DNA from: Eledone cirrhosa
Lineage: Eukaryota
Direction: 5' to 3'
Assembly (NCBI GenBank): GCA_964016885.1
Contig: OZ024742.1
Location: 107,322,001-107,386,000 of the forward strand
Length of the DNA stretch: 64,000 bases
Part shown: positions 1 to 64,000 of the stretch, in pieces
How the letters are laid out: every line of letters starts with the position of its first letter
How positions within the stretch are numbered: the first letter of the stretch is position 1
Program-made: the position numbers and the translations under genes
The notes under the pieces: model-generated
Told to the model about the DNA's origin: nothing
Database searches by the model: none
The model's input: only the letters and a program-made list of their open reading frames with translations

Positions 1-3000
1 GTTACTATCTGTCAGTCTTTCCATTTCTGATACTATTTGTCAGTCTTTCCATTTTTGATACTATTTGTCAGTCTTTCCATTTCTGATATTATTTGTCAAT
101 CTTTCCATTTCTGATACTATTTGTCAGTCTTTCCATTTCTGATACTAACTGTCAGTCTTTCCATTTCTGATACTAACTGTCAGTCTTTCCATTTCTGATA
201 CTATCTGTCAGTCTTTCCATTTCTGATACTATCTGTCAGTCTTTCCATTTCTGATATTATTTGTCAATCTTTCCATTTCTGATACTATTTGTCAGTCTTT
301 CCATTTCTGATACCATCTGTCAGTCTTTCCATTTCTGATACTATTTGTCAGTCTTTCCATTTCTGATACCATCTGTCAGTCTTTCCATTTCTGATATTAT
401 TTGTCAGTCTTTCCATTTTTGATACTATCTGTCAGTCTTTCTATTTCTGATATTATTTGTCAGTCTTTCCATTTTTGATACTATTTGTCAGTCTTTCCAT
501 TTCTGATACTATTTGTCAGTCTTTCCATTTTTGATACTATCTGTCAGTCTTTCCATTTCTGATACTATTTGTCAGTCTTTCCATTTCTGATACTATTTGT
601 CAGTCTTTCCATTTCTGATACCATCTGTCAGTCTTTCCATTTCTGATATTATTTGTTAGTCTTTCCATTTCTGATACTATCTGTCAGTCTTTCCATTTCT
701 GATATTATTTGTCAGTCTTTCCATTTCTGATACTATCTGTCAGTCTTTCCATTTCTGATATTATTTGTCAGTCTTTCCATTTCTGATACTATCTGTCAGT
801 CTTTCCATTTCTGATATTATTTGTCAGTCTTTCCATTTCTGATACTATCTGTCAGTCTTTCCATTTTTGATACTATTTGTCAGTCTTTCCATTTCTGATA
901 CTATTTGTCAGTCTTTCCATTTCTGATACTATCTGTCAGTCTTTCTATTTCTGATACTATCTGTCAGTCTTTCCATTTCTGATACTATTTGTCAGTCTTT
1001 CCATTTCTGATACTATCTGTCAGTCTTTCCATTTTTGATACTATTTGTCAGTCTTTCTATTTCTGATATTATTTGTCAGTCTTTCCATTTTTGATACTAT
1101 CTGTCAGTCTTTCTATTTCTGATATTATTTGTCAGTCTTTCCATTTTTGATACTATTTGTCAGTCTTTCCATTTCTGATACTATTTGTCAGTCTTTCCAT
1201 TTTTGATACTATCTGTCAGTCTTTCCATTTCTGATACTATTTGTCAGTCTTTCCATTTCTGATACTATTTGTCAGTCTTTCCATTTCTGATACCATCTGT
1301 CAGTCTTTCCATTTCTGATATTATTTGTTAGTCTTTCCATTTCTGATACTATCTGTCAGTCTTTCCATTTCTGATATTATTTGTCAGTCTTTCCATTTCT
1401 GATACTATCTGTCAGTCTTTCCATTTCTGATATTATTTGTCAGTCTTTCCATTTCTGATACTATCTGTCAGTCTTTCCATTTCTGATATTATTTGTCAGT
1501 CTTTCCATTTCTGATACTATTTGTCAGTCTTTCCATTTCTGATACTATTTGTCAGTCTTTCCATTTCTGATACCATCTGTCAGTCTTTCCATTTCTGATA
1601 CTATTTGTCAGTCTTTCCATTTCTGATACCATCTGTCAGTCTTTCCATTTCTTATACTATCTGTCAGTCTTTCCATTTCTGATATTATTTGTCAGTCTTT
1701 CCATTTCTGATACTATCTGTCAGTCTTTCCATTTCTGATATTATTTGTCAGTCTTTCCATTTCTGATACTATCTGTCAGTCTTTCCATTTCTGATATTAT
1801 TTGTCAGTCTTTCCATTTCTGATACTATTTGTCAGTCTTTCCATTTCTGATACCATCTGTCAGTCTTTCCATTTCTAATATTATTTGTTAGTCTTTCCAT
1901 TTCTGATACTATCTGTCAGTCTTTCCATTTCTGATATTATTTGTCAGTCTTTCCATTTCTGATACTATCTGTCAGTCTTTCCATTTCTGATATTATTTGT
2001 CAGTCTTTCCATTTCTGATACTATCTGTCAGTCTTTCCATTTCTGATATTATTTGTCAGTCTTTCCATTTTTGATACTATCTGTCAGTCTTTCCATTCCT
2101 GATATTATTTGTCAGTCTTTCCATTTCTGATACTATTTGTCAGTCTTTCCATTTCTGATATTATTTGTCAGTCTTTCCATTTCTGATACTATCTGTCAGT
2201 CTTTCCATTTTTGATACTATTTGTCAGTCTTTCCATTTCTGATACTATTTGTCAGTCTTTCCATTTCTGATACTATCTGTCAGTCTTTCTATTTCTGATA
2301 CTATCTGTCAGTCTTTCCATTTCTGATACTATCTGTCAGTCTTTCCATTTCTGATACTATTTGTCAGTCTTTCCATTTCTGATACTATCTGTCAGTCTTT
2401 CCATTTTTGATACTATTTGTCAGTCTTTCCATTTCTGATATTATTTGTCAGTCTTTCCATTTTTGATACTATCTGTCAGTCTTTCTATTTCTGATATTAT
2501 TTGTCAGTCTTTCCATTTTTGATACTATTTGTCAGTCTTTCCATTTCTGATACTATTTGTCAGTCTTTCCATTTTTCATACTATCTGTCAGTCTTTCCAT
2601 TTCTGATACTATTTGTCAGTCTTTCCATTTCTGATACTATTTGTCAGTCTTTCCATTTCTGATACCATCTGTCAGTCTTTCCATTTCTGATATTATTTGT
2701 TAGTCTTTCCATTTCTGATACTATTTGTCAGTCTTTCCATTTTTGATACTATTTGTCAGTCTTTCCATTTCTGATACTATTTGTCAGTCTTTCCATTTTT
2801 GATACTATTTGTCAGTCTTTCCATTTCTGATACCATCTGTCAGTCTTTCCATTTCTGATACTATTTGTCAGTCTTTCCATTTCTGATACTATCTGTCAGT
2901 CTTTCTATTTCTGATACTATCTGTCAGTCTTTCCATTTCTGATATTATTTGTCAGTCTTTCCATTTCTGATATTATTTGTCAGTCTTTCCATTTCTGATA

Positions 3001-3478
3001 CTATCTGTCAGTCTTTCCATTTCTGATACTATTTGTCAGTCTTTCCATTTTTGATACTATTTGTCAGTCTTTCCATTTCTGATATTATTTGTCAGTCTTT
3101 CCATTTCTGATACTATTTGTCAGTCTTTCCATTTTTGTTACTATCTGTCAGTCTTTCCATTTCTGATACTATTTGTCAGTCTTTCCATTTTTGATACTAT
3201 TTGTCAGTCTTTCCATTTCTGATATTATTTGTCAATCTTTCCATTTCTGATACTATTTGTCAGTCTTTCCATTTCTGATACTAACTGTCAGTCTTTCCAT
3301 TTCTGATACTAACTGTCAGTCTTTCCATTTCTGATACTATCTGTCAGTCTTTCCATTTCTGATACTATCTGTCAGTCTTTCCATTTCTGATACTATTTGT
3401 CAGTCTTTCCATTTTTGATACTATTTGTCAGTCTTTCCATTTCTGATACTATCTGTCAGTCTTTCCATTTTTGATACT

Positions 3479-3480
<2 letters not shown>
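1..3480. repeat. 28-bp tandem satellite, left block (~124 units; continues upstream of window)
   Basis: Unit TA(C/T)TAT(C/T)TGTCAGTCTTTCCATTT(C/T)TGA repeated head-to-tail with no spacers; period 28 read directly (e.g. positions 3 and 31). Confidence 0.98.
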
Positions 3481-3509
<29 letters not shown>

Positions 3510-6500
3510 CCGTTTTACGTCCGTTCTTCCACGCTAGCATGGGTTAGACGGGTTGTCCTGTTGTGGGCAGTGTCTGGTCGGCTGACCATGCCTTGCTCAT
3601 ACAAGAACTGATCTGGCTTGATTTCTACAGCTGGATGCCCTTCCTAACACCAACCTCATTTACAGTGAGTGCTGGGTGCTTTTACGTGGCGCCTACACGT
3701 CCACTTTACAGTGTGGGCTGGGTGCTTTTTTTGCCGTGGCACCTCCACGACCACCTTGCGGTGGGGGGGGGGGGCATATTGTTTATATGCTTCAGCATGT
3801 ACCCATGGGAGGTCGGGTACCCTGTATTACTGCGTGACGCCAGAAGTCACGGTCGTGTGTCATTGACTTTGAGAGGTGTAGTTGGGTAAGGTCGGCTTTT
3901 ATCACCTATTCCCAAGTCATCTTGGGTCTCCCCACTCCGCGGTTTCCATCAACTTCTAGTGCTCTGCACCTTTTTATGCAGCTGTCATCCTTCATACGCA
4001 TCACATGTCCATACCAGCGTAACCGCCTCTCCTGCACGCAGCATTTGATTCCTCTTATGCTCAGTCTCTCTCTCAATTCCTTTATGCTTTGTCGTTCACG
4101 TATATTACTGTTACACATCCATCGGAGCATGCAGGCTTCGTTTCTCTCTAATCTACGTAAGTCTTCCACCTTCAGCGCCCAGGTCTCACTACCATGCAAC
4201 ATCGCTGTTCGGATACACGCATCATACAGTCTGCCTTTCATTCTGAGGGAGAAGCCTTTTGCAGCTAGCAGTGGTAGTAGTTCCCTAAACTTCTTCCATC
4301 CCGTTCTTACCCTAGTTATTGTACTTTCTGAGCACCCACCTCCGTTGCTAATTCGGTCACCTAGGTAGCAGAAGCTGTCTACTGTTTCTACAGGGCCCTC
4401 CCAGAGATTGGTGGTACTTGTTTCCTGTGGCTGTTTGCTTGCTGTTTCAGCACAGCTGCTGCATGTGAATCCTACATTCTTAATTAAGCTTCCTGAGATC
4501 CCGCTACATCTCTTGTGTACCCATTGTTTGCATTTGGGGCAGAGAATGGAGTTCCTACCTACACCTTTCCTACATACTGAGCAAGGCCATTTCCCTGAGG
4601 GGATCTGGGTTCTGTTTTCTCGTCTACTTATAAGGACCTTAGTCTTTGTCATGTTGACTTTGAGGCCCTTTCTCTCTAGTCCCTGCTTCCAGGTTTGGAA
4701 TTTATTCTCTAGTTCTACCATAGATTCAGCTATGAGTGCGAGGTCATCAGCATACAGGAGTTCCCATGGGCATCCGGTCTTAAACTCCTCCGTTATTGCC
4801 TGCAGGACTATGATGAACAGGAGAGGGCTAAGAACAGAGCCCTGGTGGACCCCAACCTGTACGCTAAATTCCTCGCTATACTCATTGCCAATCCTAACTT
4901 TGCTGACTGCTCCCCTATACATGGCTTGTACCGCTTTCACAAGCCATTCATCTACTCCTAGTTTTCTAAGAGCCCACCAGATTACTGCACGTGGAACTCT
5001 GTCAAAGGCTTTCTCAAAGTCGACAAATGCCAAGTAGAGTGGCTTACTTTTAGCTAGGTACTTTTCCTGTAATTGCCTCACAAGGAAGAGGGCATCAGTG
5101 GTGCCTTTCCCTGGTACAAACCCAAATTGCATCTCGTCTATATTCACCCGGTCCCTAATCAACTGTGCTATAACTCTTTCTGTTACTTTCATGACCTGGT
5201 CCATCAACTTTATACCTCTATAGTTTCCTCTATCTAGTGCATCGCCTTTACCTTTGTAGCAGTTGACAATGATGCTACTGCACCAATCTTTTGGTATGGC
5301 CCCCTCTAGTATTACTTGGTTAACGATACGTGTGGTTATAGTGTGACCTACAGACCCAGATGCCTTCAGCATCTCGGCAGCTATACCCGATGGACCGGTT
5401 GCCTTCCCTATCTTCATATCTCTGATTGCCTTACTTACTACGCTGCCGCTGACTTGTACTGCTGGTCCCTCTATAGGGTCTACGTGGGGTAGGGTCTCTT
5501 CTTCCCATGCATTCTCCTCATTTAGTAATCTATCATAATGACTCTTCCATGCATCTTTCTTCTCAGCACTTGTGAGGGCAAGCTCACCTTTATCATTCCG
5601 GATACACTTCTCTCCAATGACATCACAACTATCTCTGACACACTGCCTCGCAATCTTGAATACCTCCTGTTTCTGGTCCTCACGTTGTAAAACATGCTTG
5701 AATTTTCTATCCTCTGCTTCCCTCCTAGCTAAGTATACTTGTCGCCTAGCTTCCCTCTTGGTCTCTATGTAATGTACCCTGCTCCCCCCGTTCTTCCATT
5801 CTTTCCATGCCTGTCTCTTGGCCTTGACTGCTTCATCTACCTTATTGTTCCACCACCAAGTCACTCTCCTCCTGCTTGAGGTCTTACTCCAGCCACAAAC
5901 CTCATCCGTCGCCTCTAGTAAGTTATTTTTTAGGAACTCCCAGTTCTCTTCTACGTAAAATGTCTCTATCTGTTCTTCTTTACTGTCGTAGGCGTTGAGT
6001 AAAATATCTTTAAATCTGTTACTGGTTGAGGGGACTTTCAGCTTCCAGATCTTTCTTCTCCAGGTTGGCCTCTGTTTCAGGGCTCGTCTAGTTCTGACCG
6101 TGAGGTCGCTGACAACTAAGCTATGTTGGGATGTACATTCCTCACTAGGGAAGGCTTTTGTGTTTACGACCGTCCATCTGTCACGTCCTCTGATGAGGAT
6201 AAAATCTAACTGACTAGAGTGCTCCCCTGATCTATAGGTGATCAGGTGGTTGTCGGGTTTTTTAAAGTTTGTGTTACATATCGACATGTCATTGGCGTCG
6301 CAGAATTCTAGAAGTCTGAATCCTTCCTCATTCCTTGTGCCAACTCCATGGCCTCCATGTACTCTATTGAAGCCGTCGCAGTGTTTACCTACGTGTCCGT
6401 TAAAATCTCCTGCAATGATTAGGAAGTCCTTGTCGTCTGTTAGAGCAGTAGTGTGTATTAGGGACTCGTAAAACCTATCCTTAAGTTCGTCTGGCAGCCC

Positions 6501-7592
6501 CGATTGGGGTGCGTAAGCTGATATTATTGTGGTAATTGTCTTATTCAGGACTAGTCTGAGTTTAATGATTCTTGCATTTACCCTGTACACTGAGATTACT
6601 TTATCTACCCACTTGTCAGCTAATAGTATACCTACACCACCCATCCCATCGTCATTTCCCACCCAGAAAAATTTGTAGCACTGGCTTTTTCCTACAAGGA
6701 CTCTAGCAGACCCTCCTCTCCATCTAGTCTCTTGCACACAGCATACATCAACTTCCTTTCGCTCTAGCATTTCTACGATTTCTCCTGCTCTTCCTTTCAT
6801 TGAGCCTACATTGATGGTACCAACTCGGAGTTTTGGGCATTTGTCGACACTCGTAGGGGAGGGTCTCTGGGTTGGCGCTTCACGTGGGTGCTTGGTAGCT
6901 CGCAGATTCATATTTCATCTATTGATTCAGAGTTGCTCGTGTATTCCCAGCTCATCCATCCATAACGGTGGGAAAATTGAGGGCTAGAAGAACAGTGGTG
7001 GTGGGGTAATGGCAGTGTGTGTTGGGATGCGCCAGAGGAGGAGAGAGTTAGTTAGGCAGGTAGTAGCAGCAGCAGTGGAAATGGCATGCTAGGTTTGATT
7101 GGTCGAATAGACTATGGTGGTGTGTGGGGGTGGGAGGGAGGGAAATTGTGAGGTAGGAACTGAGGGTCGCATGGTAAATAACTGAGAGAGATACAATAGG
7201 ATTAGAATACCGCATGGTAAATATCCAAGTTAATAAGTCAATACTACATCAGTAAAATTAACGTCATGAAAAACTACTAAGAGAAACCCTCGAAAATTTA
7301 TCGCTAATACAGCAGGGAAAATTTAACGCTAATACAGCAGGGAACATCATAATATTAACGACAATATGTAGGCTAAAATACCTTCGTAGATTAGATGGAT
7401 GGCTGGAAAAATTGGAATCAGCTCTAGTGATACATTTTAGCAGAGAAGAATGGGAAAGTGTCTTATCTCTTCAATATTTTCAGATTGAATGAATTAGGTT
7501 AAAGACAGGGTAGTAGCCTTAAAGAAGTGCATAGAGAGGGGGGGGGGTAGGAACTGAGGGTCGCATGGTAAATAACTGAGAGAGATACAATA
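3481..7592 (-). mobile_element. Young, near full-length RTE-clade non-LTR retrotransposon inserted in the satellite
   Basis: Single long EN+RT ORF, ~0.68-kb 5' leader, 3'UTR ending in a (GAT)n tail (CAT repeats at 3481-3509); satellite resumes at ~7591. Confidence 0.95.
3906..6911 (-). CDS. RTE ORF, 1001 aa: APE endonuclease + reverse transcriptase + PHD-type Zn finger
   Basis: APE motifs TINVGS, VQETRW, YAPQ, GDFNGH, LDFIL; RT motifs QFGF, KAFDRV, GVHQGSVLSPLLF, LYADD; C4HC3 finger; RTE C-terminal RLRWYGHV..GRP. Confidence 0.95.
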   Translation of the reverse strand: MNLRATKHPREAPTQRPSPTSVDKCPKLRVGTINVGSMKGRAGEIVEMLERKEVDVCCVQETRWRGGSARVLVGKSQCYKFFWVGNDDGMGGVGILLADKWVDKVISVYRVNARIIKLRLVLNKTITTIISAYAPQSGLPDELKDRFYESLIHTTALTDDKDFLIIAGDFNGHVGKHCDGFNRVHGGHGVGTRNEEGFRLLEFCDANDMSICNTNFKKPDNHLITYRSGEHSSQLDFILIRGRDRWTVVNTKAFPSEECTSQHSLVVSDLTVRTRRALKQRPTWRRKIWKLKVPSTSNRFKDILLNAYDSKEEQIETFYVEENWEFLKNNLLEATDEVCGWSKTSSRRRVTWWWNNKVDEAVKAKRQAWKEWKNGGSRVHYIETKREARRQVYLARREAEDRKFKHVLQREDQKQEVFKIARQCVRDSCDVIGEKCIRNDKGELALTSAEKKDAWKSHYDRLLNEENAWEEETLPHVDPIEGPAVQVSGSVVSKAIRDMKIGKATGPSGIAAEMLKASGSVGHTITTRIVNQVILEGAIPKDWCSSIIVNCYKGKGDALDRGNYRGIKLMDQVMKVTERVIAQLIRDRVNIDEMQFGFVPGKGTTDALFLVRQLQEKYLAKSKPLYLAFVDFEKAFDRVPRAVIWWALRKLGVDEWLVKAVQAMYRGAVSKVRIGNEYSEEFSVQVGVHQGSVLSPLLFIIVLQAITEEFKTGCPWELLYADDLALIAESMVELENKFQTWKQGLERKGLKVNMTKTKVLISRRENRTQIPSGKWPCSVCRKGVGRNSILCPKCKQWVHKRCSGISGSLIKNVGFTCSSCAETASKQPQETSTTNLWEGPVETVDSFCYLGDRISNGGGCSESTITRVRTGWKKFRELLPLLAAKGFSLRMKGRLYDACIRTAMLHGSETWALKVEDLRRLERNEACMLRWMCNSNIRERQSIKELRERLSIRGIKCCVQERRLRWYGHVMRMKDDSCIKRCRALEVDGNRGVGRPKMTWE

Positions 7593-10262
7593 TCTGTCAG
7601 TCTTTCCATTTTTGATACTATCTGTCAGTCTTTCCATTTTTGATACTATCTGTCAGTCTTTCCATTTTTGATACTATCTGTCAGTCTTTCCATTTTTGAT
7701 ACTATTTGTCAGTCTTTCCATTTTTGATATTATTTGTCAGTCTTTCCATTTCTGATACTATCTGTCAGTCTTTCCATTTCTGATACTATTTGTCAGTCTT
7801 TCCATTTCTGATACTATCTGTCAGTCTTTCCATTTCTGATATTATTTGTCAGTCTTTCCATTTTTGATACTATTTGTCAGTCTTTCCATTTCTGATACTA
7901 TTTGTCAGTCTTTCCATTTTTGATACTATTTGTCAGTCTTTCCATTTCTGATATTATTTGTCAGTCTTTCCATTTTTGATACTATCTGTCAGTCTTTCTA
8001 TTTCTGATATTATTTGTCAGTCTTTCCATTTTTGATACTATTTGTCAGTCTTTCCATTTCTGATACTATTTGTCAGTCTTTCCATTTTTGATACTATCTG
8101 TCAGTCTTTCCATTTCTGATACTATTTGTCAGTCTTTCCATTTCTGATACTATTTGTCAGTCTTTCCATTTCTGATACCATCTGTCAGTCTTTCCATTTC
8201 TGATATTATTTGTTAGTCTTTCCATTTCTGATACTATCTGTCAGTCTTTCCATTTCTGATATTATTTGTCAGTCTTTCCATTTCTGATACTATCTGTCAG
8301 TCTTTCCATTTCTGATATTATTTGTCAGTCTTTCCATTTCTGATACTATCTGTCAGTCTTTCCATTTCTGATATTATTTGTCAGTCTTTCCATTTTTGAT
8401 ACTATCTGTCAGTCTTTCCATTTCTGATATTATTTGTCAGTTTTTCCATTTCTGATACTATCTGTCAGTCTTTCCATTTCTGATATTATTTGTCAGTCTT
8501 TCCATTTCTGATACTATTTGTCAGTCTTTCCATTTCTGATACTATTTGTCAGTCTTTCCATTTCTGATACTATTTGTCAGTCTTTCCATTTCTGATACTA
8601 TCTGTCAGTCTTTCCATTTCTGATACTATCTGTCAGTCTTTCCATTTCTGATACTATCTGTCAGTCTTTCCATTTCTGATATTATTTGTCAGTCTTTCCA
8701 TTTTTGATACTATCTGTCAGTCTTTCCATTTCTGATACTATTTGTCAGTCTTTCCATTTCTGATATTATTTGTCAGTCTTTCCATTTTTGATACTATCTG
8801 TCAGTCTTTCCATTTCTGATACTATTTGTCAGTCTTTCCATTTTTGATACTATCTGTCAGTCTTTCCATTTCTGATATTATTTGTCAGTCTTTCCATTTT
8901 TGATACTATCTGTCAGTCTTTCCATTTCTGATATTATTTGTCAGTCTTTCCATTTCTGATACTATTTGTCAGTCTTTCCATTTCTGATATTATTTGTCAG
9001 TCTTTCCATTTCTGATACTATCTGTCAGTCTTTCCATTTCTGATACTATTTGTCAGTCTTTCCATTTCTGATACTATTTGTCAGTCTTTCCATTTTTGAT
9101 ACTATTTGTCAGTCTTTCCATTTTTGATACTATTTGTTAGTCTTTCCATTTTTGATACTATCTGTCAGTCTTTCCATTTTTGATACTATTTGTCAGTCTT
9201 TCCATTTCTGATACTATTTGTCAGTCTTTCCATTTTTGATACTATTTGTCAGTCTTTCCATTTCTGATATTATTTGTCAGTCTTTCCATTTTTGATACTA
9301 TCTGTCAGTCTTTCTATTTCTGATATTATTTGTCAGTCTTTCCATTTTTGATACTATTTGTCAGTCTTTCCATTTCTGATACTATTTGTCAGTCTTTCCA
9401 TTTTTGATACTATCTGTCAGTCTTTCCATTTCTGATACTATTTGTCAGTCTTTCCATTTCTGATACCATCTGTCAGTCTTTCCATTTCTGATATTATTTG
9501 TTAGTCTTTCCATTTCTGATACTATCTGTCAGTCTTTCCATTTCTGATATTATTTGTCAGTCTTTCCATTTCTGATACTATCTGTCAGTCTTTCCATTTC
9601 TGATATTATTTGTCAGTCTTTCCATTTCTGATACTATCTGTCAGTCTTTCCATTTCTGATATTATTTGTCAGTCTTTCCATTTTTGATACTATCTGTCAG
9701 TCTTTCCATTTCTGATACTATCTGTCAGTCTTTCCATTTCTGATATTATTTGTCAGTCTTTCCATTTTTGATACTATCTGTCAGTCTTTCCATTTCTGAT
9801 ACTATTTGTCAGTCTTTCCATTTTTGATACTATCTGTCAGTCTTTCCATTTCTGATATTATTTGTCAGTCTTTCCATTTTTGATACTATCTGTCAGTCTT
9901 TCCATTTCTGATATTATTTGTCAGTCTTTCCATTTCTGATACTATTTGTCAGTCTTTCCATTTCTGATATTATTTGTCAGTCTTTCCATTTCTGATACTA
10001 TCTGTCAGTCTTTCCATTTCTGATACTATTTGTCAGTCTTTCCATTTCTGATACTATTTGTCAGTCTTTCCATTTTTGATACTATTTGTCAGTCTTTCCA
10101 TTTTTGATACTATTTGTCAGTCTTTCCATTTTTGATACTATCTGTCAGTCTTTCCATTTTTGATACTATTTGTCAGTCTTTCCATTTCTGATACTATTTG
10201 TCAGTCTTTCCATTTCTGATACTATTTGTCAGTCTTTCCATTTTTGACACTATTTGTCAGTC
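7591..10262. repeat. 28-bp tandem satellite, right block (~95 units)
   Basis: Same unit and variant set as the left block. Confidence 0.98.
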
Positions 10263-10431
10263 ACATATTCTGGCAAAAGGAGCAACATGAAATAAAGTAT
10301 TTTGCTCACAATGCACCATCTGGTCCAGGAATCTGACCCATGACCTTATAATTGTGAATCCGCTATGCTATGTGCCTTCACTTGCCTTAAAATAATTCAC
10401 TAAATTACATTTCTTCATTCCTCTCTGTCAG

Positions 10432-10516
10432 GTCTTAAACTTAGAAGGCAACAAATTAAAGAAAATCCCAGAATCCATTGGAAATTTAAAGTTTTTACAG
10501 TCTTTAAATCTCAAAG
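10432..10516 (+). CDS. LRSAM1: LRSAM1 exon (LRR) VLNLEGNKLKKIPESIGNLKFLQSLNLK
   Basis: ctgtcag| ... |gtaat; LRR consensus. Confidence 0.9.
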
Positions 10517-10683
10517 GTAATTTTTTTAACAGTTTGTTTGTTTTCTTTTTTGTTTATTGATGTTTTCTTTGTTTTCCTTTGTCAAGTTTTGCTGCAGTAT
10601 TTGTTGGTTTAAAATTCCACTGTTTAATTAGAAACAACCACCAAGTATTAAAGGTCAATATGGCATTTTACGTTTTATTTACA

Positions 10684-10727
<44 letters not shown>

Positions 10728-13700
10728 AACAAGTAGGACCCCGACGGCTGAGCTCAAGCCGTTTCGACGGCTAATTCTGGACTCAGAATTTAAAATAACC
10801 CTATATATATATATAAAAAATATAAATAATGAAGAAAGATCAAGGTTAACCATTTAAATCCACTTAAATTTCTACATCAATTTCAAAACAGGTTACAATA
10901 GTACATGCATATGAAAACAATCAGAAATAATTAATTAGCAATTATTAACATAAGACATAATACATATAACTGGATTTCTTTAGGAAATTTGAGAAGGCAC
11001 AAAGTTTACAAAATATAATAAGAATAGACACTGTAGCAAGTATCCAATTGTAGATTGTACCATGGAAACAATGTTTCCATTAGTGTTTCCGTCGTTAATA
11101 CTATCTGCTGGTTGCAACTCCTGACAAAACGGGCAAGATGAAAATAAAGTACTCAAGGAATAAAGATATATAGGAGTCAGCTGAAAAGTTCATAGGCTGA
11201 CTATGAAAGAGTGATGCTAGAGCTGTGAAATCTTGCATGCATTCATTTCAACTCTTCTTATTAATAACTGTATTATTTATTTCCAGGGACTATGTAGAAA
11301 ATTAAACCTCATTTGGTGATTCCATGAGAGTATTGTGGTCAGCCTATGAACTTTTCAGCTGATCATCATATTTATTATGTTTAATTATTGTAATCCTTAT
11401 TTATTGTAGGAAATAAGTTAAAAGAAATCCCCACCAGTCTCAGCAATTTATCCTCCCTCCGAACTCTTGACCTCAGTAACAACCATATAACTCATCTACC
11501 GGCTGAAATATGGAAAGTGCGGGCTTTAGAGAACTTGCTTGTGGATGCTGCAACTATGATTCACCCACCTACAGGTGAGACTTCAATTACTTCCACTCTG
11601 TCATTATCATCATCATTACCATTAACATCATTGGTAGAATCATTAGAGCATTGGTCAAAATGCTTTGTGGCATTTCTTGTGTTTGAATCTTGCTGAGGTT
11701 AACCTTGTCTTTCATCCTTCAGGCCATTATCATCATCATTTAACGTCTATCTTCCACGCTAGCATGGGTTTAGACGGCAATTGTCCCACGTGAGGCAAGA
11801 TTGGTTGTCTTGCTCGTATAGGACTCTCTGACAGGTTTTCTACGGCTGGATTCCCTTCCCAACACCAACCACGTTTACAGTGAGGACTGTGAGGTTTTTA
11901 CCGTGTTACCTATACGGCCACATTACAGCGTGGACTGTGTTTTTTTGTCGATGTTGTGGTACCAACATAACTTTACAGAGAAAGGGGTGGTGTAGGTGGG
12001 GGTAGGGGTAGTGGGATGGGGGTGTATTTTTGGTTAAGAGGTGCCTACTACTGATTGTAGGTTTCGCTTTGTACATAGGCAAGGCGGGTCTTCTGTATTA
12101 CTGTGTAGCGCCAAAGATCTCGGTCCAGTGACATTGTCTTGGAGAGGTGTAAGTGTGTAAGGTCAGAATTTATCAAATCGTCCCAGGTTTTTCTGGGTCT
12201 GCCTACTCCGTGGCTACCGTCTATTTTGATCGCCCTGCACTTTTTTATACAGCTGTCGTCTTTCATGCGCATCACGTGACCATACCAACGTAGTCTTCTC
12301 TCGAGTAAACAGCATCTGATCCCTCTTATTCCTAATTTCTCACTTAGTTCCTTTATGCTTTGCCGTTCACGTATATTACTATTACACATCCAACGGAACA
12401 TGCAAGCTTCGTTTCTCTCTAGTCTGCGTATATCCTCTGCACACAATGCCCATGTCTCACTGCCATGTAACATTGTTGTTCATATGCAGGCATCATACAA
12501 TCTGCCTTTCATTTTTAGAGAGAAACCTTTAGCGGCCAATAGTGGTATAAGCTCTCTGAACTTTTTCCATCCCGTTCTGACTCTAGCTACTGTACTTTCA
12601 GAGCACCCTCCACCACTGCTGATTTTGTCACCCACGTAACGGAAGGTGTCCACTATTTCTATAGAACCATCTGGTCAATGGAAGGAGCTAGTATCCTGTG
12701 GGCACTTGCTACTACTTATTGCACCTGAGCACCGGCCACATATAAAATCTATGTTCTTAGTTAGCTTACCTGTGATCTCACTACATCTTTATGCACCCAT
12801 ACTTTGCATTTGGGACATAAAATGGAGTTTCTGCCTACTCCTTTCCTACACACTGAGCATGACTATTTCCCAGAGGGGACGAGTGCCCTATTTTCCATCC
12901 TACATACTAGAACTTTAGTCTTAGACAAGTTAATTTTAAGGCCTTTTGATTCTAGGCCATGCTTCCATGTTTGGAATTTCTTCTCTAGTTCAGCCATTGA
13001 TTCAGCTATGAGTGTTAGATCATCTGCATATAGAAGTTCCCATGGGCAGCCGGTCTTGAACTCTTCTGTTATAGCCTGAAGGGCAATAATAAATAGGAGG
13101 GGGATAAGGACAGAGCCCTGATGAACACCAACTCTTACGCTAAGATATAATCAACTTCCTCCTGCCCCCAAATTGCTGGCTTTGTGCCAATGTTAAAAAG
13201 AATTATTGGTTTAATGTTCTAAAAATCTGTACAAGAATTAACAATTAATTCCTGTACTACACAAAACTGTATTAGCAAGACATTTTTGAAAAGTACAAAA
13301 CACCACTATGATGACATCACATTAAAAATCAAGTCTTTATTTTACTGCAAATTTACAATGTGACTGTTGATGTGCTGAGGCTGCAGCATCTGCAGGGATT
13401 TCTGGACACCAAACAGGTGTGGTTGCCTTTAGTCAAACACATTTTCTGCAGCTCATTGCTCTGACAGAGTTGTGAAGAAACAACCAAGACAGGGCACTAG
13501 GCATCTGGTATTTTGTCAGGTATTTACAGCCTTCTACAAGTTGAGCAATGTGATCTGTGGAAGTTCCACATTAACAATCTATAGAGTGGCAATCTACAGT
13601 GGCAAGAAAGTGATGATGTTCTCAGAGAAGTATTGAGTGTTAACAAGAAAAACTGGTTGATGTGACCTGGAGGACTTTTGGTCCAGGGACAATTGATAAT

Positions 13701-16700
13701 TTTCATCCTTCTGGTGTCAAAAGGTCATGCTACATCTATGAGGGTACAGTTTCTTTCCTTCTCAGTTACAACAGTATCTAGTTTGTTGTCTTCAATCTTC
13801 ATCTCGGTCTGAATTGGGAATCCCATAAGAGCTTTATTTTATCATTCACTATCACTCTCATATCATTTGTGACACTATGTTATTAGCTTTTTTTCTGCAC
13901 ATGGAAATCTATACTATTTTTATAGTCATTCTGGGTGAACTGCTTACACTCTGAAATGATATGGGCAACTGTCTCTGCTTTCTTTCCACAAATTCTGTGT
14001 TCAGCTTGAACATCTTTCTTCTCTGTTTTTCTTTACTTACCTTGTTCTTATGCCTTGATCTTGCACTGCTAATATAAGTCCTTCCGGTTTTTTTTTTTAA
14101 ATTTAGCCTTTCTGTAACCATAACCAAGTATTTTTGTTATCCCACACATTTCTTCTTTTTATTATTGTCATCATTGGCAATATCAGTAGAGTGGCAGACA
14201 ACATGCTTTGTGGCATAGAGTTATGGCCCTTTATATTTAGCTTTGCTTTTCAACCTTAAGGGGGTCGACAAAATAAAATACCAGTAACACACTGAGTTGA
14301 TTTAATCAACTTTCCCCTCCCCAAAAATTGTTGGCCTTGTGCTTAAATCAAAAACAATTATTATTATCATCATTGTATTTTACAGAGGTCTGTTCCCAAG
14401 GTACTGAAGCAATTATGAAATTCCTTTGCTCAGGTAAGACTAATTATTATCACTTGCACTAAAGCCATATTTATTGGCCAGATTACAAATTTTAAATGAA
14501 TAACTAAAATAGACAAGAGGGGTACAGTGTTAAAGCCTTCCATGTCACATTAGCAATATGTTTTGCTCCTTGCAGGTAGAAAAGGATTTGAACACTCACT
14601 ACTTTTCTTAGTTTATTTTTAGCAGAAGTGATTCAGTAGATGAGGCTTAACTCTTAACACCCTGAACCTCATGAAACCACATTAACAAGACATTCTTAAA
14701 AAGTACAAAACATCACTTATAACTGTATCACATTAAATATTAAAACCTTTTGTTTAGTTTACTGCAGAAAATAAGTCCACTACTAAAAGTATATAAACAT
14801 TCAAATCAACAAATCCATTTTGGGGATATTTTCTGCTAAATCACTACAAGATGTTTGTTTGTTTGGGATACTATGGCTCAATCCCATACATGACATTCAT
14901 GAGTGTTTACCAACTTGTAGAAATGGATTGACATCTTTCTTTTAGTGTGATAAAATGTCTGAAATTGTGATTTTGTTAGTGTGGCTGTGATTTTGTTAGT
15001 GTGGCTGTAATTTTGTTAGTGTGGCTGTAGTTTTGTTAGTGTGGCTGTAGTTTTGTTAGTGTGGCTGTAGTTTTGTTAGTGTGGATGTAGTTTTGTTAGT
15101 GTGGATGAGGTTCTGTTAGTGTGAATTTGCTACTGGGGCTATTATTTTGATAGTATAGCTGTGCTTTTGTTAGAGTTGTTGTGGTGTTTTGATAGTGTGG
15201 CTGTATTTTAGTTAGATGTTGATATGGTGAAGCAGTTGTTGTCATATTTGTTCTTACCTGAGAGGGATTGTTATTATGAGAGTGTGTTTATAGAAGTGGT
15301 CACAGATATCAGAATGACTCAAGGAGAAACTGAGGAGTCAGCTGCAGTTAGAGAAACCACTGTGTAAACTACTTGTCATTATGAGAGCAACTACTGGTCA
15401 CAAAGTCCCCACTAAACATCATATATTGAAATGTATCGCTTCAAATGAAATATTACCTAACCTGTTCTATTATTTCTCATCAGAATCTGGAGAAGAATAC
15501 ATACCTCCATCACAGTTTGTCCTCCAAGTGTTGGATTCCTCAGAAAAGAAACAACAAATGCCCAGTACATTCAGTGACCATTCTATACAACTTCTACAAG
15601 AAGATGCTATGATGACAGTCAGTATTTAAGTTCTCTCATTTGTGTGTGTGTATATCATCATCATCCATTTACGTCCAGCTTTCCATGCTTACATGAGTTA
15701 CAGCCTCCCTTTACCTGCTGCATTCCTTCATCTCCTCTGTGAGGTTCAGCAATTTGAGATCATCTCTCATCACTTCATCTCGTGTTTTCCGCAGTCTTCC
15801 TCTTTCACAGCTTCATTCCACTAGGATTACTTGGCACATCTTCACCCAATAATCATTCTTCATAGACATCACTTGCCCATACCAATGCTTTTTTCTATGC
15901 TTTGTTTTTCATGTGCATTAGCATTACACATCCATTGGAGCATGATTCACAGGCATCATACAACCTGCCTTTTACTTGGTGAGAAAATCCCTTTGTTGTC
16001 AACAGTGGCAGTAACTCCCTGAACTTTTTTCCATCTTATTCTTATTGTAGCTACCATGATTTCAGAACAACTTCTTCCACTGTTAATTAGGTAACTCGGG
16101 TAACAAAAGCTATTAACTACTTCTATGGAACCCTCTCTGAAATGGAAAGTTTATTCACTGGTGCTCTTATTACCAACTATCTCTGTTCACCTGTCACATA
16201 CAAAAGCTATTTTTTGTTAGCCTGCCTGCTGTTCCACTACACTTCTTGTGTACCCATATTTTACAATGTATACATTGTATAGAATACCTACCTACTCTTT
16301 TTCTACTTATTGAACACAACCATTTCTCTGATGGTATCAGAGTCTTATATACGAGATAAGGTTGCTCTGACCTGTCTGGTCTCAGACTGTGACAACCCAT
16401 CCAACCAATGCCAACATTGAAAGGCATAAACAAATGATAATGATGTTGATGCTATTAATGGTTAACAAGAAGATTAGATCAAGTCATACATTAGAGGGGT
16501 AATATCTTACCTTTAGGAGTAGAGGAATTTAATATGAATGGAGGTGTCATTTTAGTCAGCACACATTCTTGGGTGTGATCTGTGGATTAAGACAATGAGT
16601 ATTAGTGCCAAAGACATGGTTCCCGTAGCCTTAACTACATGGTATTCGAGATCAAGGACACCTAGTCAAGCAGACAGGAAGTATGTTGTATGTTGGCACA

Positions 16701-19700
16701 ACCACAGATCCAAAATTCAAGTTATGAGTTATTTTCCCGTGTCAAGAACAGGTTTGTAGCTTAGGTATGTTTTGTATCTCTTATATTTACATATTTACAT
16801 TGTTCATCAGAGATGCCTTGGCAAACAACTTTTGTGTGGCCTCTGTGCATAAATTGCAGAACTTACCATTGCCAATGTACAGTTAGGCTCTGGTAAGTGT
16901 ACTTCATTGTAGTTCATAAAGCATGTTATTTTAACGTAACTGTCTGAGAAGTCTTATCGATAAAAGACATATTCCATTTTCATGGCTTTTCTTGAATTCT
17001 TCTCATTCTGTGATTTCTTCTATTTACAGCAAGATATTCAAAAATATGCTAACTTACAGGTAAGCAAAAAAGTTTATTTTAAATATTTTTCCTTTTTTCA
17101 ACTATATTTATCACTACATCACTTATTGAATGACAAGCCAATGGAGAGATTTTCTACATCAGAATTTTACAAACATTTTTAAATTACTACCTTCTTTTAC
17201 AACATATATTACATCAGCACCTCTTAAAGTCTGTCAAAAATAAATTTTTTTATGTTGGTGTCATGATAAAAAGCACCCATTCCACCCTGTAAGGTAGTAG
17301 TGCTGTGCCGTGATAAAATGCTCTCAATAAACACTGTAAAGTGGTTGGTGTTAGCAAGGGTATCCAGCCATTGGAGCCTATCCAAAAACAGAGTATATGA
17401 GCAGGATATAGTCATCTGACCAGTTTGGCTTTAATATTTGACAGCCCTTCTAACCCATGCAAACAAGAAAAGTAGATATTAAATGGGAATGATAATGATA
17501 AACATTTTTTGTATAACCAAATATATAATTGTACAAAAGTATCTAAAACTATTTGACTTATTAATGTGAAGTTAGGATTGATGTGATGAGACTTAATTTT
17601 TCTCTTGCATCATCACCATGAACATTGTTTTTATGTCAACTGACATGGGTTGGATGGGACTTTGAGGTGATGTTTTACAGGACGACCAAGAAAGACTTGG
17701 GCAGAGGAGATGATGAAGGAACGTGACAAGTGAAGAAATGCCATGCTGAGAAGGACCCATGCAACCATGCAAAAATGGATGTAAAAACGACGATGATGAT
17801 GATAGCAGCATATTGGGAGGTTTTACAATGCAATATTGCCCTGTGTACGCCATCTAAATTACTCAACACCTCCCTGTGGATGTGATCTAAATTATATAAT
17901 ATCTCCCCATAAATGTCAATGAAAATTAGAAAACATTTCCCCATGTATGCCATCTGAATTATGAAACATCTCCCTGTGCATGTCATCTAAATTATTCAAC
18001 ATCTCTTTATATATATCATCTAAATTATTAAACATCTCTCCATGTATGTCATCTAAATTATGAAATATCTCCCTGTGCATGTCATCTAAATTATTCAATG
18101 TCTCTATGTATATGCCATCTAAATTATTCAATGTCTCTCTATATATGCTATCTGAATTATTAAACATCTCCCCATGTATGTCATCTAAATTATGAAACAT
18201 CTCCCAGTTTGTGTCATCTAAATTATGAATCCCATTAAAAAAAAAATCAATTTTCTATATGTTGCAGGAGAAAAAACGTCAAGAACTAATGGCTTTTAAT
18301 CGCCAGTATGAGGAGGACGAGAAGAAAGTTGCCAAGATGGCAGCTTCAGCACTAAAAGACAAAGACCATTTGGTATCAACTATTGCTCAAGTACGTCTCA
18401 TTTGCTTCTACAATTTCTTCAATATTCATTCACCTGATTTTTCTAAAAATAATTTTATTTGTATTTGTTGGCTGTAGATTGGATAATTATGTGATTTTAA
18501 ACATTTTGCATGTGTTTTTACAACTGGATGACTCTCAGTGTCACTGATCACTTGACAAACGGTTTATACAGCCCTGGCAAAGAATGTGCTGCTTAATATT
18601 TAGTAAAGTATACTGGTGCAAGTAATTGAGGCTGGGAATTGAGATAGCCATTATAGCATTGGATCAAATACTTTCTTTGTTCCAGATTTTTACTCTGAGT
18701 TTGAACCCTCCCAAAGTCAAATTTGCTTTTCATCCTTTTAAGATTGATAAATAAAGTACCAGTTCAAGACAGTGGATTGGTGAAAATATTAGAGTGTCAG
18801 ATGGAATGCTTTGTTGTATGTTTCGGCTCTATGCCTCCTAAGTTTAAATCCTGCCTCCTGTCACCTGAACAACGGTGACACAATAGGACTAAAGCTCCTA
18901 TAATTTAAATATCTAAGATTCCTGTGAGATACAACCTCATAGGAGTTTAGCTAAACCTTTTAAGTTTAAGCCATAACAACAATAAATAATGCAAGTAGTG
19001 TAATCCACCTTTGCTAAGGGGCTAATACTATGTTTTAACCTTTTCACTATTGCATTTCTAATGAAATGCACTGCCTATGTGTTTCAGTTTATTTTGAAAA
19101 TAACTAAAAATTTGGAGGAATTTGATAAAATAACTTTTTCATTAGTAAGCTGATATTTAAAACATTACTTAACACAAATTTCTTAAATAAAATTACAGTG
19201 GAAGGTTTTAAATATAAGGATAAACATTTTAAAAATTAGCATATTGGGTTTTCAGCAGAGCTGTTCTGCTAGAGAATGGGTCACAGATGGCAGATAGTGG
19301 TACGGCCACCAGATATGGTTAGTTGCAATATAAGTGGGCAGTTGCTGGATGAATAAGCAATCCCAGACCAACAGTGGTAAACTACTAGGAGAGATGGAGC
19401 AATGAGTGACATCTGTAACTCCCAAGAAAACTCTCACAATCCAGTGCTGTAGATATGATGAGGCAAGTAAGGGCCACCTCTTAAAAAGCCTAGTCTTCGC
19501 AGGTTTCAAAAATGCATGGGTTAACAAGGGACGTGTTCAGGCCTTAGGTAGAGGGGCCTGTTTGAAAAATATATTGCAGTCTCCATTTGATACCGTAAAA
19601 ATTGGCAATGGGCCTGCAGCCTGTCCAGGGAAGCATGGGATGGACGCACAAAGATTGCAAATCCTGAGACCCTAAAGAGGGTTGGAAATGGTTGCTTCTG

Positions 19701-22700
19701 ACAGGACCCACTGGAAGGAGTGTTTGAGGATTCTTCCCCCATGGCCCTCTCAGGAAGATGTGGGCAAAGAAGATGCATATTGGGTTCCTCATTACTGTGT
19801 AAATATTTCTTACAAAAAAAACCCCCAAATAATTATGTCCACTTGTCACAGTTCATTTCTATATGTTTTTTTAAATTCAAAATTTTCTTTTTTTATTTTG
19901 TTTCCATTTCAGGAACAGATGAAACTTAATGAAGACCTGGTAGAACTCAGTAACAAAAAAGAAATTGATCGGCAAAATTTGGTTATATGTCTTGAGGACA
20001 GTAAGTTGAATTAACTGGGTTGAACCTAATTAATTTCTTAATAACTGACATAACAAGATACTCTTAAACTTGCCTAAAACATTCTTTGATTCATCTTTTT
20101 GTACCAGTCGATGGCAGTGGATTGGCAGAATTATTAGTGTTGAACAAATTGCTTTCTGGTAGCTGTTCCGTCACTTTCCATTCTGAGTTTAAATTCTGCC
20201 AAGAAATTCAGATTTCATTGATGACCAGAACTAATAACCTGACTATTTGAACATAACTGATTACAAAAGCTGCAATGGGTGGAGGAGATTTGTGGCCACT
20301 TGCTACTGCAGTTGCCTGACGGTGATGAAGAATGTTTTGTAAATATTTCCCTCAAAGTTTGATGAGATTTCATAGAAAATTTTGAGAGTTATGTTAGAGA
20401 AAGGTCACAGAAAAACTGACTCTGTATATATGCTCAGTACTGAGCTCTCTCAAAAATGATCAACTGTTTCTGTCTGTCTGTATTTGTTATGGTTTACAAC
20501 CATCTGTTGTGTTTCAGTTGAAGAGAGTGCTACTAAACTGCTCAATGATCTCATGCAAATGAATGAAAAGGCTAGAAAACAAGAGGAACTAATGGAAGCC
20601 ATTGAAAAAGAGAAGTAAGTAGTTATACAGCTGTCTCTGACACTGTACTTCATTGTCTCATGCAATCTTCACATTCTGTATTTATCAAGTTTGTGTGAGT
20701 GTGTCATTTACTTTTCTCTATGTGTGCATGTGTTTGTCATTTGTCTGTCAATGTATATGTATGTGTGTGTTTGGGTCTGCCGTCAGCTTGCTTAAGTGTT
20801 TTATCTCTAGGATAAAGTCAATAGTCTTAGAAGTTATAATCTTATACTGTTTATGTTTTGAACAGTGGATGCAGCATGTCCGAATGGTTAAGAAGTTTGC
20901 TTTGCAATCATTAGGTCCCAGGTTCAATTACTAAGTGACATCTTTGGCAAGTGTCATTTACCAATGCCTCAGACCAACTCATACCTTGTGAGTGAAATTG
21001 GGTAGATGGAAACTGTTTGGAAGCCCATTGGATGGACTGTACCTGTAATTCCAAGGGCCAGTGGTCATATTCTATGTCATGCTGAATCTCCCTGAGAATT
21101 TTACATTAAGGGTACAACCCTTACTTATGGTCATGAATCTTGGGTAATGACTAAAAGAATACGATCATGAATACAAGCGACTGAAATGGGGCTTCTTTGA
21201 AGGGTCTTTGGAGTAACGTTACTCTATAGAGTGAGTAGCTCGGAGATCAGAGAGTCACTCTAGGTAAAGCAGCTACTTCTCCAAATTGAAAAATAACAGC
21301 TCCGATACTATGGGCATGTGGTTAGAATGTCTCAGGAAAGAATCACTGGACAGATTTTACAGGCAAAACTAACCGGCAGGAGACTTAGGGTTAGACCCTG
21401 AACAAGATGGTTGAATAACATCTATGAGCTTGGCTGGTCTTGCTTGGGGATCCAGCCGAATCAGTTGCAGACGATTACTTCTGATAGGACCCGCTGGAAG
21501 GAGTGTTTGAGGACTCTGCCCCCATGACTCTCTCAGGAATAAATGGTCATCAAGTCCTATTTGTATTTCATGAAAGAGGGATACTATCACCAAAGGCCAG
21601 AAGAGGACTCAATAAACTTCCCCATAGAAAGATCTTCATCATAATTTTTACATCCTCTTTTCTAGGTTGGCATGGGTTGGAAGGTACTTATTTAAGGCAG
21701 TTTTCTATGGCTGGATGCCTTTCCTGATGCCAACCTTTACTTGTTTTTAGTAAGGTACTGATCTTCACTATTGAACTGCTAAAACACAGAATATATTGTT
21801 CATGTGTGACATTAGCAAACGTCACTGCCTGTGCAAGTGGTGTCAGATGCAAAGCAAAGACATTGCACACATGCACACACACAGTTTCTGCCTACCAAAT
21901 TCACTCACAAGACATATGCACATATACACACATGCACACATACATACACAGTTTCTGCCTACCAAATTCACTCACAAGACATTGGTCAGCTCAAGGAAAC
22001 TTGACCAAGATACTATGTTGTAGGATCAAATCTCAAACCACATAGTTGCAGAGGAAACATCTTATCCATGCTACCATGCCTGCATCTAATAGATATAAAA
22101 CAATAAAAAATAAACAAATAAATGAAGTATATACTCTTTGAACCAGGATTAAGGTTTTTTTTTATTATTATTTGATATGTTTTGTTTAAGAAATATAAAA
22201 TTTACTAAGATATTATCTGTTTTATTGAAGATATCTAATCGAGAGCAAGAATCTACTGACCATATATATGGTCATGCAATATATGGGGGCTATGAAAAGA
22301 TTCAACAACAGAAATATTTAACTTCTCTAGCTGTCCTATTTTTCACCTTTTTATTATTTTTATTTCTTTTGCTTTTTCTCTATCTCTCTCCCCCTCTCTC
22401 TTTTTCTCTTGTTTGGTTTCTTAATTATAAGGGCTATTAGATACCTTTTTCAAGCTATCATGGCTTCCCAGCTCTATATGAACTAGATATTTAAATAATG
22501 AATACAATCAATCTAAAGTTATTATTTCTCATTTTTGTCAATATTGTGTTATAGGGATGAACAAGACCAATATTACATTGTGAGGTATGAAGAAATAGCT
22601 AATTTACGGAGAAAAGAAGTGCTGAGTAAGTTATCATTTTTTTGTATTTATAAATTTATTGAATTTGTTTAAGTGTTTATTTTAACTTTCAGTTAACTCC

Positions 22701-23148
22701 TGCTTGTGTAGTTCTAAATCTAATTTTGTGCTGCAAATTTTACATTTTGTGTCAAATACTATATGTATTTACAGCACTCAGAAAATGTTAAAAATAATCA
22801 TTGCAAATACTTCTGAGGCTCAGAGAATATCAAAGAGTGGGTCATAGTACCAGCCTTAAAGATTTGTGTGGCTTTAAACTTTCCTTAAAATAAAGCCTGG
22901 TTTGTTTCCATGTGATATTGTGAAATGTGTTGATACTATTTACATTCTTGTTGATTGTTATTCCTATACCACAGATTACTTTATAGAAGGATAAGTGTCC
23001 TTGCAAGCCTTTTGCTAGGCTTTTGTGCTGAGGCGTGCTTCAGAATATTCTGAATGGGCACATTGCTTCACAATAATTCTAAGGAGAGTTTGGGAATAAG
23101 CATATCACTGTAAATTTTCTAGGTATACCATTGAAAGGTGGTTTGTGA

Positions 23149-23186
<38 letters not shown>

Positions 23187-26100
23187 TCCATCCACTGGTC
23201 ATCTTTGGCGATGGACCTGGATACTTACTTTTCTTTTGATGAATGGCCAGTTAGCCCTGAAACATACAAAAGCAATCTCTTATGTTTTTTTCTGTGTATA
23301 AACAGAATACCAGAATGTTTTTCACATTTGATTAACCAATTTACAACCACTGGTCATCTTTGGCGATGGACCTGGATACTTACTTTTCTTTTGATGAATG
23401 GCCAGTTAGCCCTGAAACATACAAAAGCAATCTCTTATGTTTTTTTCTGTGTATAAACAGAATACCAGAATGTTTTTCACATTTGATTAACCAATTTACA
23501 ACCACATTTCTAATGAAAAACACTACTTATAATTTTCAAATCATATTTGAAAATAATCAACAATTTGGAGGGATTTAATAATATAACTTGCTCATTTTTA
23601 AGCTGGTGTTCAGGGCGATGTATCGATAGTCATTAAATTGTCGGACAGATGCTTAGCAGTATTTGTCCGAGCTCTTTATGTTTTGAGATCTAATACCGCT
23701 ATGGTCAACTTTGCCACTCATCCTTCAAGGATCAATAAAATAAAGTACCAGTAATGTACTGTGATCAATGTAATCCCCCCCCCCCCCCCCAACACACACA
23801 CACACATTTTCTGGTCTTGTGCTAATGTTAGAAACAAAAATTCCAATGATATTTACAACATAACTAAACAAAGGTTCTTACATAAAATTATGATGGAAGG
23901 TTTTTAGATAAAGGTAAACATTTTACAACAAACAGTTATGTATCATAGAACTAGAGGCAGTTTCAGGCAATTTGATATCAAAAGGGTTTAAGTTACACAA
24001 GGATTATAAAATATAGTTATACCCACATTAAATCTATTGTAGATTTTCTAATATATGCTATGTTCATCATCATCATCATTTTACGTCCGCTTTTCCCTGC
24101 TTGCAAGGGTGAGACGGGTCCTATTCAGCTTCAATGATCTGAGGTCTGCTCTCACCACCTCCGCCCATGTTTTTCGTGGTCTTCCTCTACTACGTCTTCC
24201 TTCAACTGGCATTTCTTGGCTCTTCTTCACCCATCAGTCATCCTCCATGCACATCACATGTCCATATCATCGCAGTCTCCTCTCCCACACACTACAATTT
24301 ATCCCTCTCAGACACAGTTTCTCTCTCAACACATCCATGCCTGGCCGTTCACGCACATTGACATTGCACATCTAACGGAGCATGCTTGCCTGATTTCTCT
24401 CCAACTGTCGCATATCCTCTGCAGTTGCTGTCCATGTCTCACTACCATGCAGCATTGTGCACCTCACACAGGCATCATATAACCGGCCTTTCGTACGCAG
24501 GAAGAAACCCTTCTTCATAGCAGAGGAAGCAGCTCCCTAAACTTCTTCCAACCTGTCCTTATTCTAGATACTATGGCTTTGGAACACCCCCCGCCCATGT
24601 TAATCTGATCACCTAGGTACCAGAAGCTATCAACCAGTTCTATAAGACCCACCTGCATTTGAAAAATGTGTCTATCAATGCAACTTCTACTGTCAAATTT
24701 CCCTGTACATCTACTGCATACGTATTTCTCCCTACCTGTTAGTTTGCCTGCTATTCCACTACATCTCTTGTGTACCCAAGATCTGCATTGTGTACATTTT
24801 ATAGAATTTATGCCAATTCCTTTTCTGCATATCGAACATGGCCATTTCCCTGATGGAATCAGAGTTTTGTCCTCTTTTCTACTCATCAACACTTTAGTCT
24901 TAGCTAGGTTCACTCTCAGTCCTCTTGATTCCGACTGCTGTTTCCATAGCCAGAATTTATTCTCTAGCTCCTCTACTGATTCTGCTATAAGAACCAGATC
25001 GTCAGCATAGAGAACTTCCCAAGGACAGCCAGTCTTAAACTCCTCTGTTATGGCTTGGAGGACTATAATGAACAAGAGCGGGCTGAGGACTGAACCCTGA
25101 TGTACTCCTACTTGTATCTGGAATTCCTTACTAAACTCCATTCCTACCCTCACTTTACTGACAGCACCTCTGTACAAAGCATGCACTGTCCTCACAAGCC
25201 ATTCCTCAACACCTAGTTTCCTTAGGCACCACCAGATGACAGATTGGGGTACCCTATCAAAGGCCTTCTCTAGGTCAACAAAAGCTAAGTATAGTGGCTT
25301 ATTCTTCTCTAAGAATCTCTCTTATAATTGTCTCACTAAGAAGAGGGCATCTGTTGTACTTTTCCCAGGCGCAAAACCAAACTGCATCTCATCTAGTTTG
25401 ACCCTTTCTCCAATTAGTTGCGCTAATATCCTTTCTGCCACTTTCATAACTTTATGTTCTGCAAAAATATTAATTATTCACTTGCTATACAATTTTATTT
25501 TCTAAATAGACCGCATGGAAGAAATACTGAATAGTTCTGCCTACTTAGAGAATTGTCGTAGGAAACATGATGCTGATAAGAAACATGCTGCCAGAAATGC
25601 ATTGGAAAAGTAAATATTCCTCTATTTTTTTTTTTCATTTTTGTTGTTGTTTATTCCCAGATCTGCCTTGAGAAGACTTCTGGTGAAAGACTTTCCAGCA
25701 ATGATCATCTCATGTTTTCAAGTGAAGTGTACTTAGGACAACATTATATAAATTGCTCTTCTTTCTTGTCTTCTAATAAAGGTTTATTTTGTTGCTTTTT
25801 TTTTTATCTCCCAGAGAGATGAATTCTACTCTGTTTTTGGATGATTTCTTGGAATCAAAGTCAGCAGAACAGGATGAAATGGTCAAAGTTCTTACAGAGC
25901 AGGTTTGTTACTCTACTTCTACCAACTGTATTTCTTTATTAGCAAGTCTCAAAATCTGGTATAAAACTAATTTTTCTTGGATTTGGGAGACTTTTTTAAA
26001 GTTATCATTTGACCCCTAACTTGATACAGTCTTTTGGAGTTCATGAGAGATAAGGGAGATATGGTGTTGTGGGTAGACAGTTGGCCCCTAAATTGTTATT

Positions 26101-29100
26101 GGAGGATTATTTATTTGGAATAAGCATCTAATCTTTAGCTTAATGAGAACATCTTGTATTTGTAGGGATTCAGATGGGTGAGATTTATATCATTCTGTAC
26201 ATAGACATAAGTTAGGAAGGATTTCTGGAGTTGAGGAATTGTGTTTTGTGCTGGAGGTATGAAAAATGGTGAGAAGTAGTTGCAGAGAACTTTTTAATTA
26301 GGATTGATTGTAGTTTAATCTCTGGGAATTAGCAGAAGCTTTTTTCAAAGGAAGACACAGCATGGGAGAATTTAACTGATTGACTGAAGGACCTTCTGTA
26401 TTTGAACAAAGATATTGTTGAATAATACAAGGTTCACATGACACATGTAGTAAAGGAAAATTAGGGCTTTAAATTTGGGACTCATTCATTTTTCAGAGCC
26501 AGTGTAATTCTTAGGCTTTGAATAGAAACTCCATAATATTTAATAGAGAGGGTCATCATCATCATCTATTTTCCATGTTTGCATATGCTAGATGAACTGT
26601 CACATACGGAGGCTAGACTGGTCAGGTGACACTGTCTTGTTCATATGCTCTGTTTTTTTAGTTATTTTCTATGGATGGATACCATTCCTAACACCAACCA
26701 TTTTACAGCATTTTTCTGTGAGTTTTTTTCATGGCATTAGCATTACCATCTTACATCTTTTATCATGTCACCTGTGCTACATCATTACAAGTGAATCATA
26801 CATATCTGACCATAGTCATTGAAATTGTAATTTTTAAATAAATATCTTCTATCAACACAGCAAGTTATGGAATATTTATTTGGTAGTCATCAATTTACCA
26901 TTGATAGTTCCTCTAAAATCTACTTATGTACAGGTTTGTATGTGTCTATATGTTGGTGTTTTTACTGATTATATTAAATTTTAATCCTATTGTATACAAA
27001 AAAGTATATCTATAGATTTTAGCCAACATCGTGCAATTGAAAGATGTAAGCACTTTGTCTTACATAAAATATTTTTAGGAACAAAAAATGTGGAATCAGC
27101 CAGACTAGTTTCAATGCAACATTGGGATTTTATCAGTGACTAAACAATACCTACTTTAACTATCCACAGAGACAATGCTTACATAGACTCTATTACTTAT
27201 GGCTTAAGTAAATTGGATAGATCGATTTACATATTAAGATGCATTCTTGAGAGGTAGTAAATTGGTAGAATTATTTGTATGTTGCTTTGTGGTATTCGCT
27301 TTGGCTCTCTGCACTCTGAGTTCAAAATCTGCCAAGTATCTGTTCAGTACTGGAGTTGATTCTTCCTCTATGTCTCTTCCTCACCTCCTCTCTCTTTTCT
27401 TCTATGGAAGACATTGGCTGTGTTCAGCCCTGGAGATGGGTTTTGTCAGGTTTAAAAGTGCCCAAGACATGCTGTACAACATTTCTATAACGCCATCAGG
27501 AATTACTGGCTGATACATACAATGAATTCTTGGCAGTTAGTTTGATTAAAAAATTACTAGTGCATTAACAGTATTTTTATCCAATGCTATTGTGTATACT
27601 ATACTATAAAGTATTATGTATATTTGTGTGTGTGTATGCACTAAAGTACAGTGTATATAAATATACTGTACAGTACACAATAGCATTGAAACAAAACACT
27701 GCTATTGCACCAGCTATTGCACCAGCTATTTATTAATCAAACTAGCTGCCAAAAATGTGTTATTTTTTGTAAATCATGTCTATTCAATTTATTTAAGCTC
27801 TTAGTAATAGAAGCTATAAAAACTAAAAACTATCTTTGGGGAGAGTTAAAGATTGCTCAGATGCTAATGAAATTTCAGCCCAAGATTGAAATTAGTCCAG
27901 CTAATACCTCTTTATACATTGAGGAAAGTATTCTAGATAATGACAAGATGCTTACATCTGTCTGTACATTGTAGTACACAATAGCATGGGAACAAAACAT
28001 TGTTAATACACCAGTAATTTATGTATTGAGTTTGTTGCTGTAATATATGTATTAATTTTGTTGATGTAATATAGGACCCTATTTATCAGTTATGTAGACT
28101 AATGAAAGCAGAATTTTGTGTCTTCTTCTTGGGTACAAAACAATAGATCTGATAATATTTGAATGCCAAACCATATTGTCCAAAATTCTGTTGAGGAAAT
28201 GACAGTGTATTTTGAACATTTAAAATTTTAGTGACTGAATTCTCAAGTTTCTTTATGAAATAGTATTTGTACACGTTTTGCTAAAAGGTTTTATTTTCTA
28301 TTTAGTATCATATAACATAATTGATATGTGTGTAAATAAAGATATACCTTAACATTATCAGGAAAATCTTCAGAAGGCAGCTTTTGAAGCTCTGCTTATG
28401 CAAAAAGACTCGCGTCACAGTCGTGTTTCCACCCAGATTTCTTTGATTGAGAAAGAATTGGCTCAGCTGACTGCAATTGAGATAGAAAGGAAAGAATTGC
28501 GAATGGATATGGAAAAGGTATGGAATATTATTTCTTTTTAACTTTAACAAAATATCATCATTGATTGTTTAATCATCATTGCTTTACATGTACTTTTTTC
28601 ATGCCAGTATGCATTGGACTAGACATTTGTAGGCAGCTTTTATACAGCCTGGTATCATACATTATTTTATTATACATACTGCTGACGTTTGTTGAACCAC
28701 TACACAGTGAAACACATTGTTATGGTGGGGTGGACATAAAAATGTTACTGCTTGGTTTTTAAAGAATGTCAGTATGAAGAAATTTGTAGTGACAGACCCA
28801 TATACACATGCACTTATTTATCATCATCACTCTTTAACATCTATTTCCTATGTTTGCATGGATCAGACAGTTTGTCACGTTCTGAGGCTAGACTAGTCAG
28901 GTGACCACATATATGTGTATCTGTGTGTGTGTGTATATATATATATATAGAACAGATAGAGACATTTAACGTAGAAGAGAACTGGGAGTTCCTAAAAAAT
29001 AACTTACTAGAGGCGACGGATGAGGTTTGTGGCTGGAGTAAGACCTCAAGCAGGAGGAGAGTGACTTGGTGGTGGAACAATAAGGTAGATGAAGCAGTCA

Positions 29101-32100
29101 AGGCCAAGAGACAGGCATGGAAAGAATGGAAGAACGGGGGGAGCAGAGTACATTACATAGAGACCAAGAGGGAAGCTAGGCGACAAGTATACTTAGCTAG
29201 GAGGGAAGCAGAGGATAGAAAATTCAAGCATGTTTTACAACGTGAGGACCAGAAACAGGAGGTATTCAAGATTGCGAGGCAGTGTGTCAGAGATAGTTGT
29301 GATGTCATTGGAGAGAAGTGTATCCGGAATGATAAAGGTGAGCTTGCCCTCACAAGTGCTGAGAAGAAAGATGCATGGAAGAGTCATTATGATAGATTAC
29401 TAAATGAGGAGAATGCATGGGAAGAAGAGACCCTACCCCACGTAGACCCTATAGAGGGACCAGCAGTACAAGTCAGTGGCAGCGTAGTAAGTAAGGCAAT
29501 CAGAGATATGAAGATAGGGAAGGCAACCGGTCCATCGGGTATAGCTGCCGAGATGCTGAAGGCATCTGGGTCTGTAGGTCACACTATAACCACACGTATC
29601 GTTAACCAGGTAATACTAGAGGGGGCCATACCAAAAGATTGGTGCAGTAGCATCATTGTCAACTGCTACAAAGGTAAAGGTGATGCACTAGATAGAGGAA
29701 TCTATAGAGGTATAAAGTTGATGGACCAGGTCATGAAAGTAACAGAAAGAGTTATAGCACAGCTGATTAGGGACCGGGTGAATATAGACGAGATGCAATT
29801 TGGGTTTGTACCAGGGAAAGGCACCACTGATGCCCTCTTCCTTGTGAGGCAATTACAGGAAAAGTACCTAGCTAAAAGTAAGCCACTCTACTTGGCATTT
29901 GTCGACCTTGAGAAAGCCTTTGACAGAGTTCCACGTGCAGTAATCTGGTGGGCTCTTAGAAAACTAGGAGTAGATGAATGGCTTGTGAAAGCGGTACAAG
30001 CCATGTATAGGGGAGCAGTCAGCAAAGTTAGGATTAGCAATGAGTATAGCGAGGAATTTAGCGTACAGGTTGGGGTCCACCAGGGCTCTGTTCTTAGCCC
30101 TCTCCTGTTCATCATAGTCCTGCAGGCAATAACGGAGGAGTTTAAGACCGGATGCCCATGGGAACTCCTGTATGCTGATGACCTCGCACTCATAGCTGAA
30201 TCTATGGTAGAACTAGAGAATAAATTCCAAACCTGGAAGCAGGGACTAGAGAGAAAGGGCCTCAAAGTCAACATGACAAAGACTAAGGTCCTTATAAGTA
30301 GACGAGAAAACAGAACCCAGATCCCCTCAGAGAAATGGCCTTGCTCAGTATGTAGGAAAGGTGTAGGTAGGAACTCCATTCTCTGCCCCAAATGCAAACA
30401 ATGGGTACACAAGAGATGTAGCGGGATCTCAGGAAGCTTAATTAAGAATGTAGGATTCACATGCAGCAGCTGTGCTGAAACAGCAAGCAAACAGCCACAG
30501 GAAACAAGTACCACCAATCTCTGGGAGGGGCCTGTAGAAACAGTAGACAGCTTCTGCTACCTAGGTGACCGAATTAGCAACGGAGGTGGGTGCTCAGAAA
30601 GTACAATAACTAGGGTAAGAATGGGATGGAAGAAGTTTAGGGAACTACTACCACTGCTAGCTGCAAAAGGCTTCTCCCTCAGAATGAAAGGCAGACTGTA
30701 TGATGCGTGTATCCGAACAGCGATGTTGCATGGTAGTGAGACCTGGGCGCTGAAGGTGGAAGACTTACGTAGATTAGAGAGAAACGAAGCCTGCATGCTC
30801 CGATGGATGTGTAACAGTAATATACGTGAACGACAAAGCATAAAGGAATTGAGAGAGAGACTGAGCATAAGAGGAATCAAATGCTGCGTGCAGGAGAGGC
30901 GGTTACGCTGGTATGGACAGGTGATGCGTATGAAGGATGACAGCTGCATAAAAAGGTGCAGAGCACTAGAAGTTGATGGAAACTGCGGAGTGGGGAGACC
31001 CAAGATGACTTGGGAATAGGTGATAAAAGCCGACCTTACCCAACTACACCTCTCAAAGTCAATGACACACGACCGTGACTTCTGGCGTCACGCAGTAATA
31101 CAGGGTACCCGACCTCCCATGGGTACATGCTGAAGCATATAAACAATATGCCCCCACTCCCCCCACCGCAAGGTGGTCGTGGAGGTGCCACAGCAAAAAA
31201 GCACCCAGCCCACACTGTAAAGTGGACGTGTAGGCGCCACGAAAAAGCACCCAGCACTCACTGTAAATGAGGTTGGTGTTAGGAAGGGCATCCAGCTGTA
31301 GAAATCAAGCCAGATCAGTTCCTGTATGAGCAAGGCATGGTCAGCCGACCAGACACTGCCCACAACAGGACAACCCGTCTAACCCATGCTAGCGTGGAAG
31401 AACGGACGTAAAACGGTGATGATGATGATGATGATAGCACATAGAAGCTTTTGCTGTATTTTCTGTAGTAAAAAAAAAATACAACAAACGCTTCTAATTT
31501 AATTATATATATAGAAAATATGTTTTCCATTCAGAGTTATTAGACTACTTTTCATATTCAAACAATCTTGATGCTTCTTTAAAATTCACAAACTTTCTCT
31601 CACTCAACAATTCTAAAAATAAATTACATATCTACTAATATATAATATGCTTGTGTATTTGTCCATCACAAGAGATGACTGAGAAAGTAAAGGGCAAACA
31701 GAGAAAGGAAGGGATAATAACGTTGACTGAAGAAGGAAGGAGTGATAACGTCGACTTAGGAAGGAAGGAATGATAACGTCGACTGAGAAAGGAAGGGGTG
31801 ATAACGTCGACTTAGGAAAGAAGGAGTGATAATGTCGACTTAGGAAGGAAGGAGTGATAATGTCAACTGAGGAAGGAAGGAGTGATAACGTTGACTTAGG
31901 AGGAAAGAGTGGCAGTGTCCTATATTCACTACATCTGTGTGTGTCTATATGTATAGCGAATTGGCTACACACATTGGTTGTTATGATTATCATCATCATC
32001 ATCATTCTACATCCGCTTTTCCCTGCTTGCAAGGGTGGGACGGGAACTGATTCTGGCTTGATTTCTACAGCTGGATGCCCTTCCTAACACCAACCTCATT

Positions 32101-35100
32101 TACAGCACTGTAATACAGTGAGTGCTGGGTGCTTTTTTGCTGTGGCACCTCCACGACCACTTTGCAGTGGAATGATAGGGACCCCAGTCCTATCATCTCA
32201 TTTCTACAGCTGAGTAAACTGGAGCAATGTGAAATAAAGTGTCTTGCTCAAGGAAACAACACATTACCCGGTCTGAGAATTGAACTCACAACCTTTCGAT
32301 TGCAAGACCAATGCTCTAACCACTAAGCCATGTGTGTGTGTATATGTGTTTTTGGTTAAATTATATTTATATATAATATTTGTGTAAGTGTATGTGTTTG
32401 TGTGTGTTTATTTAAAAAGATACATAGGCAATAGAATAACAAACACACACGAATCTACACATACATATAAATAAACAGACACACACATCAATGTGATGAC
32501 TGAGGAAGGAGGGGGTGAGAAACTATATAAGTCCAGTATTCTTAGATTCTTCACAGCTGTGTATGTGTATGTTTGTACCACTTGTGTGAGTGGGCATGAA
32601 GGAACCAACCAACAAACAAACATATCTTTTTTTATATTATGTATACATATTACAATTAGCCGTCATTTTTGACAGCACGGGGCCAAAGTATTCTGAAATA
32701 TCTGTAGAAATCACCTTCATGTAGATCTATAACATTGCCTTATAATCTCATTTCTCTTACAGAACATACTGGTTGATAAAAGGATAGCTCTCACTGGTAT
32801 GTTAATGCAATTGATTGCTGAGCGAGACAAACGAGAAGAACAACTGAAGATGAGACTTGTGAGTTTCTTACTCTTATTTATTTTTTGGGTGTTGTTTTGT
32901 GATTTACTTGTTGCTATGCTTAATTAGTGCTTTTTCTTGACTTTCATAAATGATTGTCATATGACTTCTCTGTACTTTGTGTGTGTGCTACTACTTAGAT
33001 AACACATCTTTAACGTTCAACACATCAGTTATTACTGTTAACACTGTCATAAAGTTGATTGTTGCTATTTGTGTTTAACTCTAGGTCTGTCCTGATCAAA
33101 TTGACCTATGATTAAAAACATTTCAATCATGAACATTGTGACTTTTTTTCCAAGGCAGCAAAGTACACCCAAGACAATAGGATGCAATTTCAAAAACAAA
33201 TGATTACTATTTCTATCAAGAAGAGCGACCACATAGTGGCTTCCTCACTGGTTTGGTTGATGGAGTTCCAGCTGTTCAAAACCCGTTATGCCATAATTTT
33301 ATTATGGCATCAGGGCTACAGAGAATTTGGCAGTATTGAGAATTTGAACATTATTTTTTTTTAAGCTAGTAATTTTTATTTTTTTGCTCTTTGAATTAAT
33401 TTTCTATCTTGTATTATTTCAGAAAGCTCTGCAAAGATTCTTGAGCTTTCTTTTTTTTTTCCTTCTTTATTTATGTTTTTCATTCATAGACGGAAATGGA
33501 AGAGCAACGTCTACAAGACCAGACAGATTATTGGTTGGTACAGTACCAACGCTTGATGGACCGCAAACCACAAGCTTTAATTGACCAAGTAAGTGTGTGT
33601 GAAGTCTAGGTGAATATTCTGTACCAAATAGTTATATTTATACATACATATCTTTGATTTCTTTTTTCACTGCAAATTTAGTCAAATCAACTGCTTCAGT
33701 CGTTGCAATATTTGTGTTTTAAATTCTGAAATAATTATCCAATTCATTATCTGTTTTAATTTATTCTAATAAATTTTTGTTGCTTTTTAACATTGACCTT
33801 TACAAGTCATGTTAGAATCTTTTGAAAATGGTTTGTTCCATTTTTCTATTTTCTAAAATTGATATTTTATTTAAATCATTAAAAACTAAAAACAAAGTCA
33901 GAATTATTATTTAAAATCTTAATTATAAACATTATCGATAGTTGTTCATATAAAAAGAATTACATTATAAAATAGTCACTTAAACATCAAAATATTTTGT
34001 TTTAAAGGAATGGCTGCTTGAAATCCCTGTGCTTAAGGTTCTAGAGCAAACAGATGCTCAGGAATATATACCATTATTTGCACGGCATCATATCACTTCT
34101 GAAATTCTTTATCATATGACAGAAGATGATCTAAAACAGGTGAGTTTTTAAAAAAAAACTTTTAATATATATTTACATAGATTTAGTCACTGCACAACAT
34201 TTCATGTAAATTATCAATGTCTATTACTGTATATACTTGAATATAAACCAAGGAATATGTTACCCAAAAAATCAAAGGTAAAATGGGGGGAGGTTTGGTT
34301 TATATACTCCGTGTTAATGAGCTGCCATGGTTTATAAATTGCGTTTGGAGTTTGTCCATTTCTCAGACATAAAATAGGGGTGGGGTTGGCTTATATTCAA
34401 GTATATACAGTAACTCTTAACATCCCGCAATGATTTAGTAGAAAATATTTTAAAATGGGTTTGTTAATTCAAATGATTATAGTATCTTTACAAGCAGACA
34501 TATTGTTGTGAACATTTGTAGTATTAAAAATGTAAGCCAGTCATAGTGTTGTTTTGTATGGATGTATTAAGTGTTAATAATGTTTTGCTAATGCAGTGCA
34601 GGATGTTAACTGGAATTGGTTTATTATTTCTTCCAACAGATGGGTGTTCATGAATTGGGTATACGGCGTGCTATCATGTTGCGTCTGCAGGATTACCAAA
34701 CAAAAAAGACACTCGACATGCCATCACCTGTAAGAGATTTTACATATTTCAACATTTATTTCTTATATAACTCTGTAAGCATGCTCATATGGCTCAAAAA
34801 TTTGCTTTATGATAATGTGATTTCAAGTTCAATTCCACTGTGTGATACCTTTGGCAACTGTCTTCTACTATGACCTTGGGCTGACCAATGCCTTTGAGTA
34901 AAATTTGGTTGATGGAACCTATATGGAAGCCCACCATATATATATAGAGAGAGATATTAAACTAACTATGGTGTCTTTAGGTACAATTGTTTTTCTGGCC
35001 ATCTGTTAGAGATTTTCATTGAAACAGATCCCAGATCTTCAGCCTATATTAACTTTGTTTTGTAATGGAATATATAGGTGTGTATATGTTTGCCTCCACA

Positions 35101-38100
35101 TGCTTTCACTTTGGTACTGCTTAAGCAGTGGTAACATTTATTTATGTCCCACATGTGAAGATGAGTACCTTACCTAAAATAATAAAAAAAGAACAAGGGT
35201 TTTTTCAGGGAGTAAATTCAACTGTAGAATCCTTTCCAATGCCAACATCAACATTTTACATCTGCTCTCCACAGGTTGGATAGGGTGTCACTGTCCAAGA
35301 CCATATGGGTCAGAGTAAATAATGATGAACGATATAGAATAGTTTGGTGAAGTTGCTCACTTTTCGTAATTTTTAGATGTTCTAATACTGAATATTTGAC
35401 TGAGTGAAGCAGAATATCTCATTTTTATTGAAAGTAGAATATTAGTCTTTATTTGAATGATTTTCCCCCACAATTTTTGTTAAATGCTGGGGATGTCTCT
35501 GCACAGATAGCTACCATATATCACTGGTCTGCTCTACAGCTTTAAACTCTGTACAACAAAGAATCCTCTATGTAGTTACTCAATCTGCTAGAAATAGCAG
35601 TCATATCTCCCTCATATCACATATATGTTTATAATAGAAGTACCTCATTCTCATATTATATCCTATCTTTATAAAGGACGTCTCTCTCTCTCTCTCATAT
35701 ATATCTTTATAAGACTTTGAACAATATAAATATAGTCTTGGACAGACAAAAAGGCAAGATGGCCATAGTTGGAATGCTTTTGATGATATATCTACTTATC
35801 CAAGGTCAATTTGGCGCTAAATGTTATCTATATATATATAAACTCAAATCAATGAGTGTGTCTTCACCTGGTAACTCAACATCTGAATGTCTTTCACAAA
35901 TAGTCAATTACTGCTGCTTGGTAGCAGTCTGTTTTCATCTCAAGGAAACAATGAAAGTTATTTTATCAATAGTAACGTGCATAACCTCTGCTCATAACTT
36001 ATGAGTTAATAAGTGATACAGTCACTTGACCTGCAAGGAATGGTAGCCAAATTTCACCATATTAGCTTAAAAAGGAAAGAAAACATTGAATAGTCATAGA
36101 TATACTATATCTAAGAAAAAGGACAAGATGGTCACAACCAGAAGGCATTTAATCATAGGTCAGCATGATGAGGGCTGATTTGGATGCTAAACAATATCTA
36201 TAAACTTACATCAGAGTGTACTAAGTGCATTTTATCATGGAAACAGAACTAGAAGTTACCATGTCTCTTGCAAGACTAAAGAACTCTCTTTAATTTATGT
36301 AATCTGTTCAAACAATGGAGAGGGTGAAAGAGTGTAATGGAAAAAAATAGTGATATAATCATTTTCTATGCTTGTATGGGTTAGATGAGATGTCACATAC
36401 TGAGGCCAGAGTGATCAGGTGACTATGTCCTGTTTGTACACTTTGTTTTTACAGCTGAAATTCCTTCCTAATGCCAACCACTACTTCACAGCATTTTCTT
36501 GTAGTGTGGACCAGGTGCTTTTTGTCATAGCACCAGCATTTATTGGGTGCTATTTGTTGTGGCACCAGCACTACCACTTTAGATAGTAGGGTGGATGCAT
36601 TTTATTGTGGCACTAGCATTACCATTTTACAATGGGCTGGGTGCATTTTATTGTGGCACCAACATTACATCAGGGTGCTCAGTATGTCCTTGGTTAAGTA
36701 TTGGTAGTAGAGTGGGGGTACAGGTTATATGCCTGAGAGAGGAAAATTGGGAATAGGCATATGGTTTTGGTACCCTTCTCATCAAAGAATATCTGAAGTA
36801 TTTTCCTCATTTTTATCTTATTCCACCTCTATTACAAGTACTTTCATATTTGGCTTAAGTAATTTTCGTTTAATAGAATACAGACAGCATCATAATATGA
36901 GCAGCTATTACAACCTCTGTAGTGATTTTTCAATAGAACTTTTCACTGGTAACATTTAACCTTTTTGATACCAATCCACTTTAACTGGTCCTGATTCTAG
37001 GGTACAAAACTGTTTGTCATCATTTTGATATTGCATGGGCTGGATGGAACTTTTTGAAGCAATGTTTTATTGTCAGATGCCCTTCTTGATACCAACCCCT
37101 TTAGTCTTTACAGCATGCAGTGATATGGTGTACTTATTCTGAAGCAGATAAACAGTCATCATCATCATTTATATTTATCTAAAAACATTCCATCATATTA
37201 TGTACAAACCTAATAATGAGATTGTTAGATATATTACTAAATCCTAAATTTTTTATTATTTTCGAAATTATTTAAAAATCATAACTAATGTCTTCATTAG
37301 AAACAAAAGGGTTAAAATATTTATTTTTATTTTCCAGTCTGTCTGCGAGGGTGAAACAGAACGACGTCAGCCCAGTGCTCCCACTATTGAGACTCCAGGA
37401 AGCGAAGAGAATTCAGCATCTAGTACCGCATCTAAACCAATTGTTACAGCCCGTGGACTCTATTCAGAATGTTCTATATGTCTTGACCGAACTGTAAGTA
37501 TCCAGTTTATATGTCATTTGGGGAAAGTATTTCATAAAATTGGTGGTGAATTGACAGTCGATAGAATGTTTTGCAGTATTTGTTCTGGCTCTCTATGTTC
37601 TAAGTTCAAAGATCACTGAGAGCAGCTTTGCCTTTCATCTTTTCATGGTCGATTCTTCCACTATCTCTTTCCTCTGGAAGAAAGTGGTCATGTTCACAAA
37701 TGGAAAGGGGATGGGCTCCAACAGGTTTAATGTACTCAAGACACAATGTCATCTCTACAGGTACATACATACATTTGGAGAAATATTTAACAAAATTGAT
37801 TTCCCAGACACACATTTGTACTAAAGGACTATTGTCAGTTGACTGGTACACTATTGGAAATTATTTTGAGCAAACGAGGGAGCCTCTACATACATTACCC
37901 ACCATCATTTTACATGGCTTTGATGGGTTGTCACATTCTGTGGCTAGACAATTTAGATGACAAATTTTTTAAATGTTTCATTTTGGTATGGTTTTTACAA
38001 CTGGATGCCTTTCCTAACACCACCCATACTGCATGCTTATCGTGGTACCAGCACCTGACTTTGTTTTATAGCATCAGAGGCAGTTTTGGTATCCATAGGT

Positions 38101-39309
38101 TTAACATTTCCTTACTATATTTCTAATGAAAGACACTGCCTTTAATTTTCAAATCATTTTAATATTACCCTTCTCCCTCTCAAACTGGTGTTTAGAACAT
38201 TAAAGGCTCTCACATAAAATGATGATTGAAAGTTTATAGATAAATATAAACATCATTGTTTTTACATCAACTTTTCTGTACTGACAGGGGTTGGATGGTA
38301 CCTTTCCAGACACGCTTTTAGTTACTTATTAAACATAGGAATATGATATACCTAGTCTAATCTGGATACACACAATTTAGTACATCATCATTTTACGTCT
38401 GCTTTTCCCTGCTTGCAAGGGTGGGATGGGAATTGATTCTGGCTGGATGCCCTTCTTAACACCAACCTCATTTACAGTGAGTGCTGGGTGCTTTTGTGCA
38501 GTGGAATGATGGGGACCCGAATCCCTATCATCTCATTTCTACAGCTGAGTAAACTGGAGCAATGTGAAATAAAGTGTTTTGCTCAAGGAAACAACACATC
38601 ACCCGGTCTGAGAATTGAACTCACAACCTTTTGATTGCAAGGCCAATGCTCTAACCACTACAGTAGAACCAAAAAGCAATTCCAAGTGATTTGGTATCAA
38701 AAGGGTTAAGGAAAGACATATTGGATTATGTAGTCCTAGATACACTGTGTCTCAACAATACCTGATGTATTGAAGTATTTTAGTACATGAATAGGAAATT
38801 AACTTTCATTACACTGTATTTGAATTAATGAAAAATTAGGTGAGATTTACTAAAATTATTATTTCAATATTAAGATAAGGTTCTTATATCAAATTATGAT
38901 GGAACCTTTTAAAAAGAGGTGGAGAACCACAGGAAGTCTGAAGTTTTATGTTGTGAATAAATTTCATTTTTCATTCTTGCATATTATGAGGTTAGACAAT
39001 GTCAAGCATGTTTCGTTTTTGACTTTTTTTTAATAGCTGGATGCCTTCCATAGCCCCAGCACTACCATCTTAGAGTGTACTGGCCATTTGATGTGGCATG
39101 AGCACTAACATTTTACAGGGCAGACTGGGAGCTTTACCATTATATTTACATAGAAGTAATATTTTACACATTTTCTTTTTCAGACTGATGTTATTTTCCT
39201 CAACTGTGGCCATGTTTGTTGTTGCTCTGAATGCTCCATTGACCTGGAGTTATGTCCGCTCTGCCGCTCAGATATTATACAGAAAATCCAAGTTCAGAAC
39301 AAAAGCTGA
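10432..39309 (+). CDS. LRSAM1: LRSAM1/Tal E3 ubiquitin ligase (LRR-coiled coil-SAM-PSAP-RING), 5'-incomplete, 18 exons, 627 aa in window
   Basis: Exons 10432-10516, 11410-11574, 14386-14433, 15484-15617, 17030-17059, 18268-18390, 19913-20000, 20518-20614, 22555-22625, 25510-25609, 25815-25902, 28362-28517, 32763-32858, 33490-33588, 34008-34139, 34640-34729, 37338-37493, 39184-39309. All are AG/GT flanked and phase-compatible (1884 nt incl. TGA). Recognised motifs: EVCSQGTEAIMKFLC, YIPPSQ, QKAAFEAL, DYWLVQYQRL, FLNCGHVCCC..CPLCR. Confidence 0.93.
11171..11370. mobile_element. Mariner-type MITE (~200 bp)
   Basis: Perfect 25-bp inverted repeat TCAGCTGAAAAGTTCATAGGCTGAC at 11177-11201 / 11338-11362 in TA-rich flanks; no ORF. 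Confidence 0.75.
11410..11574 (+). CDS. LRSAM1: LRSAM1 exon (LRR) GNKLKEIPTSLSNLSSLRTLDLSNN...IHPPT
   Basis: ttgtag| ... |gtgag; LRR consensus. Confidence 0.92.
11727..13141 (-). mobile_element. 5'-truncated, frameshifted RTE LINE (second subfamily), nested inside a SINE
   Basis: ORF 12048-12473 homologous to the RTE C-terminus; RT/PHD remnants to ~13140; CAT tail at ~11730; SINE halves at ~11630-11725 and ~13145-13200. Confidence 0.88.
14386..14433 (+). CDS. LRSAM1: LRSAM1 exon EVCSQGTEAIMKFLCS
   Basis: ttacag| ... |gtaag; LRR C-cap. Confidence 0.9.
14966..15123. repeat. 20-bp minisatellite (~8 copies, decaying 3')
   Basis: Unit TGTAGTTTTGTTAGTGTGGC. Confidence 0.9.
15484..15617 (+). CDS. 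LRSAM1: LRSAM1 exon ESGEEYIPPSQFVLQVL...
   Basis: catcag| ... |gtcagt; phase 1 to 0. Confidence 0.88.
15655..16340 (-). mobile_element. Old degraded RTE 3' fragment
   Basis: Residual PSEKWLCSISRK..IQCIHCKIWVHKKCSG and RTE tail motif. Confidence 0.7.
17030..17059 (+). CDS. LRSAM1: LRSAM1 30-nt exon QDIQKYANLQ
   Basis: Long polypyrimidine tract + ttacag|, CAG|gtaag donor, phase 0-0. Confidence 0.75.
17835..18228. repeat. 33-bp minisatellite (~12 copies)
   Basis: Unit ~CTCCCTGTGCATGTCATCTAAATTATTCAACAT; gives 11-aa periodic spurious ORFs. Confidence 0.88.
18268..18390 (+). CDS. LRSAM1: LRSAM1 coiled-coil exon EKKRQELM...IAQ
   Basis: ttgcag| ... |gtacgt. Confidence 0.85.
19913..20000 (+). CDS. 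LRSAM1: LRSAM1 coiled-coil exon EQMKLNEDL...LED
   Basis: tttcag| ... |gtaagt. Confidence 0.85.
20518..20614 (+). CDS. LRSAM1: LRSAM1 coiled-coil exon IEESATKLL...IEKE
   Basis: tttcag| ... |gtaagt. Confidence 0.85.
21110..21545 (+). mobile_element. Degraded 3' fragment of a different RTE-like LINE family (shorter related piece at ~19640-19760)
   Basis: Residual LTYGHESWVMTKRIRS*IQATEMG and QLRYYGHVVRM..RI motifs with stops. Confidence 0.7.
22555..22625 (+). CDS. LRSAM1: LRSAM1 exon DEQDQYYIVRYEEIANLRRKEVL
   Basis: ttatag| ... |gtaagt. Confidence 0.85.
23192..23505. repeat. Perfect 155-bp tandem duplication preceded by a G33 run (23150-23182)
   Basis: Copies start at 23192 and 23347; CCAC microhomology at the junctions. 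Confidence 0.9.
24065..25450 (-). mobile_element. 5'-truncated RTE LINE (third subfamily) with disrupted ORF and shortened 3'UTR
   Basis: ORF 24515-25195 with GVHQGSVLSP, LYADD and PHD finger; CAT tail at ~24065. Confidence 0.9.
25510..25609 (+). CDS. LRSAM1: LRSAM1 exon NRMEEILNSS...NALE
   Basis: aaatag| ... |gtaaat; phase 1 to 2. Confidence 0.82.
25815..25902 (+). CDS. LRSAM1: LRSAM1 exon EMNSTLFLDD...LTEQ
   Basis: tcccag| ... |gtttgt. Confidence 0.85.
27552..28020. mobile_element. MITE-like element with ~48-bp imperfect terminal inverted repeats
   Basis: AAATTACTAGTGCATTAACAG..TGCTATTGTGTA at left versus TACACAATAGCA..TGTTAATACACCAGTAATTT at right. Confidence 0.6.
28362..28517 (+). CDS. 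LRSAM1: LRSAM1 exon ENLQKAAFEALLMQKD...MEK
   Basis: tatcag| ... |gtatgg; QKAAFEAL motif. Confidence 0.9.
28949..31435 (+). mobile_element. 5'-truncated young RTE LINE, near-identical to 3481-5978 but inverted
   Basis: Open frame EQIETF...MTWE* matches the 1001-aa ORF with few substitutions; same 3'UTR and (GAT)n tail; 5' junction in a (TA)n run. Confidence 0.95.
31700..31905. repeat. 28-bp purine-rich minisatellite (~7 copies), unrelated to the large satellite
   Basis: Unit GGAAGGAAGGAGTGATAACGTCGACTTA; TGATAAC at 31743, 31771, 31799. Confidence 0.88.
31985..32330 (-). mobile_element. tRNA-derived CORE-type SINE with RTE-derived 3' tail
   Basis: Minus strand: box A TGGCTTAGTGG, box B GTTCAATTC, CORE-like CCTTGAGCAAGACACTTTATTTCAC, then the RTE 3'UTR motif and (GAT)n. 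Confidence 0.8.
32763..32858 (+). CDS. LRSAM1: LRSAM1 exon NILVDKRIAL...KMRL
   Basis: ttacag| ... |gtgagt. Confidence 0.88.
33490..33588 (+). CDS. LRSAM1: LRSAM1 exon TEMEEQ...DYWLVQYQRLMDRKPQALIDQ
   Basis: tcatag| ... |gtaagt; YWL.QYQRL motif. Confidence 0.92.
34008..34139 (+). CDS. LRSAM1: LRSAM1 SAM-domain exon 1
   Basis: EYIPLFARHHITSEILYHMTEDDLKQ; ttaaag| ... |gtgag. Confidence 0.92.
34225..34412. mobile_element. pogo/Tigger-like MITE
   Basis: TIR TACTGTATATACTTGAATATAA / TTATATTCAAGTATATACAGTA with TA ends. Confidence 0.75.
34640..34729 (+). CDS. LRSAM1: LRSAM1 SAM-domain exon 2 MGVHELGIRRAIM...
   Basis: caacag| ... |gtaag. Confidence 0.9.
37338..37493 (+). CDS. LRSAM1: LRSAM1 exon with PSAP motif and RING start (ECSICLD)
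   Basis: ttccag| ... |gtaagt; PSAP at 37371-37382. Confidence 0.92.
38383..38660 (-). mobile_element. Second copy of the CORE-type/RTE-tail SINE
   Basis: Closely similar to 31985-32330, with internal deletions. Confidence 0.78.
39184..39309 (+). CDS. LRSAM1: LRSAM1 last coding exon, RING finger
   Basis: TDVIFLNCGHVCCCSECSIDLELCPLCRSDIIQKIQVQNKS*. Confidence 0.94.
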   Translation, partial: TDVIFLNCGHVCCCSECSIDLELCPLCRSDIIQKIQVQNKS

Positions 39310-39923
39310 TCACTGCCAATTTTATTTGCATTCATCATCTGAAAACATCATATTCAATATATTTCAACTACTATACAAATAATGGCTAAATTGAGAATAT
39401 AACCCTTCTTGATATTTTCACTTGCTTCTGCTTTACTGGAAAGTTATTGCTAGCCAGCTTATATTCTTCATAACACTAGTGACTATCATATTTATTATAA
39501 TTTCATTTTATATACATAAAGACTACTATAATGAATGTATTTATACTTTTTATCTTATTCAGTAAATGAACTTTTTAAATGCAAAATACTCATTCTGCCA
39601 CATTTGAACCTAGCTGGAATCTCTTTCCACATTTGAATACTATGTTGGCCTCATTATTAAACCAATTGTTGAATAGTTGTCAAAACCTAAAAGCAGCTGC
39701 AGTATGAGAATTGGAAAGAATGCAACATTGGTGCACTGGTGTTTATTTCTTTGCATGTGTTATGTGCCTTTTTTCCAGCAATTTATTTCTGACATTTTTA
39801 TCCACGTCTTTGGATTTCACATGTCTTCTTTGAATGTGCTATAACTTTTAAAAAAAGCCCAAAAAACCAAATCTGTGATAATGCATTTTGAAATACAAAA
39901 TACAACATTCAAGAAATTTTTTT

Positions 39924-40020
39924 AATAAATACAGCAAATTATGTCAGACAGTTAGTTCAAATGTAATAAAAGTAACTCAAACTAAATAAAAAAAAAAGAA
40001 AATTTATTAATTCATTTATT
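39924..40020. terminator. Convergent polyadenylation signal cluster for LRSAM1 (+) and POLE3 (-)
   Basis: AATAAA at 39924, 39965, 39985 (+); TTTATT at 40003 and 40015 (-). Confidence 0.55.
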
Positions 40021-40311
40021 CAAAAAATTGTTCCTTATGAAAAATGATGCATGCTAGTGAGTGCACTAGCATGTTTTGAATGATGATCAGGTCTCTGAAG
40101 CCAAACTTTGGCAACCAACAGGGCGAGCAAGTCCATCAAATGGCTTCTACTTATATATTATATATATGTACACTTACAATAACTGTCCTCGTGAAAGACG
40201 GGCACAGTTCTTTGTTTCTCTCCTCTAACTCTCCCTCCAGCTAATTTACACAGTCAGAACAGGCTCTCTTCTGTAGTAAAAAACTTGGTTCCCACAACAT
40301 CAGCAGTTTTT

Positions 40312-40326
40312 TCAACCAAGAGCCTC
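40312..40326 (-). CDS. POLE3: POLE3 probable last coding exon (EALG*)
   Basis: Polypyrimidine tract + catag acceptor, phase 0, followed by 3'UTR and polyA signals. Confidence 0.6.
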   Translation of the reverse strand, partial: EALG

Positions 40327-43300
40327 CTATGAAACAAAACAGAAAAGAACATTTATATAGAGTAACACGTAACATGTATTTCAGAGGATGATTACTACAT
40401 CTACACATTGTATTACAAGTGAGTTTTCTACTTGGGTAGCAATTAATAGAAGTGGTTTCCCACCTGATGTCTTTCATTTCTACAGGTATTAAGTATCCAT
40501 CAAATATGACATCTTTTAGAAAAGAAAACTATGTAATTAATTCTTTTAAACTTTCAGAAAATAAATTCCAATATCAACAACAACTGTTCCACATTATTAT
40601 TATGGGTGGCAGAATTGTTAAAGCATTGAACAAAATAATTGTTTCTACTTTAGGCACAAGGCCAGCAATTTTGGGAGAAGGGAAAATCGATTAAATCGAC
40701 CCCAGTGCGTTACTGGTGCTTTATTTACCGACCCCGTATGGATGAAAGGCAAAGCTAACCTCGGCAGCATTTCAACTCAGAACGTAAAGGGCCGTAATTA
40801 TGCTGCAAAGCACATTGTCCTACGCTCTACTGATACTGCCAATCTACCACATTGAACAAAATAATTGTTTCTACTTTTGGCACAAGGCCAGCAATTATCC
40901 CAGTGTATTACTGGTACTTTATTTTATTGACCCCGTAAGGATGAAAGGCAAAGTTAACCTCGGCGGGATTTGAACTCAGAATGGCAAGGGCCGTCACTCT
41001 ATGCGTCAAAGCATGGCATCCAACCCTTACCAATACTGCCAATCCACACATTGAACAAAATAATGCACAGTATTTATGTTCTGAGGAAAAATTTGTCTTT
41101 CATCCTTCCAGGATCAATATAATTGACTTTCCCCGCACCAAAATTAGAAGTCATTGTTATTCATTAAGGCAGTGGATTAGTTAAATCATTAGAGTGACGA
41201 ATAAATGCTCTGCTGTATTTGTTTAGGTTCTTTACATTCTGAGTTCAAATATTGCTGATGTCAACTTTGTCTTTCATCATTCCAAAGTCGCTAAAATGAA
41301 GAAGCAGTTAATTACTGGGGTCTAGATAATCGATTTTCCACCACCCCATAAATTATTTGCTTTGCGTTAAAATGAAAAACCATTATTATAATTGTTATTG
41401 GAGTTAATGTCTTTAAAGTTAGATTTTATCAAGAAACAATCCAAAACCTGTCACGTGTGTACCCTTGAAAACTGTGACACAAACCAGTTCACTGCTGTAA
41501 GCAATGACAACTAGATCCCAACTTTGGCTTATACAACAAAATACCATTTCTGCCAGGTGGTAGTGACAGTGCCACAATAAAATCTGCACGGTACATGCTA
41601 TGAAATGGCTGGCATTGGGATAGGCATCCAGCTGTAGGAACTATGAGCATGATGCAGTCACCTGACCCGTCCAGCCTCATAATGCAACAACCTGCAAGCA
41701 TGGAAAATATATGTAAAATAGTGATAAAGATTGTGATCATAGCCTAAAAGTCAGAGAGACGATCCGCCTCCACCAGTTTAAAGGTTTTCCCAAGATATTT
41801 TAGCAAAAACAATAACAGCAACTTAACCCTTTAGCATTCACATTGAATTGTCAAATGTCATGTTCATCTATTCGCATTATTTTCACTTAATTATACTCAA
41901 GAGGGTTATCAATTTTATTTGTTTGTAATTACTTTAATTTTCTATGTGCAGACTTGAAATTTTGTCAGTAGATGTTTAAATAACTATAATTTACAATTAT
42001 ATATTTTTACCTGATTTTTTTTGTTAAATTTGACTTTTATGGGCAGGTGAAATTAATTAACAGGTGTAAAAGTAATAACTTTATGGATAAACACAAAAAT
42101 TTAAACTTTATCTGCCTTATCTGTTAGATTTGTTGCAAAAAAATCCAATAATGACCTAGATGCTGATTTCCATCAATTCTAGCAGTTTTCTGAACAGGTG
42201 AATTAATTAAAAATGCAGGTGTAATCAGTACACGGTTTTAGTCTTTCTCTACATTCCAGGCAAATATTTTCATTGAAAAAAATGTATAAAACCTTTTCAC
42301 CAGTCAAAATAATATTGGCAATGTACTCTGTAAATTACGTAATAGAAAGTTCCCAATATATAAGTTTATACACACTTTTAAATTTTTCTGACAATATTTC
42401 AATTAATGGTCGTACTTTGTACAGTGGGTCGTAATTTGATTCATTTCTACCAGGGGCATTTGAAGTATCAACCAGATGCAAATACTGGTTTAATTTAATG
42501 AATCTCGTTTTTGCCATAATACTAGATATATAAGGGTCACCAAACCTTATATCAGTACTCCAATAATTCCACAGTCGTGGAAATTGTTTAATACCAAACA
42601 TAATATTTATGGTAAAAAACGCTTTCATTTCGGCAGAATCTGTCGGACAACATAACAGATCGGGTTTTCCGATATTAGAAATTTGTTGTTGTGCATAGCG
42701 ATTTGCCACAACTTCGAAGAAAGATTGTGGTAAAAATAAAAAATAATAATCCAGTGCTTTAGCATCGGGTGGTAATGTGTGTTGTGGTCCAATATTTTCA
42801 GTAAAATCCGAAACATGTATCGATGTTGTTTCTTTCAACCACATTGCTATTTTTTCAATGGTGTCAGTCAAATCTTCTCTTTCACTTTCAAAGTAACTAT
42901 CATCATTATCAGATATATCAGAAATAAATATATCTGATTCGTTTGAAGATAAATCACTGATATTATCTTCTGTTTCTTTTTGATCTCGAATGTCGTCGGA
43001 CGTAAAACCTTCAAATTCGTTGTCGCTACTTTCGGAAGCCATGTTACACTTTCAATGTTAAAAACACGTGTTATCGCAAGTTCTTTAACTATACTAAGAG
43101 TTAATTTTCGCGCGTAAGGGCTTTATCTCGCAGTAATCTCGAATTGACGAGATTTCGATGATGTCAATGTTTATTTTTAGAAGGAAATCTCCGTGTGGTA
43201 TTAAATGTCGGTTTTTGTCGGTTTGAATAAATGAAAGGGGACATAATCTTGTCGGTTTTTGTCGCTTTGAATGCTAAAGGGTTAAATTGATGAGGACGTG

Positions 43301-46300
43301 CCACAAGTGAATCTTATCTTTTTTCAGTATCATCACCAACATCACTTTACATCTGTCTTCCATGCTGGCATGGGCTGGAAAGTTAGAGCTCGTGCCTTGC
43401 TCATGTTCCATATATGACATAGCTTCTATGACTGAATGCCTTTTGTAACACCAAAAACCTTACAGGCTATACTGGGTGTGTTTTATTGTGGAACCAGCAC
43501 ATTACAGAGTATACAAGGTGAATTTTATGTAACAAGAAATGTATTGTATGCATTTTTACCATTGCTCTAGCACAACCACAGTGGAGATAATGAAGGCATG
43601 CAACAAATAGAGGGATACTGTGTTGGAAAGAACCTGTCCATCCCATGCAAGCATGGTAAAGCAGACATAAAATGCTGATGACTTGACCATAACTCTCCAA
43701 CTCCCTATTAAACAGAACATATACAAATGAAGTCTTCCATATATTGACACACTTACCTCATCGTCTGTTTCAATATAGTCTTCATCTTTAGAGTCCAATT
43801 CTTCTTCCTCCATACTGCCATCTTCTTCCTCCTCTTCATTCTCATTCTCATTTTCATCACCTTCCTCTTCATCATCTATCACAATAGTCTCTTCTTTGGC
43901 TTTTCTTCTTTTCTCAGAGGCTTCCTTCTTTCCTTGCTGTTCTCTGCGGAATGCTGCAAATATAAAGAATTTAATTAAGATATCCTGGTTTTTAAATTAA
44001 AATCATGATGGAAGGTTTTTAAATAAATAGAAAACTATTTTGAAGTGCTATCATTGAACAAGAGTGAGTTTGGTATCAAAAAGGTTAAGGAAATGTTAGA
44101 GTTGTAAGAGACAACAAAAAGGGCAGGTGCCTGGGAGGGCATCCAACTGTAAAACATTATCATAAAAGATCCCATGCTAGCATGGAAAACTGGATGTAAA
44201 AACAATGATGATGATGCTGTATAAACTAGACTATTATATTCTATCAAGGGCTCTACATGAAGAGGCAAAGCTGTTCATCATCTTCATTTAATGGCTGCTT
44301 TCCCTGCCAGTAAGGACTGGACTGATTGTCTTAGACTGATTCAGCACAAAAGAGGAGCCATTGACCTTCAGGTGGGCCAATCAATCTATTAAGTGTATTA
44401 TATCATGGCACCAACACGTGATTCTGTGCTCTACTAAATATATTATATCACAGCACCAGCACTCAAGAGAGTGTTGTCGTTGACACAACTGAAGAGTCTT
44501 CTCGTCCCTTTGTCTGGCAGGTTTTCTATGGCTGAATGCTCTTTTTATCACCAACCACTTTACAGATTGTGCTGGGTGCCTTCAGAGTTTAAATCACCAA
44601 CACTAGATAGTACTTCCAAATTAGTAATGAATCAGCAACAAAGACAGGTCACTGATAAACTAACAAAACATCACTGACCCCTTTTACACCAAACCACCCT
44701 TGGGTCTATGATATAAAGCCATTTGTTTTTAAGTGTTATATTTAAATTTTAACCGTCCACCATAATTTTGTTACATTATAATTCAAACAACAGCTTCAAA
44801 ATGAGGAAATTATTTTACTAAATACCTCAAAATTTTTGATTATCTTTATAATTAATCAAGAATCAGTCAGTATTTTTCATTAGAAATATGGTAACAAAAC
44901 ATTTAATTCCTGTAACATATTTCCCATTGCAATTACTTAAACTCTAATGACAATATGTTCTTTCTGCCCATAAAAAATTTATAAGACACTAATATACACA
45001 TCATCACCAACCATTCATGTCCACTTTTCCAGGCTTGCATGGGATGGAGGAGGGTCTTTGCCAGCTTGGCCTCCATACACTTGTGTTCCTTTGTCATTTC
45101 CTCTGAAGTTCAGTGTTTTGAAATCAGTTCTCTTCTGACCAGATCATGTGGTTTTCTATTGCAGCATCGTTCCACTAAGATTTCTTAGCACACTCATATG
45201 TGTCATATGGCCATATTAGTGTAATCGTCTCTCTTGCACATTACAGCTGATTCCACTTTACCTAGTTTTCCTTTCAGTTCACCCATGCTTTGTTGTTCAT
45301 GCATATTAACAACACATATATCCATTGAAGCACACTTGCTTAATTTCTCTCCAGCTTTTGCATAATCTCTGCACTCACTGCCCATGTTTCACTTCCATGC
45401 AACATTGCACTTCACACACAGGCATCATGCTGCCATCATCCATGTAATGGCAATGTAATAGAAATTAGTTTTTATCACATGGTTTTAAATATAAATCATA
45501 GGGCTTAATAAAGGATGAAAATTCTTAAAATATAAATATAAACTGGGGTATGTGCTTTTACAATATAAAACTATCAAACCAAAATGTATAATGGGGTTCA
45601 AACCATGTGGTTACTCCTCACAACTATTACTGTTAAATTTACCAACATCTGCCAGAGCATTGGATGAAATTAATATCAGTTAAATACTGGGAGCTGTTAT
45701 GTAATTCACCATATAACCACCCTCAATATGTGTTGTGACTGTAGCATAGTAGGTAATGTCAATATGTTTGGTTTAGAAAAAAGTTTCTTAGAATCTAGCC
45801 TGGGTCCAAGTACATGACCAGAGTTCAAACAAACCAAGACATAATACAGAGTAATCACCCTAAAAAAATGATAAGACTCAACTCTTAACATCCTGTATCA
45901 CATGAAACCGCATTAGTAAGACATTCTGGAAAAATACAAAATATCACTATGACTGCATCACATTAAAAATTGGAGTCTTTCCTCTGATATTGCAAGTTTG
46001 CACAATTTGACCTCTAGTAAAGATACTATTAAACATTTTCATTCAGTTTTAGATACTTTCTGCAAAATTATTAAAGGATCATTATCACTGTTAAATGTCA
46101 AATTTCCATGCTTGCAAGGGTTAGATATGCTATCACTTACTAAGACTAGACAGGCTAGGTGACATCTTGCTTGTACACTTCATGTTTTGGCTTCCTAATG
46201 CTAATCAATTAACAGTATGGACTGGGAGCATTTTATCATGATTCTAGCACTACTACCTTACAAAGTAGACTGGGTGTTTTGATGTGGCATCAGCACTACC

Positions 46301-48898
46301 TCATTAAAACACTAGGGTGCTCAGCATGTAAAGCTGGGGAGGCATTGATAGAAGGGGGTTTAAAAACGAAATGGCTACAGGCTACATGCTGATTGCCAGG
46401 AGATGTTAACAGCTATTATCCACTCCATCAAGAGATATTTAAACAGAATAAGGTTTACTTACAATCAAGACACAACTTCAAGGGGTCCAAAAACTGATCA
46501 AACTCCATGTCCTGCATGGCTGACAACACATCCTGAGCATTGATGGTTTTCCTCTTTGACCTTAATGCAAAATTATTGGAACTGAAACAGTAAAGAAAGA
46601 GTTTCAGGTTCAAATGCCAGTGGGCTGGAAATGGGAAATAAAGTAACAGGGGAGACAATCATCTGATACAACACTTACCAAGATGTAGCATAAAGAACAA
46701 AAACACTAGCTGCTTTGGAGATGGCTAACCGAGCTTCTTTTGATACATTTACACCATCAGGAATCTGAAAGAATATTACAGTGGAATGTGAAGATGAAAA
46801 ATCAAACAATTCTGTTCTAATTTTTTTATGGTTTAGTCAGAAGAACTCTGAAACTGGTCTGAGAATGTTAGAATCGTAATTGTGTGATTTAGAAGTTGGC
46901 TTCTAAAACAAATAGTTCTCTGTTCAATCCCACTACATGTCATCTTTGCTAAGTGTCTTATGCTATAGCCTCTTGCTGACTAATGGCTTCTGAATGAATT
47001 TGGTAGATGGGAACTCTGCAGAAGCTCATCATTTGTATATAGTTGTGAATGTATATGATGTCTTCACCTCCAAAATCATTACATTGATGAATCTCTACCA
47101 TATTGAAATGGATAAGCAAACAATGGTACATAGGTTTGCTGTTTGCTAAACAAGGAAGCATGTGCATCAAATTATCACACAAGAGACCTGATTAGAATAT
47201 CTGCAACAGATTGGACAACACAGTGTTAAATTAAGTGACAGAACAGTTACAGATTTAGAGGCATCAACAAATTTTCTGCCAATCCAATTTCACTCATAAG
47301 GCTTGCAGTTGGCTAGAAGCTACCCAAAAGACAGTTATCCAAGCTGTTTTCTTAGGTGTTTTAATGATGGCAGCCCCAGCCACATCATGGCAATGTGAAA
47401 TGAAGTGACTTGCTCAAGAACACAATGTGACACTCAGTCCATGAATGATTGTGAGTCCAAGTCTCTAAGCAGTAGGCCACACACCTTCACCACAATATCA
47501 TACGGAAACAATCTTACCAGTGTTGGAGAGTTTGCTCTGCCCCACCCTCTCGATAAACAAAGATAGATGAAATAAAATAAAACAGTATTCTGCCCAGAAT
47601 CATAAGTAGTAAGTTGGATTACATGATCTATGAGCAGATAAAGTACAACAGATGATGCTAACCTCTACAAACAGCACTATACATAATAAATTCTACACTG
47701 AAAATGCATTGCATGATTTGGGTTGGTATATATATATATAAGATAAATTGGGAGTCATTAGAACGACAGATAGAGTGCTTTGGGGTATTCGATCTGGCTC
47801 TCTTAGTTCAAATCTCACCGAAGTCAACTTTGCCTTTCATCCTTTCGAGGTCGATAATAAAAAGTACCAGTCTAGTACTGAGGTTGATTCTTCCTCTATA
47901 TCTCTTTCTATCCTTCTCTGGAAGAAATCTGTTGTACTCAAGTCTAGAGAGGAATGGGCTCCACCAGGCTTGAAAATGCCCAAGAAACGCCCTGTCAATA
48001 TGGCACCCCTACTACTCAACCAGGAGTTATGGGACCATACCATATATATATATATACACACATAGTTTGCAGCACCATTTATGATTTTTTTTCTACATAC
48101 ATTTCAAAATTTATGTCCACTTTCCCAAAATGGAATAGGCTGAAGAAAGACTTGAGACAGTATTATACAACCAGATGTCTTTTCTGATACCAACTATTAC
48201 TTGTTTTAAGGTAATATTGTTTATGCAGCAAGACAGAATTCATAACAGTGTGCTTGAAAAGGAAACTTAACCACAGTCAGGCCTGTACTTAAAATGTTTA
48301 TACCATTTTACTTAAAAAGAAAAATTTGAAGAAATTCAAATCAAATTTATGGTAAGGAAAATTGGAAACACTTCATATGAAATTGAATGATTGAAATAAA
48401 ATAAATAAACAGTATAAGACTGTAAGGTGATAGGAAGGGCATCTAGCTTTATAAACCATGCAAAACAAAGGGTTGAGAAGACTCTTTAATTGTGTGAAGT
48501 AGATGACAACCTCTCTAGCATTGGCAACTCAAGTCCTCCAATACACCCTGTAAAATAGCACCCAGCTATAGAAAACGTGCTAAACAAAAAGTTGAGAGGA
48601 CTCTTCAGTTGTTTCAAAAATATGACAATTTCTAATGCTAGTGCCATGATAAAATGCACCTAGTGCACTCTAGAGAGTGTGGGAATGTCTGCAAATGAGA
48701 TGTGACCCCCAGCCCATCTGGGAGGTCAGTAGCTATAATCAGGTACAGACTTAGCCAGTTATGATTCATCAAACCCTGACTAGCAGGGGAAATGGATGTT
48801 AAATGACGAAATGTAAATAATAAATAACTCACAGCTTCCTTGATAATTCTTGTAATAACAGCATTTGGTAGGTTTAGATCTTCAGGTCGCTCAGCCAT
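40312..48898 (-). CDS. POLE3: DNA polymerase epsilon subunit 3 / CHRAC17 (histone fold + acidic tail), ~160 aa, 5 coding exons
   Basis: Exons 48898-48833 ([22 protein letters not shown]), 46764-46679 ([29 protein letters not shown]), 46581-46463, 43953-43757 (acidic), 40326-40312 (EALG*; least certain). GT/AG flanked and phase-compatible. Confidence 0.93.
40600..41150. mobile_element. Nested SINE cluster: two minus-strand SINEs inside a plus-strand SINE
   Basis: 15-bp CATTGAACAAAATAA at 40624, 40850, 41049 separates two tRNA-SINE copies (GGATGAAAGGCAAAG..AACTCAGAA). Confidence 0.75.
41827..43281 (-). mobile_element. Internally deleted piggyBac DNA transposon in the last POLE3 intron
   Basis: TTAA target duplication (41823-41826, 43282-43285); 14-bp TIR CCCTTTAGCATTCA/TGAATGCTAAAGGG; transposase N-half ORF. 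Confidence 0.92.
42335..43042 (-). pseudogene. Truncated piggyBac (PGBD4-like) transposase, 235 aa, lacking the DDD catalytic core
   Basis: Acidic N-terminus, [34 protein letters not shown]; ends at ELSI, where the first catalytic D is expected. Confidence 0.85.
43757..43953 (-). CDS. POLE3: POLE3 coding exon 4 (acidic tail)
   Basis: [26 protein letters not shown]..; |gtaagt. Confidence 0.92.
46463..46581 (-). CDS. POLE3: POLE3 coding exon 3
   Basis: [35 protein letters not shown]. Confidence 0.95.
46679..46764 (-). CDS. POLE3: POLE3 coding exon 2
   Basis: Histone-fold helix; ttcag| ... |gtaag. Confidence 0.95.
48833..48898 (-). CDS. POLE3: POLE3 first coding exon
   Basis: [22 protein letters not shown]|gtgag; acceptor upstream at 48925. 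Confidence 0.95.
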
Positions 48899-49989
48899 TG
48901 TACACTAGGGCATCAATAGTTTACCTGCAACCATAAACTGTACATTAGCATTCTGCATGGGATACAAGATAGACAACAGAGAGGAATGGATAAGGGCACA
49001 GCTTTCTGGGACCTGAAACAATAGTAAAACTACCATCTGACATATCTATGTATAGGTCCATAGCTCCTGATTGAGTCGTAGTGGCCATTTCATGATAATC
49101 CTGCACGTCTTGCTCATATGGATTTGTATTTTGGTTTGGTTTATACAGCCCTTCCTAATACCATACAGTCCACACTGTAACGTGGTTGACATTAGGAAGA
49201 GTTTCCAGCTGTATAAACCAAAATACAGATTCATATGAGCAAGCATAGTCTTTGGACCTGACTTATCTCATAACGTGACCTGTCTAACCCATGCAAACAT
49301 AGAAAAATAGACATTAAATATTAATGTTGAAGGTGAGTGAAAGTGAAAGAGATATAGAGGAAGAATCGATTCCAGTACTAGATTGGTACATTTTTGATTG
49401 ACCTTAGCCAGAACAAATACTGCAAAGCATTCCAACCAACACTCAAACAACTCTGCCATTTGCCATCTATTTATGGCATAACAAAATAGATAATAAGAAT
49501 GGTCTACTAGTGTTACAGTTATAATAGTTTGATGTTGAACTCTAAATAACTGGTGCTAGAATTTCTATTACTATATTTTTAGATTCTCTATGTCATTCTT
49601 AATGTATCTTTTGTATCCATTAGCTGCTGAATAAAGGCTTCATTGAAGTTACATTATAACATTCCTGTTAAAAAACAACTACAAAAATGCCACATTCAAG
49701 ATAATTAACAACAGATTTGGACTATACAGAGGTGACTGGTCAGCACATGTCACTTTTCCATCACGGCCAGTCACACAACAAATAATAATTCATAAGAACA
49801 AGATGCTCTGATGTTCTTCATTCTTTATATGAAAAAAAAAAAGAGATTATAACCTTGAAATACCATGAAACATAGAGTAAAACATTGTTTTGTCATTTTT
49901 ACTTTTCTCCACATTAGTTCCACCATTATATTCTCTATTCACAATCATGGAAAACCTGCCAAACAAAGAGCAGGGTGTTGGTACCTTAA

Positions 49990-50169
49990 CCCTTTAGTAT
50001 TTTCATGGTAAAGGCTTTATCTCACATAATATCGAATCTATGAGATTTTGATGTAATCTATTTTGAGAACGATACCTTAACATCAGTATGAACAGCTAAT
50101 TACAGCCAGTTTGAACAGAAAGAGGTGAGAGAATTCTGGCTAGATACAGCTGGTTTGAATGCTAAAGGG
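49990..50169. mobile_element. piggyBac MITE (180 bp)
   Basis: TTAA|CCCTTTAG ... GAATGCTAAAGGG|TTAA; shares a subterminal segment with the 41.8-kb element. Confidence 0.85.
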
Positions 50170-52449
50170 TTAACACACTTGGTAGAGTATGGGACTGTAT
50201 GCCAGGTCTGTGGCTTCCAAAGTTTCCATAGTCAGTGGGATCAAACTGGGGCATTATGATTGGGAACCAAACTCTTAAACCATTTGGTCATGCATTGTCC
50301 ATATATATATATATATATATATATCTTATGATTTACCAAGGTGCTTGGATGATTTGAAATTTAAAATCCAAATGTAGGAATTGCTATAAATAATATATTG
50401 ATTTCTGTATTTGGATTTTTTAATATAATACTCATGCAAACAAATATAGGAGACACAAGCCATACCTATTGAAAACAACATGTGAGAAATTTATCAATCT
50501 GATAAGATCCAGTATTATCTGTGAAGAAATACGTCTTATTGCTTCATTGGAGCCTATTTCTTGTATATCAAATGTGAACCAGCTGATTTGTGTGTGCTAT
50601 AAAGATCAGTTGAAAGATCTGTGAAGTTTGTCTTTAAAAAGAGCAGTAATTTTTTTAGCAAGCTGTTCAGTACAATGACCTTTCATTACCAAGGCAATAT
50701 GTAACAGACCCATAAAATACAGATGTCTCTTCAGAAAGAGATTATTTCAACAGCTCATTGTGAGGCTAAACATCAATCACTTGAGTCATAATTATATTCT
50801 TTTGTTACATCTTACTTAGCTTTGTCTCGCTAATGCTCACATATTCACTAAGCTATTTGTTACATTTTGCTTAGCTTTATCTAACTACGGCTCTCTTATT
50901 CACTAAGCAGCTGATTATCCTTAGTGGTATCTATTGATGCCTGACTTTGTTTATCATTCCCAAAGCCATGCCCTTTACACAATTCACTCACAGGTGCAGT
51001 CAATCCGACAGGATTCACAATATTCACTCACATTTTACAAACAAACTCTTAATGTTAACTGTTTGTACAATACTAAGTATAACGACGATCCAATTAAGAT
51101 GCTTTAAAGTTCAAGAGCAAAAGTTCGAGGTGGAATCAACTGCTGGGACCCTTACAGAATTCATGTGGTTCCACGAAACTTGCACTAACTGAAATATCAA
51201 ATCCTTTCTGAAGTCACAACTACAATATTTTCGAAAATATTGTAACGCTATTGTATATTTACCACAGTAAAGATTATATACTAGTACAATAATAGACAAG
51301 ACAGATATGGGGGAGATAGCTTTAAGAAATAGCCCCACGTACATAACATGAACTAAAAAGAGGAGAGAGAAAATATCTGAAGTATGTGTAGAAGTTTTTT
51401 GCATAGAAAACAGTCCGAGTTGTTAATTTATGTGGTTGTAATTAGCGTAACAATTAAATTAGTGACGATTATTTAGCTTTCAGCAAGTTTCACGTCTAAA
51501 TCTGAAACAATGAATCACACACACAGAGACACACTGGTGTGTGAGCTCATTTCAATTGAAGACAAGCCTGTCGATAAATAGGGCGCCGTAGAATCGGTTA
51601 ACATTACAATGTAGAGAAAAATTCTATGACTCTCATATTACTCATTGGAAGCAGGGAGCAGCGTCAGATTATAAACTCTGCGTTTTGCATGCTTTAATTG
51701 ATTATTGTGGCACCATTAATTCATTATAATCCCCAGCGTCATAATTGAACGAGTAAATCCATTTAATCAAAGAATATATTATTAAATGAATCTAGCATAC
51801 ACAAAACATTCCATTTGAAAAGTTAAGAAATCTGTTGGTCTAAATATGATCTAAATAACAGTTTGGTATGGTAATCTTGCCTGCTAAAGATAGCTTCTCT
51901 TCCCAGCTAATCACCATTCCATAGAACTGAAAGCAGTTATATTTACATCGATACTAACGATGTTTTTCCAAATCTTTTAAATATTTGTTTACGCTTGTCT
52001 AATAATAGATGTTACCTTTTTATCGGTTTTAATTCTTCACAGTGAAATAGCTAGTTCAATAAAATTATTCGCACCTAGTATGACAGACTATTGCAGTTAA
52101 TGACATTTTCTATATGCCGCACAGCCATTCTGTCGAAATTAATGGTATAAGCAAAAGAATATCGATAGACTTCTATCGAACTACCTCAGCAATCTTGTCA
52201 ATTTTAAAATATACACAGAATAGATGGATTAGTTAAGTCTTTACAATAAGAAAACAAACGCTGTATAAAAAATTGAAGACCAGAGTATGTTAAAATTGAC
52301 AAACAGATTTGAAAAAAGAACCCACAGCTCTAGTAAGGTAGTTAATATTATCCCATTTGTCGTGCTTACATGCTGTACATACAACCCTTTCTTATCTACA
52401 AAGATAAATAAATAACCATAACATATACACACACACATGTGTATACAAA

Positions 52450-52493
<44 letters not shown>

Positions 52494-52720
52494 TTAAAAT
52501 CTGTGTATATGTGTGACATAGATGTAACATCTCCATTCTAACAAAACATCACAAAGAACTGTCTACAAGACGAAGATTTCAGTATTTATAAAATGAAACC
52601 GCTGTTCTCATGATTATTTAGTATCGTTGTTTTTGATAACATTTGACGTAATAGCATTTATACAGTTATAATTTGACTATTTCGACTTAATTTTTTTTTT
52701 AAATCATATATATTTCTTAC

Positions 52721-53270
52721 CGTGTTGATGGGCAACAACGAGCCCGGGATGTTAAAGAGAGAGAGAAATCAATAGAATTTACACGAGAAATTTTCTTTCT
52801 TACAAACGGAAGTGATGTTTGGCGGGAAAATGATAATCTCGCCACCAATGAAATATTGCAATTTTGTTTTTCTTTCAAACTAATCTCTTTAGAAATATGA
52901 AATATATTTAGAAATATCGACAAAATATTTTAAAATGAGTTATTAAAGTTATTTTATGCAAAATGAATTAAAACCTAGAGACAATCATACCGCACTTGCG
53001 CATGCGTAATAGTTACTGTTAATAAAACTAGTTTCTTAATAGTGTTACATACTTAATCATTTAATTCTGATTCTCCTCATTAGCAGAAATTCTAAAGCTA
53101 TTTCGCCCTATCCTCAATATTTTAAGGTATTCTAGTTACGTCGGTAAGCATGTGCAATTATTTAACTCTCTTAAAATGTTTATTATATAGCTTTGAAATG
53201 TTATATTATGTTGTTTTTTTTTTTGGTTCTTAACTCCAGTCACAGCGAACTCCTCTGTTTAAGATGGCCG
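52721..53270. promoter_or_regulatory. Putative bidirectional promoter POLE3/CSNK2B with non-coding first exons
   Basis: Minus donor (cttac) 52716-52720; plus donor G|GTAAG at 53144; CGGAAGTG 52807, TTTGGCGGGAAAA 52818, CCAAT 52845, TGCGCATGCG 52997, AAGATGGCCG 53261; local CpG enrichment. Confidence 0.65.
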
Positions 53271-54962
53271 GATGCTCTTTAGAGAATTTCACCAATTTTT
53301 ATTATATTCTAATCTTTCAAAAACGATCTATGACCTTTAGACAGTTTATTCAAAGTCAAAGCTTTTAAGGATTTATTTTATATTCCATATTAATATTAAT
53401 ATATATGCTTCTAGTAAGGGTAATGTAGTCTTTCAGCAGACTTCTCAACAAAGGTATTTCTTAAATTGTCTTCATAACAGATGTATCACTGCTTCACGAG
53501 GATGGCTAGTTGTTGGCGGGCACTGTTCCCTTTCATTCAGCTTTTACTGAATATCTTTAATCTTATTCTGGGTTCGCTTTCTGTGAGAACCTCTTTCTGC
53601 TTTCTTATGACGAACATCATTAAATGAAATGTATTTACTAATCAGTCAACCTAGTAAACATTATTATTATTTTTCTGTCTCTGTGTTCTGCAACCACAAC
53701 TAGAATGTTATTTCGAATACTGTGGTGTCCTTTGCACTAATTTCTTATATTTCACTGATACGAATTTATATTTCCTTTACCATTAATTAACCTCTGATAT
53801 CCATTTAAAATTGCATTTACTAGTGTTTACTAAAACTCCGCGATACAAATAACTAGGGAACTGAATTCATCCGATTTGTCAATTGATTGTATATACCAGT
53901 ATTATCTTTATTGTTGGCGTGGATGAGTTTAGCTCATTCAATCAGACTAGCTGATCGTTTTTGAAAGAATAAGGGCTAAAAGTAAGATGGGAGTGGTAGA
54001 TGACGTTACACCCATCTCTGTGAACACAATAGAATCGCTAGTCGGAGAAAGAAATTTATCTATGGGCTGAGTGTTAATGTAATATTTCATTCACTTCATG
54101 TCTTCCATTGTCACAAACGCAATGACTGGTGAGAAGTTGGTGTCTAATTAGAATCTATTCATTGTAACCTTATGTTTTCATAACATTACTTTTAATTTTG
54201 AGTGGGTGAAATCATAATTACGCCTATCGAGTTTCACAAATTCATTTACTCGCTATATAATTAATCTCAAGATCTCAGATCCATGACGTTCTCTTAAAAT
54301 AGCGTATTGTGAAAATATTCTTTTTTAATCTGTAAAGACTAAATTCAGTTTTGGAACGTTGTGGACTTGCTGCCAATAATTAAACTGTTACAATCATGGC
54401 AGTTTAGTTATGTAATTTCTCTGTTGAAAATCTACATTTTTTGTGAATATGCGTGAAATTGTGGGGTTTCATTTAAATCTGTTTTGCCTCTGGAGTCGGG
54501 AATTTGTTTGACCTATGGACATCTCTTTACTATGACGTATGCAATTATTGTTAAAAAATCCTTCTGTTGAGTTTTGTATGATAAATACTAAGAAGATATG
54601 ATTGCAAGTCGAGCTACCAGGTTGAAGAATTTTTTCCAGTATATTAAATCGTGCGTATATTGACGATGACATCATTTGCTTTGAATTGCTTTAGCAACAA
54701 AAATAAATAAATAAATACTTACGAAATTTCTGTGAAGAATAGATCTGGTTTCTTCGTTTTACATTCTGCTTTACTGACTTATTTGTTTTTAGTTATTCAT
54801 TGAACTCTTATACTCTTATACTTGGGTAAATACTTTTGACAAGTTTATCCTTATCCATGTATTTAAACAAATATTTTGTAAATAATTGCATTTTAAAAAT
54901 TTGTTGTACATAAACTCTTATTTAAGAGTGTGTTTTTTTTCTCTTTTCTTTTTTCAGTTGAA

Positions 54963-55034
54963 ATGAGTAGTTCAGAGGAAGTCTCTTGGATTTCCTGGTT
55001 TTGTGGTTTGCGGGGGAATGAATTCTTCTGCGAA
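54963..55034 (+). CDS. CSNK2B: CSNK2B coding exon 1 [24 protein letters not shown]
   Basis: Acceptor at 54957, donor gtgagt. Confidence 0.97.
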
Positions 55035-58000
55035 GTGAGTAGAACTGATTTATTTTGTTTGCCATTCTTTGTCAATTTGTTATACAAATTCAAACATTTA
55101 CTTTCTACAATAACGTATATAGAGAGATTTAGTCACTTGATCTATTATAAATAATAGCCAAACTCCTTCAAATCACACCTATTTTAAAACGGGTTTTAGA
55201 AGCTAAATGATGTTCTCATAAATATTAAAAAATGCAGGAAGACAAAGGCTGGATCATGGGTTTGCTTCGGATAGGTTTAACCTAGTGCTAAACAATGTAT
55301 ATAAAACAAGAGTTTAGAGAAAATAGTTCTTCATTTTTACTAAGTAAATTTTAACTCTTAACATTTTGTAATGATTGAGAAGAGAATATCTATAACTGGG
55401 TTTGTTGATTCAAGTGTTTGTACTATCTTTATTAGACAGATTGTTTTGAAAATTTAATTTTCAATGTAATGCAGTCATAGTGCTGTTTTATACTTTTCAA
55501 CAATGCCTTGCTTGTGTGTTTTCATGCAGTATAGGATGTTAATAGTTAAAGTGAACTAACTTGTAAACATTACACTTGCCTGAAATGTTAATTGGAAAGT
55601 AAAGCTGAAGAAATGTTACCTCCCATAGTTGCTATATAAAGTTAAAGAACAAATGAGGGAGAACTTGTGCCCAAGAAATTTTGTTTCTCTGATTAGTTTC
55701 TCTATTCATTAATGTTTGTGATGACTATTTCACTAGGGAGTGATATCTATTATCTGAAACTCCACTACTCACACATAGATATGAAAATAAAGCAACAATG
55801 TGTCGGGAGGACTCTTCAGTTATGTCAAAGACTTGACAATCTCCCTTGTGGTAATCTACATGATAAAAGCACCCAGTATACACTGAAAAGTGATTGATAG
55901 GTAGGACATCCAGCTGTAGAAAGCTTACCAAAGAAAGAGTTGGGGTCATCCTTCAGTTGTGTCAGATATGACAGTCTCCCTAATCCTAGCATCATTATAA
56001 AAATCGCTCAGGTGAGTGTGGGATTGTATGTAAGCACGATGCAACTCCCGCCCATCTGAGGGGATCAGTAGCTGTGCTTGAGTACTGATTCAGTTTGTCC
56101 AATTGTTGCTTTTGCTAGAAAATGTATAAGCAACCAATACCTTGCCTACACAATCAGTTTCTCTCTCCCTGCCTTTTAAAATCACATCTTAAGTGTGAAA
56201 AGCGCATTTCATAATCTAGTCCTATGTTCTGACTGGAAGAAAACAAGACAGCTAGTCACAGCTGTACCACGTGAAATGGCATTAGCATGACATTTTTGAA
56301 AAGTACAAAGCATTACATTTAAAATGAAAGCATTTACTTTAATGCTGTAAAATTCACTTGTCGACTGTCGTTATTGTATTCTTTGTTAACTGCATATCCT
56401 TAGTTTGAAACAGTAGGAGGGGTGGGGGTGCTTAGAAGCATTGGTTAATATAGTACATTGTTGCAAACTCTTAATACACGAAATGTTAGCTAGTAAACTG
56501 TGTAAAAGAAGAGAGAAATGTACTTCCTAGTGTCAAGAATCTTTACAGCTTCTGCTTTCTTTGAAAAAACATTGCAAACTGATTCTGTCATCTCTATATA
56601 GCTGTGTTATTTTAGATTAGGTCTGTGATTAGACACAGTCAATTTTTTTTTAAAGTTAATTTAATTTTTTATGGGAGTAGAACATTAGATTAACCCCTTA
56701 TGTTGGGTAGTACATATTTTATTGACCCAATGAAAGGTTTAATCACCATTGGTTTGTTTGATCAGTTCCAACCTAGAGCTAAACAATATCAATAATTTTG
56801 TCATTATTGCAATAGTACTGTGATGTCTCTTGTGCTAATAATTATTTGCTATCATCTCCATAGTTATCACTGGGAGATTTAGTGTAGGGCTCAACAATGT
56901 TTGACTTAGGGACGTGTTTCTGTTTCATTTTCTAAGCATATAATTTAACTATAAGCTTAATCCTTTGTCTTGTTTTGTGTTGCAGGTTGATGAAGATTAT
57001 ATTCAAGACAAATTCAACTTAACAGGTTTAAATGAACAAGTCCCTCACTATAGACAGGCTCTAGATATGATATTGGACCTAGAGCCAGGTACTCATATTA
57101 TTGCTTTTGTTTTCATTTAAAAAAAATATATTTGTAATGTTGTTTAATGTAAGCAAGATAGAGGACTGTGGTTGAAATATTGGTTTAGCTGCTCATGGGT
57201 GCAAATATGGCTGTGTAGTTATGTAAGTCCAGATTCAGTCCTTCATTGTGGCACCTTAAGCATCTACCATAGTCTTGATTGAACCCAGATCTTATTAATG
57301 AAAATTGATGGACCTAATCCATCTCCTAGTGTAACACCACTTTATGGTCTCAAGTGCCTTCAGCAGAGTCCACTTTGTGATAAGAGCTTGGAGTAATTCT
57401 GCTGTGTAAAGATAATCAATGAGTTTTCTTTCTCTGTCATGGGTGCTGCCCATCCTCTGACTAAACCACAAAATATAATCTTTAGCCCTTTTGATATCGA
57501 AATACATAGTTCTATGGTGCAAAATTTTGTTCCTAAAGTGTTTATATTTATCAAAAACGTTTCCATTATAATTTTATGTAAGAATCTTTTTTAAGTTATG
57601 CTTCAAACACCAGCTTGATAAAGAGAAAGTTATGTTGCTAAATCCCTTTAAATTCTTGATAATTTTCAAAGGGATTTGAAAATCATCAGCAGTGTCTCTT
57701 ATTAGAAATATGGTAATGAAAGGGTTAAAGTTCAGATTTTTTGCTCTTGTATTTTGTTTTTCTTGTCATAACATTATTTTTTGTGACATAGTTTACCTAG
57801 CTGTCTTGAATATGTATCAGATTAATAATTTGTTATAGATCAGTTGATCTAACAGCCTATGCTGATTAACCATTAGATTCTGGACTCTGATTTGTTTACA
57901 GTATGGTGACTATATATTAAGCTCATCACATAAAACACCATTCATCATCAGATGAATATCTTTGACTATGAAGCATTGCAAATATTAAAAACCAGCAGTT

Positions 58001-60756
58001 TTTGTTATGATTGAAGCAGTCCTGTATTACCGATCTATCCTAGTAAATTTTGCAGTTTCTAAAAGGGTCTTCATTTTCAATCATTAATTGAATGTATATT
58101 TTGGAGATGTGTTTATAGTGGTATACAGATTGTGTCCTTCATGTGGTGGCTTGTGATATTAGCCAGTATTTCTCTCATCAGTCAACTATGTTGTCATATT
58201 TGTAATATTATTTTGCATAGGAAATTAGAAATTGTTGTTAATCCATTTCTTGATCCACTTCAGTACAGTAGACCTTGGATGTAATAACTCATCTATCCAT
58301 AACACATTTCTACAGTTGGATTCCTTTCCTGATACTAACCTATACTTTTAGTATGATAGGGATTCATTGACTTAACACATACAAACATTTGTTGAACTGA
58401 GGCTATAGCAGAAGCAGCTATTTACAATAGTATTTGCATATGTCCCAATGTTCATGAGAAATATGTCACTTCATGTTCTTTAATCAACTTTAGATACTGA
58501 ATACAAAATATAAAAGGGTATACTAGTTTATTTCAAGCTATTTTTTCTTTGTTTTGGTTGCAGTCATATTTCAGTATCCACTATTCATTAGTGTTCTTGC
58601 TGCAAAATAATAAATGATAAAATAGTTTTTCTCCCCATCAATAAAATAAAACGAATGAAATCAGAATTTTAAATTTATTCTCGTTTCTCGAGTAATGCCC
58701 TCCTTCCTCTGCTTATTAATTTTTCAGATTTTTTCCAATTCCTCTGTTTATTAAATTTTGCTAATATATCTCTTGCAAAATGTTATTTTAAGTGGCAGCA
58801 CTCCTTTGATAATTTTCTTTAGACATTAAAAAACATTATACGTGACAAAAAAGAACATTACAAGAAATCTCATACGTTATAAAATAAATTGGACTAATTC
58901 TGGTTCTTAAAAGATCAAGGGAGACAACCAAGAAACATTATCCATTCCCTTCTCCCCCGTCCCATTATATAGGACCCTTTTAAACGAGATAAAATTAGTT
59001 TTATTGTGAAAGGGAGGTAACTTTTTCTTGCATATCACTACACTGATATTACATTAGGTGGATGGACACACTTGCTATTTGATTTAAGTTTAGAAAATGT
59101 TTGCATCTCCATACAATCAACCTCGTTTCAAATAAGGTCCCTGCACATCCTGAGCACCTTTTTTATCTCCATGTGTCTAACACACGTGGACATGCCTACA
59201 AAATCAGAAAACAGCACAGCTCCTATGACTTTCGGAAACATTTTTTCACGCTTAGAGTTGCTGAAGCATGTAACAAACTGCCTGCATCAGTTGTTAGCTG
59301 CCGAGACACTGCATCCTTTAAAACCCTCATGCTTCTCGAAATTCGCCAAAACTACACCTGATGTACTCCTTCCATACACATGCACACGTGTATATCATGA
59401 CTCATGCACTGTTAATTTTCCTGACGTTTGTACATTACCCTATGTACTATACATACACTTTTTGATGAGTTGTAGTGCATCTCAACACTACACAATATTT
59501 TCATTATTATTATAACAGAGTTCACAGTACACACATTTTTTTTTTTTCATATATATTTTGCTTGGTAAAAATTCAACCTCCTTGCTAATGCCATTGTGAT
59601 ATTAAGAACATTTCAGCTAAATTTATAGCTGTCTTAAATTCTTTGCCTGAAGACATTGATATTAGATATGATAAACTAACACAAGTTACTATCACATACA
59701 GTTGTTGTGGTGTTGCAATAAACTTAGCTCACAGGGTCTGGTCTTATTCCATCTGATAGGGTCTAGTCTTACTACAGCTATTCCTGTGCTTCTAAATCTA
59801 GGTACAAATCTCCAATTATTTCATTCTGACTATGTTCAGCTGTAAAACCCTATTTTACACCTGACTGAAACAACAAATGTGATAAAAGTTGGAAGCAGGC
59901 ATTGATTGTGTGATTAAGTAGTTTTGATTTCCATTCCATAGTGACACATTGGACAAATGTCTTGTATGGTCTCTATCTTGAGTGAATGTGGTAAATGGTA
60001 ACAGTCGGGAAGTTCATTGTGTGTTGGTTTACTGCATGTCTCCTTGTATTGATAACATTTAACCCTTTAGCATTTACATTACTCTATATTTACTATTTTG
60101 ATATTATTTATTTTGAGAACAACGCCTTAACATCAGCATGAGTGGCAGGTTACAGCTGCTTTGAACAGAAAGAGGTGAGAGAATTCTGGCCGGTTTAAAT
60201 GCTAAAGGGTTGAAGAAAACAATGACATGTCATGCAACTTATATAAAGTGTGTGTTGACATCATGAATGACAGTGCCATGATAAGACACCCAGTTCACCT
60301 TGTAATGTCTTAGAGTTGTTGCCACAACTAAAGCATTCAGTCTACCCTATAAGGCAGTAGTGTGGGTGCCATGACAAAAACCATGCAGTCCACCCGGCAA
60401 GGTGGTTGTGTTGGTGCCATTAAAAATGCTCCCAGTATATGCTGAAAAGTGGTTAGACAGCTGGTTTAACTCGTGCAAGCATGGAAAATAGATGTTAAAC
60501 AGTGATAATGGTGATTCTTGATGAGTCAGATTTTGTAACTCACAGTGTTAGTAAATTATGCTCAACTGATTTGTATTTGTGTGGAGGATTGTTTTGGTAT
60601 CATCATCATTATTTAATGTCCATTTTATCTGCTAGCAAGAGTTGAATTGGTTGTCACAGACCATGTCAGTTTTTGTAGCTACTGGCCTCAGGCAGGCTGG
60701 TAGCTCGTCACTTCTATACATTCTTGCAATCTATAGAGTGCCTCAAGTATTTACAA

Positions 60757-60791
<35 letters not shown>

Positions 60792-62211
60792 CATACACAC
60801 ACACAAGATTGATCAGTTCTTTGAGGACATTTGTATATATTTAGCAAAGAGGCATAAGTCATGAAAGAGCTTTATTTGAGAAAAAATTGGCATCTTGAGA
60901 GACTTTCTAGCACACCTACATAATGAATAAGGTCTGAAATGTTGACATGCTCGAATCAGTTGATCTTAATCTATTTTGGACATTGTGCGAGTTATGGTGG
61001 AAATCAGAGATTTTATAGTGTTATGGGGGATGTTGATTGACTTCCCTTCTTGACTATGCCCATATGTAATATTCCAACAGATTCAGATCTGAAGAGCTTG
61101 AAGGCCACATGTTTGGGGTAACATGATCATGGAGATTGTAAGTCATCTTGGCCTTATGAGACGGTACAAGTCTTGTTGGTATGTGTAGTCTTCTTTTGCT
61201 CATGCTGTCTATCCAAGGCCTCACAACCCTCTCCAGCACCTTGTAGTCAGCAGCATTGGCCCTTATGCCCTAAGGAAAGAAATGAGGAAGCATGATATCT
61301 TCCTTGTGTTGGAATGTCCTTAGGGTCTCTGCATAACCATCTGTCGTTCTTTCAGTTAATTTTTTGGTCCTGATCAAAGTTTTCCTCATCAGAGAAAAAT
61401 CAAAGCATTCCAGGCTCTTGATGTTTCAACTTGCTGAACAGGCACTTTATGTGGATCAGACAGTTATCTTTGTATTTGCAAACATGGATTGGCCTCTCTG
61501 CATCACATATGACTTGTATCGAAGCTCCTCAAGCGCAATTCTTTCGTTAGTGCCTTCGAATTCATGATCTCCTTAGCAATGGTGCTAATTGACTTTCTGG
61601 GGTTCTTTTTGTAAACTTTGACAACAAACAACCATGCAACTTAGAGGAAGTGTGCAATCTTTAAATTACTATGATCTGCCTTTAAGGCAATGATTACAGC
61701 ATGTCTTTTCATTTGCTGAGTTAGCTTGATGTCTGTCATCAGAACAAGTTAGAGCTGTTAAAACATGTCCAAGAAGAACTGAGCAACCATCATCATCATC
61801 ATTTTACGTCCGCTTTTCCCTGCTTGCAAGAGTGAGACCCTAACCCTGTATATATTTATATATATATCGGAAAATAAACCAAAAACAATACAGTACAATG
61901 AAGATATATACTAATTTAATGCTTAATATAGTGGGAAAAGAGTCCCAACATTTTGTACATGGTGAGAAGTAACTAAAAGAGTCGGTGTCAGAAAGGGCAT
62001 GCTGTTGTTAAACATTGCCTCAAAAGTCCTGTCTAACCCATGACAACATGGAAAAGTTGGTATAAAAACGCTGATGTATATATCATCATCACCGTTTTAT
62101 GTCCCTTCTTCCACTCTAGCATGGGTTAGACGAGTTGTCCTGTTGTTAGCAATGCTAGGTCAGGTGAACATGTCTTGCTTATACAGAACCGATTTTGGCT
62201 TCATTTCTACA

Positions 62212-62247
<36 letters not shown>

Positions 62248-63120
62248 GTACACACACACACATCCGCTTTTTTTGTGTTTCTATGGATACTGGTATATAC
62301 CACTAAACATTTATTTTCCAGCGATACTGCTATACATTTTTTTTATAACTAGCATAAACTGTCACTGCAGGTTTTAAATGGTGTCGATATTGAGTTCCTG
62401 GTAGCTGGCATGCACAATATATATATATTGTGGTTGGCATTAGGAAGAGCATCCAGCCATAGAAACCAAGCCAAAATCAGTTCTGTGTGAGCAAATTCAC
62501 TGTCCCCCCGAACTGATTTCTCACAAAGGGACAGCCCATGATAGCGTGGAAGAAGATGATGATATATATAAAGGTGTACCACACATACACACATGACAGG
62601 CTTCCTGCCTGCAATTTCCATCTGTCAGATTCACTCAAGGCATTAGTTAGTACAGGGCTAAGGAAGACTCCCCAAGGTACCTTGTGTTGGACTGAACACA
62701 AAACATGGTTCTGAAGTGAACTTCATAATCACACAACCATCCTTGCACCTACTATATGAGCATGGAAAGCAGACTTGATATTAGCTGCTTTGTACTTCAT
62801 ATGTAGCTACCTGCACTAGCTTAGGCAGCATATGCTCCTGTGCTAATTCTAATTTACTAACTTAAATAGAAAAATATTGTATAACTATCCTGTTTTAAAA
62901 TACTTTATGGCAAAGTAAATCAAAATGTCTTGCAGTTAGTCGTGTAAATTTCATTGTCTTTATCTGTCAAAGCCACTTCACAACAAAGATCTATTTTCTT
63001 GTGTTAGACGATGATGTGGACGACTGCATTACTAAAGACCAGCTGGAGCAGGCTGCTAGCATGCTTTATGGACTAATTCATAATAGATATATCCTAACCA
63101 ATGCTGGTCTCAGTACTATG
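54963..63120 (+). CDS. CSNK2B: Casein kinase II beta regulatory subunit, 3'-incomplete
   Basis: Exons 54963-55034, 56986-57088, 63008-63120. The first 58 aa match the canonical animal CK2beta N-terminus as I recall it. Confidence 0.95.
56986..57088 (+). CDS. CSNK2B: CSNK2B coding exon 2 [34 protein letters not shown]
   Basis: ttgcag| ... |gtact. Confidence 0.97.
57485..57724. mobile_element. Second TTAA-type MITE family (related ends at ~23985, 36957-37314, 38691, 44070, 44680)
   Basis: Ends CCCTTTTGATA.. / ..AAAGGG|TTAA with a shared AT-rich interior. Confidence 0.6.
59072..59513 (+). mobile_element. CR1/L2-group LINE 3' end
   Basis: [33 protein letters not shown]-terminal motif, then 3'UTR and (ATT)n tail. 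Confidence 0.8.
60063..60209. mobile_element. piggyBac MITE (147 bp), same family as 49990-50169
   Basis: TTAA|CCCTTTAGCATT ... AATGCTAAAGGG; shared interior TTGAACAGAAAGAGGTGAGAGAATTCTGGC. Confidence 0.82.
60940..61745 (-). mobile_element. Degraded Tc1/mariner-superfamily transposase relic
   Basis: VVRPWI...[16 protein letters not shown] resembles the WPxxSPDLNPxDY motif; frameshifted; TIRs not located. Confidence 0.6.
63008..63120 (+). CDS. CSNK2B: CSNK2B coding exon 3, divergent: [38 protein letters not shown]
   Basis: gttag| ... |gtaag, phase 1 to 0, MLYGLIH.RYILTN motif. Confidence 0.85.
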
Positions 63121-64000
63121 GTAAGAATTTGTCTGCTTCCTGCCATGATCCTTTTGTATGTTTAAAAAAAATTGTTCTTCCTATTTTTTTGCCTTGCATA
63201 CTCTGACATTCTCAATCTGAAATGCCTTCGGCTGTGTTTGTTTTTCCTGCCTAACTTTAATACCTATTTGAGAGAATTTAGTTCAGGATAGCTAAATTTT
63301 ACATTTTTGATGCTTCTGTCTATATTATTTACTGTATTGTGTCTGGAGAAAAAAAGTTGCTAATAGACTATGCTGGATTAGAACTGTCAATTCATGTAAA
63401 ATTGGTGCAGTCAGTATGAATCTTGAAGAGTTAACATTTAGGATGTTGTGGGGTCAGATGAGGAAGTGTTGGTGCCATGATAAAAAGCACACAGTTCACC
63501 CTATAATGGTTATGCCAGAGTCGCAGTAAAATGCCAAAAACGGAGTATACGAGCAAGATGTAGTCACCTCACCTGTCTAACCTCAGTATGTGACTTCCCA
63601 TCTAATTCATGCAAATATGAAAAATAAACGTTAAATGGTGATGATGATATCAATAGAATACATACTCCAAGATGGAATTTTGATTAATAGACAGTATATT
63701 TCCCTTTTTCCTGTTAAAGAAACTATACTTTCTAAACAGTTGTTCAGCCAATTTTGGCAAAAGGATTTCCAAAGGTACATGAAAATAGATGTTTGGCTGA
63801 GTAACAACACTTAAATATCTTCAAAACATTTGTTGTAAATACTTATATATTTAATTAATAAGCAGTTATAAGAAATAGAGATAATGACATAACTAGCTTA
63901 TAAATATCAACTAATTAGAATAAATCTAAGTGATCATTTAATTAAAATCTGAAACATCATATAGTACTTAGAGTTTACTGCTATTAATAGCATCAATTGT

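Follow-up and report, generated by a model that had tools for sequence, protein, structure and literature searches.

Tandem copies of coding exon 3, likely spliced as alternatives, in the CK2beta gene of the octopod Eledone cirrhosa

In the single CK2beta gene of Eledone cirrhosa, the third coding exon is duplicated in tandem, and the two copies are likely spliced in an either/or fashion. The downstream copy (exon 3b) would give rise to the canonical subunit of 221 residues, and the upstream, divergent one (exon 3a) to an isoform of 220 residues that is probably minor. Exon 3a lies within the window, i.e. the whole 64,000-nt stretch of DNA analysed here. Window coordinates are continued past 64000 for exons 3b to 6, and the contig position equals the window position plus 107322000.

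Two copies of exon 3 in one gene

The gene is laid out as follows:

54963..55034, plus strand: CK2beta coding exon 1, from the ATG, 24 codons
56986..57088, plus strand: CK2beta coding exon 2, 103 nt, phase 1 at its end, encoding acidic-loop residues 55-58
62986..63007, plus strand: acceptor AG of exon 3a and intron flank, conserved in run X1, with upstream similarity continuing beyond an indel
63008..63120, plus strand: exon 3a, the divergent duplicate, 113 nt, phase 1 to 0, corresponding to human residues 59-97 minus one
63121..63152, plus strand: donor GT of exon 3a and intron flank, conserved in run X1 and P0001
63121..64000, plus strand: intron between 3a and 3b, first 880 of 1168 nt, up to the window end
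64289-64404 (contig 107386289-107386404), plus strand: exon 3b, canonical, 116 nt, phase 1 to 0, past the window end
68480-68555 (contig 107390480-107390555), plus strand: CK2beta exon 4, past the window end
70929-71118 (contig 107392929-107393118), plus strand: CK2beta exon 5, past the window end
72445-72553 (contig 107394445-107394553), plus strand: CK2beta exon 6, past the window end

The original prediction, made from the letters of the window, had placed a divergent CK2beta exon with intact splice sites, an open frame and a given translation at 63008-63120, all of which held (113 nt, AG/GT, phase 1 to 0). It had seen no canonical copy in 57089-63007, and indeed none lies between exon 2 and position 63007, while the tandem canonical copy it expected downstream was found as exon 3b, 1168 nt past 3a and just outside the window. 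Searching the species' own genome with the 3a peptide yielded two matches from two candidates, exon 3a itself and this second copy, which resides on the same strand between the shared flanking exons 2 and 4. The two copies have matching phases (1 to 0), similar lengths (113 and 116 nt) and intact splice sites. No third copy of exon 3 was detected across 54900-72700, nor was any other CK2beta exon doubled. All five PF01214 matches in the genome (best 10 candidates scored) fall within this one gene, which is the only CK2beta locus found. A separate paralogue or retrocopy of the Stellate, CK2beta' or SSL type is not indicated by these matches, which lie in one gene with exon 3 alone doubled. For the N-terminal extensions that some RefSeq isoforms have, the window yielded no 5' exon.

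Exon 3a scores 31.9 bits against the Pfam family CK_II_beta (cut-off 27) and, in a comparison with PDB, matches human CK2beta (E 1e-7). Compared to 3b, 21 of the 37 whole codons specify the same residue (22 when the split first codon is counted; 57% identity) and one residue is deleted, which agrees with the roughly 22/39 identity and the one-residue loss that had been predicted relative to a canonical exon. With 57% of the residues in agreement and 10 of the 16 shared degenerate codons differing, 3a and 3b are, by this measure, old copies. A contig from DNA run X2 matches L003:800-2113, spanning the whole of exon 3a, with zero differences; the unusual residues of 3a are therefore not assembly errors, although X2 is possibly the assembly's own sample.

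Elsewhere, the window holds several other open frames. LINE-type retrotransposon open frames occupy 3909-6914 (minus strand, 1002 aa) and 28905-31016 (plus strand, 704 aa); in both, the reverse transcriptase domain is immediately followed by a PHD finger, an arrangement reminiscent of Vingi/Ingi-related elements, and the former also encodes an endonuclease. Look-alike LINE fragments are located at 24518-25321 and 12051-12479 (both minus strand). A DDE_Tnp_1_7 transposase fragment, presumably piggyBac-like, lies at 42338-43051 (minus strand, E 7e-22), with an acidic open frame just upstream of it (43559-43996, minus strand). Finally, 17919-18254 (minus strand) is an open frame composed of a short imperfect repeat of ~11 residues, for which there was no Pfam match.

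Conservation and occurrence of exon 3a

Sequence run X1 derives from a relative (organism A), and its RNA nature is a guess. A 1230-nt contig of this run fits the window over 167 nt only, namely 3a plus ~20-30 nt of either flank, with 12 differences; the exon itself is 90% identical and the surrounding introns no longer align. The 11 differences listed for the exon comprise five synonymous and six nonsynonymous ones, the latter altering four residues, and the last 21 nt are free of listed differences. This corresponds to a dN/dS of ~0.28 (Fisher p 0.048, on 11 differences), or to p 2e-4 when exons 4 and 5, with their 18 differences, serve as a yardstick under the assumption that nearly all of these are synonymous. 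Exon 3b differs from X1 at 2 positions in 119 nt. Judging from these small counts, both copies are maintained by selection across species. The divergence of 3b (L003:2289-2404) is also low when set against exons 4 and 5 (2/119 vs 18/270 differing from X1, p 0.046), so this exon seems constrained beyond its protein sequence, a pattern that splicing signals or RNA structure would be expected to leave.

Exon 3a being just 57% identical to 3b might be taken as the mark of a dead pseudo-exon or an assembly artefact. We consider this highly improbable, since the DNA-run contig is identical, the exon is 90% identical in a relative with unalignable introns, and a RefSeq isoform includes it. Stops, frameshifts, lost splice sites and intron-like divergence were all missing from 3a, and the pseudo-exon reading is largely refuted.

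As to the form in which X1 captured these exons, its contig over 3a continues unspliced past either edge of the exon, and the contigs over 3b and exon 4 start and stop at the exon edges plus those letters that exon and intron share. The latter pattern suggests that spliced and unspliced forms occur side by side. The X1 contigs are silent on the splicing of 3a, because contigs drop rare forms. A>G differences in X1 were also considered as RNA editing; the two coding ones were rejected, as the O. sinensis proteins share those residues.

Three of the four residue differences from X1 (N67T, D77S and A85N) look derived on the E. cirrhosa lineage, with polarity inferred from 3b. This raises the alternative that 3a works in the O. 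sinensis lineage and is losing constraint in E. cirrhosa, where it would be rarely used or encode an unstable protein. Two of the changes hit sites that are fixed or nearly so among 151 other proteins covering the segment (position 77 is E in all 151; position 85 is A in 148, S in 2 and C in 1), and D77S and A85N each needed two base changes in one codon, for which random placement gives a 1.5% chance. However, doublet mutation or selection could explain the double changes equally well, and they fit positive selection as readily as drift. Besides, the reading frame, both splice-site dinucleotides (AG and GT) and the flanking sequence are undamaged, the donor agrees with the consensus at 6/9 positions as does that of 3b, and the stretch without listed X1 differences is at the very 3' end of the exon. 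Decay in E. cirrhosa appears unlikely to us, and the changes as such fit relaxed selection, positive selection and doublet mutation alike.

Outside this genome and X1, a protein search with 3a returned two proteins from five candidates, XP_036361111.1 (P0002) and P0001, so that four 3a sequences are known here: the E. cirrhosa genome, run X1, O. sinensis and P0001. P0002 is the Octopus sinensis casein kinase II subunit beta, isoform X2 in RefSeq, in which 3a is placed between exons 2 and 4 without 3b; in the O. sinensis isoforms X1 and X3, the slot is taken by 3b. The 3a segments of E. cirrhosa and O. sinensis share 33 of 38 residues and differ at 5. P0001 is an open frame across unspliced 3a and is identical to O. 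sinensis over the exon. In the protein cluster of P0002, 3a occurs in 1 of 12 members, and the O. bimaculoides, O. vulgaris and Argonauta entries have 3b; as just one cluster member carries it, the 3a form would seem to be minor or restricted. Transcript support for 3a consists of one computational RefSeq model, in another species (O. sinensis). RefSeq alternative models are normally built on transcript alignments.

Wider searches for 3a returned no additional members. None was found in word-index protein searches (42 matches from 114 candidates; 6 from 33) or ten cluster look-ups, and in a HMMER scan of 1.84 billion representatives 0 of 148 new sequences among the best 150 of 769 were closer to 3a than to 3b. 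The ESM Atlas returned generic CK2beta clusters only, with scores under 0.9, and a metagenome scan for 3a with its flanks produced 594 pattern matches, 0 of them confirmed. Likewise, a second exon-3 copy between exons 2 and 4 was found at 0 of 80 metagenome loci of other animals (80 kept of 537), 33 of which contained the entire upstream intron (18 distinct) and 17 both introns (9 distinct); none of the 80 has a near-cephalopod sequence (82.5% nucleotide identity at best). One weak match (E 0.02), at locus L062, is located beyond exon 4. From this, the duplication looks confined to octopods or to cephalopods, the genomes of squid, cuttlefish and Nautilus having been outside the search.

Splicing of the two copies

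Translation of the four possible splice forms agrees with an exclusive use of the copies. Inclusion of 3b alone gives a protein of 221 aa that is identical to Octopus bimaculoides isoform X2 at 221/221 positions, and inclusion of 3a alone one of 220 aa, with 214/220 residues identical to O. sinensis X2 counted from the second Met of the latter. The predicted message containing both exons meets a stop after residue 108, 343 nt ahead of the last junction, and that containing neither exon a stop after residue 59; both would presumably be removed by nonsense-mediated decay. Early-stop decay is described as able to enforce exclusivity where exons are not multiples of three (PMC6071210). Joint inclusion had been predicted to be impossible at 113 nt. 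The frame does break, as that argument required, yet splicing of both exons is possible and would yield an early-stop transcript. Mutually exclusive use as such is supported by the shared phase of the copies and by O. sinensis XP_036361111.1, where 3a replaces 3b.

The same early stop could mean that 3a is mainly a poison exon, spliced together with 3b such that degradation tunes the CK2beta level. The intron of 1168 nt poses no steric bar to double inclusion, and a regulatory exon, too, would be expected to have conserved intron flanks. However, constraint on the encoded residues is not required of a poison exon, yet the dN/dS is ~0.28, and the O. sinensis RefSeq model has 3a without 3b. Poisoning as the main role of 3a hence strikes us as quite improbable, and an either/or choice between two coding exons as the better account.

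Steric exclusion of 3a and 3b was rejected, the intron between them being too long, and minor-spliceosome incompatibility is unsupported, as both exons are flanked by GT-AG introns with ordinary donors (consensus match 6/9 for each). Pairing of the downstream flank of 3b with 3a was the best of 730 windows (-24.0 vs -23.8 for the next), which is likely chance, and it was set aside because it would also bury the 3b donor. A predicted 11-bp stem with arms at 64256-64266 (contig 107386256-107386266) and 64412-64422 (contig 107386412-107386422) would enclose 3b and cover a branch-point-like word, in the layout of a downstream docking site; such a stem may aid skipping of 3b. The stem is weak, with 7/500 shuffles as good for 1 of 5 exons tested and a whole-region z of -0.75, and a docking-type stem around 3b is put forward as a lead only.

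The altered surface and its wider context

The acidic stretch of CK2beta is described as consisting of the loop Asp55-Asp70 and a groove to which the first part of helix D belongs. The loop engages a neighbouring tetramer at its basic substrate site, and patients have been found with lysine in place of E77 (E77K), a helix D residue of the groove (PMC9608649). Substrates are docked by the CK2beta loop, and the binding site of spermine is close to residues 60-63 and 72 (PMC8533506). The original prediction placed the acidic regulatory and polyamine-binding loop in this exon. In 3a the loop end is altered, its charge is kept, and residues 55-58 are encoded by exon 2. Five of the first six residues are acidic in 3a and 3b alike, and acidic residues total 7 or 8 in 3a vs 8 in 3b. 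Common to all 3a sequences are a loop that is one residue shorter after residue 64 and contains a cysteine and a lysine, the exchange L71Q, loss of E77, R92A and changes at 94-96. The cysteine noted in the original prediction is thus shared by all four 3a sequences. Its HARY>HNRY change is real in E. cirrhosa but no trait of the isoform, since O. sinensis and run X1 keep HARY. At position 77, the relatives have D and E. cirrhosa has S. The core residues Y80, H84, R86 and M97 are retained.

Position 92 is R in 149 of the 151 other proteins. P0225, P0226 and P0291 are other natural exon-3 sequences with alanine at this position, so R92A need not alter function. P0170, an open frame over CK2beta exon 3, contains several tandem repeats of the 3' end of that exon. 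AlphaFold models of the 3a form and of a canonical control reached mean pLDDT values of 47 and 52, respectively, both low-confidence.

Exons 4-6 encode the zinc finger and the CK2alpha-binding tail, both of which are retained in the 3a form (PF01214 match). With these parts, the charge and the core residues kept, the likeliest outcome is a 3a subunit that still assembles, and would thus still build a holoenzyme, but that presents an altered acidic surface. Having preserved the negative charge of the loop, 3a would reshape the loop end and alter the helix D/E surface (E77, R92), which would not turn the kinase off but retune how substrates dock, how polyamines act or how holoenzymes stack.

On the human subunit (PDB 1JWH, 3EED, 1QF8), the exon covers the disease variants E77K, Y80N, R86C and M97I; the S or D at position 77 of 3a is a neutral or conservative exchange, whereas E77K in patients is a charge reversal (PMC9608649). 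The nearest counterpart to E. cirrhosa 3a is O. sinensis X2 (XP_036361111.1), where the same exon in the same slot replaces the canonical one. This is an automatic model for which no printed description was found, and it keeps D77 and HARY where E. cirrhosa has S77 and HNRY. Exons 3 and Ab of U2AF1 are reported as mutually exclusive exons from a tandem duplication (PMC5224494), and the CK2beta copies resemble these and the clusters described in PMC6071210 in being tandem homologous exons of similar length and identical phases whose lengths are no multiples of three. Those cases are other genes, however, and exclusivity and stem are predicted here from sequence alone. According to a review, one CK2beta isoform is the rule in metazoans, with the exception of Drosophila, for which it lists five Dm-CK2beta splice isoforms and the separate genes CK2beta', SSL/CK2beta-Tes and Stellate (PMC5374408). 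Octopods would thus resemble flies as a lineage with more than one regulatory subunit, and the fly paralogues differ in the acidic region too; yet the fly splice isoforms, as described in that source, differ in their C-terminal tail only (PMC5374408), whereas the octopod gene would swap internal residues 59-97 within one gene. A duplicated internal CK2beta exon was not described in the literature searched (few subscription journals, supplements excluded). Tandem either/or exons are a known and common device; the CK2beta instance is undescribed in that literature and sits unremarked in RefSeq.

As a constitutively active kinase, CK2 poses the open question of how its activity is tuned in cells. 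The main handle proposed is the acidic stretch of CK2beta, via substrate docking, polyamines and tetramer stacking (PMC8533506, PMC9608649), and a natural, selected either/or exchange of residues 59-97, in a protein that is otherwise invariant, would be a ready-made experiment on this surface. It is conceivable, if somewhat doubtful, that octopods evolved a tissue-regulated second CK2beta by exchanging the end of the acidic loop together with helices D and E. Were this the case, the holoenzymes built in cells expressing 3a, some with mixed 3a/3b dimers, would differ in substrate range, in their response to polyamines and in self-inhibiting stacking; the loop cysteine common to the four 3a sequences might make them sensitive to redox state, and the changes in the E. 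cirrhosa lineage would be adaptive. It would then represent the first internal splice switch of the CK2beta regulatory surface in an animal within the literature searched. Either way, the swap touches the human disease residue E77 and would add octopod-specific protein diversification through splicing.
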